DNA from: a bacterium | Lineage (GTDB): Bacteria > UBA9089 > JASEIO01 | Assembly (NCBI GenBank): GCA_030017475.1 | Contig: JASEIO010000002.1 | Span: forward strand, 1-63,204 | Length of the DNA stretch: 63,204 nt | Direction: 5' to 3' | In this document: piece after piece, positions 1 through 63,204 of the stretch | How the letters are laid out: the number at the start of each line of letters is the position of its first letter | Position numbering within the stretch: the first letter of the stretch is position 1 | The notes under the pieces: generated by a model | Databases searched by the model: none | Told to the model about the DNA's origin: nothing | The model's input: the letters and a program-made list of their open reading frames with translations, nothing else | Program-made: the position numbers and the translations under genes

Positions 1-463
1 CCCGAACGGATACTGCCACTGCCTTTCCATCTGTCCCTGCTGCGGAGTTTAATAGATTCATATTGTTGTATTGGACCTGGGATGCTGCGCGGTTTATCTC
101 CTTAATCAATTCATCGACCTCTGCCTGGAGATCCTCTCTATCTGATTGGCTCATTGTATCTGTTGCTGCCTGAACTGCCAATTCCCTAATCCTTTTAACC
201 ATCCCGTGGATCTCATCCATCCCTTGTTCTGCGGTCTGAATCAAGGATGTGGCATCCTGGATGTTACGTTGCGCCACTATCATTCCTTCAATGCGAGACT
301 CCATCCTTTTTGATATCTCCAATCCTGCTGCATCATCTGCTGCCCTATTTATCCTTTTTCCTGAGGATAATCTTTCTAAGTTCTTGGTTATTCTTTCCAT
401 TGTCCTTTGAAGTAGTCGTTGAGTAAACTTCGATTCTGGATTTTCAACTATTCTCATATCCAT
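1..463 (-). CDS. fliC: Flagellin, 5' part only (gene runs off the left edge)
   Basis: Not in the ORF track because it is open to the edge. Manual translation from ATG 463-461 gives MDMRIVENPESKFTQRLLQRTMERITKNLERLSSGKRINRAADDAAGLEISKRMES...LIQTAEQGMDEIHGMVKRIRELAVQAATDT. This is the flagellin N-terminal signature and is paralogous to the N-terminus of 949..2976. An AAGGAGG SD lies at 472-478. Confidence 0.85.
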   Translation of the reverse strand, partial: MDMRIVENPESKFTQRLLQRTMERITKNLERLSSGKRINRAADDAAGLEISKRMESRIEGMIVAQRNIQDATSLIQTAEQGMDEIHGMVKRIRELAVQAATDTMSQSDREDLQAEVDELIKEINRAASQVQYNNMNLLNSAAGTDGKAVAVSVR

Positions 464-510
464 TTTAAAAACCTCCTTGTACTATCTTCTTAAAACCCTC
501 CCTAGTTTTA
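464..510 (-). promoter_or_regulatory. Flagellin 5' leader with two GGA-containing elements (candidate CsrA sites, one being the SD)
   Basis: The minus strand reads CTAGGGAGGGTTTTAAGAAGATAGTACAAGGAGGTTTTTAAAATG. The same AGGGAGGG...N14-17...AAGGAGG architecture precedes the second flagellin (2977-3005), and csrA-fliW is adjacent. Confidence 0.4.
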
Positions 511-721
511 AGGTTTAAGATCGTCTTTCACCTCCTGAAAAGCCATTGGGTTATAGACACCTATTTAATAAGAGCCTTAATTTATGTAATCAAAGAAAAA
601 GGTTTTGATAGGTTTTCTTATAGTCGGCCGTACCTATTAAGAAAACCACCCTTCATCAAAAAGACCTTTCTTTAAGACCGTACGCATCCAAAAAGAAAAG
701 GCTTAAATGAAGAAGAATACC

Positions 722-925
722 TTAAATACTTATTCCTTGCTGTTTTAGGATCTGCTTAAGATAGATCATATGTCCTGTCTGATGCATAGGATGATTAGCT
801 GAGATCTTCATCATCAGAGCTGGATTATCTTCTTTATCACTTGATCTATTTCTGGCCCTATCCCTTTTTTGGATATGTCGATTACTCAGTACCTTCTGTA
901 GTAAGATACTCTCTATATGACGCAT
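722..925 (-). CDS. Hypothetical small basic protein (67 aa) between the two flagellin genes
   Basis: It is the only ORF on the coding strand in the 485-nt gap. A GAGGGG SD sits about 7 nt upstream of the ATG. No recognisable family. Confidence 0.25.
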   Translation of the reverse strand: MRHIESILLQKVLSNRHIQKRDRARNRSSDKEDNPALMMKISANHPMHQTGHMIYLKQILKQQGISI

Positions 926-948
926 TGTTTTCCCCTCATTTTAGTTTT

Positions 949-2976
949 TTATCCCAAGAGTGCCAAAACTGCCTGGGGCATCATATTTGCCTGAGCCATC
1001 ATTGCTATACCTGCTTGTACCAATATCTGATTCCTTACAAAATCAGACATCTCTTTGGCATAATCTATATCCCTAATTCGGGATTCTGCTGCGGTCATTG
1101 ATTCTTCTGAAACCCCTAAGTAATTTAAGGTGGACTGTAATCTATTTTGATAGGCACCTAAATCTGCTCGTCTCCGAGATACCTCATCTATGGCCTTATC
1201 CAAAATCCCAATGGCGTTCTCTGCATCTTCACGGGTACCTAATGAGATTGCCTTACCTGATTCGGTATCTCTCACCCCAAGCCTTACTGAGGATACATTC
1301 TCGATATCTATTACAATCACTTCATCCTCGTTTGCCCCAACATGAAGGGTTAAACCTAATACATTTGCTGGGCTATAGATTCCTTCCCAATAACCCTCTG
1401 TTTTATTATAGGCAGATGCATTTGCCACTACGACGTTTATGGCAGTGAAGAAACCCAAATTTGAAGCGGTAAGTCGAGTTGCGCCAGGATCATCTGGCAT
1501 TGCCACTCCGTGCAAACCAGGATTCTCTTGGAGTTTGAATTCATAACCATTATTGGTGATTGTAAATATATCGTCTGTATAATCCACTTCTAATCCAGGC
1601 CCTGGTCTATATTCCCATGAACAGGTGATGGGGTTATAAACTTTGTAATCCCTTTTTCTCTCCATCCAATCGATTATATCTTGTAGGTTAGTAATATCTA
1701 CGTGATATTGATGAACTCTCTGATTTCCTTCATAGACCCCAACATTGAAATAGTTATCTACATCAGGATTCCCACGATTTATATCTAAATGATAGCTTTT
1801 TCCTAAGGTAGATATGATTATTGAACCAGTTGGTACTGCCTCAAAACCGGCATTCACTAATGGATGGAATCCTGGGTGTGTTTCTCCTGCCCCACTGTAT
1901 ATCCCCCTCGCCTCCAAGTCTAAGGACTTCATTCGGTCTGATACAACCTCTGCCGATCCAGTGATTGTTACCTTAACCCCTTCCCCTTTTCCTGCATAAA
2001 ATCCGGATCCCGTTGGTGTAGTGATGGTTACATCATCCCCTTTGGGATTTCTACCAATAGGATTCCTTACATTATAGGCAGATATATTTAAGGCAGAAAA
2101 GAATCCGACATCAAACGAAGCCGCAGGTCTTTCTTCCAGTATTATATCTCCTACATGGGTAATGATAAACGCATCTTTATCTTCATCATATCTCGCACTC
2201 ACCCCAGGTATGTCATTTATATCATCAATGATCTCGGCTAGGGTACGAGGCTTGGTTGGAAGATTTGCTGGATCAGTAGTTGTATATGTATTACCAGGAT
2301 TTACAAGCGATATAGCATTCTCTCTCCATGAGGTTTGGGCATTTCTTATGATGATTGACCCTGTGGGGATATTTGCTTCAAAACCGGCTGCTGTATATGG
2401 AACATCTAGTCTTAATCTTCTATACCCCCTTGTAAATTCTCCAGGATCTGCATAATCCCCATCGTTATTATAGTCGTAATATTGAATCCCTCCACCATCT
2501 GTTACCACATCCGGAACTGAATATGCACGTGAAGCACCAGACTCGCCATGGGCACCCCACAAAAGCTTTATCCTATTAAATTCAACCGCCTCTGCCATTC
2601 TATCAACTTCATCCACCAATTGATCAATCTCTACCTGTATCTTTGTTCTATCCTCATCTGATAATGTATCGGTTGCTGCCTGAACTGCTAACTCCCTCAT
2701 TCTCTGAAGCATCTCATGGATCTCATGCAATCCTCCCTCTGCTGTTTGGACTAAAGAGATACCATCTAAGGTATTTCTATTTGCCATCTTAAGTCCTCTA
2801 ATCTGTCCTCTCATATGTTCAGAGATCTCAAGTCCTGCAGCATCATCTGCTGCACGATTTATCCTATATCCTGAGGCTAATCTTTCTAAATTCTTTTTTA
2901 GGGCTTCATGGGTATTCAATAATTGCCGATGAGAATATAAAGCAGGAACATTATGTCTAATTCTCATACTACTCAT
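949..2976 (-). CDS. fliC: Flagellin, 675 aa, with a large internally duplicated central domain
   Basis: The N-terminus (MRIRHNVPALYSHRQL...GYRINRAADDAAGLEISEHMRGQIRGL) and the C-terminus (ADLGAYQNRLQSTLNYL...RIRDIDYAKEMSDFVRNQILVQAG) are the conserved flagellin D0/D1 segments. A central insert of about 400 aa separates them. SD AAGGAGG at 2977-2983. Confidence 0.93.
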   Translation of the reverse strand: MSSMRIRHNVPALYSHRQLLNTHEALKKNLERLASGYRINRAADDAAGLEISEHMRGQIRGLKMANRNTLDGISLVQTAEGGLHEIHEMLQRMRELAVQAATDTLSDEDRTKIQVEIDQLVDEVDRMAEAVEFNRIKLLWGAHGESGASRAYSVPDVVTDGGGIQYYDYNNDGDYADPGEFTRGYRRLRLDVPYTAAGFEANIPTGSIIIRNAQTSWRENAISLVNPGNTYTTTDPANLPTKPRTLAEIIDDINDIPGVSARYDEDKDAFIITHVGDIILEERPAASFDVGFFSALNISAYNVRNPIGRNPKGDDVTITTPTGSGFYAGKGEGVKVTITGSAEVVSDRMKSLDLEARGIYSGAGETHPGFHPLVNAGFEAVPTGSIIISTLGKSYHLDINRGNPDVDNYFNVGVYEGNQRVHQYHVDITNLQDIIDWMERKRDYKVYNPITCSWEYRPGPGLEVDYTDDIFTITNNGYEFKLQENPGLHGVAMPDDPGATRLTASNLGFFTAINVVVANASAYNKTEGYWEGIYSPANVLGLTLHVGANEDEVIVIDIENVSSVRLGVRDTESGKAISLGTREDAENAIGILDKAIDEVSRRRADLGAYQNRLQSTLNYLGVSEESMTAAESRIRDIDYAKEMSDFVRNQILVQAGIAMMAQANMMPQAVLALLG

Positions 2977-3008
2977 CCTCCTTGATGTCTCTTTAATCCC
3001 TCCCTGTG
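2977..3008 (-). promoter_or_regulatory. Flagellin 5' leader with GGA elements (candidate CsrA sites including the SD)
   Basis: The minus strand reads CACAGGGAGGGATTAAAGAGACATCAAGGAGGATG, the same architecture as 464-510. Confidence 0.4.
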
Positions 3009-3085
3009 ATTAAAAGATTTTTTTAAGAGGTTTACTCCTCTTTTTCTGTAATATCACCTCCTTCCTCCCTCACCTGTTGACAAAA

Positions 3086-3132
3086 AAGGCTTATCATGAC
3101 AAGAGCTCACCTCTCTTCCCATGATAAGCCTT
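3086..3132 (-). terminator. 13-bp perfect stem-loop followed by a T-run on the minus strand (terminator-like, or a leader structure)
   Basis: AAGGCTTATCATG (3086-3098) pairs with CATGATAAGCCTT (3120-3132) around a 21-nt loop. On the minus strand the stem is followed by TTTT(G). It lies between csrA and the flagellin start. Confidence 0.5.
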
Positions 3133-3232
3133 CTTATTAATTTTATTAAGCCTCCTTGAGTAAATATCCATCCCTGAAACATCCTTATATTAATTGATTA
3201 TTATGTTCACATTTCTACTAAACGTTCTTACT

Positions 3233-3264
3233 TTATAGAACGGCAAAAACTTAGATTTTATTTA
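3233..3264 (-). promoter_or_regulatory. Possible sigma-28 type promoter for the flagellin gene
   Basis: The minus strand reads TAAA-N16-GCCGTTCTATAA, against the consensus TAAA-N15-GCCGATAA. A related GCCGACTATAAG occurs at 617-628 upstream of the other flagellin, but without a good -35. Confidence 0.3.
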
Positions 3265-3386
3265 ACCCTATTTAGGGCAATTTAAAGAAATTGAAGGTGA
3301 TTAACTCAAAATATCGAACTTTTTCAGTATAATTTAACCATTTTTCTAATAATTTTGAGTGGCTCCTTTTTAAAATCCCATTCTTT

Positions 3387-3632
3387 TTACTCCCTTCTTT
3401 CACCTTGTTTTTTGAGAAGGGTTTCTAAATCCTTTAATCTTTCTACCTTTGTCTTTGAGGCCTCAATAGTCTCCCGTTTAACCTGTTCATATATCTCTTT
3501 ACGATGTACGGCAATATGACGCGGAGCAGTAATCCCTAATTTTACTTGATCTCCTCTAACATCTACTATGATTATCTCTATATCGTCCCCAATCATAATT
3601 GATTGATCCCTTTTTCTAGCCAAGACCAGCAT
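3387..3632 (-). CDS. csrA: Carbon storage regulator CsrA
   Basis: 81 aa. MLVLARKRDQSIMIGDDIEIIIVDVRGDQVKLGITAPRHIAVHRKEIY is the CsrA family signature. Overlaps fliW by 17 nt. Confidence 0.93.
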   Translation of the reverse strand: MLVLARKRDQSIMIGDDIEIIIVDVRGDQVKLGITAPRHIAVHRKEIYEQVKRETIEASKTKVERLKDLETLLKKQGERRE

Positions 3633-4104
3633 CTTCGACCTCCTTGTTTTTATCTGTAAGATGCGACTGTAGCTCTTTTAAGATATAGTGTCTAACCCCA
3701 TATCTTGGATTCTTAGAGATCATCTGCTTCCCTCGTTTATTATCAGGATTAACTACGATGGGAGACAAAAGATTGGCAGTCATCTGCTCTGGCCTTCCTT
3801 CTGGGATAACTACAATAGCCAAACTTATTGCCTTATTCGTATCCTCTAAACCAATTGAGGCTAACTCATCCTTTTCTACCTCTAACCTATAATCAGATCG
3901 AAAGTAATTTGGTGGTATAACCACAAAGGCAAGGTTAGGATTATCCACTGCCTGCAGCCATTTAAATGGAATATCCTCATCTTTCATGTCGAGCAAGACA
4001 TATCTCTTTGTCTTCTCAAAACCAATCAGTCCCTCATCTATATGTATAATAGAGTCTGAATCCACTTCAACCTCACCAAATGGCTTGGTTTTAATCCTCA
4101 TCAT
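3616..4104 (-). CDS. fliW: Flagellar assembly factor FliW
   Basis: KPFGEVEVDSDSIIHIDEGLIGFEKTKRYVLL...PFKWLQAVDNPNLAFVVIPP matches the FliW pattern. It sits directly upstream of csrA as in Bacillus. The ORF-track TTG start was trimmed to ATG 4104 (or 4101), behind AAGGAGGAGG. Confidence 0.85.
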   Translation of the reverse strand: MMRIKTKPFGEVEVDSDSIIHIDEGLIGFEKTKRYVLLDMKDEDIPFKWLQAVDNPNLAFVVIPPNYFRSDYRLEVEKDELASIGLEDTNKAISLAIVVIPEGRPEQMTANLLSPIVVNPDNKRGKQMISKNPRYGVRHYILKELQSHLTDKNKEVEDAGLG

Positions 4105-4136
4105 CCTCCTCCTTCCTTTAGCTATCAATTGTCAGT

Positions 4137-5507
4137 TTATAGAAAATCCATTAAGGTCGGTTGGATCAATCTTGCACCAGATGCCAAGGCTGCCCGATTT
4201 ACTGCCTCTTGTAATCTCAAATTCATAATAGTCTCTTCCCAATCAACCTCCTCTGCATTCTGTAAAAGTTCTGTGGCATGCAATTTGTAGTCTCTCAACT
4301 TATATTTGGTAAATTCAAGCCTATTGATCTTTCCTCCATTTTCAGCCTTATACCTTAAAACATTCTGCAAGGCCTCTTCAATATATCCTAAATCCCTTTC
4401 TATCTCTGAATCCTTTCCTGTATTCCCTTGATATAGATCATCCCTTAATTTAATCAACATTTGAAAAATACTAATCTTCTTCTCCTTTACCGTAGCTACA
4501 ATATTATTTGGAGCATCCCTATCTGGATCAATAAAGCCTAATATCTCCAATAGATTACCATCTATATCCTCCAACCAGATCTCATCTGGCTCGAATGTCT
4601 CTAAAACCAGATGGTATCTTGTACCATCTTCTGTCTCCACCTCTACAATATCTGCCTTTACCCCAGATTTTGTTTCATTTATCCTCTCCTTTATTGAAAT
4701 CAATGAATCGCGATTGGCATCATAGAATACCTTCACCCCATTTATCCTAAATACACCAGTACCAAAAGGGGAGACATTTGAAGAGATTCTACCTTGATAA
4801 TTGACCTTATCATTTAACTCCTTTCCCTGATCGGCTACAGTCATATCTCCCATCTCCACTCTATGTGCGGTGACTGAAAACACATCGTCCCCTATTGTAT
4901 TTATCCTTATCTTAACCCCTTCTTCAATCTCTCGGTAGATTGGATTTGTATTTCCCTTATATGTAACATGGGTAACATTATTCCTATTTATACCTAAGCG
5001 TTCTTGAAAAGGAGGGTCAGATTTCCCAGGGGGTGAACCAATCAAATTCTGTGGATCTCCAATAGTAACTACGAAAGGACAGGTCAAGGTATCGGTTCCA
5101 GAAAATATATATTTTCCATTGAAGGTTGTATTGGCAAGATCTATCATCCCTTCTAAGATCTGATTTATCTCATTAGCATTTGCATCCCTATTTAATTGAT
5201 TATAGCTTTCTGACGCCCCTTGTATAGCCAATTCTCTCACTCTATGTAGATTATCACATACCTGCTGTAAAACATTATCTGTATGTTCCATCCAATGGAT
5301 ACCGTTATCAATATTTCTATCAAATTGCTCTATTCTATCAATGTATGTCCTTTGACGCATACTATCAACTGTTGCGATTGGATCCGAAGAAGGATACTTT
5401 ACCTTTTTCCCAGAGCTCAATTGGAAATGACACTTTTCCAATTCCTCTAAATTCGTTTCTATATTATTCATAACCGTTGAATATAGATATCTATTAGAAA
5501 TCCTCAT
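4137..5507 (-). CDS. flgL: Flagellar hook-associated protein 3 FlgL
   Basis: Flagellin-like termini: MRISNRYLYSTVMNNIETNLEEL...SSGKKV at the N-terminus and LQEAVNRAALASGARLIQPTLMDFL at the C-terminus. It lies downstream of flgK. One IN-type repeat (GVFRINGVKVFYDANRDSLISIKERINETKSGVKADIV). Start moved to ATG 5507, behind AGGAGG. Confidence 0.85.
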   Translation of the reverse strand: MRISNRYLYSTVMNNIETNLEELEKCHFQLSSGKKVKYPSSDPIATVDSMRQRTYIDRIEQFDRNIDNGIHWMEHTDNVLQQVCDNLHRVRELAIQGASESYNQLNRDANANEINQILEGMIDLANTTFNGKYIFSGTDTLTCPFVVTIGDPQNLIGSPPGKSDPPFQERLGINRNNVTHVTYKGNTNPIYREIEEGVKIRINTIGDDVFSVTAHRVEMGDMTVADQGKELNDKVNYQGRISSNVSPFGTGVFRINGVKVFYDANRDSLISIKERINETKSGVKADIVEVETEDGTRYHLVLETFEPDEIWLEDIDGNLLEILGFIDPDRDAPNNIVATVKEKKISIFQMLIKLRDDLYQGNTGKDSEIERDLGYIEEALQNVLRYKAENGGKINRLEFTKYKLRDYKLHATELLQNAEEVDWEETIMNLRLQEAVNRAALASGARLIQPTLMDFL

Positions 5508-5569
5508 AAAACCTCCTGTCTTAACCAAAGATTAGGAAATAGCTGTCTGCATTTGACACCTCATCTAAG

Positions 5570-8104
5570 CTATGCTCCTAAGGTAATCACCCTATCAAGT
5601 AATCTTGTGATTACCCCTATCACCCTTGCCGAGGCATTAAAACCATGCTGATATTTGACCAAATTTATCATCTCTTCATCCAATGATACACCTGATATAG
5701 AATCCCTTAACCCTTCTAAATTACTAAGGATTAGTTTTTGATTCTCCGTAGCCTTTTTAGCTGATTGGGCATCTGCTCCAGTTTTTAAAATTAGGAAATG
5801 AGTGAATTCACCGAAGGTAGCTTCGCCTTCCAGTAAAAAACGTTTATAACTTAAGCCTGCCAACTCTAAGGCATTCCGTCCATCTCCAATCCCATTAGAT
5901 ACATCCCATTCTCCATCCAAAGGGCTAGATGTATCCTTTCCCTGTGCTGCAGCAATCTTATCTATATCAAGTAACACCGAATCGGTTAACGAAATAAGTG
6001 AGGCTGCCCCTTCTTTTGGAACCTTTACATATTCACCTTCTAAAGCCTTTGTAGGTGTATGCTTAGGTGAAAAGGCTACATATTTTTCCCTATCCTTTAG
6101 GATACCAAGTTTTTCAAAGAGATTGCCAGAGGTTCGACCTTCCAATATCCTTGTTTCAGTAAAGAACCCATAATACATATGGCTGCTTGTATCATTATTG
6201 TCGCATATATTGGCTACCCCTAAAAATCCATTGGGTATACTTTGCTGAATCTCTACAGGTTTATTTTTATCCCGACTCATGATACTAAACCTATCTGTAT
6301 CTTTATCATAGATTATTACTGCCCCACAATTTGAATAATTGACCTCATTTATAAATTCCCGAACCATATAGCCAGTTGATCCATCTACATCAATATCAAA
6401 TGAAACACCATTTATAGTAATCGTATGGTCTCCTCCTATTGCCTCTGAAAAACCAGCCTTAGTAAAAGCGGTATCAATATTTAGTCCTACACCTGGACCT
6501 CCAGTAGAGACACAGGAAGTACTTACTGCCTCTCTTTCGCTTAATACGAGGGCACCTCCTGGGGTATCCGACCTTATGGTAAATATATCCTTTTCCTCAT
6601 CATAACTTATGGTAACTCCTGCCTCTTTACTCGAATTAATAGCATCCATTAAATCCTGAACAGTACTGTATTCCGAGATGTTAAATACGGCTCCATTTAT
6701 TGATACAGAACCAGTAATGGTGTTCGTAAAATTGGTAGGATAAAAGCCGCCCGATAGATTAACCCTTCCAGGACCTGTTATTACCTCAAATCTCGATTCA
6801 CGGAGATCTGTCTCAACGTAATCAGATAAGGATGAAATCCTATAATCACTTTTTGAGGTAGCAGTTAGAACTAACCTATTTGAAGGTGAGATAGAGGCAA
6901 CAACCCCACACGAGGCCTCATTAATTAATCTAACCACATCCTCTAATGAATCCATATCTTCATCATCTGGATCATATGGAATAAGCTTCCCATTTATCTC
7001 TAATTTACCCGCAACAACTGGATCGATAAATGGAGGGGGATTTAAGTAGGTATTGGCATTAAAACAAACCTTTACATTATCTACATATCCAGAAGGGCTT
7101 CCAGTAATCTTATAGATTGCATCTTCATCCCTTTCTAAAAATGGCTGGAAAAAGTTTATCTTTTTGGTGTTATTCAATCCAAATCCTGCACGGTGGATTT
7201 CATTAAACCTATCGGTTAAGGTAATGGCTAATTCGTCAAGGCTATTTAGGTGAAAAGGGATGATTTCATCCCTTACCAAAAATAGACCCTCTAATTCACC
7301 ACCTCTAATCTCTGCCCGCTCTTTAGTTTCTCGACTATATATCTCCACAAAATCCTTATTCTGTGGATCGGGTCGAGCCTCAATGGGATAAAATCTATCT
7401 CCTTGCGCGACAACCAAGCCATTTACAGAAATCTTAAAATCATCTGGATCAGTCCTTTCTATCTTTATATCCCCAATGCGTGAAAGTTCTTCTATATACG
7501 AATCCCTTTTATCCAATAAATCATTGGGAGGGCTAACACCTCTATCCATCTGAAATTGTATCTTTTTGGAAAGTGAAGCTATTTTTGATGCATAAATATT
7601 TATCTCTTCAACCCTTTCTTTAATCTCCTGATTAACAATCTCTTGCAGATTAGAGATCTGGATATAGGTATGTCTTATTCCATCTGCAACCGCTATACCC
7701 TTTTGTTTCACCATCTCTCTCGGTGCAGCATCTTCAGGATTATTAGCCAAGTCCTCTAAAGATCTCCAAAGTTCATCCAATAAGGTTCTTATATTGGTTT
7801 CTCCAGGCTCATTATATATAAGTTCTATCCTATGAAGTTTATCATTTATTACCTTCCAAGATGAGAGATTTTCCGTTTCTTTGTTAATCCTCATATCCAA
7901 GAATATGTCCCTTACCCTTTCTATATGAGCAATCTCTACACTTATACCTAATTCCCTTGGGGTTTGGCTCAAATTAACAACCTGCCTGGAGTATTCTGGG
8001 GTGTTGGCATTACTAATATTATGGGAAGTAACATCCAATGCCTTTTGATGAACAAGCAGACTTCTTCCAGATTTACCTATAATATCTAAAAGCGATCCAT
8101 TCAT
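5570..8104 (-). CDS. flgK: Flagellar hook-associated protein 1 FlgK (844 aa)
   Basis: N-terminus LLVHQKALDVTSHNISNANTPEYSRQ and C-terminus DEEMINLVKYQHGFNASARVIGVITRLLDRVITL. The central region carries at least 3 flagellin-IN-like repeats. Confidence 0.9.
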   Translation of the reverse strand: MNGSLLDIIGKSGRSLLVHQKALDVTSHNISNANTPEYSRQVVNLSQTPRELGISVEIAHIERVRDIFLDMRINKETENLSSWKVINDKLHRIELIYNEPGETNIRTLLDELWRSLEDLANNPEDAAPREMVKQKGIAVADGIRHTYIQISNLQEIVNQEIKERVEEINIYASKIASLSKKIQFQMDRGVSPPNDLLDKRDSYIEELSRIGDIKIERTDPDDFKISVNGLVVAQGDRFYPIEARPDPQNKDFVEIYSRETKERAEIRGGELEGLFLVRDEIIPFHLNSLDELAITLTDRFNEIHRAGFGLNNTKKINFFQPFLERDEDAIYKITGSPSGYVDNVKVCFNANTYLNPPPFIDPVVAGKLEINGKLIPYDPDDEDMDSLEDVVRLINEASCGVVASISPSNRLVLTATSKSDYRISSLSDYVETDLRESRFEVITGPGRVNLSGGFYPTNFTNTITGSVSINGAVFNISEYSTVQDLMDAINSSKEAGVTISYDEEKDIFTIRSDTPGGALVLSEREAVSTSCVSTGGPGVGLNIDTAFTKAGFSEAIGGDHTITINGVSFDIDVDGSTGYMVREFINEVNYSNCGAVIIYDKDTDRFSIMSRDKNKPVEIQQSIPNGFLGVANICDNNDTSSHMYYGFFTETRILEGRTSGNLFEKLGILKDREKYVAFSPKHTPTKALEGEYVKVPKEGAASLISLTDSVLLDIDKIAAAQGKDTSSPLDGEWDVSNGIGDGRNALELAGLSYKRFLLEGEATFGEFTHFLILKTGADAQSAKKATENQKLILSNLEGLRDSISGVSLDEEMINLVKYQHGFNASARVIGVITRLLDRVITLGA

Positions 8105-8156
8105 ATCTTCTCCTTCGAAGTGGAAAGTTGTAAACTACCGAACAGCCTCTCCACCT

Positions 8157-8633
8157 TTATACCTCTCTATCAACAACTAAAGGCCTTGCCTTTTTCTTCT
8201 TTACCCTTCCATAAGTAAAGTCTTCCTGCATAGGGACAATTATATTCAGGATATAATTAATAAATGACAATGAATCCCTGATTAACTGGTTGTTCATTTC
8301 ATTTAAATCTTTAAGTTCTTGTACGGTAGAAAGGAATTCAGAATAGAGGGAGGAAAGATCAACTGAAGATAAAGAGATGATCTTTTTAAAATTCAATTCA
8401 CTTTTGGGAATCTGCCAGACTTCTGCTAAATTATCTATTATACCTAATCGAACATCTTCAAATTCCTGAATTTTACTAATAAGGGATTCTTCGGAAGAGA
8501 TTATCATTAACAACCTTTCTATATCCCTATTTAACAACACATCTTTCTTCTCTTTTGACAAATCTACTAACTGTTTATACAAAGAATTCTCGTTTACTAT
8601 CACATCCCGTAACTGAAGTAACAAATCATCCAA
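8157..8633 (-). CDS. flgN: FlgN-family flagellar chaperone
   Basis: 158-aa helical protein directly upstream of flgK. The N-terminus (LRDVIVNENSLYKQLVDLSKEKKDVLLNRDIERL) is FlgN-like. Confidence 0.6.
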   Translation of the reverse strand: MDDLLLQLRDVIVNENSLYKQLVDLSKEKKDVLLNRDIERLLMIISSEESLISKIQEFEDVRLGIIDNLAEVWQIPKSELNFKKIISLSSVDLSSLYSEFLSTVQELKDLNEMNNQLIRDSLSFINYILNIIVPMQEDFTYGRVKKKKARPLVVDREV

Positions 8634-8699
8634 TCCATTTCACTCCTATTTCAGTCATATGTACTCTAATATATATATCGGCAAAAAGCACAGAAAACC

Positions 8700-9131
8700 T
8701 TACTCACTTTTTTTGCCTTTTATACCTTTACGATTAAGGACAAATTTAGATGCCTGATCTATCTTCTCCTTTCTATGTTTTTCATCTGTAGATTTAATTA
8801 AACTCTTTTTTAACTCCTCTGACAATTTCCCCTTACAAGAATCACAGAGCCTTCCTGTAAAAATCTGTCTTTTACACAATTCACATGGATAGGTTATGGG
8901 AGTTTTATCCACAAGAAGTAGTCTTCCCTGCTTTATGAATTCAATAATCTTCTCTTCAGGGACACCTGTACCTTCTGCAATCTCTCCTGCATTGGAAAAA
9001 GGATGCTCATCTAAGTATTCCTTTACCCTTTCAAACTCCCTCTCATCATCCTCTAAACACTTTGGACAAAGGCTCCTTCCCAAAGAGACAAAAAGCTTTC
9101 TGCATCTTGAACAGTGTTTTAATTCAGGCAT
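8700..9131 (-). CDS. Flagellar operon zinc-ribbon protein, YvyF-like
   Basis: CSRCRKLFV...CPKCLEDDEREFERVKEYL...IIEFIKQGRLLL...YPCELCKRQIFTGRLCDSC resembles B. subtilis YvyF. It holds the same position, between comFC and flgN. Confidence 0.7.
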   Translation of the reverse strand: MPELKHCSRCRKLFVSLGRSLCPKCLEDDEREFERVKEYLDEHPFSNAGEIAEGTGVPEEKIIEFIKQGRLLLVDKTPITYPCELCKRQIFTGRLCDSCKGKLSEELKKSLIKSTDEKHRKEKIDQASKFVLNRKGIKGKKSE

Positions 9132-9172
9132 TTTAATCTACCCCCATTATCCGTTGTAACAGTCCTCTGTCC

Positions 9173-9892
9173 TTATCCGTGGGCCAGGGTCAACACATAT
9201 ACCTTCTTTGCCCCAGCTTCCATCAATACCTTACTACATTCATTGACAGTAGCACCAGTTGTATAGACATCATCAATAAGCATTATTACCTTATCCTTAA
9301 ATAAATGGTCCTTTTTTCTAATCAAAAAGGCATCCTTAACATTCTGCACTCGTTCCTTTTCAGATAGATTTACCTGAGAAGGGGTATCTTTATATCTTTT
9401 AAGGCTATCTGATACAGGGATACCAAAATATTTACCAATGGATGAGGAAAAAAGCTCTGCTTGATTAAAGGTACGTTTTCTCAACCTACTTTTGTGCAAA
9501 GGGACAGGAATAATAAAATCAAAATCCTCTACTTGCCAGTTTTTAATAATACAATCGATTAAAAGATGCATCAATGGTTTGTATAAGGCAATCCTTTTTT
9601 TATATTTGATAAGATGAATACACTCCTTTATTATTCCCTCATATCTACTAACTGCCCTTGCCTCGCAAAAATATCTCTTGGTTTTAAGGCATTCTTTACA
9701 TAATGGTCTTTCAACCCATTTAAAAGAAGAAGAAATGCCCTTTCCACATCTATGGCAAAAGGGAGGAAAAAGTAACCTGATTTTTGATAGACATTTAAAA
9801 CAAACATATTTCTCTTTAATTGAGGTAAGATCTGATCCACAGATTTCACAATTTGCTGGAAAGACAAAATTTATAACAGGATCAAGAAACAT
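9173..9892 (-). CDS. comFC: ComF-family phosphoribosyltransferase-like protein (ComFC)
   Basis: N-terminal CxxC...CxxC zinc finger and the C-terminal PRTase motif VIMLIDDVYTTGATVNEC. Start trimmed to ATG 9892 to remove the overlap with the upstream gene. Confidence 0.8.
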   Translation of the reverse strand: MFLDPVINFVFPANCEICGSDLTSIKEKYVCFKCLSKIRLLFPPFCHRCGKGISSSFKWVERPLCKECLKTKRYFCEARAVSRYEGIIKECIHLIKYKKRIALYKPLMHLLIDCIIKNWQVEDFDFIIPVPLHKSRLRKRTFNQAELFSSSIGKYFGIPVSDSLKRYKDTPSQVNLSEKERVQNVKDAFLIRKKDHLFKDKVIMLIDDVYTTGATVNECSKVLMEAGAKKVYVLTLAHG

Positions 9893-9902
9893 ATTGATAT
9901 AA

Positions 9903-10124
9903 TTAGTGGCATGTTCTGCAACTTGAGGCAGTGCAAGTACCACAGGATTTCGAAGATGTAGATGGGGTGAAATTACCCCCTGTTCTAATCCCAAAAACAG
10001 AGAATAGCTTCTGACAATTATCTGAATTACACTTAGGGCATTGAATACTATTTGAATCTGAAAAACTCGTCAACTTCACAAACCTATCTTTGCAAGCCAA
10101 ACATTGATATTCATAGATAGGCAT
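9903..10124 (-). CDS. FmdB-family zinc ribbon protein
   Basis: MPIYEYQCLACKDRF...CPKCNS matches the CxxC_CxxC_SSSS family N-terminus. Confidence 0.8.
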   Translation of the reverse strand: MPIYEYQCLACKDRFVKLTSFSDSNSIQCPKCNSDNCQKLFSVFGIRTGGNFTPSTSSKSCGTCTASSCRTCH

Positions 10125-10151
10125 TTAGAAACCCCCTTTAGTTTTTAGTTC

Positions 10152-13100
10152 CTATTTTCCTTCATATGGTTTTGTCTTCACCTCATTTCCTTCAAAATAA
10201 AGCGTCACTGATTTCATCTTCTCTTTTATATCCAATCTTGCAGACCGGATTACTATGGTTACACCTGGATAGAGTGTATCGATTACATTCACCTTTCCAC
10301 CTAAGGAACGGGCAATCTGTGATTCCAAGATTTCCTTTCTTTCAATATAAGAACGTAACTTCATCTGCAAGATGTTTCGCCTTTTAATCAACTTGGTTAA
10401 TAGTCTTAATCTTCTTTCAGATAAATGTCCTTCTTTTTTCCATCTTTCTAAGGTAGAGATATCCAATTTGATTCTTTCTAAATTCCTATCTTCTATCTTA
10501 TACATTTTTTCTAATGTCTCTAATTGCCCTCTAATCCTTGGTGTTACACCAACCTCAACGAGTGTCCGTGTAGAGACTTCACAACCTAAAACCCTTGCAG
10601 TTACCTCTTCTACTGCCCTTATTTTACCTCCAACAATTGAACCTCTTTTCCCCAAAACCTGGATCTTTTTACCAGAATCAAGCTCACTATGTAAAACCTC
10701 TTCTTGAATAATGATATTCTCCTCGGATATGAGATGGGCATTCTCCACAAATTTGGCTACAATATCTCCTGAGGCACGTAACGTTGCCTCTTCTTTACCC
10801 TGGACTCCAGCTCCAATCAAGATATTTCCCTTGGCATTTAATGTTGCCTTCCCCACCCCATTTTTAACCTGGATATCCCCTGATGCATTTATCTTAAAGC
10901 CATCCTTTACATCTCCTCCAACCATCACTGTTCCAAGAAAGTTTATATTTCCTGAATGGAAATCTATATCCCCTTTAATATCATAGATGGGTTCTATATT
11001 GATCCTTTCATTTGCCCAGACAACATGTCCTGAGATTTTTGCCCGTAATTCCTGGCCATCTTCAGATATCTCTGTATTTCTTCCAGCTGGAAGGCGTACA
11101 TCTTGAAAAGTAGGAGGAATCTCCTCTCCACTTAGGCGTAATCCTGGTTTACCACCAAAATTAACGGTTTTTTTCTTGGCTAAGAGTTCTCCTTCCTCCA
11201 CGTTTTTAATTAGATTCAACTCGTGAAAGTCAATCCTACCATGTTCATCCTCTACAAGATGGACTTTGGTAAGATCCTTTCTAAAACTATACTCAATCTC
11301 AGCACTATATCCAGGAGTAGGAGGAATCTCCTCTGCCACTAAGATAGATGTGTTCCACTTTTTATTATTAATTACATCCTTGATTACATCCTCTTTAATA
11401 CAAGCTACAACCCCTTTTTCCCGCAAGGCATTTATAACATCTTCATATTTAATTGGTAAACCACCATCTTTTTCAGGGATTACTATCATCTCTGCCCTGG
11501 ATTTGTCCTCTGACAATTCAACTGAAACCTGGGCATCAATCCCTTTCCTTCTTTGATGCTCCCCTATTTTAACTGGAACCCCTTTCTCCTCATCCACAGT
11601 ACTCTTTAAAGAGTTACGATCAATATTGATATATCCTCTATCCTCAATCTCAGACTGAATATCTTCTATCTTCACCCTTTTTCCTTTACCCTTTGGAGGA
11701 TAAACAGTTAAAAACAACCCTTCTTTAGTATTCTCTAATTTGAATGAACCAGAAATATTTATCTCTTCTACAGACTCATCCTCTGCTTCCCAAGGCAATA
11801 CCTTAAAACCCTTTTGAAAAACACGAACCTTTACTCTGCCATCTATCCGCTCAATCTCAGTGCATGTAACATCATGCAGCCCCAAACCTAAAATCTTTGC
11901 CCCTTCTTTTTTTCCTTCTTCTAAAGAAGAGGATTCTATGACAATTGAGCGGGGATACCTCGAAAAGTCAAAATTTGACTCAGGTTCTCCAACCGAAACG
12001 CTTGGTTTTAATTCTATCTCCTGGTATGCCTCCCTTTCTACCTTTCCATCGTGAAGACGAAAGGTTGCCGCCTTTTCTCCCTTCTTTATCTCCACTGGAA
12101 CCTTATCAATTACCAATTTTACCCCTTGATAGATATTCTCTAAGATAGAAACCTCTGAAGCCTTAATCTCAGTCTTCACTTTTTCAATAGAACCAATAGA
12201 TCTTGCATCTACTTTATCTGCCTCTATCTTCCCACCAAGGATTTGCCCCTTTTTGCCAAGGCACTTCACAACCCCAAGTACCTTGATCCTACAATTAACA
12301 ATCTCCCCTTCAACAAGCAGGTTTCCTTTTACATCTATCTCTATATCTTCGCAGGATTTAGCTATTACATCCCCTGAAGCTACAATCTTTCCTTTTCCTT
12401 TCCCTAAGATATCCTGTTTGATCCTAACTGTTCCTTTAGCCTCCAGTAAGCTATCTCCCACATTTCCCATAACTTCGATATCAGCTCCAGCATTAATCTG
12501 CACACCATCTTCAATAGAGCCACCAATCCTCACCTTTCCTGGAAAATCAATCTTACCCATCCCTTTTTTTAGATCACCTGGAATCTCATAGATCTTCTCC
12601 ACAGTCAATTTATTGTCTTCCCAATTTACTAATCCCTTGGATGTAGCATAAGCCTGTAGTCCATCTCTCTCCAAAAAGACATTCCTTCCACAAATTATCT
12701 TTATATCCGATCCGAGTGAACCAGGGATTATCTCTCCAGTTACTGATCTACCTTGTTTGCCAGATGTTGCTGGCACCTTTATCATCAAAACCTGTCCTGG
12801 ATAAACCTCTCCCTTCTTGAACCTATAAGCTAAATAGGCATCTTCTCCTTCCTCTGGAGATATACCCGTAGCTATAAGAATCTCTTCATTATACCTTCTG
12901 TCTTGTAATATGCTATTAACCAGTTTTTCATCTACCTCTTTTATCCTTTTATCTTTAATCGCCTTCCAGATGTCTTCCAACTCAACCCTTTTACCTCCAA
13001 TTTTAGGCATAGTGATCTTTAAATAGGCCTTTAAATTATCCTTTATCTCTATTATCACCTTTCCATCTAATGTGGGATCATATGAAGAGGTTATTCCTGA

Positions 13101-13226
13101 CAAACTTTTCTCAATCGACTCTAAGGTTTTGTCAATTTTTTCCAAATCTTCTTCTTCCACTTCATGTTCTAAGAATTCTAAATCCTTCTCCATGTTCTCT
13201 AATGCCTTTAGTCTTTTGTCATCCAT
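10152..13226 (-). CDS. FapA (DUF342) family protein, tandemly duplicated (1024 aa)
   Basis: There are two N-domain-like segments: KAYLKITMPKIGGKRVELEDIWKAIKDKRIKEVDEKLV and RAEMIVIPEKDGGLPIKYEDVINALREKGVVACIKEDVI. Each is followed by glycine-rich beta-helix repeats (GDIEVMGNVGD..., GDIQVKNGVGK...). A C-terminal coiled coil is typical of DUF342. Confidence 0.7.
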   Translation of the reverse strand: MDDKRLKALENMEKDLEFLEHEVEEEDLEKIDKTLESIEKSLSGITSSYDPTLDGKVIIEIKDNLKAYLKITMPKIGGKRVELEDIWKAIKDKRIKEVDEKLVNSILQDRRYNEEILIATGISPEEGEDAYLAYRFKKGEVYPGQVLMIKVPATSGKQGRSVTGEIIPGSLGSDIKIICGRNVFLERDGLQAYATSKGLVNWEDNKLTVEKIYEIPGDLKKGMGKIDFPGKVRIGGSIEDGVQINAGADIEVMGNVGDSLLEAKGTVRIKQDILGKGKGKIVASGDVIAKSCEDIEIDVKGNLLVEGEIVNCRIKVLGVVKCLGKKGQILGGKIEADKVDARSIGSIEKVKTEIKASEVSILENIYQGVKLVIDKVPVEIKKGEKAATFRLHDGKVEREAYQEIELKPSVSVGEPESNFDFSRYPRSIVIESSSLEEGKKEGAKILGLGLHDVTCTEIERIDGRVKVRVFQKGFKVLPWEAEDESVEEINISGSFKLENTKEGLFLTVYPPKGKGKRVKIEDIQSEIEDRGYINIDRNSLKSTVDEEKGVPVKIGEHQRRKGIDAQVSVELSEDKSRAEMIVIPEKDGGLPIKYEDVINALREKGVVACIKEDVIKDVINNKKWNTSILVAEEIPPTPGYSAEIEYSFRKDLTKVHLVEDEHGRIDFHELNLIKNVEEGELLAKKKTVNFGGKPGLRLSGEEIPPTFQDVRLPAGRNTEISEDGQELRAKISGHVVWANERINIEPIYDIKGDIDFHSGNINFLGTVMVGGDVKDGFKINASGDIQVKNGVGKATLNAKGNILIGAGVQGKEEATLRASGDIVAKFVENAHLISEENIIIQEEVLHSELDSGKKIQVLGKRGSIVGGKIRAVEEVTARVLGCEVSTRTLVEVGVTPRIRGQLETLEKMYKIEDRNLERIKLDISTLERWKKEGHLSERRLRLLTKLIKRRNILQMKLRSYIERKEILESQIARSLGGKVNVIDTLYPGVTIVIRSARLDIKEKMKSVTLYFEGNEVKTKPYEGK

Positions 13227-13280
13227 TTATATCACCTATCTTTAGGTTACCAAAGAATCGTGAAAAAGTCAAGCAGATTT

Positions 13281-13310
13281 AGCCACGGATTATCACGGAT
13301 GATCTACAGA
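13281..13310. repeat. Dispersed CACGGAT-type repeat, copy 1
   Basis: AGCCACGGATTATCACGGATGATCTACAGA compares with AACCACGGATTCACACGGATGATTTACAAAA at 43078-43108. An inverted, diverged copy is at 41917-41935. Confidence 0.7.
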
Positions 13311-13378
13311 AGGTAGAAAAGTAAAGGGGTCAGGACTAACCTTAACCCCTAACACCTACCACCCAAAACACCTATCAT

Positions 13379-13546
13379 CTAATCTGTGATTTCTGCCTCT
13401 TCCTCAAGCATTATAGGAATCCCATCCCTTATAGGATATCTCCTTTTACATTCCGTACAAATCAACTTCTGGTTCACTTCATCGTAGATAATATCAGCTT
13501 TACATACAGGACAAGCTAAAATCTCTAACAATTGTTGATCAATCAT
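13379..13546 (-). CDS. Trm112/YcaR-family small zinc-ribbon protein (55 aa; below the ORF-track cutoff)
   Basis: Manual translation gives MIDQQLLEILACPVCKADIIYDEVNQKLICTECKRRYPIRDGIPIMLEEEAEITD. This matches the LLxILxCPxCK...YPIxDGIPxML signature. SD AAGGAGGGAG lies upstream. Confidence 0.75.
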   Translation of the reverse strand: MIDQQLLEILACPVCKADIIYDEVNQKLICTECKRRYPIRDGIPIMLEEEAEITD

Positions 13547-13599
13547 CTTCTCCCTCCTTTACCTCCTATCTTCTACACCCCAGGGTGCAAAATAGGAAG

Positions 13600-14610
13600 T
13601 TAGTGGATTTTAAAAAGAAGCCAAGCCCCTATAGAATAAAATACAATCATGGAAACAACACCTAAACCTAACTTCAAAAAGCTTCTTTTAGAACGATACA
13701 TCAAGCTAATGATCACAATACAGGTTAAGATGACTTGTAAGGCTATGGTTAATGTATGGGTTGTAGAAAGATTAGATAAAATAGGACCCTTTCTATAAAA
13801 AAGATCCGATATCGTAATTACAGCGATATTGAACATATTGGAACCAAATATACTTCCTAAGGCCATATCGATCATCCCTGATTTAACCACTGAAATTGCA
13901 ATCGAAAGTTCAGGTAAAGATGTAGTAATGGCTAAAAATATTGTTCCTACAAAGCTATGTCCCAGGTTTGTGGCTGTGGAGATTTTATCACATATGAAGG
14001 ATAACCAGATCCCGGACGAAACAACTATCAAAGAAATAATCACAAATTTAATCCCTAAAGTCCTTAAATCTTTATCTTCATCTGTTCTCCTATATACTAC
14101 TTTCTTCAGTTTAGATTCCCTTTTTTCAAATCGGAATATAAGCCTTGTCCCTATAAGATATATAGATAAAACCAATAAGGTATCTACACCAACCTTAAAG
14201 ATATCAGGTAGTCTAAGGATATCTTGGATGGTATTAAAGGTAATACTAAAGCCAACTATTCCAGCGAGGAGGATTGAAATACCTGCTGATAGAATATGTC
14301 TTTCCTTTGCTTCATGAAGTATTGGACCTTTACCCTGAACAATGTCTATTATGGCAATAATCATTAAGTTAAAGATATTTGACCCAAAGATATCTCCTAC
14401 CCCTAAATCTGGAGCATCAACTAAAGAGACTGAGGCTATACAAACTATCAATTCTGGGAGAGAGGTGATAAAACCTAAGAGTAATATCCCAATCCAAATA
14501 GAAGATAAACCAGTTAATTTCGAGATACCCTCTCCATACTTAGATAGCCTATTTGCTCCAATAACAATAAGAGTGGCACTAATCACAAAATTTAGTAAAA
14601 GCCAAAACAT
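13600..14610 (-). CDS. Sodium/calcium exchanger (CaCA) family membrane protein
   Basis: About 10 TM segments. Duplicated alpha-repeat motifs TSLPELIVCI...GDIFGSNIFN and TSLPELSIAI...GSIFGSNMFN. Confidence 0.75.
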   Translation of the reverse strand: MFWLLLNFVISATLIVIGANRLSKYGEGISKLTGLSSIWIGILLLGFITSLPELIVCIASVSLVDAPDLGVGDIFGSNIFNLMIIAIIDIVQGKGPILHEAKERHILSAGISILLAGIVGFSITFNTIQDILRLPDIFKVGVDTLLVLSIYLIGTRLIFRFEKRESKLKKVVYRRTDEDKDLRTLGIKFVIISLIVVSSGIWLSFICDKISTATNLGHSFVGTIFLAITTSLPELSIAISVVKSGMIDMALGSIFGSNMFNIAVITISDLFYRKGPILSNLSTTHTLTIALQVILTCIVIISLMYRSKRSFLKLGLGVVSMIVFYSIGAWLLFKIH

Positions 14611-14634
14611 CTCACACCACTTAAAGCCTTCTAA

Positions 14635-15462
14635 TCAGAGTTGCCTCAGTTTATTAACTACTTCATTAATAACCCATGGAGGAGTGGAAGTACCTGCCGC
14701 CACTCCCACTTTTCTAACTGATGTTTCTATACCATTTATCTCTTCGGGATATTCGATATGGTAGGTACCTACACCTGCCTTTCTACATACACTTACTAAT
14801 CTCTTTGTATTAGCACTATCTCTTCCTCCAACAACAAATATCACATCTACCATCTTAGCAAGTTCTAAAGATGCGGCCTGGTGTTTAATCGTTTCTTCGC
14901 AAATTGTATTATATACCCTTATCTCTTGCACCTCCTCTAAGATTCTACCAATTATATCCTTATACAGAGATAAATCCTGGGTAGTTTGACCAATCACCCC
15001 AACATTTCTCTTAAAATCTATTTTACAAACCTCCTCAATCTCACCTATAACCTTAGCATCACCTTCTACCCTCTCCATTATACTCATAACTTCAGGATGA
15101 TCTCTTTCTCCTACAATAATCAATTGATAGCCATCTTCCTTTAATCGGGATGCCAGATCCTGTACAGTTCGTACTCTTGGACATGTAGCATCTATCACCT
15201 CTAATCCTCTTTCCTCTGCTTGTTTATATACCAAAGGTGAAACACCATGAGAACGAAGCACAAGAATTCCTCCTCGAACATCCCTTAAATCATCAATAAC
15301 CCGAACTCCATCCTCTTCAAGTTTACGTACCATTTGTGGATTATGAATCAATGGACCCAATGTATACACATTCTCTTTTTTAGTAAGGGCTTCGTAGGTA
15401 AGCTTTATTGCCCTTTTTACTCCGAAACAAAATCCAGCCTTTGTAGCTAAAATCACTTCCAT
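14635..15462 (-). CDS. ispH: 4-hydroxy-3-methylbut-2-enyl diphosphate reductase
   Basis: AGFCFGVKRAI, DATCPRV and YNTICEET provide the three Cys ligands in IspH context. Start trimmed to ATG 15462. Confidence 0.9.
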   Translation of the reverse strand: MEVILATKAGFCFGVKRAIKLTYEALTKKENVYTLGPLIHNPQMVRKLEEDGVRVIDDLRDVRGGILVLRSHGVSPLVYKQAEERGLEVIDATCPRVRTVQDLASRLKEDGYQLIIVGERDHPEVMSIMERVEGDAKVIGEIEEVCKIDFKRNVGVIGQTTQDLSLYKDIIGRILEEVQEIRVYNTICEETIKHQAASLELAKMVDVIFVVGGRDSANTKRLVSVCRKAGVGTYHIEYPEEINGIETSVRKVGVAAGTSTPPWVINEVVNKLRQL

Positions 15463-15492
15463 CTTAACCTTCACTTCGTTCGGGGATGAACG

Positions 15493-16113
15493 TCAAACGG
15501 CTAACGACTTGATATGTTCCATTATCATGTTTGCTGCCTTCCGATATATCTCTTTTTTAGGAATATCCCCAAAGAATTTATCAAATTCTATTGATTTACC
15601 AAATCTTACTCTAATTTTAGCAGGTTTTATAAATATCCTACCTCTCGGTAATGCAACCTCAGTTCCAAATATCCTAGCAGGTATAACCTTTGCCTCCAAT
15701 TTGTAAGCCTTAATAGCAATAACACCTGTGCCTGGTAAGGCATTCCCTAATCTACCGTTAATACTTCTTGTCCCTTCAGGAAACCAAAGAAGTATCCTTC
15801 CCTCCCTTAAGAGCTTTAATGAATACTCGATTGCACCCCTATCAATTTTACTCCTTTTAATAGGGAAGGCCCCGTATCTCCTAATTATCCAAGAGAAGAT
15901 AGGAATATGGAACAGTTCCTCCCTGGCAATAAAATTCAACTGCCTTTTTACTGAAGCACCTATAACCACAGGATCTAAGAAACTCATATGATTAGCAAAT
16001 ATCAAAACTCCACCGCTCTCTGGTATGTTCCCACTCTCATATACCTTAAATTGAAAAAGAAGTCGCAACAATACATTACCTATGAAATGGGAAATTCTAT
16101 AACCAATCGTCAT
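15493..16113 (-). CDS. plsC: 1-acyl-sn-glycerol-3-phosphate acyltransferase
   Basis: HxxxxD motif (NHMSFLDP) and FPEGTRS motif. Confidence 0.85.
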   Translation of the reverse strand: MTIGYRISHFIGNVLLRLLFQFKVYESGNIPESGGVLIFANHMSFLDPVVIGASVKRQLNFIAREELFHIPIFSWIIRRYGAFPIKRSKIDRGAIEYSLKLLREGRILLWFPEGTRSINGRLGNALPGTGVIAIKAYKLEAKVIPARIFGTEVALPRGRIFIKPAKIRVRFGKSIEFDKFFGDIPKKEIYRKAANMIMEHIKSLAV

Positions 16114-16125
16114 ATATAACCCAAA

Positions 16126-16178
16126 AAGCTATAAGCTGTAAGGACTGCGCATTTCTATCTGCTTATATCTTATAGCTT
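16126..16178 (-). terminator. Inverted-repeat element of the AAGCTRTAAG family; likely terminator after cmk
   Basis: AAGCTATAAG (16126-16135) pairs with CTTATAGCTT (16169-16178), and the minus strand has TTTTT after the stem. It is homologous to the element at 40599-40654. The right arm supplies the last codons and the stop of cmk. Confidence 0.55.
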
Positions 16179-16834
16179 ATATCAAGTCTCTTTTTAATAA
16201 TCTCAAGACAGCTCTCTACCACTTCATCTAAAGTTAAATTAGTGGTATCGACATAAATGGCATCCTCTGCCTTTCGGAGTGGAGAATCTTCCCTTTCAAA
16301 ATCACTTCTATCTCTTGCTTCAATATCACTCCTTATCTCATCTATATCAGAGAAATCCTTGTTCAGGTCCTTAAGTCTCCTTTTTGCTCTCTCATCCAGA
16401 GTAGCATCTAAATATATCTTAACCAAAGCCTCTGGGAAAACAACTGTGCCGATATCCCGTCCTTCCATAACAATTCCTTGATTTCCCAGCATATTTCTTT
16501 GTAAGGCGACTAAGTGACTGCGAACTTTAGAATTTCTGGCTATATAGAAAACTCGCTTAGTTAAATCAGGCTCTCTTATATACCTCGAGACATCCTCTCC
16601 ATCAACATAAACCCTGCCATCTTTAGAAACAGAGATATCTGTTTTTCTAATAAGTCGAGCCACTGCTTCTTCATTAGTTAGATCAACCCCCTTTTTCATC
16701 GCCTTCCATGTAGCTGCTCTATACATTGCCCCTGTATCAATGTAGGCATAACCTAAATGGACTGCTATTCTTTTCGAAACTGAGGTCTTCCCTGAAGCTG
16801 CAGGTCCATCAATAGCAACAACAATCCTTCTCAT
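16163..16834 (-). CDS. cmk: Cytidylate kinase
   Basis: IAIDGPAASGKTSVSKRIA P-loop and overall Cmk pattern. Confidence 0.9.
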   Translation of the reverse strand: MRRIVVAIDGPAASGKTSVSKRIAVHLGYAYIDTGAMYRAATWKAMKKGVDLTNEEAVARLIRKTDISVSKDGRVYVDGEDVSRYIREPDLTKRVFYIARNSKVRSHLVALQRNMLGNQGIVMEGRDIGTVVFPEALVKIYLDATLDERAKRRLKDLNKDFSDIDEIRSDIEARDRSDFEREDSPLRKAEDAIYVDTTNLTLDEVVESCLEIIKKRLDISYKI

Positions 16835-18156
16835 TTGTCTTCTACCAATTTAATGGATGGGATATCCAGGATTGAGTTTATAGTTTCTACAAATCCAGGG
16901 AATGAGGTGTCTATACAGTCTACATCACTTACCTTAGTTTCTCCTTTGGCAAGTAATCCAGCAATAACAAGACTCATAGCTGTTCTATGATCTCCAAAGG
17001 ACTCAACCTCTCCCCCTTTAATAGGTCTTCCACCTTGAATTATCATCCCATCTTTTAGCTCCGAAATATCTGCCCCCATTTTCCTAAGCGAAGATACAAT
17101 GGCCGAAATTCGGTCAGTCTCTTTAACCCGAAGTTCCGAAGCACCTGTGATCTTTGTCACGCCATCCGCAAAACACGAGGCTACAGCTATAATAGGGATT
17201 TCATCAATCAATCTTGGGATCTCCTCATTCCCTATACTTACGCCACGGAGTCTACTTTCTTCTACGTAGATATCAGCTATTGGCTCACCACACTCCTCCC
17301 GTATCCCAACTATCTTTATATTTCCACCCATCTTCCGCAGTACATCTATTATTCCAGTCCTGGTCGGATTAATTCCAACATCCCTGAGCCAGAGTGAAGA
17401 ACCTGGAACAAGTGTGGCTAAAACAATTAAAAATGAGGCCGAAGAGATATCCCCAGCAACGGAAATTACCTCTCTTCCCTTTAAATAGGAAGGTCCTTGG
17501 ATAATTACCTTTAATCCATCCCTTTCCAAATTAACCCCCAGATACCGTAACATCCTCTCTGTATGATCACGGGATAGCATGCTCTCTGTAACAGAGGTTT
17601 CACCCCGTGCAAATAAACCAGCAAGCAAGATAGCTGATTTTACCTGAGCAGATGGCAGCTTAGTATGGTAACTAATCGGACGCAAGGCAGGATTCCCCTT
17701 TACAGTAATTGGAGGATAATTCCCATTGGCTCTTCCAAAAAGCGAAGCCCCCATTTTCTGTAATGGTTCAATTACCCTGCGCATGGGCCTCTTTCTTAAA
17801 GATTCGTCCCCTGTTAAAACTGCATAAAAGTCTTGTGCAGCCAATATCCCTAAAATCAACCTCATAGTGGTTCCAGAATTACCTACATCAATTATATCTT
17901 CAGGCTCCCCTAAACCATACAACCCTTTTCCATGAACAACCAGACTTTCTTCATCCCTTTTTGTCTCAATTCCTAAGGCATTAAATGCCTTCAAGGTATT
18001 AAGACAATCCAAGGCAAGGGATGCCCCCTTTATTAAAGTCGTACCTTCTACGAGGGATGAAAGCATAATTGCGCGATGGGTAATAGATTTATCCCCTGGA
18101 ATCTTAATCTCTCCTCGTAACGCGCTATATTCGGGTTTAACTAATAAAGATTTCAT
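16831..18156 (-). CDS. aroA: 3-phosphoshikimate 1-carboxyvinyltransferase (EPSP synthase)
   Basis: PGDKSITHRA and VGNSGTTMRL motifs, 441 aa. Confidence 0.92.
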   Translation of the reverse strand: MKSLLVKPEYSALRGEIKIPGDKSITHRAIMLSSLVEGTTLIKGASLALDCLNTLKAFNALGIETKRDEESLVVHGKGLYGLGEPEDIIDVGNSGTTMRLILGILAAQDFYAVLTGDESLRKRPMRRVIEPLQKMGASLFGRANGNYPPITVKGNPALRPISYHTKLPSAQVKSAILLAGLFARGETSVTESMLSRDHTERMLRYLGVNLERDGLKVIIQGPSYLKGREVISVAGDISSASFLIVLATLVPGSSLWLRDVGINPTRTGIIDVLRKMGGNIKIVGIREECGEPIADIYVEESRLRGVSIGNEEIPRLIDEIPIIAVASCFADGVTKITGASELRVKETDRISAIVSSLRKMGADISELKDGMIIQGGRPIKGGEVESFGDHRTAMSLVIAGLLAKGETKVSDVDCIDTSFPGFVETINSILDIPSIKLVEDK

Positions 18157-19000
18157 CTATCTTCTCTCGCCACTTCTTTGCCCGGGAAAAACCTTCTGTT
18201 AATTGCTCCTTATCACCCCTTGCAATTAGTTGTTCAAAATTGGCTATGATTTCTCTATATTTAGAGAGTACCTTTACAATCACCTCTTTATTACTCAAAC
18301 ATATATCCCGCCAAAGAATAGGATCACTTTCTGCAATTCGGGTAGTATCTTTAAATCCCTTACCTAATAATAAAGGTACATCCTTATGTTTGCAGGTGCT
18401 TACTATCTCAACCAAGGATGAAGCTGCGATGTGTGGGAGATGGGAGGTTATTGCAAGAAGCAAATCATGCTCTTTTGGATCCATCTCTAAGACATGGGAT
18501 CCAATATTCTCCCATAGTGATATTATAACCTGTAGGGCATGCCTATCTGTTTTCCGTGTTGGGGTAAGAACCACAGTGGCATCTAAAAAAAGATCCTCCC
18601 GTGCTGCATCTATACCTCTTTTTTCTGAACCCGAAATGGGATGCCCTCCAACAAAATTTATTGGAAGAAGGTCCATCTCTTCTACAATCTTTTGCTTTGT
18701 TGATCCAACATCGGTTACTATACAACGGGACGGAAGTAAAGGGGAGATTTTAGGAATAATTTCAAATATAACACTTATTGGGGTAGCAACAACCACTATA
18801 TCAACATGCTTTACCCCCGCTGATGTATCAGTAGTTACCCAATCAACAGCACCTAATTCACAAGCCTTTTCAAGACTTTCTCTATTTCTTCCTATGCCTA
18901 TAATCTCCGAAGCAAACCCAGCTTTCTTTAATGCAAGTCCCAAAGACCCACCAATCAAACCTACTCCAATAATTGCCACCCTATCTATTTTCTCCATCAA
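18137..19000 (-). CDS. tyrA: Prephenate dehydrogenase
   Basis: Rossmann motif VAIIGVGLIGGSLGLAL and GGHPISGSE. Located in an aromatic amino-acid gene context. Confidence 0.85.
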   Translation of the reverse strand: MMEKIDRVAIIGVGLIGGSLGLALKKAGFASEIIGIGRNRESLEKACELGAVDWVTTDTSAGVKHVDIVVVATPISVIFEIIPKISPLLPSRCIVTDVGSTKQKIVEEMDLLPINFVGGHPISGSEKRGIDAAREDLFLDATVVLTPTRKTDRHALQVIISLWENIGSHVLEMDPKEHDLLLAITSHLPHIAASSLVEIVSTCKHKDVPLLLGKGFKDTTRIAESDPILWRDICLSNKEVIVKVLSKYREIIANFEQLIARGDKEQLTEGFSRAKKWREKIDEIFIS

Positions 19001-19004
19001 TCTC

Positions 19005-19751
19005 TCAAGTCCTATTTTTTATAAACGGTGAAAGCAAGTCAATGGGGACCGGGAATATCATAGTAGAATTCTTTTCTGTAGCTACTTCAGTCAGGGTTTG
19101 CAAGAATCTGAGTTGCACTGCTGTTGGAGTCCTACTTAGCATTTCTGCTGCCTGGCATAATTTCTCTGATGCCTGGGCTTCTCCTTCGGCATGAATTATC
19201 TTCGCCCTCCGTTCTCGCTCTGCCTCTGCCTGTTTTGCAATTGCCCTTTGCATCCCTTGGGGTAATTCTACATCCTTAATCTCTACCACACTTACCTTGA
19301 TCCCCCATGGATCAGTCTGCTCATCAATAATCTTCTGCAACTCGTGATTGATCTTTTCCCTTTCAGCCAACAATACATCAAGCTCTGCCTGTCCTAAAAC
19401 ACTCCGTAATGTAGTTTGGGCAATTTGAGAGGTGGCCGAGACATAATTGGCTACATTTACAACTGCATTGGTTGGTTCCATTACCCTAAAATAAACCACA
19501 GCATTCACCTTTATAGGGATATTATCACGGGTTATCACCTCTTGAGCAGGGACATCTAAGGTTATGGTCCGCAGTTCCACCTTTACCATCTTATCAATCC
19601 CGAATGGTAGAATAATAAATAAACCAGGTCCTTTTGCTCCAATCAACCTTCCCAATCTAAAGATTACCCCCCTTTCATATTCCTTAACGATCTTTATCAT
19701 TTGTGAACCAAGAAAGAAAAGCACTGCAAGTATAGTTATTAGATATGTCAT
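19005..19751 (-). CDS. SPFH/band-7 (stomatin-like) protein
   Basis: N-terminal TM, then [14 protein letters not shown]...TRDN..V.V.AVVYFRV and the [17 protein letters not shown] coiled coil. Paired with nfeD. Confidence 0.85.
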
Positions 19752-19768
19752 ACAAGTACCTCCTTTTT

Positions 19769-21037
19769 TTATTCCTTTACCTTCTCTACATAAACCTTGT
19801 TACCCTTATATTCCAATATCTTCACTCTATCGTCCTTCTTTATCACCTCCCCTAAATTAATTGCATTCCAATATTCCCCTTGACAATAAATTATCCCTTT
19901 CTTCTCAAAGTCTTCCTTGGCATAACCTATTTGACCAATCATTCCCCTTATACCTGTAGCCACCTCTCTTCTTTGAGCCTTTAAGGCAAGAGATATAGCA
20001 AATGCAGAGAAAAGGACTGTGATTATACTCACGGAAATTATGAGTTTTGCTGAGATAGAAAAGATCTGTGTTTTTACATCTATCAACATAAAAGAGCCTA
20101 AGGTAAAGGAGACTATTCCACCAAGGGTTAATATTCCATGACTTGGTATCTTAAAATCTAAGATAAGTAAGATTATTCCTAATAATATTAGTAATAATCC
20201 AGCGATATTTATGGGTAAGGATTGAAAGGAAAAAAAGGCCAAGATTAAGGAGATGCCACCAAATACCCCAGCAAATCCAATACCAGGATTCATAAATTCA
20301 TAGATCAGACCATAGATACCCAATATGAGTAAGATATAAGCAATATTAGGATCAGATATAGTTTGGAGAAATTGACGCCTTACATTCATCTTAATAAACC
20401 TTAGCTCTTTGTCTTTAGTATGCAAAATCTTATCCTTAACTTTTCGCCCATCAAGCTTTTCTAATAGGTCCTGCAAATCGCTTGCAATAAAATCAATAAC
20501 ATGTAACTTCTGAGCCTCATCTGCACCGATAGACACACTTTCTCTTACACATCTTTCAGCCCATCGCATGTTTCGACCTCTTTTTTTACAGATCTCTTTT
20601 ATAAACGCTACGGTGTCATTAACCACCTTTTTCTCTGCATGCTCATCCATCCTCATACCCATTGCCACTGGATGCGCAGCACCGATATTTGTTGTAGGAG
20701 CCATAACTGCAAAATCTGCGGCCATAGTTATAAAAACCCCAGCTGATGCTGCTCTGCCACCTTCTGGAGATACATAAACGACTATAGGAATCTTCGACTG
20801 GAAGAACCTTTTAACAATCGACCTCATAGATTGTTCTAAACCACCCGGTGTATCAAGCTGAATAATAAGTAATTCTGCATTTTCCTCTTCAGATTGGGTA
20901 ATAGCTGAATCAACGAAACTAACTGTGATTGGAGTTATAACCCCTTCTACCTTTATAACATTTATAACCCTATCCTCTTTTGCCTGAAGTAGAGTAGTTA
21001 ATAATATCACCGTAAAGATTGCAAGTCTTTTACCCAT
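19769..21037 (-). CDS. nfeD: NfeD-family membrane-bound serine protease
   Basis: ClpP-like N-domain (IQLDTPGG...AASAG), a central TM bundle and a C-terminal NfeD beta-domain. Start trimmed to ATG 21037, just after the pheA stop. Confidence 0.8.
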
Positions 21038-21045
21038 TCCCAAAC

Positions 21046-22107
21046 TTAACCATCCTTTGGATATGATCCCAATACCTTTAAAAAAAGGCACCTCTCTTCT
21101 AAGTCCTTCAATGCCTCCTTTACGTTTTTATCTTTAATATGACCCTGGAGATCTAAAAAAAATACATATTCGAAAGGCTGCCTTTTTGATGGACGGGATT
21201 CAATCTTAGTAAGATTGACCCCATGGCGTGCAAAAGGTTCTAACATCGAATATAAGGCCCCAACCCTATCCTTTACAGAAAAAAGGATGGATGTTTTATC
21301 ATTCGAGGTTTTTTCGGATATATCTTTCCCAATCACTAAAAAGCGAGTTATATTCTTAGGGTTATCTTCAATCCCCTTGGCAATTATTTTCAATCCATAT
21401 ATCTCTGCAGCCAATGTAGAGGCAATTGCTGCTCCATTCTTCTTTTTAGCCGCCATTTTTGCCCCTTCAGAGGTACTTGATACCTCAATACACGGAACTC
21501 CTTTCAAATTACTTTCCAGCCAACCTTTGGTCTGGGAAAAGGCATGAGGATGGGAATAGATTTCAGTAATCTTCGAAAGTTCTGTATTAGAAAGTAGACT
21601 ATGAGAAACCTCTAATAGGATTTCTGAATAGATCTTAAGATCTGAATCAATAAACATATCCAAGGTGTGGGTAACTGCTCCTTCAGTAGAAGACTCTACA
21701 GGAACTACTCCATAATTAGCCCTTCCCTTTTCTACCTCTATAAAAACATCTTGAATACTCCTTTTTGGAACAAACTCAGGTTGTGAACCAAATCTCTCCT
21801 TGGCAGCCAAATGAGTAAAGGTTGCCTCAGGACCTAAATAGGCAACCTTTAAAGGCGCCTCTGCAAACAAACAGGCAGACATAATCTCTCTATATACTGG
21901 AATTATCCCTGAGTGTGGAAAAGGACCTCTGGCTTTTTCTAAAAGTCTCTTATACACCTCTTTTTCACGTGGAGGGTTATATGTAGCCAAACCTTTTTTG
22001 CGTTTTGCCTCTTTAATCTTTAAAACAACCTCTACCCGCTTATTCAAAAGGGAAAGTATCTCCTCATCAATTCTATCTATTTCGTCTCTCAATTCCTTTA
22101 AACCCAT
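21046..22107 (-). CDS. pheA: Bifunctional chorismate mutase / prephenate dehydratase
   Basis: N-terminal CM helix (LRDEIDRIDEEILSLLNKR), a PDT domain (NITRFLVIG) and an ACT domain (ESRPSKRQPFEYVFF). Confidence 0.9.
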   Translation of the reverse strand: MGLKELRDEIDRIDEEILSLLNKRVEVVLKIKEAKRKKGLATYNPPREKEVYKRLLEKARGPFPHSGIIPVYREIMSACLFAEAPLKVAYLGPEATFTHLAAKERFGSQPEFVPKRSIQDVFIEVEKGRANYGVVPVESSTEGAVTHTLDMFIDSDLKIYSEILLEVSHSLLSNTELSKITEIYSHPHAFSQTKGWLESNLKGVPCIEVSSTSEGAKMAAKKKNGAAIASTLAAEIYGLKIIAKGIEDNPKNITRFLVIGKDISEKTSNDKTSILFSVKDRVGALYSMLEPFARHGVNLTKIESRPSKRQPFEYVFFLDLQGHIKDKNVKEALKDLEERCLFLKVLGSYPKDG

Positions 22108-22125
22108 CTTCCCTCCTATTTCAAG

Positions 22126-23037
22126 TTAATAGGATCTATTTATAATTTTATATTCTACCCTGTTTATATCTCTGTGTTTTACCATCAAATTTACCTTTTG
22201 TGCCCTCTCTTTTATAAAACGGGCCAAACTGTTGACTATGGTTACCGACCTATGTGTCCCTCCAGTACAACCAATAGCTATAGTAAGGTAGGATTTCCCT
22301 TCCTCAATATACTGAGGGATAAGAAATTCAATTAGATTTAAAAATCTATCCATAAATCTTTGAGTAAGTTCATTATCCATTACATAATCAACTACCTTCT
22401 TATCTTCACCATTTAAGGATCTTAAATCATCTATATAATGAGGATTGGGAAGGAATCTTACATCAAAAACAAGATCGGCATCCTTAGGAATTCCATATTT
22501 ATATCCAAAGGATAATATAGTAAGGGTCATCTTTTCCTTAGATAGATCCACAAAATGTTCTTTTAAGGCATCTCTAAGCTGACGAGGGGTGAGGCTTGAT
22601 GTGTCTATTATTAAATCTGCCCTTTCTCTTATCTCTGTTAATCTTCTCCGCTCCAGTCCTATAGCCTCTTCTAAGGAGATATTAGATGAAGACAATGGAT
22701 GTCTTCTTCTTGTTTCTATAAAACGTTTAAGCAACACCTCCTCAGATGCCTCTAAAAATAAGATTCTATATTCAATTCCACTTTGAGAAAGGGTTGACAA
22801 GGAATTAAATAGTTCATTAAAAAACCCACCTCCTCTTATATCAATAACCAAGGCAATTTCTGTACCCTTTTGCTTTGATTTAAAAATGAGTTCAGAAAAT
22901 TCAGGAATTAATATGGGAGGTAGATTATCAACACAGAAAAAGCCAATGTCTTCAAAATATCTAACAGCTTGTGATTTTCCAGCTCCAGATAAACCAGTAA
23001 TAATAACAAATCTAACCTTTCTCTTTCTCATTTCCAC
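22126..23037 (-). CDS. rapZ: RNase adapter protein RapZ (YvcJ family)
   Basis: ITGLSGAGKS P-loop, FCVDNLP and the IGCTGGTHRSV motif. Confidence 0.9.
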   Translation of the reverse strand: MEMRKRKVRFVIITGLSGAGKSQAVRYFEDIGFFCVDNLPPILIPEFSELIFKSKQKGTEIALVIDIRGGGFFNELFNSLSTLSQSGIEYRILFLEASEEVLLKRFIETRRRHPLSSSNISLEEAIGLERRRLTEIRERADLIIDTSSLTPRQLRDALKEHFVDLSKEKMTLTILSFGYKYGIPKDADLVFDVRFLPNPHYIDDLRSLNGEDKKVVDYVMDNELTQRFMDRFLNLIEFLIPQYIEEGKSYLTIAIGCTGGTHRSVTIVNSLARFIKERAQKVNLMVKHRDINRVEYKIINRSY

Positions 23038-23965
23038 CCACTTTCATCCATTTCAATAATCTTCTATTCAGTTCTTTTGCTGAATGATATCCCATCTTTT
23101 TTAATCTATGATTCATAGCTGCTATCTCAGTAATAACTGCAATATTCCTTCCAGGTCTAACAGGAATCGATACCTGAGGGATCTTAACATCTAAGATTTC
23201 GAACTCAGAGTCCTTTAATCCTAATCTGTCGTATTCCTTACTACTGTTCCATTCTTCTAAATTTATTACCAAATCAATCTCCTTTGAATCACAAATAGAT
23301 GAGACCCCAAATAGATCTTCAATTGATATAACTCCTAATCCCCTAACCTCCATATGATGTTTGATTAATTCCGAAGATGTCCCTATTAATTTATTATCAG
23401 AGGTTTTTTTAATATCCACAATATCATCTGCTACCACCCTATGTCCCCTTTCTAAGAGCTCTAAGGCACATTCTGACTTTCCTATCCCTGACTCTCCAAG
23501 GAGTAAAGTCCCAACACCATAAACATCAACAAGACCTGCATGCATGGTGGTTGTTGGAGCGAATCTATCTTCTAAATAATGATGGAGTTTACTAATTAAC
23601 CGAGTTGTTATGAGTGGAGAACGCAACAGAACCGTTCCACTTTTCTTAGCCAATTCGATCAACTCTGGAAAAGGCTTTTGACCTCTGGCAATTATTAAAC
23701 AAGGAATCTTATAGCTAAACATCTTAGAGAATATTTTACTTCGTTCTTCAACAGAAAGCCCTCTTAAATACGACATCTCAGTCTTTCCAAATACCTGAAT
23801 CCTTTTATATGCAAAATAGTTCCAATATCCAGCTAAGGCTAATTGGGGTCTATTAACATCCGTAGTCGCAACCTTTCTTTCTAACCCTTTTCCCCCAGAA
23901 ATAATGCGTAGTTTTAACCCATGAGTTTTATCATTTAATATTTCATTTATTGAAATATTACCCAT
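23012..23965 (-). CDS. hprK: HPr kinase/phosphorylase
   Basis: LLLGESGIGKSECALELLERGHRVVADD Walker A context and the HprK C-domain. Confidence 0.9.
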   Translation of the reverse strand: MGNISINEILNDKTHGLKLRIISGGKGLERKVATTDVNRPQLALAGYWNYFAYKRIQVFGKTEMSYLRGLSVEERSKIFSKMFSYKIPCLIIARGQKPFPELIELAKKSGTVLLRSPLITTRLISKLHHYLEDRFAPTTTMHAGLVDVYGVGTLLLGESGIGKSECALELLERGHRVVADDIVDIKKTSDNKLIGTSSELIKHHMEVRGLGVISIEDLFGVSSICDSKEIDLVINLEEWNSSKEYDRLGLKDSEFEILDVKIPQVSIPVRPGRNIAVITEIAAMNHRLKKMGYHSAKELNRRLLKWMKVGGNEKEKG

Positions 23966-23975
23966 CCCTTCATTA

Positions 23976-23997
23976 ACCTCTCGTTTTGGTCATTAGA
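23976..23997. repeat. TTYGGTCATTNGRATTT motif, copy 1
   Basis: TTTTGGTCATTAGAATTT compares with TTTTGGTCATTGGAATTT (41835-41856) and TTTCGGTCATTCGGATTT (52456-52477). All three lie upstream of minus-strand genes. Confidence 0.5.
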
Positions 23998-24012
23998 ATT
24001 TTCTGTGCTCTG

Positions 24013-24480
24013 TCATAGGTACTCCTCATCTTCTTTTTCAATTAACTCTAAAACGCGGGAGGGGCTATCAGCCTTCTTAAGCAATTCTCGAAAATATCTG
24101 TTCTTCAGGAGTCTTGAAATCTTCGCTAAAATCTTTATATGGGCACCACTCCTCCCATGCTCTGGAACTAATAACAAAAATATAAGATATACAGGCTCTC
24201 CATCTAAGGCATTAAAGTCAACACCTTCTTTTGACCGGCCAAAACATGCAACGATACTCTTTACCTCTTTTGACTTAGCGTGAGGAATAGCAATTCCATT
24301 TCCAACCCCTGTCGAGATTAATTCTTCCCGAGCAATAAGTACCCTCATCGCCTCTTCTTTATTTAAAACCTTCCCAGCTTTCACAAGTAGATCAACTAGC
24401 TCATTAAGTACTCCAATTTTATCCTTTGCCTTTAAGTCCACATTGATCAAATCTTTACTTAAAATATCAACCAATCTCAT
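24013..24480 (-). CDS. ptsN: PTS EIIA-Ntr type regulatory protein PtsN
   Basis: EIIA type-2 fold with the GNGIAIPHAK active-site His. Located in the hpf-ptsN-hprK-rapZ context. Confidence 0.8.
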   Translation of the reverse strand: MRLVDILSKDLINVDLKAKDKIGVLNELVDLLVKAGKVLNKEEAMRVLIAREELISTGVGNGIAIPHAKSKEVKSIVACFGRSKEGVDFNALDGEPVYLIFLLLVPEHGRSGAHIKILAKISRLLKNRYFRELLKKADSPSRVLELIEKEDEEYL

Positions 24481-24559
24481 CTACACCTCCAGAACAAATT
24501 CGAGCGAAGCTCGTTACCAAGGAATTCTGTAAAAATTCTTTGGATTTTTGTGTGATTCC

Positions 24560-25075
24560 TTAGGGTTCAATCAATCCAAAGTTACCAGCCTTCCTTTTGT
24601 AAATTACGTTTATCTTGGCAGTCTCTGAATTTTCAAATACTATAAAATTCCGATTCAACAAATCCATTTGCATCACTACTTCTTCAATAGACATAGGCTT
24701 AATAACAATCTTCCTTGTCTTTATTATTGTTGGGTGTTCCACCTTTTCAAGAGAGATAATTTTTTCTACACCTCTCCTATACCTTTTTTTTCGAGATCTA
24801 AATTTCTCCTTATATCTCTTTAATTGCCTTTCTATCTTATCCACTACCTGGTCAATAGAGGCATACATGTCCGTTGTCTCTTTTTCTGCTTGAATAGAAA
24901 ACCTATCGCCAATTAGCTTCACTTCTGCTTTGTGTCTCGATTTTTCAATATCTAAAGTTATTTGAACATCCTTTATCTTTGGAAAATATTTAACAACCTT
25001 TTTTAACTTCTTCTCTGCATAGTCTTGTAAAGAAGGAGTTACCTCCATATGGCGTGAAGTGAGATTAATTTTCAT
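24560..25075 (-). CDS. hpf: Ribosome hibernation promoting factor (long form)
   Basis: MKINLTSRHMEVTPSLQDYAEKKL...VYKRKAGNFGLIEP matches long HPF, with an S30AE N-domain and a dimerisation C-domain. Confidence 0.85.
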   Translation of the reverse strand: MKINLTSRHMEVTPSLQDYAEKKLKKVVKYFPKIKDVQITLDIEKSRHKAEVKLIGDRFSIQAEKETTDMYASIDQVVDKIERQLKRYKEKFRSRKKRYRRGVEKIISLEKVEHPTIIKTRKIVIKPMSIEEVVMQMDLLNRNFIVFENSETAKINVIYKRKAGNFGLIEP

Positions 25076-25108
25076 ATTACCCCCTAAAGAACATTCTGTA
25101 ATTATGAA

Positions 25109-25846
25109 TTAATTAAGAGTTTGTCCAAGGGTGAATTTCTCTCCTAAATAGATCTTCCTTGCCTTTTCATCTTTGACTAAAACATCTGATGTTCCAGAAA
25201 TAAGGATCTCTCCCTGATACATAATATAGGCCCTGTCAGTTATCTCTAATGTCTCTCGAACTTGATGATCTGTAATTAAAATCCCTAATCCTTTTTCTCT
25301 AAGTTTTATAATGATTTCTTGAATATCAAGAACAGTAATTGGATCAACTCCTAAGAATGGTTCGTCTAAAAGCATAAAGCGAGGAGAGGTAATTAAAGCC
25401 CTGGCGATTTCTGTCCGTCTTCTTTCTCCTCCAGATAAGGTATAGGCTTTCTGTTTGGCTAAATACGAGATATTTAATTCCCGAAGTAAAGAGTTTAATT
25501 TACGACTCCTCTCTTCTTTAGTTAATTCCATGGTTTCTAAAATTGCCAATATATTTTCTTCCACAGTAAGCCGCTGGAATACACTAGGCTCTTGAGAAAG
25601 ATAGCCAATACCGGCACGCGCTCGTTTGTACATTGGCAAATCTGTGATATCCTTTTCCCCAAGTAAAACACGTCCCTTATTTGGGGAGATTAAACCAACT
25701 ATCATATAGAAGGTAGTTGTTTTTCCAGCACCATTTGGTCCTAACAAACCTACAATTTCTCCTTGACGAAGCGCGAGATCTGCTTTGTTTACCACAACTC
25801 TGGTCTTATACCTCTTTACTAACCCTTCTGTTCTTAAAACAACCAT
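25109..25846 (-). CDS. lptB: LPS export ABC transporter ATP-binding protein LptB
   Basis: [17 protein letters not shown] and LLDEPF motifs. Located downstream of lptC-lptA. Start trimmed to ATG 25846, behind GAGAGGAG. Confidence 0.88.
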
Positions 25847-25886
25847 TCTTTCTCCTCTCAAGAGGCATTAGTCTTTAGAATTGGTA

Positions 25887-26543
25887 TTATCTCTCCTCTT
25901 CCTTTGGAGTGATTGTTGCTTTTACATTTCCAACAACCTCCATCTTCACCTCTTCAGGATAATATATTATCTTATCTCCAGAAAACCTATTTCCCTCTTT
26001 AGTGACTTCTACTTCTGGATTACAGGTTAAAATCACCTTTTTCCCAATCTCCAAATATTCTGAAACCCCACAACGTAAAGACATATCTTCTTTAAGGATC
26101 ACAACCTCACCTGTTGCTATACACCTTTTATCCCGATTGAACCTCTCCATCTTTTTGGAAGTAACAACCAAATTATCTTTTGGGACTACTAAGCGAGGTG
26201 AGTCTGTAACTGCAACATATTCCCGCTCTCTGAAATATTCAAGATGCCCACCAGTAATCACTAAGTCCGATTCCTTATCTCGAATCGAAACATTTCCATC
26301 TGCAATGATTTTCGTAAATTCACCCAATTTACCGTAAGCTCTGATTTCCTCTGCTGCAATCTCAGTTTTTCCAGAAGTTGCCACTACTCGCCCAGTCAAT
26401 ATAGTTACTTCTCGTTTCTTGTCCAAGATAGCGTTATCCGCTGTAATAACAATTGATTCCTTTACAGTTAGTTCTTTCTCTTCCCCTAAAACCCCGAAAA
26501 CCAGTAAAGCCACTAGTATAATTGAGATATAAAATACTCGCAT
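25887..26543 (-). CDS. lptA: LptA/OstA-like periplasmic LPS transport protein
   Basis: Signal peptide, a beta-jellyroll-type repetitive sequence, and a position between lptC and lptB. Confidence 0.65.
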   Translation of the reverse strand: MRVFYISIILVALLVFGVLGEEKELTVKESIVITADNAILDKKREVTILTGRVVATSGKTEIAAEEIRAYGKLGEFTKIIADGNVSIRDKESDLVITGGHLEYFREREYVAVTDSPRLVVPKDNLVVTSKKMERFNRDKRCIATGEVVILKEDMSLRCGVSEYLEIGKKVILTCNPEVEVTKEGNRFSGDKIIYYPEEVKMEVVGNVKATITPKEEER

Positions 26544-26555
26544 TTCATCCTTTCT

Positions 26556-27110
26556 TTATGAATCTGGTCTAACAACCATCCTCACTTCCTTGAGGGTTAT
26601 TGTCTCTTTTTCTGGATCTACCTCTAAATCCCTTCCTGAGATTGCAACGTTGTCTTTCGTAAAATTAACCCGGCTTCGAGTAGATATTACCCCTTTTTTA
26701 GCACACCAAACCAATGAGTCAGTCTTAAGGAGCGCGCCATCCGCTGTTTCCACTAAAACCGCCCCTTCTACATTTATATCCTTTGTTTCTTTTTCTATAT
26801 TTCCTTTATCTGCGGTTATAATCAAATAGGATTCATCTTTTGCCCCGAAGGCACGTTCTGGGTGAAAGAACTTAACCCTAACCTCTTTTAACCTTATCTC
26901 TTTTTGGTAAATATCTGCTTTGGAAGCATTTAACTCCCACTTTTTCTCTCCTTTATTTGTCTCTATCAAATGGAACCCTTTTATCTCTAAAGAAGGCTTA
27001 GAAGAGATAGAAGAATTCAAATATGCTGGCTTCGAACCAGATTTAAAAAAAAGGAAGATTATTCCAAAGATTATAGCTATTAAACATCCAAATACCCATC
27101 TTTTCATCAC
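26556..27110 (-). CDS. lptC: LptC-like membrane-anchored LPS export protein
   Basis: N-terminal TM anchor, about 180 aa, immediately upstream of lptA-lptB. Confidence 0.6.
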   Translation of the reverse strand: MMKRWVFGCLIAIIFGIIFLFFKSGSKPAYLNSSISSKPSLEIKGFHLIETNKGEKKWELNASKADIYQKEIRLKEVRVKFFHPERAFGAKDESYLIITADKGNIEKETKDINVEGAVLVETADGALLKTDSLVWCAKKGVISTRSRVNFTKDNVAISGRDLEVDPEKETITLKEVRMVVRPDS

Positions 27111-27120
27111 ACATTCCGAT

Positions 27121-27138
27121 TTATAGCTTATAGCTTAT
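27121..27138. repeat. AAGCTRTAAG-family half element (direct tandem)
   Basis: TTATAGCTTATAGCTTAT encodes the last codons (ISYKL) and the stop of trpS. It is near-identical to the cmk 3' end (ISYKI). Confidence 0.6.
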
Positions 27139-28107
27139 CTTTAATGCCTCTCTAATCTCTTCCATAGTCTGCTTAGCAATCTTTCGTGCCCGCTCAGCTC
27201 CTTCTTCTAAGATATCTATAATCAGCTTCGGTGTAGCCTCTAATTCGTGCCGTCTTATTTGGATATCCTTTAAATACTCGATTAGACAATGGCTTAATTC
27301 CTCTTTGCAATCAGTACATCCAATCTTAGCCTCTTTGCAGTCAATACTTATTTTCGAAACTCGCTTAGCATTAAAAACAGTATGGAAAGGAAACAACCTG
27401 CAATTTGAAGGATGACCAGGATCATTTAGCCTTGGTCTTTCAGTATCAGTAATCATATGCCTGACCTTTTCCCTCAATGTTTTTTCAGAATCTGAGATAT
27501 AAATGCAATTATCAAAACTCTTTGACATCTTTCGACCATCTATGCCTGGGAGCCGGGATGTTTTTGTAAGCAAAGGAGCAGGCACAGGAAACACTTCTCC
27601 ATACAAATAGTTAAAGCGTCTTGTAATCTCCCGTGTCAACTCTAAATGTGGCAATTGATCTTCCCCCACAGGTACAAGCGTAGCCTTGTATATTAATATA
27701 TCAGCTGACTGTAATACTGGATAACCTAAAAAACCATAAGTAGAAAGGCGCTCTTCACCCAATTCCTTTTTTTGTTCTCTGTAAGTTGGATTTCTTTCTA
27801 ACCAAGAGATAGGAGTAATTATGGAAAGCAAGAGATGTAATTCTGCATGCTCTGGGATATCTGACTGAAGGAAGAGCGTGGATTTCTCCGGGCTAATTCC
27901 AACTGCCAACCAATCAATAAGCATATCCTTCACATTTTCCTGGATTTTACTTGTATCCGAATAATCAGTAGTTAAGGCATGCCAATCAGCAATCATGTAA
28001 AGGCATTCGTATTTATCTTGTAAACTTCTCCAGTTATCTAGTGCCCCTACGAAGTGTCCTAAATGAAGACGTCCAGTTGGACGCATACCTGATAAAACCC
28101 TATCCAT
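27121..28107 (-). CDS. trpS: Tryptophan--tRNA ligase
   Basis: Class I HIGH-type motif (GRLHLGHFVG) and KMSKS. 328 aa. Confidence 0.92.
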   Translation of the reverse strand: MDRVLSGMRPTGRLHLGHFVGALDNWRSLQDKYECLYMIADWHALTTDYSDTSKIQENVKDMLIDWLAVGISPEKSTLFLQSDIPEHAELHLLLSIITPISWLERNPTYREQKKELGEERLSTYGFLGYPVLQSADILIYKATLVPVGEDQLPHLELTREITRRFNYLYGEVFPVPAPLLTKTSRLPGIDGRKMSKSFDNCIYISDSEKTLREKVRHMITDTERPRLNDPGHPSNCRLFPFHTVFNAKRVSKISIDCKEAKIGCTDCKEELSHCLIEYLKDIQIRRHELEATPKLIIDILEEGAERARKIAKQTMEEIREALKISYKL

Positions 28108-28231
28108 CTCTCCACCATATTTAGTTATTTCTCTTTCTCAATGATGACTACTTTGGCTGTTTCTCCTGATTTCATATATGCCTGTTTTTGAGTATTTCTG
28201 GTAACCTCCTTTTTATCCGAAAGCCTTCTCT

Positions 28232-28855
28232 TTAGATACCGATCACTTCTCCAGTAAATAGATAGCTAAATGTAGTGACAAATCTTGAAATTATTGACCA
28301 AATAATATTAAATCCAGTCATTCTTCCAAACATAATTATAAAAAGCAAGATAAAGGGACCGAATGGCTCCAGTTTACTAAATTCATAGGCCTGTTGTCTT
28401 GGCAAAATACCCATCAAAATCTTTGAACCATCTAAAGGTGGAATAGGGATAATGTTAAATGCGCAAAGAACTAAATTTATTAAAACTGCGTACATAAATA
28501 TATATGCAAGAAGTGTGGAAAGGTTAATAAAAAAACGAAAAAGTGCTCCACATGCAAAGGCACAAATTATATTTGCCATAGGCCCTGCCAAAGAGACCCA
28601 AATTATATCGTACTTTGGGTTAGAAAAGTACTGTGGATTGATTGGGACAGGCTTTGCCCATCCAATATGGGCAATAAATAACATCAAGGTACCTATAGGG
28701 TCTAAATGGTGTAGTGGATTTAAGGTAAGGCGACCCGCATATCTTGCAGTTGGATCCCCAAGGCGATTTGCCATCCATCCATGGGCATATTCATGAATAG
28801 TAATGGCCATAAGTATTCCTGGAATGATCAAGATAAATTGTGAAAAGAAACCCAT
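28232..28855 (-). CDS. M50-family (site-2 protease-like) membrane zinc peptidase
   Basis: HExxH as ITIHEYAHGW, plus NPLHHLDPIGT and polytopic TM segments. The ATG at 28855-28853 overlaps the stop of the upstream small ORF. Confidence 0.75.
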   Translation of the reverse strand: MGFFSQFILIIPGILMAITIHEYAHGWMANRLGDPTARYAGRLTLNPLHHLDPIGTLMLFIAHIGWAKPVPINPQYFSNPKYDIIWVSLAGPMANIICAFACGALFRFFINLSTLLAYIFMYAVLINLVLCAFNIIPIPPLDGSKILMGILPRQQAYEFSKLEPFGPFILLFIIMFGRMTGFNIIWSIISRFVTTFSYLFTGEVIGI

Positions 28856-29028
28856 CAATTACCTTCCTTTGCCTTAATATAGACATAGCAATCATTACAT
28901 CTATCCTTGTTATTTCTCTTGCAACATGGTAAATCGGTTGTCTCCCAACAATCTTTACCTGTTTTATAGGCAGGACACCTTAAATAATGACTTGCTGGAC
29001 AGGTTTGAATTTCATAACACCTTTTCAT
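28855..29028 (-). CDS. Unannotated Cys-rich small protein (57 aa, 8 Cys)
   Basis: Manual translation gives MKRCYEIQTCPASHYLRCPAYKTGKDCWETTDLPCCKRNNKDRCNDCYVYIKAKEGN. The start overlaps the HD-GYP stop (ATGA) and the stop overlaps the M50 start (TGATG). It exactly fills the gap between the two genes. Confidence 0.55.
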   Translation of the reverse strand: MKRCYEIQTCPASHYLRCPAYKTGKDCWETTDLPCCKRNNKDRCNDCYVYIKAKEGN

Positions 29029-31034
29029 ACCATTTCAACCTTTTCCTTCTCTTCCTCTTCTAAAATCTCTATGAAGGCATCTACAACTTGAGGATCATAC
29101 CTTCTTTCATTCCTCAATTCCTGAATAACCTTCTCTTTTGAAAGGGCCTTTCTATATACCCTATCTGATGTCATAGCCTCATATACATCTACTACTGCAA
29201 TGATTTTTGCTATTATATTTATCTCATCACCCTTTATCGAATCTGGATATCCTGTTCCATCCATCCTTTCATGATGATGCCTCACCCCTTTATACACCTC
29301 TTCTGGAAATTCTATTGGCTGCTTTTTCATCAATTCAACCCCATTTGATGGATGCCTTTTTATAATCTCCCATTCTTCATCATTCAATTCTCCTGGCTTT
29401 TGAAGAATATTATCTGGAATATGTATCTTCCCTATATCATGTAAGATTGCAGAAATACGTGTAGCCTCAACCATATATTCTTTTAAACCAAGCCATCTTG
29501 CAATCTTCTCTGCATACATTGCTACCCTTGATGAATGTCCAAATGTGTACTCATCCCTTGCTTCAAACGCAGAGGTTAAGGTGAAGATTATGTTACCCAT
29601 CTCCCTTACCTTCTCTTCGGCTTTATCATTAATTAAGCGAATATCTTCAATTGCAACCGAAAATGTGTTACCCAATGAAGAAAGGAAGGAAAGCTCCTCT
29701 AAGGTATAGAGATCACCAGTTGACTTCTCTCCAAGACCTAAGATGCCGATTAATTTCCCTCTAAAAAACGGAACAAACAAAGTAGCTTGAAGGTTCTGGA
29801 ATAAAGGCCTAATCTTGTAAGCCTGATCTTTAAGCGAAGGATTTTCATCAAGTTCTGCCAAAAGAAGTGGTCGTTTTTCACTTGAAAGATACCTGATCAA
29901 ACCATCATTTTCCTCTATCCTTACCTTTCTTGTTCCACTTTCATTTATCCCACTACAAAACGTAACCTTATACTCCCACTTTTTCTCATCCAATAACATT
30001 AAAGAGACACCTCTAACACCCATTGGTTGCTTAACCGAACTAACTATTAATGTAAAAAGCTCATCCAGACTAAAAATAGAAGATATGCTTTCACTTAACC
30101 TCTCCAAAAACTTCTCCCTCTCAAGAGACCTCCGATAAAAAATCCTATCAATCCAAGATTGGATCCACTCCCTTGCTGGCACAAGGAAAATAGCGATCAA
30201 GAACGCCATAAAAAGGCAAATAAAAAAGGTCTCAATCCCAGTAAGCTTTCTAATTGCCCTTTCTATACACAACATACCACCAAGAAAGAAAAATGTCATA
30301 AGGGCACTCACAATAACATAAGCCGTACTCCTTCTAATTACAACCTCGATATCCATCAGGTGGTATTTGATGATAGCATAGGCTATGATTATACCATAGA
30401 TAACCGTTGCTAAATAGGCAGAATAGACAGCTGGGTATATTTTCATTACCCCAGATGCCAAAAGAAAATTAGGGACACCTCCAAATATAACTATACATAT
30501 CCCACTGAATAGAAACTTCATACGGTTCTTCTCTATGGGAGAGGTTGTCGCCCTATATTTTCTATACAAAAGATAGGTTCCATATGTGAAAAAGAACCAG
30601 AAGAATAAAATGAAAAAGTAGTTTGTTAATCCTCCTCCTACAGGATAGTAGCCTCCATATACCTTGATAGCATCCTTTACAAAAAATCCTGAGTATGTAA
30701 GAAGTAATAGAATAAGACCACCAATATATCCGAAAAGGCGTAACACTTTTTTTATCTTAGTATAATCTCCAGTAACAGCTAACACAAACTGGTAGAAGGT
30801 TATAGGTATAAAAATAACACCTATACTTAAGGCTGTTAGCCAAATTATGGCATATTCTTTAACAGGAATAAGAAATCCTCCAAGGAGTCTAAAGGACCAA
30901 ATTGCTCCGCAAATGGCAAAATAACAAAATCTCTTATTTACTTCTCTCTTTGTGCCTTTAGAAAGTACAAAGATTCCAATGAATAAAGTCAAGATACCAG
31001 CAAAAAATGGGATGATAGAATGGATGATAATCAT
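29025..31034 (-). CDS. Membrane sensor: N-terminal 7TM region, GAF domain, HD-GYP c-di-GMP phosphodiesterase domain
   Basis: About 7 TM helices in the first 290 aa, then a central GAF-like region. The C-terminus carries HDIGKIHIP...HHERMDGTGYPD, so the HD and GYP motifs are intact. Confidence 0.85.
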   Translation of the reverse strand: MIIIHSIIPFFAGILTLFIGIFVLSKGTKREVNKRFCYFAICGAIWSFRLLGGFLIPVKEYAIIWLTALSIGVIFIPITFYQFVLAVTGDYTKIKKVLRLFGYIGGLILLLLTYSGFFVKDAIKVYGGYYPVGGGLTNYFFILFFWFFFTYGTYLLYRKYRATTSPIEKNRMKFLFSGICIVIFGGVPNFLLASGVMKIYPAVYSAYLATVIYGIIIAYAIIKYHLMDIEVVIRRSTAYVIVSALMTFFFLGGMLCIERAIRKLTGIETFFICLFMAFLIAIFLVPAREWIQSWIDRIFYRRSLEREKFLERLSESISSIFSLDELFTLIVSSVKQPMGVRGVSLMLLDEKKWEYKVTFCSGINESGTRKVRIEENDGLIRYLSSEKRPLLLAELDENPSLKDQAYKIRPLFQNLQATLFVPFFRGKLIGILGLGEKSTGDLYTLEELSFLSSLGNTFSVAIEDIRLINDKAEEKVREMGNIIFTLTSAFEARDEYTFGHSSRVAMYAEKIARWLGLKEYMVEATRISAILHDIGKIHIPDNILQKPGELNDEEWEIIKRHPSNGVELMKKQPIEFPEEVYKGVRHHHERMDGTGYPDSIKGDEINIIAKIIAVVDVYEAMTSDRVYRKALSKEKVIQELRNERRYDPQVVDAFIEILEEEEKEKVEMV

Positions 31035-31630
31035 CTATAGTCTCTTCCCTTAGCTAATACACCTTTTATAAAGTTTAAAGGTAGAAGGGCGTAAACCTCT
31101 TTTTTGTATTCAATATACTCTTTCCCAAATTTCTCAATCAGTGCTTTTTCTTCTAAGTATATCCTCCAGAGTGTTATTGGAAGATAGATCAGCCAGATGA
31201 GAAGAAGTGAATAATAGGAATTTGGTATAAGGGCAAGACCAGTCATTTCGATTAAAAGACATAACAAATGGGGGTGCCTCACATATCTATATGGACCTTC
31301 CTTTATCAACCTGTGATCTTTCTTTATCTCAATATAATGACTCCAATATTTACCCAACGATTTAATGACCCATTCTCTATTAAATATACCAAAAAAATAC
31401 ATAATAAAACCAGTGGAACAAATCGCTAAATTAACTCTTCGTCTAAAAAGAAGGTATTCAATTGCACATCCAATAAATAAAACCATATACAGTATAAACT
31501 GAATAGGATAAATCGACTTTGAATATATAACCCCCTTTTCTTCCTTATTTCTACTAGTTGCAGATCTTCTCATCTGCCTATAAATAAGGGATAGAAATAA
31601 GAAGGCTATATAAAAAAGAGTAAAATTCAC
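31031..31630 (-). CDS. ICMT/PEMT-family membrane carboxyl methyltransferase-like protein (copy 1)
   Basis: LIKEGPYRYVRHPHLL...YLEEKALIEKFGKEYIEYKKEV is the ICMT-type C-terminal motif. Polytopic. Paralog of 33048..33662. GTGA overlap with the upstream gene and ATGA overlap with the downstream gene. Confidence 0.7.
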   Translation of the reverse strand: MNFTLFYIAFLFLSLIYRQMRRSATSRNKEEKGVIYSKSIYPIQFILYMVLFIGCAIEYLLFRRRVNLAICSTGFIMYFFGIFNREWVIKSLGKYWSHYIEIKKDHRLIKEGPYRYVRHPHLLCLLIEMTGLALIPNSYYSLLLIWLIYLPITLWRIYLEEKALIEKFGKEYIEYKKEVYALLPLNFIKGVLAKGRDYR

Positions 31631-32046
31631 TCTAATCCCCCTTCGACCCTTTTTTTAACACATCTCAATGTATTATTACCTATTTTCTTTAAAATTCTAG
31701 CTACAATTGGCTCTAAAATAAGTTTACCTAACGATATCTTATAATTAAAATTATGAACTAAGGTCATTTTTGTTCCCTCAAGTGTCTCTTCAAACCTCCA
31801 TTCAGCTATTAAACCCCTTAAAGGACCTTCAAGCTGTTTAGATCTCATCAATCTATCTTTAATAGTAATAATAGACCTCCATTTAATCATTCCCTCTCTC
31901 TTAATCATTATTCTGTTTCCCTCTTTGCTAATAATATCCATTTTTCTATGAGATGACAAAAACTCAGGCCATCTTTCTACATCAGCCATCACCTGAAAAA
32001 CCTTATCAATATCTCCCTTGATCACAATTGAATTTTCAATATGCAA
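31627..32046 (-). CDS. SRPBCC (polyketide cyclase/dehydrase, START-like) protein (copy 1)
   Basis: 139 aa. SIVIKGDIDKVFQVMADVERWPEFL...LEGPLRGLIAEWRFEE. Clear paralog of 36078..36533. Apparent TTG start behind AAGGGGGA. Confidence 0.7.
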   Translation of the reverse strand: MHIENSIVIKGDIDKVFQVMADVERWPEFLSSHRKMDIISKEGNRIMIKREGMIKWRSIITIKDRLMRSKQLEGPLRGLIAEWRFEETLEGTKMTLVHNFNYKISLGKLILEPIVARILKKIGNNTLRCVKKRVEGGLE

Positions 32047-32101
32047 TATTTATATCCCCCTTCTCTTTACTCCTCCTCCCAATTTTCACTAAACCTTTCC
32101 T

Positions 32102-32356
32102 TCAATCCTCTTGAGAATCCTTATTTGATTTAGAAGCAGGAACAATAAGCTTTATCATTGCTTCATGTTGTTTAATCATTGCTTCATGCTGATCAGATAA
32201 CTTTGCCATCAATTCTCTTGTAGCCTTCCCTTCACTCTTTATTAACTCTCCTATATATCTTTTAATACTTCTACCGTTTATCCATGCAGATAGAGTAAGG
32301 AATACACCAAGAATCGTAAATCCACCAAATATGGCACCTACAATAGAACCTGTCAT
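32102..32356 (-). CDS. Small single-TM repeat protein (paralog C; altered C-terminus)
   Basis: N-terminal TM followed by an NGR motif, then the HEAMIKQ HEAMIKL tandem (21-nt repeat, 32154-32195). Start trimmed to ATG 32356, behind AAGGAGTGG. Confidence 0.5.
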   Translation of the reverse strand: MTGSIVGAIFGGFTILGVFLTLSAWINGRSIKRYIGELIKSEGKATRELMAKLSDQHEAMIKQHEAMIKLIVPASKSNKDSQED

Positions 32357-32371
32357 TTTAAAATCCACTCC

Positions 32372-32635
32372 TTATCCCTTTGCGAGTACCTTTATAAGCT
32401 CAATCACTTCACAATGTCTCTCTTCTGCCCGTTCATCCATCCCTCTAAATCCTTGATCTATCTTCTCACCAGGCATCCTTGTTGTTGTATCTATCTTATC
32501 ACCAAGCGTTCTTGTTGTTATATCTATCTTCTCGAGCACCCTTCCATTCTGTTTCAATACTCTTCCCATGAGAATAGAAAGATATGCACCGAGTACAGCA
32601 AGGTATATCCCCAAAAATAATTGAAATAGATCCAT
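32372..32635 (-). CDS. Small single-TM repeat protein (paralog B)
   Basis: N-terminal TM, an NGR motif, and the 11-aa tandem KIDITTRTLGD/KIDTTTRMPGE/KID (33-nt repeat, 32456-32535). SD AGGAGGAAAGGG. Confidence 0.5.
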   Translation of the reverse strand: MDLFQLFLGIYLAVLGAYLSILMGRVLKQNGRVLEKIDITTRTLGDKIDTTTRMPGEKIDQGFRGMDERAEERHCEVIELIKVLAKG

Positions 32636-32737
32636 TCCCTTTCCTCCTCTTTACGAATGCTTTTAGAGATGAAGTACATCACTTCCTTCGTCATAATATA
32701 CAGTTGACCCAATTTTTACTCCTCCTCCCAGTTTTTA

Positions 32738-33022
32738 CTAAACCTTTCCTTCAATCCTCTCCAATATCTTTGTCTGATTCAGAAGCATCTGAGCTAATCT
32801 CTCTTGTCCTTGCTCAATCATCTTAGCCATTTCTCTTTGTCCTTGAGCTAATACCTCAAATCCTTTCTCCTGTCCCTTTTCAACTCGTTCTAAGACAAAC
32901 ATCATACTGTTTAAACCTGCCATTATATCCATCTGAAGCCTTCCATTACTCTTCCAGATGTAAGCAAAAATTAGACCCAAAAGGGTTAGGCTTAAACCTA
33001 CTATACCTATAGCAATCTCCAT
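32738..33022 (-). CDS. Small single-TM repeat protein (paralog A)
   Basis: N-terminal TM, an NGR motif, and a Q/E-rich coiled-coil-like tail (EKGQEKGFEVLAQGQREMAKMIEQGQERLAQ). SD GGAGGA. Confidence 0.55.
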   Translation of the reverse strand: MEIAIGIVGLSLTLLGLIFAYIWKSNGRLQMDIMAGLNSMMFVLERVEKGQEKGFEVLAQGQREMAKMIEQGQERLAQMLLNQTKILERIEGKV

Positions 33023-33047
33023 ATTTTTTATCCTCCAAATATATCCT

Positions 33048-33662
33048 TTAAGATCCTTTACGAGATATCCTCTTCAAAGGTAAAAATGCATAGACCTCCT
33101 TTTTATAATTAAGGTATTCATCACCAAATTTCTCAATCATTGCTTTCTCCTCTAAATATGCCCTATAGATAACAAAAGGGATAAAAATAAACAAGGTAGC
33201 GATTAATGAATAATAGGCGTTAGGTATAATGGTAAGGCCAATTGTTTCAATTGTTACACAAAAGGATAATGGATGTCTCATATATCCATATGGACCACTC
33301 TTTATTAATTTATGATCTTCCATTATCTTAATGTCCGGACTCATATATTTCCCTAATGCAACCACTGCCTTTGCCCTAACTGGTATTACGGATACATACA
33401 TCAATAACCCTATTCCACTTAAGATCAAATTAACCCTGACCCGTGTAGATATGATGTATCTACAATAAAAGTATTCTAAGATTGCTCCAACAGCTATTAT
33501 AAGGTAAAGGGCAAGTAAGATGGGATATGTTAATCCTGCATAGACCTTCCCTTCATGTGGTTCAACCTCATAGGACTTGAGTAGTCTCCGTATTCGATAG
33601 ATAATAGATATAACAATAAAACCTATGTATAGTTGGGTAAAGTATTGATGGATAAGATTCAT
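33048..33662 (-). CDS. ICMT/PEMT-family membrane carboxyl methyltransferase-like protein (copy 2)
   Basis: LIKSGPYGYMRHPLSF...YLEEKAMIEKFGDEYLNYKKEV. Paralog of 31031..31630. The ORF-track GTG at 33671 was trimmed to ATG 33662, behind GAGGTGG. Confidence 0.7.
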   Translation of the reverse strand: MNLIHQYFTQLYIGFIVISIIYRIRRLLKSYEVEPHEGKVYAGLTYPILLALYLIIAVGAILEYFYCRYIISTRVRVNLILSGIGLLMYVSVIPVRAKAVVALGKYMSPDIKIMEDHKLIKSGPYGYMRHPLSFCVTIETIGLTIIPNAYYSLIATLFIFIPFVIYRAYLEEKAMIEKFGDEYLNYKKEVYAFLPLKRISRKGS

Positions 33663-33680
33663 CCATGCCACCTCTAATCT

Positions 33681-36038
33681 TTAAATATCCACATCTCTTA
33701 TAATTAAAACTGTATTTTTGCCACCAAATCCAAAAGAATTTGACACAGCTACCTTAATATTACTTTCACGTCCAACATTTGGAACATAATCAAGATCACA
33801 TTCAGGATCAGGATTTTCAAGGTTAATGGTGGGGTGAATGAAATTATTTTGCATTTCTAAGACAGAGGCTATTAACTCAATAGCCCCTGTTGCCCCTATT
33901 GAATGGCCAATCATAGATTTAATAGAATTTATAGGCAATTTATAGGCATAATCACCAAAAACTTGCTTGAGAACCTTAGTTTCTATCTTATCTCCTAATG
34001 GAGTAGATGAACCATGAGCACTAATATAATCTACATCTTCTATATTCAAATTGGCATCTTGTAAAGCCAATTTTATAGCTCGAGCTGCCTGTGTTCCATC
34101 AGGAGAAGGGGAAGTCATATGATAGGCATCTCCTGATACACCATAACCAACCACCTCTGCATAAATAGGAGCTCCTCGCTTTAGGGCATGTTCTAATTCC
34201 TCTAAGATTAATATACCTGCTCCCTCAGACAATACAAAGCCATCCCTTTCTCTATCAAAAGGACGGGATGCCTTCTCTGGTTCATCATTACGAGTGGATA
34301 AAGCCCTTATTGCCTGGAATGAAATAATAACAAGAGGTCTCATAGGGGCTTCAGTCCCACCTGTAACCATCAGATCAACTTCTCCATTCCTTATCTTATT
34401 AAAGGAATAGCCAATAGCATCTGCACCAGCTGTACATCCTGTGGAAATAGTGAAACTTGGTCCTTTTACACCCAAATTTATTGAAACCTCAGACGAAATA
34501 GCTCCAGCAAAAATAACTACAGATAGATAAGGGCTGACCCTCTCCGGTCCTTTCTCAAGATAGGTTTTATACTGGTCTTCTCCAAATCCCAATCCTCCTC
34601 CTCCTGCCCCAATAATAACTCCAATTCTGTGAGGATCAAGTTTCCTTATATCTTCTAAATTGGCATCTTTTAAAGCCATTTGAGCAGCTGCAATAGCAAA
34701 TTGGGTCTCTCTACCACTATGCCTTATCTTTTTTTTATCTATCCAATTTAAGGGATCAAACTCAGTATTTCGGATCTCTCCTCCAATCTTTACCTTTAAA
34801 TCGGATGTATCAAAACTCTCTATTCTTCTTATACCAGATCTACCTTCCTTAACTGCTTCCCAAAATGCATCCTTTCCGATTCCAATTGGGGTGATTACAC
34901 CTAATCCAGTAATTACTACCCTTCTTTTTATCCCCTCTTTTTCTCTTTTAACAGAGGTAAATGTCCTTATCCTATCTTCTCCTTTCTTTTTTGCCCAAGA
35001 GAAAGCCTCCTCAACCCTTTTTATTAACATTTCAGGGGTTTTAATCTCTTTAGAGAGACTTGCTACCCCAAAGGTGGAGGTTATAGATATATTTAGATCT
35101 TTATCTTTCAAGAACACCCAACCCTTTATAATCTTCCTCAATCTTTCTGCTACCTCATAGGTCCTTTCCTCTGGTGTATTTGGTAGAATAATCATAAACT
35201 TCTTCCCGCCTACCCGGGTTAATATCTCGGATTTTCTAATATTTTTTAAAATGAGGCAAGCAAATTCCTTTAGAACCTGATCCCCAATTAGATGACCATA
35301 GGTCTGATTAATCTCTTCAAGACGGTCTATATCAAGCAATATCAAGGAAAGGTTCGAATTATATCTTTCTGCTCGGGCTATTTCTCCCTCCAAGCGAGCA
35401 ATCAGGTATCTTTTATTATGTAATGATGTCAAATCATCAATCATCAATAATCCATCCTTTTCTTCAATTAGCTTTATGAATCTATCTGCACTTTCCTGGA
35501 GACGATAGTAGCGAGAGATGGTTTCTGAGAAAGGCTTAATTAATGCCATTAACATCTTCCCACCGATAAGCAACTGGTCTCTTGATACCCTCCTAATCAA
35601 CTGCAAATTCATCAATAGATCATTCTCCGAAACCCCAATTTCTTTAGCAAATCTCCGACATCTTTCATAAACTGCCTCCTCTTCTAAAACCCCACCCATT
35701 AAAATAGCTCCTATTGGCTTTTCCTGAAGAACCAATGACACGGAAAAGTTGAGTAAACCTGCAGGACATTTAAAAATAGAAAAACCTTCTTCTATACTCT
35801 CTGAAGAAAAACAATTCATTCTGTAGGATTGGCAGCACCTTATTTGGCCAATCTTTGATGACTGGATAAGACGACACGCCTTGTGCAGATGCTGAAAACC
35901 AGCTATAAACCTTCCATCTTTATCTACAAACTGGGCCTTTGTGCCAGTTATCTCATGACACACATCCTGAATATTTTCCCATTGATTAAGTAAGTTTACC
36001 AAATCTGATAGATCAACAGGAGGGGTTTCTTTAGTCAT
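33681..36038 (-). CDS. Three-domain fusion: PocR-like sensor, degenerate GGDEF (GGKKF), KAS I/II-type beta-ketoacyl synthase
   Basis: PocR pattern (FKCPAGLLNFSVSLVLQEKPIGAILMGG). GGDEF fold (DDLTSLHNKRY...LLDIDRLEEINQTYGHLIGDQVL...RKSEILTRVGGKKF). Full ketosynthase (RRVVITGLGVITPIG...TGCTAGADAIGY...SAHGSSTPLGD...MIGHSIGATGAIE). The ATG at 36038 is preferred over the GTG at 36050. Confidence 0.85.
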   Translation of the reverse strand: MTKETPPVDLSDLVNLLNQWENIQDVCHEITGTKAQFVDKDGRFIAGFQHLHKACRLIQSSKIGQIRCCQSYRMNCFSSESIEEGFSIFKCPAGLLNFSVSLVLQEKPIGAILMGGVLEEEAVYERCRRFAKEIGVSENDLLMNLQLIRRVSRDQLLIGGKMLMALIKPFSETISRYYRLQESADRFIKLIEEKDGLLMIDDLTSLHNKRYLIARLEGEIARAERYNSNLSLILLDIDRLEEINQTYGHLIGDQVLKEFACLILKNIRKSEILTRVGGKKFMIILPNTPEERTYEVAERLRKIIKGWVFLKDKDLNISITSTFGVASLSKEIKTPEMLIKRVEEAFSWAKKKGEDRIRTFTSVKREKEGIKRRVVITGLGVITPIGIGKDAFWEAVKEGRSGIRRIESFDTSDLKVKIGGEIRNTEFDPLNWIDKKKIRHSGRETQFAIAAAQMALKDANLEDIRKLDPHRIGVIIGAGGGGLGFGEDQYKTYLEKGPERVSPYLSVVIFAGAISSEVSINLGVKGPSFTISTGCTAGADAIGYSFNKIRNGEVDLMVTGGTEAPMRPLVIISFQAIRALSTRNDEPEKASRPFDRERDGFVLSEGAGILILEELEHALKRGAPIYAEVVGYGVSGDAYHMTSPSPDGTQAARAIKLALQDANLNIEDVDYISAHGSSTPLGDKIETKVLKQVFGDYAYKLPINSIKSMIGHSIGATGAIELIASVLEMQNNFIHPTINLENPDPECDLDYVPNVGRESNIKVAVSNSFGFGGKNTVLIIRDVDI

Positions 36039-36077
36039 ATTATTCACCACCCTTTGTTTGAAATCCTTAAAGAATCT

Positions 36078-36533
36078 TCATCCTCTACGTCCTATCTGAA
36101 GACCTTCCTCTACCTTCCTCTTGACTCCCTCTAAGGTCTGGGTAGCCATCTTCTTTACAATTCGCGAAACAATCAGTCTTCCAATCAGATTTCCAATCAA
36201 AGGAACCTTCTTATATTCAAAGTCATGTGTTAAAACTATCCTTGTCCCATCATCTATTTCCGCAAACTTCCATTCTATCTTCATACCTTTTAGCGGACCC
36301 TCTAACTGCTCTGCCTTAATTAACCTTTTATCCTTATCCACAAAAACACGGGACCTCCACTTATAGCCAGCTTCACTTTCTCGCTCAACTATCATTTCCG
36401 GTCCCTCTTTACTTAAAATCCTTACCTCTTTATAGGTAGGTATAAATTCAGGATATCTTTCCACATCCGAAGATATTTCAAAAACCTCATCCACATTTCC
36501 TTTAATCACGATTGTATCTTCTGTATGTATCAT
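36078..36533 (-). CDS. SRPBCC (polyketide cyclase/dehydrase, START-like) protein (copy 2)
   Basis: TIVIKGNVDEVFEISSDVERYPEFI...LEGPLKGMKIEWKFAE. Paralog of 31627..32046. The ATG at 36533 lies 1 nt after the cyclase stop, behind GAGGAG. Confidence 0.7.
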   Translation of the reverse strand: MIHTEDTIVIKGNVDEVFEISSDVERYPEFIPTYKEVRILSKEGPEMIVERESEAGYKWRSRVFVDKDKRLIKAEQLEGPLKGMKIEWKFAEIDDGTRIVLTHDFEYKKVPLIGNLIGRLIVSRIVKKMATQTLEGVKRKVEEGLQIGRRG

Positions 36534-36534
36534 T

Positions 36535-37362
36535 TTACTCCTCAATTATTGCAACTGGTCTTACCCAACCAGCACCTGCCCTCTCAATATTTACTGGAAA
36601 ACAAACTACCTTAAAACCAAAAGGCTTGGGAAGCCGGTCTAAATTTCCCATCTTTTCTATATGACAATATTCCTTCTCCCTTCCAGCAAAATGGGCCGGC
36701 CAAAGGTATCTTTTATCTCGAGTTCTTATATAATCCGTAAACATATTCACCCAAGGCCGATCAAAACCAAATGCATCAATCCCTATTATCTTCACACCTT
36801 GTTCTACTAAGAATAGGGTCGCCTCCTTTGACATCCCAGGTTGAAAAAGAAGATAGTCCCTATCTTCTAAATATTTATCCTGTCCAGTTCTAATAAGCAC
36901 GATGTCATATGGCTTAATTTTGTAATCTATTCTCTCTAATGCCTCTTTTATATCATCCGCCGTTATAAACTCCCCTGGTTTTTTATGCGTTAAGTCAAGA
37001 AGAACACCATCTGCGAAACACCATTCAAGTGGAACCTCCTGGATGGTCTTTGAGGGTTTTCCACAAGAGCGGGGACCAAAATGCCATGGGGCATCAAGAT
37101 GTGTTCCAGCATGGGTATCCGTCTTTATCACCTCTAAGGCTATACCCATTCCATTAGGGAAGTTTTTTGCTGTAATTCTGTATCTTCCTACTAAATAAAG
37201 GAAGAAATTCTTAACATGATCAAAAAACGATCTTCCTTTACAAAGCACTGCCCCTAAACCAAGAAGTAACGCCCCTCTTTTATGGTCTATATATTTAATC
37301 TTGGGTGGGTCAGGCTCATGTCCACCACTACGTAAAGGAACACTTAAATCAATGAGTTTCAT
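36535..37362 (-). CDS. Cyclase-family protein (kynurenine formamidase-like fold)
   Basis: TDTHAGTHLDAPWHF metal-binding motif and overall size. The ORF-track TTG start was trimmed to ATG 37362, behind GGAGGTGG. Confidence 0.75.
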   Translation of the reverse strand: MKLIDLSVPLRSGGHEPDPPKIKYIDHKRGALLLGLGAVLCKGRSFFDHVKNFFLYLVGRYRITAKNFPNGMGIALEVIKTDTHAGTHLDAPWHFGPRSCGKPSKTIQEVPLEWCFADGVLLDLTHKKPGEFITADDIKEALERIDYKIKPYDIVLIRTGQDKYLEDRDYLLFQPGMSKEATLFLVEQGVKIIGIDAFGFDRPWVNMFTDYIRTRDKRYLWPAHFAGREKEYCHIEKMGNLDRLPKPFGFKVVCFPVNIERAGAGWVRPVAIIEE

Positions 37363-37442
37363 CCTTTTACCACCTCCCAAAATTAGAGCTGATTAGCTAC
37401 ATCAAGATTAAGCTGCCAATTATTTAAGCCAGTACCTTAAGT

Positions 37443-39644
37443 TTACCCTCTATCCCGGAAGTTGTCAATAATATAGTTTAGTTGTTCCTGTTTTGTGGAA
37501 ATCTTTCCATCAATTTTAGCGTATAACAACTCCTTTACAATCTCTTTATATAGTGGTCCAGGTTTTATTCCCAGTCTTTTTAAATCCTCTCCCGAAACAT
37601 CTACACTTACATTTCTCAAATCACCAATGAATTTTATAATTCGTTCCTTTATTAAATCACCACTTTTATATCTAACCTCTGCTTTGGAAATCATGAATAT
37701 AAGTACTTCTATTGGAATGCCTTTAAGCATCTTATAGATAGAACTTGCAGAAAGCTCTTCTTTTTGCAAGGCAATAATCAGTTTATCGCTCATATGCTTG
37801 GCAAGTAACACCTTCTCATTTTGTGATTTAGTAAACTTAAACCTTTTTATCACATCCCGGAGCTCCTCTAAATTTAACCTATCTACTAAACATAGAAAAT
37901 AGATCAGGAAACATTCTATTTTTTCTTCAATAACCACTTGTAGATTAAAGATGGTATCTTGAATGCTACGGAACATTAAAGCAAGTTTTTTCGTAACCCT
38001 TATCTTTGGATGTATATATTTAAGTACTCCAAACTCAGCCAATCGTGAAATAGCTGGGAAAGGGTCCTCCTCAGATAATACTAAAATCAATTCATCCCGG
38101 AATCTCTCTTTACCCAAATACTTAAATACTTCGGATTTTACAGCTTTATTGATAAGTGAAACCGTCTCTTCATCAAGTAGGAAATTGTGTCTTTTTTCAA
38201 ACCTCACTGCACGAAAGATTCGGGTTGGATCATCATAAAAACTCAAATTATGCAACACCTTAATGATTCTTTCTTTAAGATGTATCTGCCCTCCAAAAAA
38301 ATCTATCAAATTGCCAAAATATTTTCTATTAAGCTGAACAGCCATAGCATTGATAGTAAAATCTCGCCTATACAAATCCTCTTTTATTGTACCATAGGTA
38401 ACTATTGGCAATACAGCAGGTCTCGTATAGATCTCTTTCCGAGCGGATGCTACATCGAGTTTAAAACCCCAAGATAAGGTAACCACTGCAGTTTTAAACA
38501 TCTTATGAACCTTTGCCTTCCCCCCTGAACATGCCGCAAAAACCCGAGCAAATCTAATTCCATCACCATCTACCACAATATCTATATCAAAATTCTCTTC
38601 CCCTAATAACAAATCCCTTACAAATCCACCAACCACATATGTTGGATAATTCAAAGAATCTGAAACACGGGATATTTCCCGAAATAGACTCTTAATCTTT
38701 TTAGGAAGTCTTTCCATTAGATCCTTAACATTTTGGGTTTCAAAAAGTATGTTTAATAATCTATCCTCTATTTCTTTCAAATCCCGTTTTAAAATAGTAG
38801 TTGATGCAGCTCCGCTATGCCCCCCTCCATTAAATCGTGAAAGCACCTTTCTAACATCCACCTCTTTCTTTCTTGATCTGGCTATTAGATGGATCTTCCC
38901 ATCCACCTCTATTATAGTAAATAAAGCATCGGGCTTTTCAATGTCCATTATTTTATGAACTACGACTGCTAAATCAGGAATGTAATTTGAAATTTTGGTG
39001 GAGGCGACAGCTACCCAAGCCCCATTTATAAAATGGCACTTTAGATTATGTAACAGCTCATCAAGCAGCGAAACCTGCTCTTTGGTTAATTCCTGATTTG
39101 CAAAGCGAGCTACCAGGTTTAAATCAGCATTACACTTTAGTAGATAAGCCACTGCCTCAAGATCTTTTGGAGTGGTGGTAGGAAAGGTAAGGCAGCCTGT
39201 ATCAGAATAGATACCAAGGCAAAATATAGTAGCTTCCATAGGGGTAATACTTAAATCCCGTGATCTTATCAAATCCAACAGAATAGTAGCTGTTGCTCCA
39301 AGTTCTTCTGTAACCATTATATCTCCTTTAATATCGTTTGCCTTCGAAGGATGATGGTCATAAATATAGATAGGAATTCTTTTTTCAAGTAACTCTTTAA
39401 ATTTACCTATTCTACCTGGAAGCCTTGTATCCACAATAATAACCTTTTTTACCCTATCTATTTCTATATCCTTATGTTTCTCTATATTCGGAAGATGATG
39501 ATTGTAAACTTTTATAAAGTCTTTTACCCCACGTTCTGCATTTCCTGGTAAAACCAGGTGTGCCTTTGGGTATAATTTCTTTGCTGCTAATAAACTTGCC
39601 AAGGCATCAAAATCGGCATTAGTATGAGTAACAATAATCTCCAC
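37443..39644 (-). CDS. cca: DHH/DHHA1 phosphoesterase domain fused to a tRNA nucleotidyltransferase (CCA-adding/poly(A) polymerase family)
   Basis: N-terminus VTHTNADFDALASLLAAKKLYP (DHH) and GGGHSGAAS (DHHA1). The C-half has VVGGFVRDLLLG...DIDIVV and RRDFTINAM head-domain motifs. GTG start. Confidence 0.8.
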   Translation of the reverse strand: MEIIVTHTNADFDALASLLAAKKLYPKAHLVLPGNAERGVKDFIKVYNHHLPNIEKHKDIEIDRVKKVIIVDTRLPGRIGKFKELLEKRIPIYIYDHHPSKANDIKGDIMVTEELGATATILLDLIRSRDLSITPMEATIFCLGIYSDTGCLTFPTTTPKDLEAVAYLLKCNADLNLVARFANQELTKEQVSLLDELLHNLKCHFINGAWVAVASTKISNYIPDLAVVVHKIMDIEKPDALFTIIEVDGKIHLIARSRKKEVDVRKVLSRFNGGGHSGAASTTILKRDLKEIEDRLLNILFETQNVKDLMERLPKKIKSLFREISRVSDSLNYPTYVVGGFVRDLLLGEENFDIDIVVDGDGIRFARVFAACSGGKAKVHKMFKTAVVTLSWGFKLDVASARKEIYTRPAVLPIVTYGTIKEDLYRRDFTINAMAVQLNRKYFGNLIDFFGGQIHLKERIIKVLHNLSFYDDPTRIFRAVRFEKRHNFLLDEETVSLINKAVKSEVFKYLGKERFRDELILVLSEEDPFPAISRLAEFGVLKYIHPKIRVTKKLALMFRSIQDTIFNLQVVIEEKIECFLIYFLCLVDRLNLEELRDVIKRFKFTKSQNEKVLLAKHMSDKLIIALQKEELSASSIYKMLKGIPIEVLIFMISKAEVRYKSGDLIKERIIKFIGDLRNVSVDVSGEDLKRLGIKPGPLYKEIVKELLYAKIDGKISTKQEQLNYIIDNFRDRG

Positions 39645-39648
39645 TTTA

Positions 39649-39668
39649 ACTTACAGCTTACAGCTTTG
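39649..39668. repeat. AAGCTRTAAG-family half element
   Basis: ACTTACAGCTTACAGCTTTG fills the 25-nt gap between the xerD stop and the cca start. Confidence 0.6.
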
Positions 39669-39669
39669 T

Positions 39670-40554
39670 TTACCCCCTTGGATGATATCTTCTATGTATC
39701 TCTTTTAACCGAGCCTGAGTAATATGGGTATAAATCTGGGTAGTGGATATATCCTGATGACCTAACATCTCCTGTACAGAACGAAGATCTGCATCATGGG
39801 ACAATAAATGGGTAGCAAATGAATGACGTATAATGTGAGGAAAGACAGGTTTTTTTATTCCACATCTTTTGGCAATCCCACGAATTATCTTCCACGCCCC
39901 TTTACGAGATAGTTTCCCTCCTCTCCAATTCACAAACAGATATTGATTGTTATCCTTTACCAATCTCCCACGAGCAAGCTCTAAATATCTCCTAATAGCA
40001 TCCCGCGCCTTCTTCCCTACAGGAACTATTCTTTCCTTTGCCCCTTTCCCAAATACCCGAACAAACCCGATTTCTAAATCGATATCTTTCAACTCAAGGG
40101 AAACTAACTCCTCAACTCTAACCCCAGTGGCATAAAGTAATTCTAAAGCGGCTTTATCCCTTAAACCTAAAGGAGAATTTACATCTGGTTGATTTAAAAG
40201 TAGTTCTATCTCTTGGTAAGTAAGAAAGCGAGGAAGAGTGGATGTAACTTTGGGGGACTCCAAATTATGAGTGGGGTTATCATTTAGAACATCCTCTTTA
40301 AGCAAAAATCTATAAAACATTTTGATAGCACTAAATTTTCTGGCAATTGACCGAGGTTTTATCCCCCCCTTTTTTAGATCCCGTAAATAAGAGATTATTA
40401 TATCTCTTTTAGTTTTACCAAAAGATGTAACTCCACGCCTTTCAAGAAAACTATGGTATTGCTGCAAGTCCCTCGAGTAAGCTAAACAGGTATTCTTTGA
40501 TAATCCTCTTTCTACTGCTAAATAATCGATAAACTCATTGATTAACTCTTTCAT
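39670..40554 (-). CDS. xerD: Tyrosine recombinase XerC/XerD family
   Basis: 294 aa. N-terminal SAM-like domain (FIDYLAVERGLSKNTCLAYSRDL) and catalytic R...HxxR...Y (RHSFATHLL, LGHQDISTTQIYTHI). Confidence 0.85.
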   Translation of the reverse strand: MKELINEFIDYLAVERGLSKNTCLAYSRDLQQYHSFLERRGVTSFGKTKRDIIISYLRDLKKGGIKPRSIARKFSAIKMFYRFLLKEDVLNDNPTHNLESPKVTSTLPRFLTYQEIELLLNQPDVNSPLGLRDKAALELLYATGVRVEELVSLELKDIDLEIGFVRVFGKGAKERIVPVGKKARDAIRRYLELARGRLVKDNNQYLFVNWRGGKLSRKGAWKIIRGIAKRCGIKKPVFPHIIRHSFATHLLSHDADLRSVQEMLGHQDISTTQIYTHITQARLKEIHRRYHPRG

Positions 40555-40598
40555 CCATTATAATTATAATACTATATAGGTTTAAAAAAGTCAATAAA

Positions 40599-40654
40599 AA
40601 AGCTGTAAGTCGTAAGGATTAAGCTTTTTTTATCTGCTTATAACTTACAGCTTT
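40599..40654 (-). terminator. Inverted-repeat element of the AAGCTRTAAG family; likely terminator after the CsgG-like gene
   Basis: AAAGCTGTAAGT (40599-40610) pairs perfectly with ACTTACAGCTTT (40643-40654), and the minus strand continues TTTTTATTGA. Homologous to 16126-16178. Confidence 0.55.
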
Positions 40655-40716
40655 AAGAAATCTGATTACTAAGATACATCAACCAAGCCGTTTCAAAAAA
40701 CGGAAGCTATTTCTCT

Positions 40717-41721
40717 CTACTCAACCTTTACTACATCATTGATCTTAAAACCTTGCCCTGATTTAATAACAGAGATTGAATATCCATCTTCTACATCTAT
40801 AACTTGAATTTCTCCAGATCTCTTCATTTCAAACCCTAAACCTTCCCCTGTTAAAGGATCAATTATCTCTTCGCCCAATGAATAGACAGTGAATATATCA
40901 CCAACCTTTGTTCCAACAGATGATCCACAATTTATATAAAATTTGTCTCCCTCAATCTTTATAATCCTTCCTTTTAAAAGAACTTTCTTTACATCTTCTC
41001 CATATTCCTTCTTTTTAGCCTTTTCGACCTCTTTACGCTCCCCATAATAAGGATAATGAGCCCTTCTAAAAGCCTCAGTAACTTTTTTAACAGCTTGATT
41101 TATTGCAAGTCTTGTTGCCTTTCCTATAGTTGTGCGGTTAAACTCCTTATCTCCAAAATCCATTCTTTGCAACTTAGTTAAATCAGACTCCGCAACTCTA
41201 CCTCTCCTCCTTAATTTCTTTGACACTTGTCCTTCAGCAGTTTCAGTGGCAAGGATATTTCCAGTCCCTGGATCAATTATCTTTATATCTAACTTAACCT
41301 TAGCTACCTCTGGCACTACCCTAACACGTCCCCTAACTTGCCCTTCCTGTTCCTTTATCTCAAATTCATCCACATCCCCTGTAATAATTGCATCCACTCC
41401 CAATATCTCTTTTACTATAGCAGCATATTGAGAGATAGCCTCTGGAGAAAATCCTAAGGCCTGCCCTTTAAATCTTTCCCTTTTTTCTATAACTACAAAG
41501 TCCTCTGATTCTACTAAAGCCTCAGTTAACTCATTAGCCATTCCTTTTCCTATATCCCAAAAGCTTGAGAATGTTCTATCTGTTTTATCTTCGAAAGCAA
41601 TTACAGTAACTAACCTCTTAGGAATTTCCTGCTCTATTCTTCTACCTCTAACACCAACTCTCACGCAACCAACAACCATTATTAAAATTAATAAATTGGC
41701 AATAAATATCTTTCGATTCAC
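40717..41721 (-). CDS. Lipoprotein, CsgG/LpoB-like N-domain plus C-terminal beta domain
   Basis: Lipobox (IMVVGC). VTVIAFEDKTDRT...GMANELTEALVESEDFVVIEKRE...AIITGDV resembles CsgG-family lipoproteins. The family assignment is tentative. Confidence 0.45.
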   Translation of the reverse strand: MNRKIFIANLLILIMVVGCVRVGVRGRRIEQEIPKRLVTVIAFEDKTDRTFSSFWDIGKGMANELTEALVESEDFVVIEKRERFKGQALGFSPEAISQYAAIVKEILGVDAIITGDVDEFEIKEQEGQVRGRVRVVPEVAKVKLDIKIIDPGTGNILATETAEGQVSKKLRRRGRVAESDLTKLQRMDFGDKEFNRTTIGKATRLAINQAVKKVTEAFRRAHYPYYGERKEVEKAKKKEYGEDVKKVLLKGRIIKIEGDKFYINCGSSVGTKVGDIFTVYSLGEEIIDPLTGEGLGFEMKRSGEIQVIDVEDGYSISVIKSGQGFKINDVVKVE

Positions 41722-41834
41722 ACAACACCTCCTTTAGCAGGGTCGGCGTATCGTCTTTACCCCCACCAAAAATCCAAAATCCTAAGTACCAAATCGCAAA
41801 CAGATTCAAAATTCCAAATTCTAAACCTTCTTTG

Positions 41835-41856
41835 TTTTGGTCATTGGAATTTAGAT
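41835..41856. repeat. TTYGGTCATTNGRATTT motif, copy 2
   Basis: TTTTGGTCATTGGAATTTAGAT, inside a 234-nt non-coding region rich in GGAATTT/AGATTT-like degenerate repeats. Confidence 0.5.
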
Positions 41857-41916
41857 ATTGAGATTTGTTTGAAATCTGTTATTTGGAATTTACTGATTCT
41901 GTATACTCTGAAAAAC

Positions 41917-41935
41917 CTCTGTGGATTCTGTGGCT
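41917..41935. repeat. CACGGAT-family repeat, inverted and diverged copy
   Basis: CTCTGTGGATTCTGTGGCT is the reverse complement of AGCCACAGAATCCACAGAG. Compare AGCCACGGATTATCACGGATG at 13281. Confidence 0.5.
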
Positions 41936-41955
41936 AAAAGAAAATTCCTGGACTA

Positions 41956-42582
41956 TCAAGTTAAGAATGGATTGGTCAACCTTTCCTTTTCAATGGTAGA
42001 TTTCTCACCATGTCCAGGGTAGATAATAATTCCGCCATCTAAAATCAACAGCCTTGTCTTTATAGACTTAATTAAGGCCTCATGCGATCCATAAGGAAAG
42101 TCAGTCCTTCCAACACCTGAAGCAAAAAGGGTATCTCCAGTAAACAAAAACCTATCTATTCTCAAACAGATACTTCCAGGGGTGTGTCCAGGGGTATGAA
42201 TAACGTTTAAATTTATCCTACCAACTTTGATTACATCCTCATCATCTAATAATCTATCTGCCTTATCTATGGATATATCTCTCATAAAAAGGCTTGATAA
42301 ATTAAGCACTGGATCTGTAAGTAATTTTTCATCTTCCTTATGGAGCAGAACCTCGCAATCTGTAGTCTTTTTGACTGAAGAATTAGCTCCTATGTGATCA
42401 ATATGTCCATGGGTATTGATAATATAGGTCAGGCGGAGATCATTCTCTTTTAATATCCTTAAAATTAAACCTGAGTCTCCACCAGGATCAATAACTACTG
42501 ATTCTTTAGTCTCATTACATCCAATTATATAGCAATTGGAAGAAAAATCCGAAACCACTAATCTTTTTATAAAAACCTTCAT
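41956..42582 (-). CDS. MBL-fold metallo-hydrolase (glyoxalase II-like)
   Basis: HTHGHIDHIG (HxHxDH) and TPGHTPGS motifs. 208 aa. Confidence 0.8.
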   Translation of the reverse strand: MKVFIKRLVVSDFSSNCYIIGCNETKESVVIDPGGDSGLILRILKENDLRLTYIINTHGHIDHIGANSSVKKTTDCEVLLHKEDEKLLTDPVLNLSSLFMRDISIDKADRLLDDEDVIKVGRINLNVIHTPGHTPGSICLRIDRFLFTGDTLFASGVGRTDFPYGSHEALIKSIKTRLLILDGGIIIYPGHGEKSTIEKERLTNPFLT

Positions 42583-42584
42583 AC

Positions 42585-42602
42585 CTTAGCTTATGGCTTA
42601 TG
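42585..42602. repeat. AAGCTRTAAG-family half element (diverged)
   Basis: CTTAGCTTATGGCTTATG lies in the gap between the dtd stop and the MBL hydrolase start. Confidence 0.5.
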
Positions 42603-42622
42603 CCCCACAATTTAATGTGTAG

Positions 42623-43060
42623 TTACGTTTCAAGTATTAAGGTAACTGGGCCATCATTATGGATCGTAACAAGCATCCTGGCTTGAAATTGACCAGTTTT
42701 AACTGAAACTCCAATGTCTTTCATTGCCCCCACAAAGCAAGTGTACAAATCTTGTGCCTTATCATGCTTCGCTGCCCTTGTGAAATCAGGTCTTCTTCCT
42801 TTTCTGCAATCACCATATAATGTAAATTGAGAAACAATCAATACCTCACCTTGAACATCCAACAAAGACAAATTCATTTTATTATTTTCATCTTCAAAGA
42901 TGCGTAAATTAGCAATCTTTTGAGCCAGGTAGGTCGCTTCTTTCTTACTATCTGAAACCCCAACTCCAAGCAGAACAACCACTCCTTTTCCTATCGTTGA
43001 AATCATTCTACCCTCAACAAACACCTTAGCTTCTCTAACTCTCTGTACCACTGCTTTCAT
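42623..43060 (-). CDS. dtd: D-aminoacyl-tRNA deacylase
   Basis: MKAVVQRV...VSQFTLYGD...GRRP.F...GPVT is the Dtd signature. The ORF-track GTG start at 43090 reads through the CACGGAT repeat, so the start was trimmed to ATG 43060. Confidence 0.9.
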   Translation of the reverse strand: MKAVVQRVREAKVFVEGRMISTIGKGVVVLLGVGVSDSKKEATYLAQKIANLRIFEDENNKMNLSLLDVQGEVLIVSQFTLYGDCRKGRRPDFTRAAKHDKAQDLYTCFVGAMKDIGVSVKTGQFQARMLVTIHNDGPVTLILET

Positions 43061-43077
43061 AATCCCAAGAAAAATTA

Positions 43078-43108
43078 ACCACGGATTCACACGGATGATT
43101 TACAAAAC
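43078..43108. repeat. Dispersed CACGGAT-type repeat, copy 2
   Basis: AACCACGGATTCACACGGATGATTTACAAAA; compare 13281-13310. Confidence 0.7.
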
Positions 43109-43190
43109 TCAATAGAGTAAAGAGGATTAGGGTTAAGAAGCCTGTTTTTCTTTTTTTAGCAATACCACATTTTTTGTAATTTTGCAAGCA

Positions 43191-43955
43191 TTATTTATTA
43201 TAGGTTTCTTCAATAAAGCCAATTGCTTTTTTGGCAATAATTTTCCCTGCTTCATCTTCAGGAATAATCACTTCATCAGCACCAGCTGATCTTACAACTC
43301 GAAGATATCTCGATTTCCCAACCCTTGTAATTATCCTTACCTCTGGGTTAAGATTTTTGGCTGTAATTGTAATGTATAGGTTATCCGGATCGTTATCGAT
43401 CAATACCAAAATCCCTTTTGCCTTTATGATTTGAGCTTGAAGTAAAACCCCTCTTCTTCTTGCATCTCCATTTATAACCAATTTTCCTTCTTCGAGTAAG
43501 GATTTAACTAAGCTTTCATCATTCTCAATAACCACAAATGGGATCTTATTTTCTGTAAGATTTTCTACAACAGTCCTTCCAACTTGTCCATAACCACAAA
43601 TAATTAAATGATTTTCGAGTTTCTCCAATCTAAGTTGATTTTTCATTTTTAACCACACCCCTTTTCCTTCCCCTTTAAAGAAACTGCGAAAAAATCTTTC
43701 AACTATCCAAATCCCTGAGAAGTATATTCCAAGGGTAACAAAAACAGAAAAGATTTTAGTTATTGACTGGATTTGGGCATTTGCAATGGCGGATCGATTA
43801 ACTAACCAGAATAATGCATCAATGAAAGAGATATGTTCCAAATGCATAAAGCCAAGTATAGATATAGATAGAAAGCACAACAGGAATAAGACTGGTAGTA
43901 GAAGAATCTTAATCAAAAACCATAAAGCTACGTTAAATGCAAATCTACTTTTCAT
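43191..43955 (-). CDS. Ion-channel-like membrane protein with an RCK/TrkA-N domain and a degenerate selectivity filter
   Basis: TM segments, then a pore-helix-like FIDALFWLV followed by NRSAIANAQI where TVGYGD is expected. Rossmann motif LIICGYGQVGRTV (TrkA-N). The ATG overlaps the upstream stop (ATGA). Confidence 0.65.
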   Translation of the reverse strand: MKSRFAFNVALWFLIKILLLPVLFLLCFLSISILGFMHLEHISFIDALFWLVNRSAIANAQIQSITKIFSVFVTLGIYFSGIWIVERFFRSFFKGEGKGVWLKMKNQLRLEKLENHLIICGYGQVGRTVVENLTENKIPFVVIENDESLVKSLLEEGKLVINGDARRRGVLLQAQIIKAKGILVLIDNDPDNLYITITAKNLNPEVRIITRVGKSRYLRVVRSAGADEVIIPEDEAGKIIAKKAIGFIEETYNK

Positions 43956-45922
43956 CTTATATCTGTCGGTTCATCTTCTTTCCAAAGGGGCTTAGGCCTG
44001 GAGACCTCTTTATGGATAGCATAGATAGTAATATTCTCATCTTCATAAAAGATATCCATATCTCGATGATAGATAGAATAAACTTGACACCATTCATTAA
44101 TCCTCCTTTGGAAATCATCCCTCCATCTATAATCAATTTCAATGCCTCCTTCTTTAACCCTAAACCCTTTTTTTTCAGTAAATATGAATATATGGGGGAT
44201 CTCTATGGGTAAGTCATCCTGAGGATTGTATCTACTCAAAAAATCTTCGATATGCATATGCCATCCTTTCTTTAAACACAATGGATACTCCTCAGTAGTC
44301 GATACAATCAACCATTCGTATGGAGTATACATTTTAGAAATCCTCAAATAACCTCTTATCATCCCATCGTATTCCATCTTAAAGGATTCAGGTGGCTTTC
44401 CCGGGAAAGCGATCCCCAATAAAAGGATTACGGAAATTGCAGCTCCAAACTGTCTATAGTTACCTATTAATATCCTACCTAAGATCTTAGAAGTTAAGAT
44501 ATAATAAAATAGTCCTAATGGTATGGAAATTAGTAAGCTTAAGAAATGACCTGTACTATAAGGGCAAACCACATGCCTTATTCCAAAGAAATTAGCCTTA
44601 TATTGAAAGAATAAGAAGAGTAGAAAAATAGTAAAGCTGAGGAAATCAAATTTATCTATCCTATCTTTGATAGTTATACCATATCCTATTAAAAAAAGAT
44701 TAATTGCTAAGATTACATACAATAAACCACTTAAATCTAAGGCCCCTGCCCTGAATTGAGGAGTAAATAGAGTAAAAAACCCAAGTGCTGATTCGTGCAA
44801 TTTATATCCAGATAAAAATCCTAATAAAATAGATAAATGCCCTAACAACAATGATGCTACGAATGCCAAAAGTACAGATATCAAAGTCTTTTTTGTCCAT
44901 AGACGGGCTATTATCCCTGATAGAAGAATAGAGACCATTCCAATCATAGCCATTAATCCAACTATAGAATGTACACGAAATATGATTACTAATCCTTCGC
45001 ATGAAAGCAAAAGGTATCTCGCTTTTCGCATGACTATATATCGTAGCATGAAGTATAAAGTAGGAAGTAAAAAAAGGGCTCCAAACTCTTGAGGTAAGGT
45101 TGTTGTTTGTCTATAAAGACCAAGGGGTAGTTGCTCCGCAATTGTTCCCCCATAGATAAATATACCATAAATAAATGAGGAAATAAGTGAGGCACCTTTA
45201 CTCCCTGTAAGCCTGTTAGTTATCCAATAACAAGATAAAACAGTTAATAGTGATATAAAAGGCCCCATAAATTTAAAGATATACACTGGATCAAGATATG
45301 TAAAAAAGTGGATGGAAGACAAAAAAGAGGCAAATCCCTCTGGATGAATCCCTGTGAGAAACAATCTATTCATCTCCATATCTTTCATTACCTTTATCCA
45401 TACATATGGATCTGAGGTTCCTAAAGCCTCATGCCGGAAAGAGTCATAAAACCTAAGATAGGCTGCATAACCCATTACTGGAATAAATGATAGAAGGTAT
45501 ATTAGATTGGATCTATCGCATGACCTTATTCTATCAAGGACCCTACCTTTTTTTTCGATTAGATATTCCTTGGATACCTTGACCAAATCTACTCCTTGAT
45601 CCAAAACATCAAGAAAAGAACTAACAACCCTTAAAAAGAAATTAGACAACCTCTCAAAGAAGGCCCATTTACGTCTATAAATTATAAAGCCAATACCTAC
45701 TAAGAGATAACCACCATATAAAGATAGCGGTTCATAGATGTGGAGAAGAACAAGAAAATGAACAAGAAGTAAGGTAATAAAGGTCATATGGGTTAAATTA
45801 ACAAAGAATTTATCTAAAATAGAATCCCCCTTTCTTTTTTTAATAAATAGACTGGGAAAAAGTATGTATACTAATAAGAAGAGAGATATAATCTTACTTA
45901 CAACGAATAGATTAGAGATCAT
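43952..45922 (-). CDS. Large polytopic membrane protein (656 aa), possibly a GT-C-fold glycosyltransferase, with a soluble C-terminal domain
   Basis: At least 12 predicted TM helices by eye. The loop YLRFYDSFRHEALGTSDPYVWIKVMKDM resembles the first-loop acidic motif of ArnT/PMT/STT3-like enzymes. The functional call is weak. Confidence 0.35.
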   Translation of the reverse strand: MISNLFVVSKIISLFLLVYILFPSLFIKKRKGDSILDKFFVNLTHMTFITLLLVHFLVLLHIYEPLSLYGGYLLVGIGFIIYRRKWAFFERLSNFFLRVVSSFLDVLDQGVDLVKVSKEYLIEKKGRVLDRIRSCDRSNLIYLLSFIPVMGYAAYLRFYDSFRHEALGTSDPYVWIKVMKDMEMNRLFLTGIHPEGFASFLSSIHFFTYLDPVYIFKFMGPFISLLTVLSCYWITNRLTGSKGASLISSFIYGIFIYGGTIAEQLPLGLYRQTTTLPQEFGALFLLPTLYFMLRYIVMRKARYLLLSCEGLVIIFRVHSIVGLMAMIGMVSILLSGIIARLWTKKTLISVLLAFVASLLLGHLSILLGFLSGYKLHESALGFFTLFTPQFRAGALDLSGLLYVILAINLFLIGYGITIKDRIDKFDFLSFTIFLLFLFFQYKANFFGIRHVVCPYSTGHFLSLLISIPLGLFYYILTSKILGRILIGNYRQFGAAISVILLLGIAFPGKPPESFKMEYDGMIRGYLRISKMYTPYEWLIVSTTEEYPLCLKKGWHMHIEDFLSRYNPQDDLPIEIPHIFIFTEKKGFRVKEGGIEIDYRWRDDFQRRINEWCQVYSIYHRDMDIFYEDENITIYAIHKEVSRPKPLWKEDEPTDIR

Positions 45923-45925
45923 CTA

Positions 45926-46765
45926 TTACTCTCCAAATTCAAGATTTACCATATATAATTTACTATGCGTAAGACTCGAAACACTAGGTATAAAACCAAA
46001 TGATCTTGCCCTTCTATAAGCAAATGTAATTAAATCCAAATCCGTCTCTTCGGTATAATCCAGGGTAAAGACATCGAATAAGGGATTATCAGTCCAACCC
46101 CTTATACTATTTATTCTATTTGCCTGGGAAGTAGTATAGGAAAGTTCAGAAGGCTTGAGCTTCTTCAAGGTAGAGCTGAAGCTTTCATACATAATAGCGT
46201 TAATGAAAGGTGTAATTTCCTGTAAAACTATCCATCCATTATTGACCAAGAGATACTCTTGTGGATATGTCTCACGGATCTTCCTTATCAGTTCAATCAT
46301 ACCAGGCTTAAGGATTTTCTCCTTTATATCCTCAGGATAAAGATGTGGATAAAGAACAGTATCCAGAAAGGCACCGCTGCAACCCAAGTCTTCTACAATA
46401 GTAGCCATCTTTTCATAAATAACATATTGTTGCCATCCTTTATCTTTAGGATTTACAAAATAGGATCCCCAATCCTTATGCCTATCAGGTTTGCCATCTG
46501 GTCCAGGTATATCACATCCTACGCCTGTAAAATAATCTAAATACCAAGATGCATATCCACCTGGCCCTTTTCCATTATGAACCTTTAATGGATAATCTTC
46601 TCCAATTGAGAGATAACCCAATACTTTGGTTTTATTGGTTTTTAAAAAGGCTATCTCCTGGGGGGTGTAATGCGCAGGTTGAATAATTACTAAGTCAAAT
46701 TTACAAAGGTCTCTTATTCTTCCTTTACCATAATAAACACAATAATTTCTAATATCTGACATCAA
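45926..46765 (-). CDS. GH114-like glycoside hydrolase (PelA hydrolase-domain-like / endo-alpha-1,4-polygalactosaminidase family)
   Basis: FDLVIIQP...VLGYLSIGE...WGSYFVNPKDKGWQ...GCSGAFLDTV follows the TIM-barrel GH114/TM1410 pattern. Located downstream of pelF-pelG. Confidence 0.6.
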   Translation of the reverse strand: MMSDIRNYCVYYGKGRIRDLCKFDLVIIQPAHYTPQEIAFLKTNKTKVLGYLSIGEDYPLKVHNGKGPGGYASWYLDYFTGVGCDIPGPDGKPDRHKDWGSYFVNPKDKGWQQYVIYEKMATIVEDLGCSGAFLDTVLYPHLYPEDIKEKILKPGMIELIRKIRETYPQEYLLVNNGWIVLQEITPFINAIMYESFSSTLKKLKPSELSYTTSQANRINSIRGWTDNPLFDVFTLDYTEETDLDLITFAYRRARSFGFIPSVSSLTHSKLYMVNLEFGE

Positions 46766-46776
46766 AAATCTGTGAT

Positions 46777-48351
46777 TTAAAAGGCTGAGTAATAATAGTA
46801 ATCAAGATGCTTAAAGACTCTAAAAGCGTAAATGGAAGATACAATCATGAAGACAAAGGCTCCTATTAAAAGACCAATTACTGCAAAATGGTGACCAAAG
46901 ATTCTGGAAAGGAAAAAACCCACTACAAAATTACAGATTATCCCAGGTATGATTGCACGAATTATAAAATGTGGACGGGATAAGGCAAAGAAAAAGATAC
47001 CATTAAACAATGCCCAAACCAGAAATACATATCCAACACACGCAGAGAAGAAAACAAAATAGGTAATTTCATTAAAGAAATTCTCAACATATTTAAAAAT
47101 CTCTATCCTATTTAGAAGAAACATTCCAGAATAGACTCCTATAATACTTAAGATAGAGATGAATAAAAACAGAATTAAATGATTTTTATAAAAGTTTATA
47201 AATCTTTGGTTAAAGTCCGAAACCCCTCTGGCTTTCACCTTTTTCTGCTCTGAAATTACAGTCCTTGAAAATGCCTCAATTGAATATTGTAAGACGCCTA
47301 TAGTTAAGACAAGAGAAATGAGTGCCCAAACCATTCCCAATTCATATTGAACCTTAAACCAGAGTATATAAGGCGAATCTCTCGAAGGAGTGGTCCAGGC
47401 TATTACTCTATCTAAGAATAAGAAGACAAAGTAAAGTACCCCATAGAGAAAATAAGGGAAGATAGAATAGATAACCATTGAAATACGCGGGAGATCTGAG
47501 GCTCTAAATTCCTTCTCAGCCTTCTTCGCCTTCCTCTGAAGCAACATATAACTAAAAAAGAGGCCTCCTATAATTGCTACCGAAAGTCCAATTACATGTG
47601 AGAATAAGATATCCAAACCAAAGAACTTGAATGCGATATGAACCGCAAGGATTCCTAAGGCAATCACCACGGTGCACAAAAACAATCTTTTAAGCATGTA
47701 TAGGGTAGCGAGACTTAACCATAGGAAGGAGAGAAAAAGGTAGTATATAAAGGCATACCAGAATATATAATTGGGTAGAAAACCGAAGAGAAGATTTATT
47801 ATAAGAAAGAGTAATCCAAAGAGAATTGTTGTGGTTGCTCCAAATCTAAATAATCTAAAGCAAACCTTTTTGGTTAAGATATCCTCTTTTTGATGGATAT
47901 AGAATAGACCCCTTCTCCCAATCGCCTGACAAAAGCCCCCAGTTATGATAAATGATAAAATTGTACCGACTCCAATTCCTGTTGCCCTCCCTACATCATA
48001 CAACATCCATGTCCAAAGTGAATAGGGAAGAATTAGCATAGCAAATATCATTACAACCATAGGCATGGCAAAAAAGAGTCCCGAAGAATAATATCTTAAG
48101 AACATCAACCAATTTGATTTCCTCTTCTCTGTCTCACCCCCTTTTATGGATTTTGAAATCCCTAATTCGGGGTAAATTTCATAGATATGTTTTGCCAAGA
48201 GGAAGGTATTTCCATATCCGAATCTCTCTACACAATCCTTATCAGTTATACCATTTGCCTCAATCAAGGCAGCTATTTCAAGGTAGCTTTGAGGTTTTCC
48301 CCTATCTTCAAGGATTTCTTTAGCCAATGCCAAAATTCGATCATCTACCAT
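46777..48351 (-). CDS. pelG: PelG-like polytopic exopolysaccharide transporter with an N-terminal soluble extension of about 90 aa
   Basis: About 12 TM helices, immediately downstream of pelF (7-nt gap after trimming to ATG 48351). The assignment rests on context and topology, not on motifs. Confidence 0.5.
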   Translation of the reverse strand: MVDDRILALAKEILEDRGKPQSYLEIAALIEANGITDKDCVERFGYGNTFLLAKHIYEIYPELGISKSIKGGETEKRKSNWLMFLRYYSSGLFFAMPMVVMIFAMLILPYSLWTWMLYDVGRATGIGVGTILSFIITGGFCQAIGRRGLFYIHQKEDILTKKVCFRLFRFGATTTILFGLLFLIINLLFGFLPNYIFWYAFIYYLFLSFLWLSLATLYMLKRLFLCTVVIALGILAVHIAFKFFGLDILFSHVIGLSVAIIGGLFFSYMLLQRKAKKAEKEFRASDLPRISMVIYSIFPYFLYGVLYFVFLFLDRVIAWTTPSRDSPYILWFKVQYELGMVWALISLVLTIGVLQYSIEAFSRTVISEQKKVKARGVSDFNQRFINFYKNHLILFLFISILSIIGVYSGMFLLNRIEIFKYVENFFNEITYFVFFSACVGYVFLVWALFNGIFFFALSRPHFIIRAIIPGIICNFVVGFFLSRIFGHHFAVIGLLIGAFVFMIVSSIYAFRVFKHLDYYYYSAF

Positions 48352-48358
48352 ATAATTC

Positions 48359-49855
48359 TCATTTTTCCCTTTTTGACTTGGAGAGATCGACCAGATTAAA
48401 GTAGCTCTGTTGATATTCCTTAACCATATTTTCAACAGTAAACATATTGAGGACCTTAGTTCTGGCATCTAATCCAAAGGTCTCTCGAAGCTCTTTATCT
48501 TTCAATAGCTTTATTATGGCCGTAGCAAATTCTTCAGGCTTTTTCGCTCTCACCATTAATCCACACCCTTCCAATGCCTCTCTTACCCCACCTACATCTG
48601 TAGCTACTATTGGCTTTCCTGAAGCCATTGCCTCGACAACTGTATAAGGAAAGGCTTCACTTATTGAAGTTAAGGCAACAATATCTCCTTTATTATAGAT
48701 TGTAGTTGGTTCTGATGTATATCCAGCGAATATTACATTCTCTGTCAACCCCAATTCTTCCCTTAATTTTATGCACCTTTCATAATATTCTGGGTTTGAC
48801 ACTTCACCATAAATCAGGAATTTAACATCTCCCATTTCTTTATTAACCAAAGATGCCCCCTTTATTAAGGTTTCAATATCCTTTATAGGATCCACTCGGG
48901 TTGCGGAAACAACTACTGTTTTTTCTCCTTCCTTTTTCTCCGCAGGGTAAAATACCCTTGGATCAACTCCATTGTAAATAGTTTTTATTCTTTCCTCTGG
49001 AACCCGATTTATAAATTCCCATCTTTTATTGTACTCACAAACAGGAGATATCTGATCAGCAAAATAGTAGCTTATCCGGGATATGCCAGAAATTAGATCT
49101 AAAAGAAATCCCTTTGAATATGAGATATGTTCCAACCTGGAAATAAATAGATGTTGCTCTTTCATGTAGATTCCATGTTCTGTTAATAGAAATGGCGTAT
49201 CATAGGAAAATTTCGAAATTATACAAGGGATTGAACAAAAGGCTGCAGCTGTAGAGTGAGTCACATCCGTTTTTGGAACAGGAACATTTAAGATTAAGAA
49301 GAATCGATATAACCATCTTAGACATTCTGTTAAGCTATAAAGGGAAGGGGGTTCTTCTTCATAAGTCTTGTCCTTTTCCGCAAACCGTAGCATCTCCTTT
49401 TTAAATATTTCCCAAACTGTTTCAGACCTAAAGGTTTCATTAATGTCGTATTCTTTAAAATATAGATGCAGTTTATATAAGGTTGTTCCTATTGAATAGG
49501 CCTCCTCTTCTGATCTATGTAAATTTCTGAGGAAGGTACGAAAAAGTGGGGCAAATTTTTTATTTATAGCTGATTCTGTAGTTTTCTTTTTTTTATAATA
49601 GATCTTAGAGAAAGGGATTTTTTTCAGATATTCTGTTGGCTCTTCTGAACCCCATAAAGGAAGGTGAATTATTTCACGTACATTTTTTGGAAGACTATAT
49701 TTACGTGAAACATAAGGGTTCATCATAATTGCAAATAAGGTGAAAGAGACTGCCTTACATCCTTTTATAAGGTTATCACACCATGTAGATACTCCTCCAG
49801 GATGAAAAGGATACGTTCCCTCTGTAGTCAGAAGAACAGAAACCTCCTCTTCCAT
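48359..49855 (-). CDS. pelF: PelF-type GT4 glycosyltransferase (DUF3492 N-domain plus GT1/GT4 C-domain)
   Basis: The N-terminus VLLTTEGTYPFHPGGVSTWCDNLIKG is the PelF/DUF3492 signature. The C-terminus has EAFPYTVVEAMASGKPIVATDVGGVRE (EX7E). Confidence 0.8.
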   Translation of the reverse strand: MEEEVSVLLTTEGTYPFHPGGVSTWCDNLIKGCKAVSFTLFAIMMNPYVSRKYSLPKNVREIIHLPLWGSEEPTEYLKKIPFSKIYYKKKKTTESAINKKFAPLFRTFLRNLHRSEEEAYSIGTTLYKLHLYFKEYDINETFRSETVWEIFKKEMLRFAEKDKTYEEEPPSLYSLTECLRWLYRFFLILNVPVPKTDVTHSTAAAFCSIPCIISKFSYDTPFLLTEHGIYMKEQHLFISRLEHISYSKGFLLDLISGISRISYYFADQISPVCEYNKRWEFINRVPEERIKTIYNGVDPRVFYPAEKKEGEKTVVVSATRVDPIKDIETLIKGASLVNKEMGDVKFLIYGEVSNPEYYERCIKLREELGLTENVIFAGYTSEPTTIYNKGDIVALTSISEAFPYTVVEAMASGKPIVATDVGGVREALEGCGLMVRAKKPEEFATAIIKLLKDKELRETFGLDARTKVLNMFTVENMVKEYQQSYFNLVDLSKSKREK

Positions 49856-49865
49856 TACCCTTCAC

Positions 49866-51284
49866 CTATTTGGTTAAATCTATCCCTAACATTAAGGCAA
49901 ACTTAATCTTATTAATCCAATAATCCTTAACTGAATCTAAGTATCTTTTCTTCGTCCACAAAAGCCTGTCAATGGCAAAAATCACATCTCTCTGTGTTTC
50001 AAATTCCAAATCATACCTTTCTTTTGTTATATCAAGTATCTCTTTTGCTCTATCCACCCTGCCCCTATTAACTATTAATCTTTCCAATGCGTCTTCACAC
50101 CGAAGATATGCCTCTTCCACTTCCATCTTTATTCTGTCTTTGAGTTCATCCCTTTCTAATTCAGATACCTCCTGTAATCTTTCTTGTTGCATAATCCTCG
50201 CCCGAGTTAATCCCCCATCAAAGATAGGGATTCTAAACATTGCCAAGAACCAGTATGCCTTTTTTCCTGGAAAGAGGTTGTCATCGGTATATCCATATTT
50301 TGCATCAAGGGTTAAGGTTGGATATCTTTCCCTCTGAGCTAACTTATAAGAAAGTTTGGCCTCCTCTATTCGATTATCTATCTTTTTCACTTCCACCAAA
50401 TTTTTATAAGCTAAATCTAAATATCTTTCTACAACCTCTTCTGGAAGTTTTATAGTAGTATACGCAACCTCTACATCTTCCCCTACTATCTTGTTTAATC
50501 TCTTCTTTGCTACAGTGAGTTCGGATTCTGCATGCATCAAATCATCTTTGGCTTCAAAAAATCTATCCTCTGCATTTAGTAATGTAATCCTAGGGCAGCC
50601 ACCTGTTTTATGAAAAAACCTGACCTTTTGTAAATGGTCACTTGTAATCTTAACTAAATTCTCCGCCTCCTTCTTTTCCTCCTGTTTTTCTAATACATCA
50701 CAATAGATCCGCACTGCATCAAGAATAACCTCCTGTTTTACTCTTGTAGCCTCAAGAAAAGCTAAAAACTCCTGCAACTTAGCCCTTTTTATTCTAATCT
50801 TTCTTTTTCCGAAGGTTATTAAATCCCAATGTCCAACCAAAAAGGCATTCCATTTATATGGATAAACCCGATACCAAGGCTCTTTAGAGCCAGTCTCATA
50901 ACTTAACTCTGCCCATATAGAAGGCCATGCATTTGCTCTAATTTCCCTACCACTTGACCATTCATAATCAATCCTTTTCTCTGCAATCTTTATTCTATGG
51001 TCATAAAGGACTGCCTTTTTCAAATAAAGTGAAAGATCTATATAACCACCCTCCTCCTTTGTTTTTTCTTCTTCTTCAATAATTTCTATTAAACTTTTGC
51101 TTCTTTTATGACGGGGATTTAAATCCAATACCTCTTTGAGGTACTGTTTTGCCCCTGGTAAATCTCCTATAAGGTATCTTTTCTTTCCCAACTCATAAAA
51201 TTCATCTTCATCCTTTGCAGATGTAAGGGTAATACATAGTAAACAGTAAGTAATAATCGATAAGATAATAAATCCCTTTTTCAT
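49866..51284 (-). CDS. TolC-family outer membrane factor with an N-terminal TPR-like segment
   Basis: Signal peptide, a TPR-like segment (FYELGKKRYLIGDLPGAKQYLKEVLDLNP), then duplicated OEP repeats (e.g. LAMFRIPIFDGGLTRARIMQQERLQE). Confidence 0.7.
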   Translation of the reverse strand: MKKGFIILSIITYCLLCITLTSAKDEDEFYELGKKRYLIGDLPGAKQYLKEVLDLNPRHKRSKSLIEIIEEEEKTKEEGGYIDLSLYLKKAVLYDHRIKIAEKRIDYEWSSGREIRANAWPSIWAELSYETGSKEPWYRVYPYKWNAFLVGHWDLITFGKRKIRIKRAKLQEFLAFLEATRVKQEVILDAVRIYCDVLEKQEEKKEAENLVKITSDHLQKVRFFHKTGGCPRITLLNAEDRFFEAKDDLMHAESELTVAKKRLNKIVGEDVEVAYTTIKLPEEVVERYLDLAYKNLVEVKKIDNRIEEAKLSYKLAQRERYPTLTLDAKYGYTDDNLFPGKKAYWFLAMFRIPIFDGGLTRARIMQQERLQEVSELERDELKDRIKMEVEEAYLRCEDALERLIVNRGRVDRAKEILDITKERYDLEFETQRDVIFAIDRLLWTKKRYLDSVKDYWINKIKFALMLGIDLTK

Positions 51285-51308
51285 CTTTCCCTTATTTCCT
51301 CTATTTAT

Positions 51309-52322
51309 TTAGAGACCAGGGACACAGAAAATTTTTATCTTAGCAGTATATCCTGGCTGAAAATTATAATTTGGATTAGGAAGGATAGCCTTTACCTTAC
51401 ACATCCCATCTTCTGACGAAGCCACTCTGGTTACAGAATGAACAGTAGTAGAAACCTTTGTTGGTGGAACTGTATTTACAACTACCTCTACATTTTGTCC
51501 CACCTTTACAAATTTTACTAAACCTGGAGATATCTTTGCCTCAACGAAGACCTTGGATATATCAACAATAGTTAAGAGTGGAGATCCTTCATATACCTTT
51601 TCATTTTTATGAACTGTTATATCGGTTATAAAACCTGACACTGGAGCCCGCACCATCGCCTCTTTCATATCTGCCTGCGCTTTTTGTAAATTAACCTTTG
51701 CCTCTTGAAGGGTGGTTCTGGCAGCCTGAATATCTTCATCTCTTGCAGCTAACACCCTTTCTAAATAAAGTTTTTCAATTTGATGTTCAGCACTGGCCCT
51801 TACATATTCATTTTCTATATCCTCTAATTCTTGTCTACTTATTACTTGTCTTTCATAGGCCTTTTTTGCCCTTTCTAATTTTTTGGATGCATTATCTGAG
51901 ATTACCTTTGTAGATTCAACTCGAGCTTGAGCAATCTTTACATCTATCCCTAACTCTTTGGTTTTTAACCGTTCTATTATCTTTGCATCAAGTCGAGCTC
52001 TTGCTTGAGCAACCAGGGAGCGGCTTGTGTCCAATTCAGCTGCATATAAATCAGTTTCAAAGGCAAGGAGCAGCTGACCCTTTCTTACAAATACACCCTC
52101 TTCTACAATAATTGAGGTTACCTTTCCCGTTAAAGGGGCTTTTACTACTATTTCATCTATAGGGAAAATTTCTCCCACTAATCTTATCTCCCTTTCTTCC
52201 AGTCCTTCATCCATTCCTCCTTTAGTAATTATAGGTCGGTTTTCCTCTTTGTTAGTACAAGCAGAAACAAAAAGTACTATAAAGAAAAAAGAACCAAAAA
52301 ATTTACAAAATCTTCTTTTCAT
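51309..52322 (-). CDS. HlyD-family periplasmic adaptor (membrane fusion) lipoprotein
   Basis: Lipobox (FVSAC), a lipoyl-like segment (APLTGKVTSIIVEEGVFVRKGQLL), a long coiled-coil hairpin and a beta-barrel segment (VRAPVSGFITDITV). Confidence 0.75.
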   Translation of the reverse strand: MKRRFCKFFGSFFFIVLFVSACTNKEENRPIITKGGMDEGLEEREIRLVGEIFPIDEIVVKAPLTGKVTSIIVEEGVFVRKGQLLLAFETDLYAAELDTSRSLVAQARARLDAKIIERLKTKELGIDVKIAQARVESTKVISDNASKKLERAKKAYERQVISRQELEDIENEYVRASAEHQIEKLYLERVLAARDEDIQAARTTLQEAKVNLQKAQADMKEAMVRAPVSGFITDITVHKNEKVYEGSPLLTIVDISKVFVEAKISPGLVKFVKVGQNVEVVVNTVPPTKVSTTVHSVTRVASSEDGMCKVKAILPNPNYNFQPGYTAKIKIFCVPGL

Positions 52323-52455
52323 AATTTCCTCTTCATCCTTCTAACAATGAAAACCTTCAACCACCTATATCGACCAAGCAGAAACTAAAGATTTTATGAA
52401 TTGTCCTACTATCTCATTATTAGCTATTGTTCTTGGTAGTGTTTTGAATTTTGGA

Positions 52456-52477
52456 TTTCGGTCATTCGGATTTAGAT
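52456..52477. repeat. TTYGGTCATTNGRATTT motif, copy 3
   Basis: TTTCGGTCATTCGGATTTAGAT in the divergent intergenic region, about 135-155 nt upstream of the HlyD-family gene. Confidence 0.5.
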
Positions 52478-52635
52478 TCCTCAAAGATAGTATTTTTATA
52501 ATAACATATCATATTATAGTATAGGATTGCAACAAAAAAATTAGTATGCAGGGTATGCCTCAGAGCTATCAGGTGTAAGATATCCTTTTTCTGTCATTCC
52601 ATAACTTGGACATTACGAAAAGGTGGAATTTTCAC

Positions 52636-52664
52636 TTTACATTTTCCCTAAGGTATGTTATGTT
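52636..52664 (+). promoter_or_regulatory. Possible sigma-70 type promoter for the 788-aa secreted protein gene
   Basis: TTTACA-N17-TATGTT, about 30 nt upstream of ATG 52693. Judged by eye only. Confidence 0.25.
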
Positions 52665-52692
52665 TTACAAGATATTTTAATGACATACCATA

Positions 52693-55059
52693 ATGAAGAG
52701 GCTATTTTTATCCTTTAGTATAATAATATACTCCTGTCAGGTCTTTGGAGTACAAGAGAAGGTATTAGTTGTGTATGACCCATCGATTGAGGTGGAAAAA
52801 GAGATAATCAGTAATTTCGGGCAAGCCTTGGATTATTCTAAGATACCTTATGAGCTAATAGACATATCCACAGATATAAATCCAGAAGGATATAGCTTAC
52901 TTCTCTTTGCAACAGAGATGGTTCAGAAACTTGATGTAAGTACTTGTGACAGGATAAAAGACTGGGTCAAGGATGGAGGAGATATAGTAGTAGGGATAAT
53001 GGGATTTAATGAGAACCTAAAAGAGGTTTTCGGTATCACTAATAGTCCCTCTTTTATCTCAACCAATGGATTGATATTTCAAGAAGAGCTCTTTCCTGGG
53101 GTAGAGGGTCTTTTTCTTAAAGAGAGATCCGAGATACAAAGCCTTAATGTTAAATTGGAAGAGGATGTAAAGGTCATTGCCAAATCATCAGATGGCTTGC
53201 CTTTGGTTTGGGAAAATTCATATGAAAAGGGGAAGGTGATCTATTGGAATTCGTGCCTTTTGGGAAATAAAGAATTTCGAGGGTTTTTGATCCAATCCAT
53301 ATTAAAGGCCCAGGATATAGGGGTATCTTTTCTTGCCAATTGTGGGATTATCTATATCGATGACTGTTCCCTTCCAATGTTGAATCTTGAGATGCCACCA
53401 ATAGACAAAAAGGATACAGAATTCTATGTAGAAGATTGGTTTTCAGGAATAATAGAACTTGGACATAGATATGGGTTAAGGTATACCTTAGCCAATGTGT
53501 TCAATTACAATAAAAAGACTTCACCTCCCTTTCCGATGGATGAGTGGAATCATGGTGAGATAGCAATAGATGGAGAAATGAAAAGGGCATCTCCTTATTT
53601 GGCCCATAGGTTTATGGAATATGGGGCTGAAATGGGGTTACATGGATATAACCACCAGCCATTGGTTCTAGATCCTCTTACAATTGATACAGTGGAATAT
53701 AGTAAAGGATGGGAAAGTGGAAGTAACATAAAAGAGGCCCTTAATAAGGCAAGGGAACAATGGATCAAGGATGATTTAGGCCCCCTACCTTTTACCTATG
53801 TCCCTCCTATGGATGTATATAGCAAAGAGGGATTAAAGGCACTACATGAAGCCTTTCCTGAGATAAAGGTAATAGGTGGAGCCTTTTTTGGAAATGAAGA
53901 GATCAAAGAAAGGATAGGATTAGGGGATCGAGAGTTTGGTCCTGAACCATGGAATGAAAATCTTTATTGTATCCCACGGGTTACTGCAGGATACATAATG
54001 ACGGAAAGTAAAAGATTAACTACAATAAGTTTTATCGGAAATTTTGGGGTTTGGTCTCATTTTATCCATCCAGATGATATCTATGATCAAGAGAGAAGGG
54101 GTCCGTATGATAGTTGGGAGGGGTTATGCAGTGAATTTGATAAGTATCTAGAATCTGTAACAACCAATTATCCATGGCTGAGATGGCTTACTGCAAAGGA
54201 TGCCTATAGAGCACTTGTGGATTATGAAGAGATTAAGATAGAAAGCTGTGAAATAGAAGAGTCGAAGATATATCTTAAATTTTCTGGGTATCCAATATAT
54301 TTTATGGTCAGGATAAATGATGGAAGGGCTATAGATCAAATGAAGATATCTAATTGTGAAGCTATATGTACTCAAAATAGAGAGGGGTATAATTATCTTG
54401 TCTTCAAGGCAACCGGAAAATCTGTAACTTTACCTATAACCAGTAGGTGGGTAAACCATAAACCAGAGATCAAAGTCTTGGGTCCTTCAGAGGATACAGA
54501 ATGTGAAGAGGGATTTATGATTAGGTGGTATGATTATGATCCAGATGATGATGCAAAAATCAGTCTATATTATGATACAGATAATGTGGGATATGATGGA
54601 ACATTGATTATTAGTGGAATAAGTGAAGATGATGGGGATAATAAATACTATTTTGATGTATCAAATCTTCCACAAGGGACCTATTATATCTATGGAAAAA
54701 TTAGCGACGGTATTAACCAACCTGTATATAGTTATAGTCAGGGCCGATTAATTGTAAAACCTGTAAAAACCATCGATAATGTCATAGCTTACCCTAATCC
54801 TTGCTTCCCTGATAAAGGACAAGTTGTGTATATTCTCAATCTACCTTTAGATGCAAACACTGTTTATATCTATAATATAGCTGGAGAGTTGGTATGTACC
54901 TTAGAAGAAGAGGATAGGATAACCAAAACAGGGATATCAAAAACTGCTATCTGGAATGTAAAAGATGAGAAAGGCAAATCTGTAGCTTCAGGAATTTATA
55001 TCTATCTATTGAAATCCGATAAGGGAGTAAAGGTCGGTAAGATTGCAATAATTCGATAG
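52693..55059 (+). CDS. Secreted multidomain protein: CE4-like polysaccharide deacetylase-type core, Ig-like domain, C-terminal FlgD-Ig/T9SS-type sorting-like domain
   Basis: Signal peptide. IYIDDCS and GLHGYNHQP (D-D and HxxxH, as in CE4 metal sites). DYDPDDDAKISLYYDTD...GTYYIYGKISDG (Ig-like). The C-terminus VIAYPNPCFP...VYIYNIAGELV...ASGIYIYLLKSDKG is typical of FlgD-Ig/Por-type tails. Confidence 0.5.
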   Translation: MKRLFLSFSIIIYSCQVFGVQEKVLVVYDPSIEVEKEIISNFGQALDYSKIPYELIDISTDINPEGYSLLLFATEMVQKLDVSTCDRIKDWVKDGGDIVVGIMGFNENLKEVFGITNSPSFISTNGLIFQEELFPGVEGLFLKERSEIQSLNVKLEEDVKVIAKSSDGLPLVWENSYEKGKVIYWNSCLLGNKEFRGFLIQSILKAQDIGVSFLANCGIIYIDDCSLPMLNLEMPPIDKKDTEFYVEDWFSGIIELGHRYGLRYTLANVFNYNKKTSPPFPMDEWNHGEIAIDGEMKRASPYLAHRFMEYGAEMGLHGYNHQPLVLDPLTIDTVEYSKGWESGSNIKEALNKAREQWIKDDLGPLPFTYVPPMDVYSKEGLKALHEAFPEIKVIGGAFFGNEEIKERIGLGDREFGPEPWNENLYCIPRVTAGYIMTESKRLTTISFIGNFGVWSHFIHPDDIYDQERRGPYDSWEGLCSEFDKYLESVTTNYPWLRWLTAKDAYRALVDYEEIKIESCEIEESKIYLKFSGYPIYFMVRINDGRAIDQMKISNCEAICTQNREGYNYLVFKATGKSVTLPITSRWVNHKPEIKVLGPSEDTECEEGFMIRWYDYDPDDDAKISLYYDTDNVGYDGTLIISGISEDDGDNKYYFDVSNLPQGTYYIYGKISDGINQPVYSYSQGRLIVKPVKTIDNVIAYPNPCFPDKGQVVYILNLPLDANTVYIYNIAGELVCTLEEEDRITKTGISKTAIWNVKDEKGKSVASGIYIYLLKSDKGVKVGKIAIIR

Positions 55060-55063
55060 AAAA

Positions 55064-56539
55064 CTAAAATCCTTTACCAATCTCAATCTTTGCCTTATCC
55101 CTTAAATTATCATACCATTCATTATATATCCTATTTTGTTTTTCCCATCTTGCACTAAAGATTATATCTTCCCGCATCTTTTGAAACTTCTCTTCTTCGG
55201 GAAGGATTCTTTCCTTTAGCTTGATGATGTGATATCCAAACTGGGTTTTTATTACGTCTGAAACCTCTCCTTCTTTTAATGAAAATGCTGCCTTTGCAAA
55301 ATCTTCATCTACTCTATAACCATATTTTGTAATTTCTCCTTTGAGATTTTTCAGATTTTCTCTATCAAAATCAGGCAGGGTATACCTTCTTGGGATAATC
55401 CCCAGGTCTCCCCCAAATTCCCTTGATTTACCATGAGAATACTTCGCAGCAATCTCTTCAAATCTTTCTCCCTGCTTGATTCTTTTAAGCAAGCCCTTAG
55501 CTATCTTTTCTGCCACGGAATCCTTTTCTTCTTTCGTTTCCATTATTACTTTTCTTACTTTACCTTCTGCTTCCTTAAAAGGTATCACCCTTTCCTCACG
55601 CCTTTCGATAAACTTGATAATATGATATCCAAAGCGTGTTTTAACCAAATCACTCACCTCTCCTTTTTTTAAAGAGAAGGCTACATCTTCAAATTCCTTA
55701 GCCATTTGACCATGGGTAAAAAATCCTAAATCCCCTCCCCTTTTTTTCGATGGGCAATCAGAATACTCCTCAGCCAATTTTACGAAATCCTCTCCCTTTT
55801 TTACCATTTTTAGCAAGCGGAGGGCCTTCTTTCGAGCTTCCTCTTCCGGATTCTCTTTTGAAGAGATCAAAATGTGTCTTACCCTTACCTTTTCAGGTTC
55901 TTTGAACATATCTTTATGGTCATTATAATATCTCTCCACTATTTCTTTCGGAATATCTTGAGGTTTTAATCTATTTGGATCAATCAATATATGGCTAACG
56001 TGACCAGTTTGATAATTAATAAGATAATAACTTTTTACATCTTCATCTGTTATCTTAACACTATCTCTTATTAGTGAGATTACCCTATTTATTATTAGAG
56101 AGTTCCTGACCCCTTTCTCAAGAGCCCTTTTCCTTGAGGCAGGTGCTTTTTCTAAATACTCGTTGTAGGCATGTGAATCAAACTCCCCTTTTTTATTTAC
56201 AAAATACGTTTTTTTAACCTCATCAATTATATCATGATTATTTACCGTAACCCCCATTATCTTAGCCTCTCTGAGCAAAAGCCTTTCTTTTATCAATTCA
56301 TCTAACACCATCTCTTTCAGTTCCCCCTCCTTCACCTTATCTCCATAAATAGTATAAAAGGCATCATAAACCCTATTAAATTCATAAGGGGCAATCTCTT
56401 CTCCTTCAATTTTAGCTATTGGTACATATGACCTTTTTACACAACCTCTACTTGAAACTATATAAACAAAACCACCTATAAAAGAGGCTGCTACTACCCA
56501 AATGATAGGTTTTGTCTTTTTTCGTAGAGCCCTTAACAT
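55064..56539 (-). CDS. ppiD: Membrane-anchored peptidyl-prolyl isomerase with two parvulin domains (PpiD/SurA/PrsA family)
   Basis: N-terminal TM. Two rotamase domains ending in FGYHIIKF and FGYHIIKL. Confidence 0.8.
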   Translation of the reverse strand: MLRALRKKTKPIIWVVAASFIGGFVYIVSSRGCVKRSYVPIAKIEGEEIAPYEFNRVYDAFYTIYGDKVKEGELKEMVLDELIKERLLLREAKIMGVTVNNHDIIDEVKKTYFVNKKGEFDSHAYNEYLEKAPASRKRALEKGVRNSLIINRVISLIRDSVKITDEDVKSYYLINYQTGHVSHILIDPNRLKPQDIPKEIVERYYNDHKDMFKEPEKVRVRHILISSKENPEEEARKKALRLLKMVKKGEDFVKLAEEYSDCPSKKRGGDLGFFTHGQMAKEFEDVAFSLKKGEVSDLVKTRFGYHIIKFIERREERVIPFKEAEGKVRKVIMETKEEKDSVAEKIAKGLLKRIKQGERFEEIAAKYSHGKSREFGGDLGIIPRRYTLPDFDRENLKNLKGEITKYGYRVDEDFAKAAFSLKEGEVSDVIKTQFGYHIIKLKERILPEEEKFQKMREDIIFSARWEKQNRIYNEWYDNLRDKAKIEIGKGF

Positions 56540-56558
56540 AAAATCCTCCTCTCCTTAG

Positions 56559-57932
<1,374 letters not shown>

Positions 57933-57992
57933 TAGTGTCAAAAATAACATAAAAAAGGGAAGAAAGACATTGTTAAGACAAGTGGTCTAAAA

Positions 57993-58265
57993 ATGGTTCA
58001 AAAAACAGTCTCTATTAAGAATAGATTGGGGTTGCATGCAAGAGCCGCATCTTTGTTTGTGCAGGTAGCAAATAAGTTCCAAGCAGAAATCCGTGTAAAG
58101 AAATTCCGAAAGCCAATAGAGGTAAATGGAAAGAGTATCATGGGTATTATAATGTTAGCTGCTATTCAGGGAGAAAAGATAATAATTAAGGCAAAAGGAC
58201 GTGATGCCCGCCTTGCCTTGCAAGAATTAGTAGAATTAATAGAGAATAAATTTGGAGAGGATTAG
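57993..58265 (+). CDS. ptsH: Phosphocarrier protein HPr
   Basis: GLHARAAS (His15 site) and GKSIMGI (Ser46 site). 90 aa. Confidence 0.9.
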   Translation: MVQKTVSIKNRLGLHARAASLFVQVANKFQAEIRVKKFRKPIEVNGKSIMGIIMLAAIQGEKIIIKAKGRDARLALQELVELIENKFGED

Positions 58266-58266
58266 T

Positions 58267-60027
58267 GTGTTATTGATGAAGGGTATTGCTGCATCGCCTG
58301 GCATTTCCATTGGGAAGGCCTTTATCTTTGAGCCAGATAAACTAAAATTAGAAAGAAAAGAGATTACAGAAGATGGGATTGCGGAAGAGATTATACAATT
58401 CAAAGAGGCAATAGAGAGAACTAAAAAGGAATTGATACAGGTTAAAAAAAGGGTAATGGATGAAGTTGGAGAAGAATATGCAAAGATCTTTTCTGCCCAT
58501 TTACTAGTCTTGGAAGACCCATTTTTAATCATTGAGGTGGAGCGTAAGATAAAGGAAGAAAGGATAAATGTAGAATATGCCTTGTTCAGTGTCCTGGAAA
58601 CATTAACCAGTTCCTTTTCTTCCTTAGATGATGAATATATAAAGGAGAGGGCAGTAGATATACATGATATTGGAAGAAGGTTATTGGGTAACCTATTAAA
58701 GCAGAAAAGGGTTAATTTAGAATTAGAAGAAAGTCGCATATTAGTTGGCCATAATTTGACCCCCTCTCATACTGCCCAGCTAAATAAAGAGAAAATTTTA
58801 GCCTTTGTTACTGATATGGGAGGAAGGACCAGTCATACAGCAATCTTGGCGCGCGCCATGGAAATTCCGGCTGTTGTTGGATTAATAAATATTACCTCTT
58901 TACTTAAAGAAGAGGATACCTTAATTGTAGATGGAAATAGGGGAGAGGTAGTTATCAAACCAACCCCTGAAGTGATTGAAGAATATAGCAAAAGGAAAAA
59001 GGAATATGAGCTCTTTATAACTGGATTGGCAAATCTTAAGGATTTACCTGCCCAAACCAAAGATGGATTTAGGATTGAATTATGTGCGAATATTGAAATC
59101 CCTGAGGAGGTTGATTTAGTAAAGGAACATGGTTCAGAAGGGATTGGATTATACCGAACAGAATTTCTTTATTTAGGGAGAAACACCCTTCCTAATGAAG
59201 ATGAACAAGAAGGGGTGTATAAAGAAGTAGCCAGAAAAACTTTCCCTTATTCAGTTATTATTAGAACCTTAGATTTGGGGGGGGATAAACTTTCTTTGCA
59301 TTTAAAACAGCCAGAGGAATTGGAATCCAACCCCTTTTTAGGATTACGGGCAATTCGATTATGTTTAGCGAATGTGGATATATTCAAAACCCAATTGCGG
59401 GCGATACTTAAGGCAAGTGTTTATGGAAATATAAAGATAATATTTCCTATGATCTCTAACCTTGAAGAATTGATAAAGACTAAGGAGATACTCCGGGAGG
59501 TTCAGGAAGAACTTAGAAGGGAAAATATCCCTTTTGATGAAGCCATAGAGATAGGGGTTATGATTGAAACACCTGCAGCCTGTATGATTGCGGATATGTT
59601 AGCCGAAAAGGTTGACTTCTTCTCCATTGGAACAAATGACCTTATTCAATATACCATAGCTGTGGATAGAGGAAATGAGAGGATAGCCCATCTATATGAA
59701 CCTTTGCATCCAGCAATCCTACGACTTATAAAACTTGTAATTGAAGCTGCTCACAGAAGGGGAAAATGGGTAGGGATGTGCGGGGAAATGGCTGGAGATC
59801 CTTTATCTTGTTTAGTACTATTAGGATTAGGCCTGGATGAATTTTCAATGAGTGGAGTAGTAATTCCAGAGATTAAAGAGATAATTAGATCGGTTACCTT
59901 ATCTGAGGCAAAAGAGATAGCAACAGAGGTATCAAAATTAGATACTGCACAAGAGGTAAAGAGTTTGATAAGAAAGAGATTTTCTAAAAAACTTGACAAG
60001 GTTTTACTTCGGAGTGAAAATGGATAA
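58267..60027 (+). CDS. ptsI: Phosphoenolpyruvate-protein phosphotransferase (PTS Enzyme I)
   Basis: GIAASPGISIGKAF, GGRTSHTAILARAMEIPAVVG (active His) and the FFSIGTNDLIQY TIM-barrel motifs. The start is ambiguous: GTG 58267 lies behind GGAGAGG, and ATG 58276 is the alternative. Confidence 0.92.
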   Translation: MLLMKGIAASPGISIGKAFIFEPDKLKLERKEITEDGIAEEIIQFKEAIERTKKELIQVKKRVMDEVGEEYAKIFSAHLLVLEDPFLIIEVERKIKEERINVEYALFSVLETLTSSFSSLDDEYIKERAVDIHDIGRRLLGNLLKQKRVNLELEESRILVGHNLTPSHTAQLNKEKILAFVTDMGGRTSHTAILARAMEIPAVVGLINITSLLKEEDTLIVDGNRGEVVIKPTPEVIEEYSKRKKEYELFITGLANLKDLPAQTKDGFRIELCANIEIPEEVDLVKEHGSEGIGLYRTEFLYLGRNTLPNEDEQEGVYKEVARKTFPYSVIIRTLDLGGDKLSLHLKQPEELESNPFLGLRAIRLCLANVDIFKTQLRAILKASVYGNIKIIFPMISNLEELIKTKEILREVQEELRRENIPFDEAIEIGVMIETPAACMIADMLAEKVDFFSIGTNDLIQYTIAVDRGNERIAHLYEPLHPAILRLIKLVIEAAHRRGKWVGMCGEMAGDPLSCLVLLGLGLDEFSMSGVVIPEIKEIIRSVTLSEAKEIATEVSKLDTAQEVKSLIRKRFSKKLDKVLLRSENG

Positions 60028-60137
60028 AATACCAGAACTCTGAGGATTTTGTCCCTTTTGTGAAAGCCATATAAGTTCCCTACCTTAGAGGTAGCAGCCA
60101 ATAGTCTACATGAGGTAAAGGTTTGAAAAGGAGAATA

Positions 60138-60719
60138 GTGGTTGGCGTAACTGGGGGATTAGGAACAGGAAAAACTACAGTAGCAAATATTTTTAAGAAG
60201 TTTAGAGCAAAGATTATCGATGTGGACAAGATTGCTAAAGAGGTAGTTTCCACTAATGGTCCTACTTTAGCGGCCATAATTAAGTGTTTTGGTGAGGATG
60301 TACTCAATAAAGATAAGACATTGAATAGAAAAAGGTTAGCTTCCGTGGTATTTGAATCTGATGATTTACTAAGGAAATTAGAGGGGATTACTCACCCAGT
60401 AATAAAATCTAAGATAAAAAAAGAGTTAAATGGATTAAATGGGATAATAATAATTGATTGCCCTTTACTCATAGAGGCAGGATTGAAGAATATGGTTGAC
60501 ATTACAGTAGTAGTAAGTGCAAGTTTTGAAAATCAGATCAATCGGGTAAAAGGAAGGTTTCCGAAAGCTCTTGCAAAGAAGATAATTCAGGCTCAACTTC
60601 CTTTATCAAAAAAGGTGGAATTGGCTGATTATGTAATTGATAACAATGGTGGATTAGAGGATACAGAGGCTCAAGTGGAGCATATCTTTGAAGAGTTAAA
60701 AAAGAGGGTAGAGGAGTAG
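60138..60719 (+). CDS. coaE: Dephospho-CoA kinase
   Basis: VGVTGGLGTGKTTV P-loop. About 190 aa. The GTG at 60138 behind AAAGGAGAA is preferred over the ORF-track TTG. Confidence 0.88.
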   Translation: MVGVTGGLGTGKTTVANIFKKFRAKIIDVDKIAKEVVSTNGPTLAAIIKCFGEDVLNKDKTLNRKRLASVVFESDDLLRKLEGITHPVIKSKIKKELNGLNGIIIIDCPLLIEAGLKNMVDITVVVSASFENQINRVKGRFPKALAKKIIQAQLPLSKKVELADYVIDNNGGLEDTEAQVEHIFEELKKRVEE

Positions 60720-60792
60720 GGATTATAGCAATTTTTGGTTTTATTATTGAAGGTACAGGCTTACAAGATTTTTGGGTAGGCAAAGAAAGGAA

Positions 60793-62094
60793 ATGAAAAA
60801 GGTAATAAATATTGGTATAGTTGGGTTTGGAACTGTTGGAAGTGGAGTAGTTGAGGTATTAAGTAATAATCCATCCCGTATCTCTCGGAAGGTGGGTGCA
60901 CGCGTCCAAATTAAAAAGATTGTAGATAAGGATATTACTACTCCTCGAGGTATAAAAGTAGACCGATCACTCCTTTCTACTAATATAAATCATATCTTAG
61001 ATGATCCAGAGATTGATATAGTGGTAGAACTGATTGGTGGAGAGCATGAGGCTCGAGAGATTATCCTTGAAGCAATGAAAAAAGGAAAGCATATAGTTAC
61101 GGCTAATAAAGCCTTATTAGCTAAAGCATGGGATGAAATATTTGAGGCCTCAAAAAGGTATGGTTGCGAGGTTTTGTTTGAGGCATCAGTTGGAGGTGGA
61201 ATTCCAATAATTCAGTGTATAAGACAGGGCCTGGCTTCTAATCGAATCCTTTCTATATTTGGGATCATTAATGGTACCTGTAACTACATATTATCCAAAA
61301 TGAGTTCGGAAAAAAAGGACTTCTGTGAAGTTCTAAAAGAGGCAAAAGAATCTGGCTTTGCAGAAGCCAGTCCAATCCTTGATATAGAAGGAATTGACAC
61401 TGCTCATAAATTGGTGGTACTTGGAAGTTTAGCATTTTCAAAAAGAATAAGTGTGGAAGATGTTTATACTGAGGGTATAACTTATATCACTAAGCGGGAT
61501 ATCGTCTATGCCGAAGAGGAATTTGGCTATACAATTAAGTTATTAGGTATTGCCAAGATAATAGATAACAAGCTTGAGCTCAGGGTACATCCTACTATGA
61601 TTCCAAAAGATCACTTATTGGCCTCTGTTTCTGGGGAATATAACGCTATATATATTATGGGAGATCTAACAGATCCTCTAATGTTTTATGGTAAAGGGGC
61701 AGGGAAGTTTCCTGCTACATCTGCGGTTACAGCTGATATAATCTACCTAGCCAAAAAGATTACGAATGGTGTAGCTGGTTATATTGAGAAATCTTATTAT
61801 GAAGATATCGATATTAAACCAATGGATGAATTTCTAGGGAAGTATTATATAAGATTCGAGACCTTAGATCAACCAGGGGTTTTAGCCAGCATATCTGGTA
61901 TCTTAGGTGAACATAATATTAGCATCTCCTCTGTTATTCAAAAAGAAAGAAGGAGTGGTGATATTGTCCCAATTGTTATGCTTACCCATGAAGCCAAGGA
62001 GGCGAATATAAGGATTGCCTTGAAAAAGATTGACAAGCTTCCGATAGTTAAGGCAAAAAGCCTACTGATTAGAGTGGAGGAATTAACAAAATAG
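60793..62094 (+). CDS. hom: Homoserine dehydrogenase with a C-terminal ACT domain
   Basis: IGIVGFGTVGSGV, the FEASVGGGIPII motif and the ACT tail (DQPGVLASISGILGEHNISI). Start trimmed to ATG 60793. Confidence 0.9.
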   Translation: MKKVINIGIVGFGTVGSGVVEVLSNNPSRISRKVGARVQIKKIVDKDITTPRGIKVDRSLLSTNINHILDDPEIDIVVELIGGEHEAREIILEAMKKGKHIVTANKALLAKAWDEIFEASKRYGCEVLFEASVGGGIPIIQCIRQGLASNRILSIFGIINGTCNYILSKMSSEKKDFCEVLKEAKESGFAEASPILDIEGIDTAHKLVVLGSLAFSKRISVEDVYTEGITYITKRDIVYAEEEFGYTIKLLGIAKIIDNKLELRVHPTMIPKDHLLASVSGEYNAIYIMGDLTDPLMFYGKGAGKFPATSAVTADIIYLAKKITNGVAGYIEKSYYEDIDIKPMDEFLGKYYIRFETLDQPGVLASISGILGEHNISISSVIQKERRSGDIVPIVMLTHEAKEANIRIALKKIDKLPIVKAKSLLIRVEELTK

Positions 62095-62137
62095 TGGATG
62101 GTAATGGGTGGGAGGAAGATAGGCGAAGGAGGTCAAT

Positions 62138-63202
62138 GTGAACGATCCTATATGGAGAGGAGTTATTGATAGATATAAAGAGTACCTACCTGTGACAGAT
62201 AAGACACCTATAGTTACACTTTTTGAAGGGAACACACCTTTGATTGAGGCCAAAAATCTAATGAGAGAACTTGGTAATAACTTAAGGATTTATCTCAAAT
62301 ATGAAGGACTAAACCCTACCTCTTCCTTTAAAGATAGGGGAATGACTATGGCAGTCTCTAAGGCGCTGGAAGAAGGATCCCGAGCAGTTATGTGTGCCTC
62401 TACTGGAAACACGAGTGCGTCTGCTGCGGCCTATGCAGCAAGATGTGGGATGCAATGCGTGGTATTAATTCCAGAAGGTGCTATTTCCTTAGGAAAGCTT
62501 TCCCAAGCTATGATGTATGGAGCACGTGTCGTTGCTGTAAAAGGAAACTTTGATCAGGCATTAGATTTAGTAAGAGAGATTACCGATAGATATCCTATAA
62601 CCTTGGTCAATTCTATCAATCCCTATAGGATAGAAGGACAAAAAACGGGTGCCTTTGAGATATGTGATGTTTTATCCCAAGCACCAGATTACCATGCAAT
62701 CCCTGTTGGTAATGCAGGGAATATAACTGCATACTGGAAGGGTTACAAGGAGTATAAACAAGCAGGAAAGATAGATACATTACCAAAAATGATTGGTTTT
62801 CAAGCCGCCCGTTCTGCACCTATTGTTGAAGGACGGGTGATTGAACACCCAGAGACTATTGCTACTGCAATAAGAATCGGTAACCCTGCGAGTTGGAAAA
62901 AGGCAGAAGAAGCAAGGGATGAATCTGATGGATTAATCGATAAGGTAACAGATTCGGAGATAATTAAGGCTTATAAAATGCTTGCCCATTTAGAAGGGAT
63001 ATTCGTTGAACCCGCATCAGCAGCTGGGGTTGCAGGAGTGATAAAGCTTAATAAAAGGGGATACTTTCCTAAAGATTCATTAGTTGTATGTATCTTAACT
63101 GGACATGGTCTGAAAGATCCTGATCGAGCAGTGAAGGTAAGTGAACCCCCAGTAGTTGTTCCCGCAAGATTAGAAAAGGTTGTGGAATTATTGGGATATT
63201 AA
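62138..63202 (+). CDS. thrC: Threonine synthase
   Basis: PLP lysine motif [21 protein letters not shown] and the GHGLKDP tail. GTG start behind AGGAGG. Located downstream of hom. Confidence 0.92.
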
Positions 63203-63204
63203 CC

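Follow-up and report, generated by a model that had tools for sequence, protein, structure and literature searches.

Do twelve genes that follow one another on the minus strand of this DNA form a functional unit, and what would such a unit make and sense? The initial annotation of the window (the whole 63,204-nucleotide stretch analysed here) proposed an operon linking a lipid- or polyketide-like pathway to c-di-GMP turnover, as a module for making and perceiving a signal lipid. The literature searched yielded no description of this module. Read 5' to 3' on the minus strand, the genes are:

36535-37362, minus strand: cyclase-family (PF04199) metal-dependent hydrolase (Pfam Cyclase, 3.3e-37)
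about 36078-36545, minus strand: SRPBCC/START-fold protein 1 (Polyketide_cyc, 1.7e-17)
33681-36050, minus strand: 789-aa fusion of PocR (~35526-35990), degenerate GGDEF (~34974-35444) and FabF-clade KS (~33684-34925) domains (Pfam)
33048-33671, minus strand: ICMT-family membrane methyltransferase 1 (Pfam ICMT/PEMT)
32738-33022, 32372-32635 and 32102-32368 (block 32102-33022), minus strand: three small single-pass TM/coiled-coil ORFs
31627-32046, minus strand: SRPBCC/START-fold protein 2 (Polyketide_cyc, 6e-12)
31031-31630, minus strand: ICMT-family membrane methyltransferase 2 (Pfam ICMT, 8e-19)
29025-31034, minus strand: HisKA_7TM-GAF-HD-GYP (HD_5) membrane receptor, predicted c-di-GMP phosphodiesterase (Pfam)
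28855-29028, minus strand: 57-aa ORF with 8 Cys, with ATGA and TGATG overlaps
28232-28858, minus strand: small M50 (site-2-protease-type) intramembrane metalloprotease (Peptidase_M50, 1.3e-12)

ORF and Pfam checks recover all twelve frames with the domains originally proposed, and every close junction described earlier (TAA-A-ATG, GTGA, ATGA twice, TGATG) can be read in the sequence. The remaining gaps are 3-102 nt long and contain Shine-Dalgarno-like sequences; no terminator-like sites were found in the cluster's intergenic gaps. The reported lack of an ACP also holds, an ACP HMM having no match among the 488 six-frame ORFs of the whole 63-kb window, as does that of CLF, KR and AT domains in the cluster (Pfam). 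Co-directionality carries no weight, because nearly all long ORFs from 1 to ~52 kb lie on the minus strand. It is conservation in other genomes, and not the window, that takes the case beyond chance.

Our neighbourhood search used ICMT as an independent anchor. All related loci (numbered L001 onwards) lie in uncultivated MAGs, and the system is known from sequence alone. Neighbourhood conservation, on which the initial annotation had staked its proposal, is found in at least three other MAG lineages, where the cyclase, SRPBCC, ICMT, PocR-KS (with or without the degenerate GGDEF) and 7TM-GAF-HD-GYP proteins occur together in shuffled order. Conserved neighbourhoods with rearranged gene order are those of L091, L092/L093, L095, L090 and L006, among them:

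L091: Cyclase, FadL, SRPBCC, ICMT, ICMT, PocR-degenerate GGDEF-KS, 7TM-GAF-HD-GYP
L092/L093: HD-GYP receptor, Cyclase, PocR-KS, SRPBCC, SRPBCC, ICMT, 7TM-GAF-HD-GYP
L095: Cyclase, SRPBCC, PocR-degenerate GGDEF-KS, ICMT, FadL, 7TM

A smaller core, in which a distinct FabF-like KS clade adjoins a HisKA_7TM(-GAF) sensor, is present in about a dozen loci. This special KS lies beside such a sensor in 12/12 anchored loci versus 2/80 generic FabF loci (p about 1e-11 to 1e-13), and the two exceptions belong to the same KS clade. A chance arrangement of unrelated genes in a gene-dense region coded on one strand, forming no functional unit, would fit the single orientation kept across ~52 kb and the lack of conservation of some members, namely the small TM block, the Cys-rich ORF and the M50 gene. 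It is nevertheless contradicted by the neighbourhood analysis, both by the specific KS-7TM pairing and by the recurrence of five families together, in differing orders, in independent MAGs; we regard it as highly improbable. Assembly chimeras of one contaminant are unlikely to explain the related loci, because identities range from 28 to 64% and the loci were recovered in different studies.

The twelve-gene extent has to be given up, since none of the related loci contains a counterpart to five of its ORFs. The small TM ORFs have good RBS sequences upstream, share an N-terminal TM segment and an NGR motif at a mutual identity of only ~20%, and have no family match; a 73-nt repeat joins the first and third ORFs at their 3' ends. 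Related loci gave no tblastn match to them at 1e-4, and at 1e-3 the sole match was 29 residues of the second ORF in L002 (E 6e-4), most likely by chance. This block is a lineage-specific insert outside the conserved module. Also outside it is the Cys-rich ORF, coupled translationally to both neighbours and without a match in Pfam, NCBIfam or, by tblastn, the related loci. The M50 protein has HExxH and LDG motifs and likewise no tblastn match in the related loci. The real module is 29025-37362, which we read, at roughly even chances of being right, as a loop of lipid-signal synthesis and perception with c-di-GMP feedback on the synthase.

At its centre stands the fusion, whose full-length architecture recurs in only 7 clusters at 50% identity among 1.84 billion representatives. 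Its KS scores 560 bits against a TIGR03150 fabF cutoff of 494 and conserves Cys539, His, Lys711 and His716, the Cys-His-His site being intact. In L094, the cluster KS lies beside a complete fabH-fabD-fabG-acpP-fabF set and shares 55% identity with the window KS, versus 40% for the housekeeping FabF; the window KS is a second, dedicated KS. Being above the FabF equivalog cutoff, it could just elongate ordinary acyl-ACPs, which counts against our reading. The GGDEF motif is degenerate (GGKKF), with RKSE five residues upstream, at the I-site position. Across the fusions compared, the active site is lost in 11/11 and Rxx[D/E] at that spacing is kept in 10/11, which bears out the suggestion of a receptor-like domain. 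The same pattern, a dead active site with Rxx[D/E] retained, is seen in PssE-type I-site receptors (PMC4125290). Binding of c-di-GMP remains putative, and the window and most relatives have RxxE rather than RxxD at the I-site position, a further point against our reading. As for the PocR domain, its predicted ligands are small hydrocarbon derivatives (Anantharaman and Aravind 2005, as reported in PMC5847659).

The receptor has intact HDIGK and HHERMDGTGYP motifs and looks like an active HD-GYP enzyme, as had been supposed. Full-length orthologues (28-36% identity) adjoin the KS in L001, L003, L007, L088, L091 and L092, and the same 7TM-GAF input is fused to histidine-kinase or GGDEF outputs in L002, L004, L011, L090, L094 and L096. 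One input with HD-GYP, histidine-kinase or GGDEF outputs is the pattern expected of sensors for one ligand class.

The tailoring enzymes are less easily assigned. The proposed metal-dependent cyclase belongs to PF04199, with HAGTHLDAPWH for the HxGTHxDxPxH motif and orthologues (43-61% identity) in L091, L092 and L095, but its closest solved structures are metal-dependent hydrolases and isatin hydrolase. We found no precedent for a PF04199 'cyclase' as a releasing enzyme, and this too weighs against our reading. SRPBCC protein 1 matches 1t17 (a conserved hypothetical protein, which we take to be START-fold and Coq10-like), ZhuI and TcmN at about 1e-9 to 1e-11, and is 55% identical to the SRPBCC directly upstream of the fusion in L006. 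Protein 2 is 46% identical to protein 1 and 54% to an SRPBCC flanked by two ICMT genes in L090; others occur in L091, L092, L095, L023 and L075. Protein 1 retains Tyr35 of TcmN and has Val in place of Arg69. The cyclase-dehydrase role first attributed to these proteins is doubtful because both lack this catalytic Arg of TcmN-type aromatase/cyclases, which also weighs against our reading; they more probably serve to bind or carry lipids. The two ICMT proteins are 46% identical. The first is 64% identical to the ICMT after the fusion in L095; the second matches Ma-ICMT (4a2n) at 1.8e-15, and its stop overlaps the receptor start (ATGA). ICMT/7TM-receptor gene overlaps also occur in L090, L092 and L094 (four lineages including the window). 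Enzymes of this family, BpsB/DquB, O-methylate polyketide-derived lipids (PMC9827899).

Sister clusters contribute off-loading chemistry. They encode a dedicated ACP with a distinct DDLGIDSF motif, together with one of three unrelated thioester reductases (AAR-like, 6jzu, 2e-25; TIGR01746; OleD/HpnA-like) or a 4HBT thioesterase, which implies that the product leaves fatty-acid synthesis. The window cluster contains no ACP, reductase or thioesterase, an absence counted against our reading. In sister KS enzymes, PilZ or REC replaces the degenerate GGDEF, and the regulatory domain matches the output of the neighbouring sensor:

L004: PilZ-KS with 7TM kinase and REC-HD-GYP
L096: REC-KS with histidine kinases
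window, L001, L003, L007, L088, L091: degenerate GGDEF-KS with 7TM-GAF-HD-GYP

The resemblance to DSF signalling noted at the outset is reinforced by clusters combining KS, ACP, thioester reductase, 7TM histidine kinase and REC-HD-GYP.

The main rival is a membrane-lipid homeostasis loop, similar in logic to DesK-DesR or FabF-based thermal control. Here the 7TM-GAF sensors would monitor the bilayer, whether its composition or some physical property, and control c-di-GMP or phosphorylation accordingly, switching a regulated FabF paralogue and hence acyl-chain length or type, while ICMT, SRPBCC and cyclase proteins would modify or traffic membrane lipids, with no diffusible signal. The KS score and the want of a dedicated ACP in the window suit this account, as do the minimal relatives (L001, L002, L003, L007, L088), which have the fusion and 7TM-GAF sensors only, no tailoring enzymes, and suggest a regulated FabF isozyme more than they do a signal synthase, to the detriment of our reading. 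One run in L096 contains an Aas-like acyl-ACP:phospholipid acyltransferase with MGDG-synthase-like and LpxL-like (glycolipid) genes, which points to membrane lipids; the ICMT/PEMT superfamily includes lipid A and phospholipid methyltransferases (weak LmtA matches); and membrane perturbation is known to feed into c-di-GMP modules (PMC12834913). Against it stand the free product implied by the sister ACPs, reductases and thioesterase, and the hydrocarbon-derivative sensing predicted for the KS-borne PocR. FadL-type proteins are outer-membrane channels for hydrophobic molecules, and their presence (FadL/Toluene_X) in L006, L090, L091, L094 and L095 suggests that a free hydrophobic molecule crosses the outer membrane. 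We consider homeostasis possible, though the less probable account.

These channels and the PocR prediction would also suit an exogenous hydrophobic compound, imported by FadL, sensed by PocR and 7TM-GAF, and elongated, detoxified or incorporated by the KS, hydrolase and methyltransferases, with c-di-GMP adjusting motility versus matrix; microcompartment shell genes adjoining the L091 cluster point the same way. We think this unlikely: there is no FadL within 63 kb in the window, its cluster has no acyl-CoA/acyl-ACP ligase, beta-oxidation or oxygenase genes, and a condensing enzyme would be odd for catabolism.

In the lipid-signal loop that we favour, what stands of the initial annotation is the conserved set, the receptor-like GGDEF, the active-looking HD-GYP and the DSF-like logic, shorn of the twelve-gene unit and the cyclase-dehydrase role. 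We infer the product and its signalling role as follows. The dedicated KS would condense an acyl thioester with malonyl-ACP that primary metabolism supplies, and the PF04199 hydrolase may release or cyclise the beta-keto product. The two ICMT-type enzymes would O-methylate it to a methyl ester, or a methyl ether of a pyrone or phenolic lipid, rendering it neutral and membrane-soluble, and the SRPBCC/START proteins could bind the lipid and hand it over. Within the membrane, the 7TM-GAF input of the adjacent receptor would read this hydrophobic molecule, or the resulting membrane state, and set HD-GYP activity and so c-di-GMP. The latter may in turn act back on the synthase via its catalytically inactive GGDEF domain, with PocR contributing a small-molecule input. 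The flagellar and Pel-like genes of the same window would be plausible downstream outputs.

Twelve minus-strand ORFs occupy 28232-37362, all where the initial annotation had placed them, and the domains it had assigned are borne out by Pfam and NCBIfam:

Genes of the cluster (window coordinates; domains from Pfam/NCBIfam where a family is named)
36535-37362, minus strand: PF04199 'cyclase'
36078-36545, minus strand: SRPBCC/Polyketide_cyc protein (SRPBCC1)
33681-36050, minus strand: fusion of PocR, GGDEF and ketoacyl-synthase (KS) domains, 789 aa
33048-33671, minus strand: ICMT/PEMT methyltransferase (ICMT1)
32738-33022, 32372-32635 and 32102-32368, minus strand: three small TM proteins without family (sTM1-3)
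31627-32046, minus strand: SRPBCC protein (SRPBCC2)
31031-31630, minus strand: ICMT methyltransferase (ICMT2)
29025-31034, minus strand: HisKA_7TM, GAF and HD_5 receptor
28855-29028, minus strand: 57-aa ORF with 8 Cys (Cys57)
28232-28858, minus strand: Peptidase_M50

The junctions previously described (TAA-A-ATG, GTGA, ATGA, ATGA and TGATG) can all be read in the sequence; the other gaps measure 3-102 nt, with Shine-Dalgarno-like motifs, and GC content is even throughout the cluster. A promoter/terminator scan of the window gave a signal at background level, with zero terminator-like sites in the intergenic gaps of the cluster, and Rfam and tRNA scans of the whole window returned no matches. 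The tight junctions and the lack of terminator-like sites between genes are indirect evidence for a putative single transcript. Co-directionality is uninformative here, since almost every long ORF between 1 and ~52 kb lies on the minus strand. The two ICMTs are paralogues (46% identical), as are the two SRPBCC proteins (likewise 46%). The three small TM proteins resemble each other only in a TM segment at the N-terminus and in an NGR motif; family searches with these and with the Cys-rich ORF gave nothing usable.

The initial annotation had proposed looking for this neighbourhood in related genomes, and the gene set does recur, in shuffled order, in loci L091, L092/L093 and L095:

Gene order at loci related to the cluster
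L091 (GCA_054018775.1): cyclase, FadL, SRPBCC, ICMT, ICMT, fusion of PocR, degenerate GGDEF and KS, 7TM-GAF-HD-GYP
L092/L093 (GCA_017973795.1 / GCA_017973895.1): 7TM-GAF-HD-GYP, cyclase, PocR-KS (without GGDEF), SRPBCC, SRPBCC, ICMT, 7TM-GAF-HD-GYP
L095 (GCA_040753085.1): cyclase, SRPBCC, fusion of PocR, degenerate GGDEF and KS, ICMT, FadL, 7TM and further
L090 (GCA_030019105.1): FadL, then after an interval ICMT, SRPBCC, ICMT, 7TM-GAF-kinase
L006 (closest relative, 58% identity): FadL, SRPBCC, fusion, end of a short contig
L001, L003, L007 and L088: proA, fusion, HEAT-repeat protein, HisKA_7TM-GAF-HD-GYP, several 7TM-GAF-GGDEF paralogues
L002: fusion, 7TM-GAF-histidine kinase

L095 has its first four cluster genes in the order of the window. 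Relative to the window proteins, the cyclases are 43-61% identical, the SRPBCC proteins 35-55%, the ICMTs 45-64%, the fusions (or their KS part) 42-57% and the receptors 32-36%; in the window, L090, L092 and L094 the ICMT gene overlaps that of the receptor. The window-type clusters were found by anchoring on ICMT2, independently of the fusion; a word-based protein search had missed their fusions. ICMT, SRPBCC and cyclase genes are absent from L001, L002, L003, L007 and L088, and the view drawn from fusion-anchored loci alone, that these genes are not conserved, was overturned by the ICMT2-anchored clusters. A profile search of metagenome contigs with the PocR-GGDEF part alone gave one further true fusion locus, L088. 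When the KS start was included in a profile search of genome contigs, the result was dominated by the KS N-terminal motif (at least ~80 loci, mostly housekeeping FabF), with no full-length PocR-GGDEF-KS fusion among the matches listed; these FabF-motif loci, at least 80, were reused as background, and the Nitrospirota and Gemmatimonadota variants described below come from them.

Comparative genomics strongly supports a predicted functional linkage of the module genes. The extent of the unit is smaller than the twelve genes first proposed: for sTM1-3, Cys57 and M50 the related loci contain no counterpart at 1e-4, and at 1e-3 the only match is 29 residues of sTM2 in L002 (E 6e-4), most likely due to chance. 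This leaves 29025-37362 as the conserved module, interrupted by a lineage-specific insert at 32102-33022, while Cys57 and M50 are either translationally coupled passengers or belong with trpS.

Several local features accompany these genes. A 73-nt direct repeat (86% identical, 32066-32138 and 32715-32787) spans the 3' ends of sTM1 and sTM3 plus downstream intergenic sequence and points to local duplication or recombination inside the insert; the second small TM gene contains a 33-nt tandem duplication (32456-32521) and the third a 21-nt one (32151-32191). Cys57 (28855-29028), coupled translationally to the HD-GYP receptor (ATGA) and to M50 (TGATG), matches no family and is missing from the related loci; it may bind metal as a mini-protein, or serve the intramembrane protease M50 as substrate or partner. 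A HEAT-repeat protein of ~200 aa with weak CpcE/NblB-like matches stands between fusion and receptor in L001 (12457-13056), L003, L007 and L088; the window is without it. In L091, microcompartment shell genes (BMC, EutN/CcmL; 5840-6473) lie directly upstream of the window-type cluster of GCA_054018775.1, which is of interest since PocR is named after a propanediol-utilisation regulator, but may be coincidence.

At the centre of the module stands the ketosynthase fusion. Its KS is a full-length domain with a Cys-His-His triad and a conserved Lys, and scores 560.1 bits against TIGR03150 (fabF; residues 376-785), above the equivalog cutoff of 493.75; the catalytic set (C539, the His of AHGSST, K711 and H716) is kept in the window and in nearly all relatives. 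A housekeeping FabF was nevertheless rejected: the domain lies outside any fab/acpP operon, in a window without fab genes or ACP, is fused to PocR and a degenerate GGDEF, and groups in a clade of its own, which in L094 is present alongside a housekeeping FabF. The PocR domain retains its three invariant cysteines. The full-length architecture is rare (7 clusters at 50% identity among 1.84 billion representatives, besides a handful of shortened forms); the fusion homologue search gave seven same-architecture clusters at 42-58% identity.

The GGDEF signature of the window fusion reads GGKKF, and the active-site motif is degenerate in 11/11 fusions with a GGDEF; with GG[D/E]EF destroyed in this way, an active diguanylate cyclase was rejected. 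RKSE occupies the I-site position, exactly five residues upstream of GGKKF, which is the spacing in the motif definition (RxxD five residues upstream of a degenerate signature; PMC4125290). Rxx[D/E] is kept at this position in 10/11 fusions: the window and 7 of the 10 further fusions with a GGDEF have RxxE, and L091 and L095 alone have RxxD. Known I-site receptor GGDEFs, PssE of Listeria and the Pel-activating receptor of P. aeruginosa (PMC4125290; 10.1101/768473), likewise combine a degenerate GG[D/E]EF with Rxx[D/E] five residues upstream and are attached to, or control, a biosynthetic machine. Here, however, the controlled enzyme would be a ketosynthase and not an exopolysaccharide synthase, and c-di-GMP binding is putative.

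The remaining enzymes recall type II PKS sets in combining a KS, SRPBCC proteins, a 'cyclase'-family protein and O-methyltransferases. The cyclase-family protein scores 128 bits against PF04199 (cutoff 23.1), which we take to include ZhuJ as well, and presents the metal motif HxGTHxDxPxH as HAGTHLDAPWH; its closest solved relatives are metal-dependent hydrolases and isatin hydrolase. As an arylformamidase equivalog it was rejected, with 28 bits where the cutoff is 223. The best PDB matches of SRPBCC1 include ZhuI and TcmN, at a similarity of ~1e-9 that is comparable for 1t17, a conserved hypothetical protein and presumably a Coq10-like START protein. In TcmN/ZhuI-type aromatase/cyclases, the TcmN pocket residues Tyr35 and Arg69 are important; aligned to 2res, SRPBCC1 keeps the equivalent of Tyr35 and has Val for Arg69; a true aromatase/cyclase was rejected on this ground, and the 'cyclase-dehydrase' role named initially is doubtful. 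Compared with systems using the ring cyclases TcmN ARO/CYC, ZhuI (SRPBCC) and ZhuJ (PMC6110711), the cluster thus differs in the SRPBCC pocket and in the kinship of its cyclase-family protein, and also in its FabF-like KS. The earlier verdict that this is not a standard type II PKS was right: there is a single KS, the aromatase Arg is absent, and the 63-kb window encodes no CLF and no ACP, a hidden ACP having been looked for.

The ICMT domains score 68.3 and 50.6 bits (cutoff 24), and ICMT2 matches the solved Ma-ICMT 4a2n at 1.8e-15 over residues 8-184. The canonical ICMT reaction is carboxyl methyl-esterification of a lipidated substrate. Other members of the family, BpsB and DquB, O-methylate polyketide-derived lipids (PMC9827899). 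The receptor has intact HD-GYP motifs (HDIGK and HHERMDGTGYP; HD_5 at 125 bits) and is, by motif criteria, a predicted c-di-GMP phosphodiesterase. Of the six other cluster-linked HD-GYP proteins checked, all have HHExxDGxGYP and five have HD.GK, the downstream receptor of L092 being unmatched for the latter.

Sister KS proteins, ~50-55% identical within the KS, are joined to other signalling domains. PilZ-KS (570 aa) has RxxxR, followed by a second motif that is canonical in one homologue, P0017 (NLSSDG), and variant in the L004 protein (NLGSEG); REC-KS (535 aa) has a normal acidic pocket. Their neighbourhoods are as follows:

Loci with sister KS proteins
L004/L005: PilZ-KS, ACP, acyl-ACP-reductase homologue (6jzu 2e-25; TIGR04058), HisKA_7TM kinase, REC-HD-GYP
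L096: Aas-like acyltransferase, SRPBCC fused to an AAR-like reductase of the L004 type, kinase, REC, REC-KS, ACP, 4HBT thioesterase, 7TM-GAF kinase, REC, HD-GYP, glycolipid/lipid A-type genes
L011 (Nitrospiraceae MAG): KS, ACP, thioester reductase (TIGR01746 / NAD_binding_4), 7TM-GAF kinase, GAF-PAS kinase, REC-HD-GYP
L094, one strand: complete fabH-fabD-fabG-acpP-fabF set
L094, divergent: KS, FadL, B12-radical SAM, ICMT, OleD/HpnA-like reductase, 7TM-GAF kinase, sigma-54 regulators
L023 and L075 (Gemmatimonadota MAGs): SRPBCC, KS, GGDEF-EAL

The cluster KS of L094 shares 55% identity with the window KS, against 40% for the housekeeping FabF of that locus. Across the sister clusters the dedicated ACPs have the motif DDLGIDSF, as opposed to the housekeeping DDLGADSL. 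A neighbour-joining tree of 93 KS sequences, without bootstrap and hence indicative, groups the sensor-associated KS together, apart from the bulk of housekeeping FabFs. The domain fusion of L096 (5834-7402, SRPBCC with an AAR/PigE-N-like acyl-ACP-reductase domain, within the REC-KS cluster) physically links a window-type SRPBCC to acyl-thioester chemistry. The B12-binding radical SAM enzyme between FadL and ICMT in L094 (8652-10034) matches lipid-biosynthesis, hopanoid-methylase and P-methyltransferase families, a hint that the lipid product of that lineage is C-methylated. Two proteins of ~870 aa, P0008 and P0012, were rejected as sensor fusions, being tandem KS-KS (KS/CLF-like) didomains; they come from Chloroflexota-like contigs, and the first of their two KS domains is a close relative of the window KS clade.

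A HisKA_7TM gene stands beside KS or ICMT in 12/12 anchored loci versus 2/80 generic FabF-motif loci among the matches listed (Fisher's exact test, p = 2.5e-13, or 8.7e-11 with related lineages collapsed; indicative only, as the loci are not fully independent), and both exceptions, L011 and L041, belong to the special KS clade. A coincidental juxtaposition of genes, to which the initial reading would have been reduced, is highly improbable beside this association and the recurrence of the gene set.

We infer both the product of the module and its signalling role. Our preferred model, which we consider about evenly balanced between right and wrong, is a loop of lipid-signal synthesis and perception with c-di-GMP feedback onto the synthase. 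Across the family, the regulatory domain on the KS would pair with the output of the adjacent sensor: a kinase with REC-KS; a kinase acting through REC-HD-GYP on c-di-GMP with PilZ-KS; and 7TM-GAF-HD-GYP, also through c-di-GMP, with the degenerate GGDEF-KS. This match suggests that the sensor controls the synthase, and the presence of one 7TM-GAF input on three different outputs suggests a single ligand class. Dedicated ACPs, three non-homologous thioester reductases, a thioesterase and FadL together suggest a released, neutral, hydrophobic product; in window-type clusters the hydrolase and ICMT would release and neutralise it, as the reductases would elsewhere. A more novel version, with a substantial though less than even chance of being right, is a self-contained lipid autoinducer circuit with c-di-GMP feedback, in which a dedicated family of 7TM-GAF lipid receptors would be combined with a KS gated directly by c-di-GMP (via the dead GGDEF or PilZ), by phosphorylation (via REC) and by a small molecule (via PocR). 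The signal-lipid reading first proposed from the window is supported in part: it stands as to linkage, with its twelve-gene extent and some enzyme roles revised.

The main rival is a homeostat for membrane lipids: the sensors would read the state of the bilayer and tune a FabF paralogue. It accounts for the minimal clusters without tailoring genes, the FabF-grade KS scores, the window's lack of an ACP and the phospholipid and glycolipid genes of L096; set beside the features that suggest a released product, we regard it as less likely than the preferred model. A role in processing exogenous lipids appears improbable. In open-access papers and preprints we found no description of SRPBCC, ICMT and KS clusters, of PocR-, GGDEF-, PilZ- or REC-ketosynthase fusions, or of a HisKA_7TM ligand.

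By analogy, the logic of the module would come closest to DSF signalling, a resemblance already noted initially. To our knowledge, Rpf synthases carry no second-messenger or phospho-receiver domains, unlike the KS here. DSF systems comprise RpfF/RpfC/RpfG in Xanthomonas and RpfF/RpfR (BDSF) in Burkholderia and Cronobacter (PMC4504480, PMC5391125, PMC4698668). There as here, a fatty-acid-pathway enzyme for a lipid signal (here putative) is encoded beside a membrane sensor and an HD-GYP (or GGDEF-EAL) c-di-GMP enzyme: L004, L011 and L096 combine a membrane kinase with REC-HD-GYP, two-step as in RpfC/RpfG, and in L023 and L075 the KS adjoins a GGDEF-EAL protein, as in RpfF/RpfR. The likeness is one of logic and the module is not an Rpf system, since the synthase is a FabF-clade ketosynthase whereas RpfF is a crotonase, a domain that is absent among the cluster proteins. 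The input here is HisKA_7TM-GAF. Apart from HD-GYP, the parts compared, those of the synthase, differ; in the window, sensor and HD-GYP form one polypeptide. The methyltransferases suggest a methylated product, whereas DSF is a free cis-2-enoic acid.

PhcB/PhcS (3-OH-PAME/MAME) in Ralstonia and CqsA/CqsS (CAI-1) in Vibrio are further membrane-kinase-sensed autoinducer systems, for methyl-ester and hydroxyketone signals. With the loop proposed here they would share neutral fatty-acid-derived signals, one of theirs methyl-esterified, and multi-pass membrane sensors. Their outputs are phosphorelays, versus the direct c-di-GMP hydrolysis predicted here, and we know of no relation between their synthases, methyltransferase class or sensors and the cluster parts. 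SrsA/SrsB in S. griseus pairs a polyketide synthase with an ICMT-like methyltransferase, as do the phenolic-lipid pairs BpsA/BpsB in B. subtilis and DquA/DquB in Sporomusaceae (the latter two in PMC9827899). Such pairs share with the cluster a condensing enzyme and membrane ICMT-family O-methylation of a long-chain product, but rely on a type III PKS rather than a type II (FabF-like) KS and are without the SRPBCC, PF04199 hydrolase and c-di-GMP receptor found here; their products count as lipids of membranes or cysts rather than as signals.

The flagellar and Pel-like loci reported earlier are indeed in the window: flagellin, FlgK and FapA at 949-13226, and a PelF-like glycosyltransferase (DUF3492 and GT1) at 48359-49855 with DUF2194, OEP and HlyD neighbours. 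The stretch from the cluster to the PelF-like gene contains, at 40717-41721 and 43952-48468, a CsgG-like lipoprotein gene and a pair of large ORFs without Pfam match (656 and 563 aa), which may be part of a matrix locus. Just upstream of the cluster (37443-39644) lies an unusual 733-aa fusion of DHH-DHHA1 (nanoRNase/pApase-type phosphoesterase) with a PolyA_pol/CCA-adding head; DHH/DHHA1 enzymes include pGpG-degrading ones and, if of that kind, the fusion would by analogy be relevant downstream of HD-GYP. The coding strand flips from minus to plus at ~52300-52700 and GC skew changes sign around 52-58 kb, with no dnaA among the ORFs checked that flank the switch. TrpS homologues give a weak placement, the best named matches being Candidatus Ratteibacteria (64%) and Desantisbacteria (59%), the latter a name that ICMT homologues bear as well.

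We rate the module as a candidate case of lipid-derived signalling coupled to c-di-GMP. Should the self-contained autoinducer circuit prove true, a previously unrecognised quorum-sensing-like system would extend over several uncultivated phyla, and we know of no earlier example of a condensing enzyme for lipids or polyketides under allosteric control by c-di-GMP. If the signalling reading is correct, HisKA_7TM-GAF would become a new receptor-ligand family. The targets of c-di-GMP, so far polysaccharide synthases, flagellar and pilus machinery and transcription factors, would gain a new class, a lipid-building enzyme. The compact fusions with separable domains would offer a ready experimental system, in which the sister PilZ-KS and REC-KS are natural controls for second-messenger control of C-C bond-forming enzymes. 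A homeostat run through c-di-GMP would likewise be a new regulatory principle. For candidate phyla seen only in metagenomes, the module would point to lipid-based cell-cell or membrane-state signalling.

Follow-up and report, generated by a model that had tools for sequence, protein, structure and literature searches.

A FabF-type ketosynthase fused to a PocR sensor and a degenerate GGDEF domain, conserved in uncultivated bacteria

The operon and the fusion gene

The window, meaning the whole 63,204-nt stretch of DNA that was analysed, carries an operon in which one reading frame joins a PocR sensor, a GGDEF domain and a ketosynthase (KS). The features are given from the upstream end of the operon, with those of the fusion protein placed below its own line.

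36535..37380, minus strand: PF04199 "putative cyclase", a metal hydrolase of kynurenine-formamidase-like type in which the HxGTHxDxPxH motif is intact; the gene overlaps the next one
36078..36545, minus strand: SRPBCC / Polyketide_cyc protein; a 27-nt gap separates its end from the KS fusion
33681..36050, minus strand: PocR-GGDEF-KS fusion gene, a continuous frame of 789 aa from GTG
35526..35990, minus strand: PocR sensor domain, residues 21-175 (Pfam PF10114)
35445..35525, minus strand: C-terminal part of the helix linking PocR to GGDEF (AF2 secondary structure)
34974..35444, minus strand: degenerate GGDEF domain, residues 203-359 (Pfam PF00990, PleD alignment)
35226..35237, minus strand: RKSE at the position of the RxxD I-site, residues 272-275 (PleD alignment)
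35196..35210, minus strand: GGKKF replacing GG(D/E)EF, residues 281-285 (PleD alignment)
33816..34925, minus strand: FabF-type ketosynthase domain (ketoacyl-synt and Ketoacyl-synt_C; Cys539, His679, Lys711, His716, Phe775)
33048..33671, minus strand: ICMT/PEMT-family membrane methyltransferase; its start follows the KS fusion after 9 nt
32102..33022, minus strand: three small ORFs (94, 87 and 88 aa), each hydrophobic at the N-terminus and ending in a charged, helical tail
31627..32046, minus strand: second SRPBCC paralog
31031..31630, minus strand: second ICMT-family methyltransferase, with a 4-nt overlap at each side
29025..31034, minus strand: HisKA_7TM-GAF-HD-GYP c-di-GMP phosphodiesterase, motifs HDIGK ... 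HHERMDGTGYP intact

An ATG at 36038, preceded by the Shine-Dalgarno-like AAGGGTGG, would yield a protein of 785 aa and aligns with the N-terminus of the homologous protein P0001; this codon, and not the GTG, is probably the true start. The original prediction of a single 785-789-aa ORF with three modules holds, as the frame is open throughout, neither domain junction contains a stop codon or frameshift, and Pfam detects all four expected domains (PocR, GGDEF, and the N- and C-terminal parts of ketoacyl-synt) above their curated cutoffs. The same domain order was found in 14 further full-length proteins, with identities of 42-58% among the members for which identity was computed, from independent assemblies of four sources (NCBI, JGI, ENA and Logan). 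Because the architecture is conserved across independent assemblies, a chimeric assembly is refuted; the wider suspicion of an artefact, in which a chimera or an overlooked stop or frameshift has joined two or three genes, found nothing in its favour, is opposed by the uninterrupted frame as well, and deserves practically no weight. An exact look-up of the fusion protein in public assemblies returned no record, and promoter and terminator scans gave no signal above shuffled expectation. Neither the Rfam nor the tRNA scan returned anything for the window, which therefore has no c-di-GMP riboswitch.

Domains of the fusion protein

A PocR pattern had been proposed near the N-terminus (residues ~15-125), and PF10114 indeed matches residues 21-175 with 88 bits (gathering cutoff 23.9), spanning model positions 5-158 of 162. 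Cys59, Cys72 and Cys95 of this domain are invariant across the fusion family, and His96, present in 13/15 members, is a proline in the window protein. The AF2 model of the domain has a pLDDT of 88.6; a fold search with this model gave weak GAF/IclR/CodY-like matches only, and the sequence of the PocR region matched nothing meaningful in the PDB. AF2 also predicts a long helix (H157-197) between PocR and GGDEF, at the position of a signalling helix. PocR is well established as a domain that senses small hydrocarbon derivatives (PMC13602510, PMC1592074), and the S-helix architecture has been described (PMC1592074).

The GGDEF domain scores 129.5 bits against PF00990 (curated cutoff 23.8 bits) and is degenerate. 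A residue-by-residue alignment with PleD places GGKKF exactly where it was first reported (nt 35196-35210), with lysines substituting for metal- and substrate-binding glutamates. The alignment likewise agrees that RKSE stands at the RxxD position with the same spacing, and identifies the partner arginines as R279 (PleD R366) and R303 (PleD R390). A further change noted in the original prediction, ND to NQ, is visible where PleD "IND" reads "INQ", but it carries little meaning because the equivalents of the guanine-contacting Asn335 and of Asp344 are both present in the window protein.

Across the family, an intact GG(D/E)EF is found in none of the 15 members. The site has decayed into GGKKF, SGDKF, EVDIF, DEAKF, DEDRF, DNSRF and other variants, D327 is often lost, and the domain is catalytically dead in the window protein and in all 15 members. 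In PleD numbering, the I-site arginine R359 is kept in 14/15 members at the exact spacing of an RxxD motif that lies five residues upstream of the GGDEF position, the R390 equivalent is kept in just as many, and the R366 equivalent is invariant; R359 and R390 rank within the top 13 of the domain's 157 positions by conservation. Position 362 is acidic in 14/15 members, as Glu in 11 (the window protein included) and as Asp in three. The D344 equivalent is Asp in 13 members and Glu in the remaining two, and N335 and K332 (guanine and phosphate contacts) and the Mg-binding acids are not conserved. The earlier proposal of a non-catalytic, PelD-type receptor is upheld as to the dead active site (15/15). 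A receptor role is no more than plausible: R359, R366 and R390 are conserved, but the I-site Asp is Glu in most members, and P0179, a nested member, is without GGDEF. We know of no demonstrated case of an RxxE c-di-GMP site.

The C-terminal domain was recognised from the start as a complete FabF/FabB-type condensing enzyme, and it is complete. The match to ketoacyl-synt (PF00109) covers residues 376-622 (182 bits, model positions 2-252 of 252), that to Ketoacyl-synt_C (PF02801) covers residues 630-745 (133 bits, model positions 1-119 of 119), and the NCBIfam fabF equivalog TIGR03150 is matched over model positions 1-407 of 407 with 560 bits against a cutoff of 493.75. Alignment with T. thermophilus FabF (51% identity) recovers the TGCTAG, AHGSST, KSMIGHSIGA and FGFGG contexts and shows the Cys-His-His triad, the catalytic Lys and the gating Phe to be intact; C539, H679, K711, H716 and F775 are conserved in 15/15 members, with the single exception of H679Y in P0002. 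Known examples of FabF / KAS II include T. thermophilus 1J3N and E. coli 1KAS. The domain is also 55% identical to P0016, a FabF encoded inside a canonical plsX-fabH-fabD-fabG-acpP-fabF cluster. Mean pairwise identity within the family is 53% for the KS domain against 36% for the sensor domains, and by this measure the KS part is under strong constraint and is the most constrained region of the fusion protein. A fold search with the full-length AF2 model re-found FabF structures and nothing else; neither the KS part nor the packing of the domains can be relied on in that model (pTM 0.34), which therefore lends no structural support for allostery.

The fusion family and its neighbours

The fusion family is rare, with about 8 occurrences in 1.84 billion cluster representatives. 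A scan of 185,579 species genomes found one true locus, plus one distant Roseburia PocR match, a count that is a lower bound because the scan used a single conserved peptide pattern, and among metagenome contigs the N-terminal alignment picked up four distant PocR-only matches and no others. The carriers are uncultivated lineages only (Desantisbacteria, Poribacteria and others), and the members bear no database label other than "beta-ketoacyl-ACP synthase II" (e.g., MBI5417711.1). A full-text literature search for this and related sensor-KS architectures found no description, in keeping with the original view that the fusion is undescribed, but the fusion is not unique to the window, since a small family is already in public databases.

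The PocR-containing KSs are monophyletic with 92% bootstrap, a topology from which the fusion is read as having a single origin. P0179 is nested in this clade, has lost the GGDEF domain and retains the same operon, and P0015 is without any sensor domain and retains SRPBCC and HisKA_7TM neighbours; these two cases indicate that nucleotide sensing is not essential to the system. In a neighbour-joining (NJ) tree, the family lies apart from the group holding the housekeeping FabF P0016 and T. thermophilus FabF, a separation that itself carries no bootstrap. P0008-P0014 (~840-910 aa), considered as sensor fusions, were rejected as KS-KS tandem proteins.

Much of the operon recurs at related loci. 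The PF04199 gene lies upstream of the KS gene in L016, L017, L018 and L019, the SRPBCC gene adjoins it in the same four loci (a weak match in L019) and in L021, and the ICMT gene directly downstream is kept in L016, L017 and L018. Cyclase, SRPBCC, KS, ICMT and 7TM-GAF-HD-GYP genes co-occur in the window and in L016/L017, and the set of cyclase, SRPBCC and KS is found in L018 and L019 also. The most consistent neighbour of the KS family is the HisKA_7TM-GAF-HD-GYP type of protein, present also in L001, L005, L011, L016, L017 and L020; a HisKA_7TM sensor lies near the KS in these six loci and in L002, L003, L012 and L021. Canonical HD-GYP motifs were found in all of the neighbouring HD_5 proteins that were aligned, and cyclases bearing GGEEF, judged active, lie near the KS in L001 and L011. 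One subclade (L001, L005, L011 and L020) has none of the cyclase, SRPBCC and ICMT genes, and related loci additionally carry a FadL-type outer-membrane channel. The three small ORFs of the window have no family match and were not seen in related loci. Searches by tblastn found no acyl carrier protein (ACP) in the window or in the PocR-KS loci L001, L002, L005 and L011, and neither a thioesterase nor a reductase is encoded in these same regions. No fab gene was found among the window ORFs scanned (all but seven ORFs between 55064 and 63202), and no second KS-like ORF was found in the cluster.

Other FabF-like KSs, P0017-P0023 from Elusimicrobiota and other metagenome-assembled genomes, carry an N-terminal PilZ or receiver (REC) domain and form a clade of their own with 100% bootstrap. 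The PilZ motifs RxxxR and [DN]xSxxG are present in three of four PilZ-KS proteins. Their loci encode either an HD-GYP protein and a HisKA_7TM kinase, or a HisKA_7TM-GAF-HATPase protein and a separate kinase, so the domain through which the KS receives its input corresponds to the kind of output given by the sensors encoded beside it. A single superclade of signalling KSs (PocR, PilZ and REC together), which had seemed plausible in the first NJ tree, was abandoned at a bootstrap of only 6%. The PilZ/REC-KS proteins resemble the PocR-KS proteins in having an N-terminal signalling input on a FabF-like KS and in lying with HisKA_7TM and HD-GYP genes, and the REC-KS locus shares an SRPBCC domain with the window operon, there as a fusion; unlike PocR-KS, they come with a dedicated ACP, and in the REC-KS locus genes for a thioesterase and an acyltransferase lie close by too. 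These PilZ-KS and REC-KS fusions likewise appear to be undescribed.

Proposed gating and comparison with known systems

On balance, we favour the reading in which the fusion protein is a working FabF-type condensing enzyme under the allosteric control of a PocR ligand and, probably, of c-di-GMP, and forms the core of a small operon for lipid modification. That the enzyme is active, that it is gated and that it binds c-di-GMP are inferences, as is the identity of its ligand and product. The regulatory N-terminus would comprise the PocR sensor, the long helix and a GGDEF domain that has given up c-di-GMP synthesis and kept the I-site arginines. KS enzymes dimerise obligately and sensor-helix-GGDEF modules also work in pairs, so the fusion protein is presumably dimeric. 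When PocR takes up its ligand, which would be a small hydrophobic or hydroxylated compound, the GGDEF pair would be repositioned; c-di-GMP at the I-site-like surface would probably have this effect too, and the movement would open or block the condensing enzyme. Around the KS, the PF04199 metal hydrolase/cyclase, the SRPBCC lipid-binding proteins and the ICMT-family membrane methyltransferases may produce or alter a hydrophobic molecule, derived from fatty acids and probably methylated, by way of the cell's general acyl carrier protein, with the HisKA_7TM-GAF-HD-GYP phosphodiesterase, wired to the operon, setting local c-di-GMP. The signal-gated lipid or polyketide C-C bond-forming step of the original prediction fits this conserved operon.

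The GGDEF domain might instead bind no nucleotide and persist as a dimerising, signal-transmitting spacer between PocR, then the sole signal input, and the KS dimer. The RxxE of 11/15 members, the unconserved N335 and K332 contacts and the position of P0179 inside the clade with the same operon all speak for such a spacer. If the domain were a passive spacer, one would not expect its I-site arginines to be kept, yet R359, R366 and R390 rank with its best-conserved positions even though the catalytic site decayed freely; HD-GYP and GGDEF enzymes persistently adjoin the gene, and the separate KS clade bears a canonical PilZ c-di-GMP receptor. We regard the spacer as possible but doubtful. Less probable again, and in our view unlikely, is a housekeeping or second bulk FabF with regulatory add-ons, which would tune overall membrane acyl-chain length or fluidity to solvents or alcohols and to lifestyle signals and make no dedicated metabolite. 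Such a role agrees with the equivalog-level score, the identity to P0016, the lack of a dedicated ACP nearby and the one subclade without any biosynthetic neighbours, and conflicts with the location of the gene outside a fab cluster, its tight linkage to cyclase, SRPBCC and ICMT genes in two subclades and the placement of the family, in the NJ tree, apart from the P0016/T. thermophilus FabF group (the unbootstrapped separation).

It is very improbable that the KS is non-enzymatic and that, within a signalling protein, it binds acyl-ACP or lipid as a sensor or scaffold. Its setting amid signalling genes, and the subclade without ACP or tailoring enzymes, would suit that role; all catalytic residues are conserved in the part of the protein that is most constrained, and there is no output domain for a sensor to act on, the GGDEF being dead and a DNA-binding or kinase domain being absent. 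The gated-enzyme reading can also be extended to a self-contained lipid-signal circuit of an as yet undescribed kind, a tentative and rather unlikely extension, in which the gated KS, PF04199 hydrolase, SRPBCC carriers and ICMTs would make a methylated, fatty-acid-derived hydrophobe, the FadL-type channel of related loci would export it across the outer membrane, and the HisKA_7TM-GAF-HD-GYP protein and/or PocR would sense it, with c-di-GMP feeding back onto the KS.

Condensing enzymes of type II fatty acid synthesis (FAS) are known to be controlled by transcription, by acyl-ACP feedback or by intrinsic properties such as the temperature response of FabF, and we know of no control by fused sensor domains. 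The conserved FabF-sensor-GGDEF family points to direct post-translational, second-messenger control of lipid C-C bond formation, and the separate PilZ/receiver-KS clade points in the same direction. If this is correct, lipid chemistry would join the outputs of c-di-GMP as a new class, a testable function would be at hand for the poorly understood HisKA_7TM sensors and ICMT/SRPBCC operons, and a naturally ligand-gated ketosynthase would be usable as an engineering part. Should the circuit exist, a fatty-acid condensing enzyme would be a direct c-di-GMP effector, via the degenerate GGDEF here and via PilZ in PilZ-KS, and uncultivated candidate phyla would hold a new signalling chemistry. The reach is specialised for now, the family being small and confined to uncultivated lineages.

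Several known systems resemble the fusion in part. The likeness to FabF / KAS II is that of the enzyme itself, with full thiolase-fold halves, a score past the TIGR03150 cutoff and the Cys-His-His, Lys and Phe residues; the fusion differs in its 375-residue N-terminal sensor module, in having neither a fab cluster nor an adjacent acpP, and in forming its own clade (92%). Type II aromatic polyketide synthase (PKS) clusters combine KS-alpha/CLF, ACP, an SRPBCC aromatase/cyclase and further cyclases, and the operon recalls them in placing a KS beside a "Polyketide_cyc" SRPBCC protein and a PF04199 "cyclase"; membership was rejected, as neither a CLF nor an ACP is present and the single KS is FabF-type and not KS-alpha. 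PelD and PopA are degenerate GGDEF receptors, catalytically dead, that bind c-di-GMP at an RxxD I-site. The fusion family shares with them the dead A-site and the conserved I-site and partner arginines (R359 and R390), whereas its I-site Asp is mostly Glu and its putative target is the fused condensing enzyme rather than a polysaccharide synthase complex or a proteolysis adaptor.

Caulobacter PdeA (CC3396) joins a degenerate GGDEF domain to a C-terminal EAL enzyme, which is activated allosterically by GTP binding to the GGDEF domain. The fusion likewise has a degenerate GGDEF directly N-terminal to an enzyme in the same polypeptide, with the D344 equivalent mostly retained, but its output is a KS and not a phosphodiesterase, and a GTP site is doubtful because the family does not conserve the Mg-binding acids or the counterparts of N335 and K332. 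Finally, PocR regulators (Salmonella PocR, E. limosum MtaR) and other PocR-helix-output proteins have the same plan of an N-terminal PocR, a long helix and an output module, and the fusion departs from them in that its output is a lipid or polyketide enzyme in place of a DNA-binding, kinase or active cyclase domain.

A four-domain ketosynthase fusion and its family

The KS fusion occupies 33681..36050 on the minus strand as an unbroken reading frame of 789 aa counted from GTG. An ATG at 36038 is preceded by the Shine-Dalgarno-like AAGGGTGG and gives an N-terminus that agrees with the closest homolog, so the protein is most likely 785 aa long. Pfam yields four domains, each far over its curated cutoff.

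Domains of the KS fusion (Pfam)
Residues 21-175, PocR (88 bits)
Residues 203-359, GGDEF (129.5 bits)
Residues 376-622, ketoacyl-synt
Residues 630-745, Ketoacyl-synt_C

The FabF equivalog model of NCBIfam, TIGR03150, also gives a full-length match (560 bits versus a cutoff of 493.75). In alignment with T. thermophilus FabF (51% identity over the KS), the active-site Cys, both His, the Lys and the gating Phe are all present. Alignment to PleD places GGKKF (residues 281-285, nt 35196-35210) where PleD has GGEEF, and RKSE (residues 272-275) at the RxxD position of the allosteric I-site with identical spacing; Arg366 (PleD numbering, as below) and equivalents of the guanine-contacting Asn and Asp are kept. 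The original prediction had read the continuous ORF, both altered motifs and the KS residues correctly, and the PocR, GGDEF and paired ketoacyl-synt domains that it proposed to seek with HMMs were all recovered.

A word-indexed search detected seven proteins of 781-812 aa from different assemblies with all four domains and 42-58% identity to the window protein; an eighth match, P0010, had been called too short and belongs to an 816-aa ORF with all four domains from a MAG (locus L005). When the N-terminal module alone was searched exhaustively by profile against 1.84 billion cluster representatives, only about eight matched the whole module, six of them full four-domain proteins and two fragments. 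A further representative, P0179, matched in its PocR part only and is a PocR-KS protein lacking the GGDEF domain. Only one true locus came out of 185,579 species-representative genomes, a lower bound because that scan relied on one conserved peptide pattern. The four-domain architecture is thus a real, conserved and rare family, whose members come from Poribacteria and Desantisbacteria MAGs and are labelled merely "beta-ketoacyl-ACP synthase II" in public records. The nearest named relatives of the window TrpRS are in Ratteibacteria and Desantisbacteria (~64% identity), and the host is therefore an uncultivated, flagellated diderm.

Bootstrapping of an NJ tree built from KS domains supports monophyly of the PocR-containing KSs (92%). 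P0179 nests inside this clade, which points to secondary loss of its GGDEF domain. A standalone relative, P0016 (55% identical), is the housekeeping FabF of a plsX-fabH-fabD-fabG-acpP-fabF-rnc cluster. KSs fused to PilZ (P0017-P0020) or receiver domains (P0021-P0023) form a separate clade with 100% bootstrap; no single origin is claimed for the two clades because their union has a bootstrap of just 6%. The tandem-KS proteins P0008-P0014 (~840-910 aa) keep the catalytic Cys in the first KS and lack it in the second, as in chain-length factor, and so are single-chain KS/CLF-like fusions.

Gene neighbourhoods

The KS fusion is linked to a conserved set of genes, with most intergenic gaps in the window operon tiny or the genes overlapping.

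Window operon, in order along the minus strand
36535-37380 (-), PF04199 cyclase
36078-36545 (-), SRPBCC
33681..36050 (-), KS fusion
33048-33671 (-), ICMT-family methyltransferase
32102-33022 (-), three tandem small ORFs (94, 87, 88 aa)
31627-32046 (-), second SRPBCC
31031-31630 (-), second ICMT
29025-31034 (-), HisKA_7TM-GAF-HD-GYP

Related loci
L016, L017 (Desantisbacteria, PocR-KS), cyclase, KS, SRPBCC, ICMT, SRPBCC, ICMT, 7TM-GAF-HD-GYP
L018, cyclase, SRPBCC, KS, then Toluene_X and ICMT
L019 (Poribacteria), cyclase, SRPBCC (weak match), KS
L021 (P0015, a relative without sensor domains), KS, SRPBCC, HisKA_7TM
L001, L005, L011, L020 (third subclade), proB, proA, KS fusion, HEAT protein, 7TM-GAF-HD-GYP, then 7TM-GAF-GGDEF proteins
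L002, HD_5 protein upstream, HisKA_7TM-GAF histidine kinase directly downstream

L016, the longer contig of its pair, also carries a FadL/Toluene_X channel gene. Each small ORF of the window operon is hydrophobic at its N-terminus and has a helical tail that carries charges; none matches a Pfam family, and all three are missing from the syntenic L016 and L018. The third subclade lacks the cyclase, SRPBCC and ICMT genes, and its HEAT-repeat protein (~200 aa) is invariably encoded between the KS fusion and 7TM-GAF-HD-GYP. Canonical HD...HHExxD/NGxGYP motifs were present in every neighbouring HD_5 protein aligned, and active GGEEF cyclases are encoded nearby in L001 and L011. We found no ACP gene in the window or the other PocR-KS loci tested.

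The FabF-like KSs fused to PilZ (L003 10001-11997) or a receiver domain (L012 10001-12282) form a separate, apparently undescribed family whose loci repeat these neighbourhood themes. A dedicated ACP, bearing the motif DSF instead of DSL, comes after each KS, and the RxxxR and [DN]xSxxG motifs of PilZ are present in 3 of 4 PilZ fusions. The PilZ-KS locus further encodes an NAD(P)-binding protein, a HisKA_7TM kinase and an RR-HD-GYP protein. The REC-KS locus combines signalling genes (kinase, response regulator, HisKA_7TM sensor, HD-GYP protein) with lipid genes (the ACP, 4HBT thioesterase, PlsC-type acyltransferase, SRPBCC-dehydrogenase fusion, lipid glycosyl- and acyl-transferases). Across these families the type of input domain carried by the KS corresponds to what the sensors next to it put out: dGGDEF or PilZ accompanies c-di-GMP enzymes, and REC accompanies kinases.

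Elsewhere in the window, directly upstream of the operon, a 733-aa protein (37443-39644, -) joins N-terminal DHH/DHHA1 phosphoesterase domains to a CCA-adding/poly(A)-polymerase head and RNA-binding domains. A Pel-type exopolysaccharide locus (40717-51284, -) is also present; the production of Pel is a textbook c-di-GMP output.

Pel-type locus
49866-52322, OEP/HlyD pair
48359-49855 (-), PelF (NF038011, 187 bits vs cutoff 100)
46777-48468 (-), PelG-like (weak sub-threshold match, 24 bits vs cutoff 29)
45926-46765 (-), GH114/GH66-like protein
43952-45922, 656-aa ORF with no family or PDB match, which might be a PelD/PelE-like component
40717-41721 (-), CsgG-like lipoprotein

An unusually long FapA (1024 aa; 10152-13226, -) with three FapA_N and two beta-solenoid matches adjoins a flagellar gene set (949-8633; 675-aa flagellin, FliW, FlgK, FlgN). 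The C-terminal segment of a DUF2194/DUF2334 protein (52693-55059, +) is Por_Secre_tail-like (28.2 bits for the whole protein, no individual stretch significant), which hints at type IX secretion in this uncultivated lineage.

Conserved residues and the proposed control of the ketosynthase

In none of the 15 full-length members, the window protein included, is GG(D/E)EF intact; it has diverged into a wide variety of sequences, and loss of the first metal-binding Asp is frequent. The domain has been without catalytic function from the origin of the family onward. The I-site arginines rank among the most conserved of its 157 positions (Arg359 and Arg390 in 14/15 members, Arg366 in all), the signature expected for a receptor-type GGDEF, although position 362, acidic in 14 members, is mostly Glu (11, including the window) and Asp in only three. 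Three PocR cysteines (C59, C72, C95) are invariant. The conserved PocR motif CHAGL has its His in 13/15 members and reads CPAGL in the window protein (residues 95-96; 35763-35768), Pro being shared with one other member; a site for metal or redox chemistry could be built from the cysteines and this His, and the window protein would lack one of its ligands. The PocR model is confident (pLDDT 88.6), with only weak GAF/IclR/CodY-like structural neighbours in a fold search, and a PDB sequence search found no solved relative. PocR and GGDEF are joined by a long helix (residues 157-197), placed where sensor proteins have been described to carry their signalling helix (PMC1592074).

The evidence is best explained by an active FabF-type condensing enzyme that would be gated allosterically through two inputs, the ligand-sensing PocR and a dead GGDEF domain of the receptor type. 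The architecture, its conservation and the gene linkage are directly observed; activity of the enzyme, its gating, binding of nucleotide, ligand and product are what we infer. The fusion would act as an effector of the HisKA_7TM/HD-GYP c-di-GMP module and, in two subclades, also as the core of a small lipid-modifying operon. The main rival, that the GGDEF domain serves as a structural relay only, is favoured by RxxE in place of RxxD and by the loss of the domain in P0179. The second rival is a bulk FabF under regulation, which would adjust the acyl chains of the membrane. Within the protein, constraint is strongest in the KS (mean pairwise identity 53% versus 36% for the sensor domains), its catalytic residues conserved with a sole His-to-Tyr exception, and a non-enzymatic KS is very unlikely. 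An assembly artefact is likewise very unlikely; the recurrence of four-domain relatives across different assemblies excludes the chimera that the original prediction had raised as a concern.

The original prediction also knew of no described ketosynthase fused to such sensors, and a full-text literature search on this and related architectures likewise found no description. All parts of the fusion are from well-known families, and control of enzymes by degenerate GGDEF or PilZ domains has precedents in PelD, PdeA and BcsA. The novelty lies in what is regulated, a type II FAS-type ketosynthase inside a conserved, uncharacterised operon.

Follow-up and report, generated by a model that had tools for sequence, protein, structure and literature searches.

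Gene content of the locus

The analyzed DNA, referred to here as the window, is a 63.2-kb stretch of a 95.7-kb contig from a diderm bacterium, as it encodes LptA, LptC, SurA, an outer membrane factor (OMF), plus flagellar genes. Seven open reading frames on the minus strand occupy positions 43191–52322, and the ORF list of the window bore out the seven-gene operon that a first-pass annotation had claimed. In order, the genes encode a HlyD-family periplasmic adaptor (MFP), a TolC-family OMF, PelF, a PelG-like membrane protein, a PelA-hydrolase-like enzyme, a 656-aa GT-C-like membrane protein and an RCK channel-like protein, with intergenic spacings of 24, 10, 7, 11, 3 and −4 nt; the next gene past the operon, dtd, lies 100 nt away. 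These seven genes are not the whole system, since a divergent plus-strand gene for a PelA_DA-type polysaccharide de-N-acetylase (52693–55059) belongs to it and had been overlooked. The 370-bp region between the two transcription units (52323–52692) presumably holds the promoters for both; a sequence scan of this region gave no consensus promoter or terminator match above chance, and an Rfam scan of it, c-di-GMP riboswitches included, found no family at E ≤ 1. Genes for c-di-GMP signalling also occur in the window; one encodes a 7TM-GAF-HD-GYP protein, the other a fusion with a degenerate GGDEF domain.

PelF, PelG and the two PelA-like enzymes

PelF (48359–49855), a cytoplasmic glycosyltransferase with DUF3492 and GT4 domains and the presumed polymerase, passes NCBI's curated PelF model (NF038011, 187.5 bits; cut-off 100), in agreement with its initial assignment, and its hydrophobicity profile contains no hydrophobic segment. 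At E ≤ 1e-30, 3740 homologous sequences were found, of which the nearest shares 56% identity with it, and the Bacillota PelFs are closest to this PelF/PelG lineage, with 47–50% identity. For the PelG-like protein, the open reading frame extends to 48468; however, alignment with relatives places the true start at 48351 (MVDDR), and the gene at 46777–48351. PelG is its sole Pfam match, covering model positions 22–452 of 452, and its profile shows roughly 12 hydrophobic segments; the score stays under the curated cut-off (24.2–24.6 bits versus 29). PelG is likewise the sole match for 8 of 13 syntenic relatives, with a best E-value of 3e-11. An N-terminal extension of ~85 residues is conserved, with invariant N-terminal residues in the subfamily alignment. 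Judged from these sequences, the protein is a divergent PelG subfamily lying below the Pfam cut-off.

The hydrolase-like protein (45926–46765) is a TIM-barrel glycoside hydrolase of GH166/GH114-like type. The GH114 profile named in the first-pass annotation remains sub-threshold (19.4 bits versus 27) and a GH66 match is also weak, but the likeness to the PelA hydrolase holds: among solved structures it matches significantly only PelA (9cgy) and the hydrolase domain of PelA (5tcb), at E 2–3e-8 over residues 14–264. It has no signal peptide, as a hydrophobic N-terminus is absent and the in-frame ORF is not extendable upstream, and its access to the polymer is a point against the export reading favored below; the homologue in one related locus (L066) carries a lipoprotein signal. 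The divergently encoded deacetylase (52693–55059) carries a signal peptide and matches DUF2194 with 288 bits (CBM114 + CE26). It aligns over residues 35–547 to the structure of Bacillus cereus PelA_DA (9ZAU, E 3.6e-66), an enzyme with demonstrated deacetylation of alpha-1,4-GalNAc and required for Pel (PMC13254593). All the residues of the catalytic motifs are conserved, i.e., D223, D224, H317xxxH321, R429, H459 and D462, and the tail is a type IX secretion (T9SS) sorting domain (TIGR04183, 34.4 bits; cut-off 23). By homology, PelA is present here as two separate genes, one hydrolase-like and the other a deacetylase.

The periplasmic adaptor and the outer membrane factor

The MFP (51309–52322) matches TIGR01730 (RND_mfp) with 129 bits (cut-off 95) as well as HlyD_D23 and HlyD_3, has a long coiled-coil hairpin, and begins with a lipobox (VSAC) read from the sequence. 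Its solved relatives are MacA, EmrA and ZneB. The sequence stops directly after the beta-barrel domain, and from this length the membrane-proximal domain appears to be absent. The OMF (49866–51284) has a signal peptide, matches OEP/TolC with 142 bits and TIGR01844 with 107 bits, and finds OprJ and SilC among solved structures. The adaptor and OMF assignments made earlier were therefore sound. The OMF had also been described as beginning with a TPR-like segment that echoes PelB. A lone weak TPR motif is indeed found at residues ~26–64 (TPR_2 at E 0.004, below the cut-off; consensus-TPR structures at E 2e-4), but a single repeat gives the echo no weight, and OMFs of relatives have a C-terminal AMIN domain instead. 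By sequence, both the MFP and the OMF are generic members of their families.

The GT-C-like and RCK proteins

The 656-aa integral membrane protein (43952–45922) has no sequence match in Pfam or PDB and no similarity to a named GT-C family. Its AlphaFold2 model, built from a 61-sequence alignment, reached a pLDDT of 91.1 and a pTM of 0.91, and the best 25 Foldseek matches were all GT-C glycosyltransferases, the top 21 at E ≤ 3e-4; these included STT3/PglB, DPY19, ArnT, AftA, PMT, ALG3 and EmbB, which confirmed that the protein is GT-C-like. The family comprises 1156 clusters at 50% identity, and the syntenic protein of one related locus (L003) is 30% identical (E 7e-85). Its soluble C-terminal alpha/beta domain (residues ~520–640) is conserved, with W537, Y546, K584 and W611 near-invariant. 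In relatives, the GT-C gene is adjoined by a GT2 + DUF2304 pair, for which GacI/GacJ/GacL offers a precedent (bioRxiv 10.1101/180810); these partners are absent from the 63-kb window.

The last gene of the operon (43191–43955), whose first 4 nt coincide with the end of the GT-C gene, encodes a channel-like protein with two TM segments, one RCK domain (TrkA_N, 111 bits) and full-length alignment to the MthK and GsuK channels, so that its earlier description as RCK channel-like was upheld. It has lost the selectivity filter: NRSAIANA stands where TTLGFGD would be. None of 113 related loci encodes the RCK protein, and from this comparison it is specific to this lineage.

Distribution of the cassette among related loci

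We compiled 62 non-redundant related loci with 5 kb or more of flanking sequence upstream. In 45 of the 62, the MFP and OMF genes immediately precede PelF-PelG; one locus has a partial pair and 16 have neither gene. The loci with the pair span lineages of 36% to 73% GC, include many Acidobacteriota MAGs and usually keep the gene order, and the nearest relatives of PelF (53–56% identity) are all found within MFP-OMF-PelF-PelG-...-GT-C clusters. In the Acidobacteriota locus L031, for example, Pfam detects HlyD, OEP (53.9 bits) and PelG (29.8 bits). MFP-OMF-PelF-PelG-GT-C is a recurrent cassette. The GT-C gene itself is nearly universal across the related loci and is often duplicated; however, L002 and L037 keep MFP-OMF-PelF-PelG and are missing GT-C.

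Fourteen of the 16 loci without MFP/OMF form a distinct class, in which PelF and PelG are 1.2–2.2 kb apart and GT-C is retained, often in two copies. Desulfovirgula (L009, Bacillota) is the only named organism in it. Both loci of this class that were examined (L008 and L009) have a PelF form of ~580 aa, and TPR hits were recorded for L008. L057 and L066, with contiguous PelF-PelG and no MFP/OMF in the available flank, count against the export reading that we favor.

No RND or ABC families occur in the precomputed annotations of L001–L008, L032 and L033, and a search for ORFs with ABC-ATPase motifs near L001–L031 found only one, in L026, ~8 kb downstream. In none of the annotated loci does an ABC, RND or MFS gene adjoin the MFP/OMF pair.

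A candidate export route for a Pel-type polymer

The absence of PelB, PelC, PelD and PelE was confirmed within the window: its ORFs of 120 aa or more yielded neither a TPR-porin nor a PelC-like ring lipoprotein nor a TM-GAF-GGDEF protein. Likewise, no PelB/C/D/E-like genes were found in those related loci that have 10-kb flanks. PelD and PelE are needed for Pel synthesis in P. aeruginosa and B. cereus (PMC13254593); a system without them would need another way to recruit and activate PelF, a point against the reading favored here. The first-pass annotation had proposed an alternative export route through an adaptor and a TolC-type duct. The recurrence of the pair in 45 of 62 loci with no adjacent pump supports this proposal about as far as genome comparison can, and nothing that the first-pass annotation had named as refuting it turned up in the window or the related loci. 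We consider it rather probable that the locus encodes a synthase-type machine whose Pel-related polymer leaves by a dedicated adaptor-plus-duct, with the MFP/OMF pair as the supported candidate for passage across the envelope where PelB/C/D/E are absent. The sub-cut-off scores of PelG and the hydrolase and the absence of GT2 and DUF2304 partners from the window weigh against this reading.

It is possible, although unlikely, that the genes instead serve a lipid-linked glycoconjugate pathway, in which PelF would build on a polyprenyl carrier, PelG would act as a Wzx-like flippase, GT-C would polymerize the glycan or transfer it en bloc to an envelope acceptor, and MFP/OMF would export or position the product. 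GT-C finds its best structural counterparts in the oligosaccharyltransferases STT3 and PglB, which transfer lipid-linked glycans en bloc, and its near-universal, often duplicated occurrence would fit such a role. PelG is generally described as a predicted exporter only (PMC13254593), and two hallmarks of a synthase complex, PelD and PelE, are missing. However, the operon has no gene for an initiating phosphoglycosyl transferase, and the pairing with a small GT2 and DUF2304 points to decoration by a single sugar from a polyprenyl-monophosphate donor and not to en bloc transfer. L002 and L037, in turn, indicate that GT-C is not essential to the core, and homologues of PelA_DA and PelA_H suggest a long alpha-1,4-GalNAc-type chain.

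We regard it as more doubtful still that canonical PelB, PelC, PelD and PelE complete this system from another site in the genome, with the MFP/OMF pair an accessory or second exit. Our view covers 63 kb of a 95.7-kb contig, and c-di-GMP signalling genes (for the 7TM-GAF-HD-GYP protein and the GGDEF fusion) are present in it. Against this, pel genes are normally clustered (PMC7112194; PMC7112168), such genes were detected neither among the window ORFs of 120 aa or more nor in the related loci with 10-kb flanks, and the PelF/PelG lineage is nearest to the Bacillota PelFs.

The inner-membrane partner of the adaptor had been left as PelG and/or GT-C, and of these two PelG is favored. Adaptors often dock on periplasmic domains, as in RND and MacB systems, and GT-C, encoded in the operon with the MFP, would offer its conserved extracytoplasmic C-terminal domain with the near-invariant W537, Y546, K584 and W611. 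That GT-C takes the place of PelG is nevertheless very unlikely: L002 and L037 have MFP/OMF without GT-C, the class without MFP/OMF retains GT-C, and the MFP apparently lacks the membrane-proximal domain by which docking on large periplasmic domains occurs. Finally, the pair could be a conventional efflux or type I secretion module that merely lies upstream of PelFG and works with an unlinked pump of the inner membrane. Both proteins are generic, TolC-family ducts are commonly shared among systems and the promoter scans are compatible with an internal promoter. Such a module is nevertheless highly improbable, given the pair's position directly 5' of PelF-PelG in 45 of 62 loci of 36% to 73% GC, its absence from the 14-locus class in which PelF and PelG are separated, the lack of an ABC, RND or MFS neighbor in any annotated locus and the mere 10 nt between the OMF stop and the PelF start.

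For export through the adaptor and duct, we propose the following sequence of steps. Cytoplasmic PelF would polymerize the chain from UDP-HexNAc, and the divergent PelG would move it across the inner membrane. The lipoprotein MFP, with no room for a membrane-proximal domain, may form a ring on PelG and join the dedicated TolC-family duct, through which the polymer would exit the cell; because the adaptor would link PelG to the duct, the pair would substitute for PelB and PelC. GT-C would work on the outer side of the inner membrane, most likely attaching a side-chain sugar that a polyprenyl-phosphate donor supplies, a role suggested by the GT2 plus DUF2304 neighbors in relatives, which reproduce the GacI/GacJ pairing. 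A closed MFP–TolC conduit and a periplasm-facing GT-C step are in tension with each other within this explanation. The PelA activities would be divided between separate proteins: the type IX tail may send the deacetylase to the cell surface, which fits a polymer bypassing the periplasm, and the hydrolase-like enzyme may trim or release the polymer. The product is probably a partly de-N-acetylated alpha-1,4-HexNAc exopolysaccharide, with GalNAc as the likely sugar. PelD and PelE would not be used, and regulation may depend on the lineage, with the RCK protein as the putative regulator here and HD-GYP proteins or histidine-kinase/GGDEF pairs elsewhere.

Comparison with known systems

We found no description of a Pel architecture with MFP/OMF export in the searchable literature, and on gene content the locus differs from either of the two Pel classes that have been catalogued. 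Like P. aeruginosa pelABCDEFG, the locus has a DUF3492 + GT4 PelF-type enzyme, a PelG-family protein and PelA-type hydrolase and deacetylase activities, in a diderm host with an outer membrane to cross, and its likely product is also a partly deacetylated alpha-1,4-HexNAc polymer. In contrast, PelB (TPR + porin), PelC (lipoprotein ring), PelD (c-di-GMP receptor) and PelE of that system were not detected here; PelA is split in two, with a deacetylase of the CE26/DUF2194 type unlike that of P. aeruginosa PelA; and the MFP/OMF pair, the GT-C enzyme and the RCK protein are extra. With pelDEA_DAFG and the accessory pelA_H of B. cereus ATCC 10987, the locus shares a PelF nearest to those of Bacillota (47–50% identity), a deacetylase homologous to PelA_DA (9ZAU) and, as in bacilli, a separate gene for a PelA_H-like hydrolase (PMC7112168; PMC13254593). 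It differs in its diderm host, in the presence of MFP/OMF and GT-C, and in that PelD and PelE went undetected. Where B. cereus PelA_DA has a TM helix at its N-terminus, for which docking on PelG has been proposed, the deacetylase here carries a signal peptide and, at its other end, a T9SS tail.

Export by a synthase, an MFP and TolC has precedents in the rhizobial mixed-linkage glucan system BgsA/BgsB/TolC (PMC13438883) and in cyanobacterial cellulose (Xcs), which that paper cites. Both combine an inner-membrane polysaccharide maker with a HlyD-like adaptor and a TolC-type duct and have no TPR-porin, as here; in both, however, a processive membrane-embedded GT2 synthase polymerizes and translocates the chain, while in our locus the soluble GT4 PelF and PelG are separate. 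The OMF is dedicated and operon-encoded here, whereas S. meliloti relies on its housekeeping TolC. AcrAB-TolC, MacAB-TolC, EmrAB-TolC and HlyBD-TolC likewise pair an MFP (lipoyl, hairpin and beta-barrel domains) with a TolC-family OMF, but the locus has no ABC, RND or MFS transporter and its cargo would be a polysaccharide. In the abstract of PMC8277102, the known tripartite partners are ABC, RND and MFS transporters and none is PelG-like; the PelG-family candidate here would fall outside the partner classes given there, which weighs against the export reading.

The GT-C, small GT2 and DUF2304 genes of related loci resemble GacI/GacJ/GacL of Streptococcus pyogenes and PpgS/Rv3632 of M. tuberculosis, and by this likeness one HexNAc at a time is predicted to pass from a polyprenyl-phosphate donor to the polymer outside the cytoplasm (10.1101/180810). 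Unlike in those modules, the GT2 and DUF2304 partners are missing in the window and the GT-C protein resembles no named family; the acceptor here would be a Pel-like chain in place of polyrhamnose or arabinogalactan.

Operon structure and core components

Seven ORFs were found on the minus strand between positions 43191 and 52322, with successive gaps of 24, 10, 7, 11, 3 and -4 nt, and 100 nt separate the last of them from the neighbouring D-Tyr-tRNA deacylase gene (dtd). The seven-gene minus-strand operon proposed in the first-pass annotation was thus recovered ORF by ORF. The block is not distinguished from its surroundings by base composition, and promoter and terminator scans gave matches no better than chance.

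The PelF assignment was confirmed: the protein encoded at 48359-49855 (minus strand) matched the NCBIfam equivalog NF038011 with 187.5 bits (cut-off 100), and both expected parts were present, i.e., DUF3492 (150.7 bits) and the GT4 domain (Glycos_transf_1, 113.5 bits). It has thousands of homologues, the nearest of which share just 53-56% identity with it at a length of about 490 aa. Behind these come PelFs of about 580 aa, and those with a named source are from Bacillota. The PelG-like gene occupies 46777-48468 (minus strand) as an ORF; alignment with 12 syntenic relatives places its start at 48351 (MVDDR...), 7 nt past the PelF stop. PelG was its sole Pfam match, spanning essentially the whole model at 24.2-24.6 bits, under the cut-off of 29, and neither NCBIfam nor the solved structures gave a match. 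Eight of 13 proteins of this subfamily matched PelG alone (best E 3e-11), and the protein of the Acidobacteriota-type locus L031 reached 29.8 bits. The window protein has about 12 hydrophobic segments, and the subfamily carries a conserved N-terminal extension of about 85 residues outside the Pfam PelG model.

An HlyD-family adaptor and a TolC-family outer membrane factor had also been claimed, and profile scores bear both out. The adaptor (MFP; 51309-52322, minus strand) matched TIGR01730 with 129 bits (cut-off 95) and HlyD_D23 with 71.7 bits, and the outer membrane factor (OMF; 49866-51284, minus strand) matched OEP with 142 bits over two repeats. As read from the sequence, the MFP is a lipoprotein with the lipobox VSAC and a coiled-coil region of about 140 residues. 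Solved structures related to it are those of MacA, EmrA and ZneB, and the chain stops just past the beta-barrel domain; by length, it would be too short for the C-terminal half of the membrane-proximal domain. We infer an EmrA-like state, which would suit partners lacking large periplasmic domains. The OMF appears from its sequence to have a type I signal peptide, and the more specific models TIGR01844 and TIGR01845 scored under their own cut-offs. Its TPR-like segment, previously taken as an echo of PelB, was reduced to a single weak motif at residues ~26-64 (TPR_2 E 0.004, under the cut-off; consensus-TPR structures E 2e-4). Neither the operon nor its flanks encode an ABC, RND or MFS transporter.

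Pel components not detected in the window, and c-di-GMP-related proteins

The Pfam scan covered the ORFs of 120 aa or longer in the window, save a few opposite-strand ones inside longer ORFs. Among the ORFs of at least 120 aa in these 63 kb no counterpart of PelB, PelC, PelD or PelE was found, in agreement with the absence claimed earlier. For PelB, no TPR-rich or porin-like ORF was present apart from the OMF and its one motif, and no PelC-like lipoprotein was detected in the window. PelD (TM-GAF-degenerate GGDEF) and PelE (TM and TPR) were absent from the operon, the window and the annotated related loci. A CsgG-family lipoprotein (40717-41721, minus strand; 56 bits) is encoded 1.5 kb downstream of the operon, separated from it by dtd and a gene with a metallo-beta-lactamase fold. 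It might be part of an outer-membrane secretion apparatus, and it is not conserved beside the related loci.

A 7TM (HisKA_7TM)-GAF-HD-GYP protein is encoded 12 kb from the operon (29025-31034, minus strand) and resembles PelD in the logic of its layout, with membrane, GAF and c-di-GMP domains. Its candidacy as a PelD substitute was not supported: HD-GYP genes are linked to the cluster in six related loci (L002, L003, L005, L007, L008 and L066), and the HD-GYP domain (37-38% identity over 180 residues) is all that these proteins have in common with it. Neither a c-di-GMP riboswitch nor any other Rfam family was matched in the 5' region or the window.

PelA is encoded as two separate proteins

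The 279-aa protein encoded at 45926-46765 (minus strand) had been described as a PelA-hydrolase-like GH114 enzyme. The likeness to PelA held, since its sole significant solved relatives are PelA (9cgy) and the PelA hydrolase domain (5tcb), with E 2-3e-8 over residues 14-264, whereas the GH114 match was weak, as was a match to GH66. Because the PelA structures are the only significant solved relatives, 'PelA-hydrolase-like' is the preferable name. The protein has no signal peptide and no hydrophobic N-terminus, and the ORF cannot start further upstream because the PelG stop lies 11 nt away. A homologue in the low-GC metagenome locus L066 (10347-11138) bears a lipoprotein signal.

Divergent from the operon, at 52693-55059, lies a gene overlooked in the first-pass annotation. 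Its product is a DUF2194 protein (288 bits), a domain that marks Gram-positive PelA orthologues (PMC7890745). It aligned with the crystal structure 9ZAU, the deacetylase part of Bacillus cereus PelA (PelA_DA; PMC13254593), with E 3.6e-66 (residues 35-547 against 48-551). B. cereus PelA_DA acts on alpha-1,4-GalNAc oligosaccharides as a de-N-acetylase, Pel production depends on it, and it is the founding member of the CAZy families CBM114 and CE26 (PMC13254593). All motif residues described in that work are identical in the window protein, comprising the Asp-Asp pair (D223, D224), HxxxH (H317, H321), the base-coordinating Arg (R429), and the acid His with its activating Asp (H459, D462). In contrast to the N-terminal TM helix of the B. 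cereus enzyme, the window deacetylase carries a signal peptide together with a type IX secretion (T9SS) sorting domain at its C-terminus (TIGR04183, 34.4 bits; cut-off 23).

With a hydrolase-like gene and a separate PelA_DA homologue, the window encodes PelA as two proteins, as in bacilli, judging from homology. Of all the evidence, this speaks most strongly for a Pel-like alpha-1,4-HexNAc product; together, the homologies of PelF, PelA_DA and the hydrolase part (PelA_H) suggest alpha-1,4-linked GalNAc/GalN.

Gene order in related loci

Among the nearest PelF relatives with readable contigs, a single order recurred throughout: MFP, OMF, PelF, PelG-like, a gene of about 300 aa, a protein of about 690 aa, GT2 and DUF2304. 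The OMF of these relatives usually bears a C-terminal AMIN domain. Scanning GTDB species genomes with the GT-C family represented by the 656-aa protein of the operon revealed 23 loci, one from Desulfovirgula (Bacillota) and 22 from Acidobacteriota, mostly Thermoanaerobaculia. The acidobacterial loci are ordered MFP-OMF-PelF-PelG-GT-C-GT2; in L031, Pfam recognized HlyD, OEP (53.9 bits) and GT2 beside PelG, and the order was repeated in L032 and L033, two further PelF relatives. In these Acidobacteriota-type loci a histidine kinase gene is divergent from the MFP gene (L031:2608-3933, L032:4757-7752, L033:4734-7555), accompanied in L032 and L033 by a response regulator with PAS and GGDEF domains, which hints at c-di-GMP control without the PelD receptor.

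A further 80 loci came from scanning metagenomes with the alignment of the PelG subfamily, and an HMM census then covered all 113. Of the non-redundant loci, 62 had 5 kb or more of sequence upstream of PelG; in 45 of these, MFP and OMF lie directly upstream of a contiguous PelF-PelG pair (GC 0.60-0.73). Only one of the two was detected in a single locus (L020) and neither in 16 of the 62; 14 of these form a distinct class, the exceptions being L057 and L066. In the distinct class PelF and PelG are spaced 1.2-2.2 kb apart, and seven of the 14 loci have two GT-C paralogues. In the two loci inspected PelF was of the ~580-aa form, TPR matches are on record for L008, and the sole named organism is a Bacillota (L009). 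Two tandem GT-C paralogues were frequent among L008, L009, L045, L046, L052, L053, L055, L057 and L060, and in L008 PelF and PelG are separated by two small genes, of which one has a weak DivIVA-like match.

No RND or ABC families were found in the annotations of L001-L008, L032 and L033, and an ABC-ATPase motif scan of L001-L031 gave no nearby ORF save one in L026, about 8 kb downstream. A pump-less MFP/OMF pair that is fixed before PelF-PelG across very different GC contents and missing from a differently laid-out class argues against coincidence. The export route proposed for a Pel-type polymer, through an adaptor and a TolC-type duct, thus gains support from conserved synteny. As the inner-membrane partner of the adaptor, PelG and/or the GT-C protein had been suggested. 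L002 and L037 keep MFP and OMF while lacking GT-C, and the class devoid of MFP/OMF keeps GT-C; this pattern points to PelG, not GT-C.

The window is the only low-GC member (0.36) of the MFP/OMF class in our sample. Its accessory set (PelA_H, GT-C and PelA_DA) is similar to the one in the low-GC loci L066 and L042, in whose available flank, 5.5 kb upstream of PelF, no MFP or OMF was found. These two metagenome loci (L066:3286-17181 and L042; GC 0.37) encode a PelF-like DUF3492 protein, PelF, PelG, HD-GYP, a PelA_H-like lipoprotein, GT-C and a PelA_DA homologue of 1264-1315 aa, and look like a further architecture with the accessory set of the window. The slot between PelG and GT-C in the closest MFP/OMF-type relatives is taken by a lipoprotein family of about 300 aa with no Pfam match (L001:13105-14010, L002:13088-14029, L003:6449-7348, L005:13116-14015, L006:13046-13969). 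It proved unrelated to the hydrolase-like protein of the window, with no similarity between them, and is a possible further periplasmic component of this sub-class.

The GT-C and RCK proteins

The 656-aa membrane protein (43952-45922, minus strand) matched no profile, and sequence comparison of its family with Pfam and PDB gave nothing usable. A word-indexed homologue search yielded just 3-4 relatives; an exhaustive profile search gave 1156 clusters at 50% identity (E<=1e-3), 405 of them with E<=1e-30, and most of the best 150 matches were full-length (630-720 aa). The AlphaFold2 model built from four sequences was discarded (pLDDT 50.7), and the one built from a 61-sequence alignment reached pLDDT 91.1 and pTM 0.91. 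When this model was compared with the PDB by Foldseek, the best 25 matches were all GT-C enzymes (STT3, PglB, DPY19, ArnT, AftA, PMT, ALG3, EmbB), with E values of 2e-7 to 3e-4 and TM-scores of 0.36-0.51 for the top 21, and transporters ranked only beneath them, with probabilities <0.2. At the level of the predicted fold, in which a multi-TM core is joined to an extracytoplasmic C-terminal domain, these matches uphold the description of the protein as GT-C-like. Near-invariant charged residues in the family are E64, R157, D171, K180, R271, E279, H318 and R456.

The ~690-aa protein of the related loci is a full-length homologue of the window GT-C (30% identity, E 7e-85), and is adjoined downstream by a small GT2 and then a DUF2304 protein. 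The window itself encodes none of the partners known from relatives (GT2, DUF2304, CE4, ATP-grasp or MurJ). The DUF2304-family protein GacJ stimulates the GT2 enzyme GacI, which makes GlcNAc-P-undecaprenol, and the GT-C enzyme GacL moves this GlcNAc onto polyrhamnose; M. tuberculosis PpgS/Rv3632 is an analogous pair (bioRxiv 10.1101/180810). By analogy, the GT2 and DUF2304 neighbours in relatives suggest a polyprenyl-phosphate sugar donor for the GT-C family, whose most likely role is the decoration of the growing polymer outside the cytoplasm.

The gene of the last protein (43191-43955, minus strand) overlaps the GT-C stop by 4 nt and encodes a TrkA_N (RCK) domain. The protein had been called RCK channel-like; the RCK N-lobe and a two-TM scaffold do align, full-length, to the channels MthK and GsuK, but the selectivity filter is lost, reading NRSAIANA versus TTLGFGD in MthK/GsuK. 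Neither a TVGYG-type filter nor a TrkA_C lobe (the RCK C-lobe) was found. The protein was found in none of the 113 related loci and is a lineage-specific addition, possibly with a regulatory role.

Comparison with known systems and a model for export

The Pel classes catalogued in the accessible text of three surveys are the Gram-negative pelABCDEFG and the Gram-positive pelDEA_DAFG, the latter with accessory pelA_H and galE, and the catalogues include rearrangements, losses and some loci in which pelF and pelG alone were found (PMC7112194, PMC7112168, PMC7890745). The window fits neither class as described there, having MFP/OMF and GT-C in addition and no detected PelD or PelE; the accessible parts of these catalogues mention no MFP/OMF or GT-C component. 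In the searchable full-text literature we found nothing relevant on a PelF/PelG cluster joined to TolC/HlyD-type export or GT-C. The mixed-linkage glucan of S. meliloti needs BgsA, the HlyD-like BgsB and TolC, and for cyanobacterial cellulose a comparable tripartite system has been proposed (PMC13438883). These systems share the export logic proposed for the window but rely on GT2 synthases. The locus thus brings a Pel core together with a tripartite-type exit and a GT-C module, and does not amount to a new kind of system.

We consider it fairly probable that a Pel-type polymer is made by PelF/PelG and exported through MFP/OMF. PelF would polymerise a HexNAc chain in the cytoplasm and PelG would translocate it, and at the outer face of the inner membrane GT-C may attach a side-chain sugar. 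An MFP ring atop PelG would join the dedicated OMF, and the polymer would leave through the duct. Outside the cell, a surface-displayed deacetylase, delivered by the type IX pathway, would render the polymer cationic, and the hydrolase-like enzyme would trim it. A sealed route bypassing the periplasm could explain why the deacetylase has a surface-sorting tail instead of a membrane anchor. The weakest points of this model are the recruitment and activation of PelF without PelD/PelE, a periplasm-facing GT-C step set against a closed conduit, and a hydrolase without a signal peptide. The fuller proposal is more tentative and, in our judgement, somewhat doubtful: a dedicated tripartite PelG-MFP-TolC machine that extrudes a Pel-type cationic polysaccharide past the periplasm in one step, with the deacetylase surface-sorted via T9SS and the c-di-GMP checkpoint of PelD/PelE dispensed with, forming a third widespread Pel class common in Acidobacteriota.

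The known inner-membrane partners of MFP/OMF assemblies, as given in the accessible text of PMC8277102, are ABC, RND and MFS transporters. In the fuller, more tentative proposal, the PelG family would be a fourth partner class, with GT2 synthases as an emerging further case. The window and at least 45 related loci point to a third Pel architecture, for outer-membrane bacteria, in which an efflux-type adaptor and duct replace the TPR-porin/PelC exit and the c-di-GMP receptor module is absent. It would add a putative GT-C decorating enzyme from an unnamed family of about 1,150 clusters at 50% identity. Polysaccharide passage through a TolC-type channel and its energy source, PelF/PelG function without PelD/PelE, and the hand-over of product by PelG, whose own mechanism is a prediction, all become testable. 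Pel is among the most widespread biofilm polysaccharides and Acidobacteriota are abundant in soil; the locus type is a candidate matrix polymer system for this phylum.

Other features of the window

The window also encodes LptA, LptB, LptC, SurA, aromatic amino-acid enzymes, HPr kinase and PTS components, and flagellar proteins; the genes for the latter, at 949-13226, include flagellin, FlgK, FlgL-like, FliW, FlgN and a 1024-aa FapA protein with repeated domains. A Bacteroidota origin, hinted at by the type IX tail, was rejected on the basis of the flagellin, FlgK, FliW, FapA, HPr kinase and PTS genes. Flagellar genes, a type IX sorting-domain protein and HPr kinase/PTS thus occur in one genome, whose tested proteins are singletons at 90% identity, and the source looks like a deep-branching diderm lineage.

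At 33681-36050 (minus strand), a continuous 789-aa ORF joins a PocR sensory domain, a GGDEF domain with a degenerate active-site motif (GGKKF) and a full-length FabF, beta-ketoacyl-ACP synthase II (560 bits), with no stop codon and no obvious start codon at the junction. To our knowledge, a c-di-GMP-type domain is rarely joined to a fatty-acid condensing enzyme. Around it (31031-37380, minus strand) are encoded two ICMT/PEMT-type membrane methyltransferases, two SRPBCC/polyketide-cyclase-like proteins and a 'putative cyclase', and these genes may form a cluster for modifying lipids or polyketide-like compounds. Another fusion, of 733 aa (37443-39644, minus strand), combines DHH/DHHA1 phosphoesterase domains with the head domain of a CCA-adding enzyme/poly(A) polymerase.
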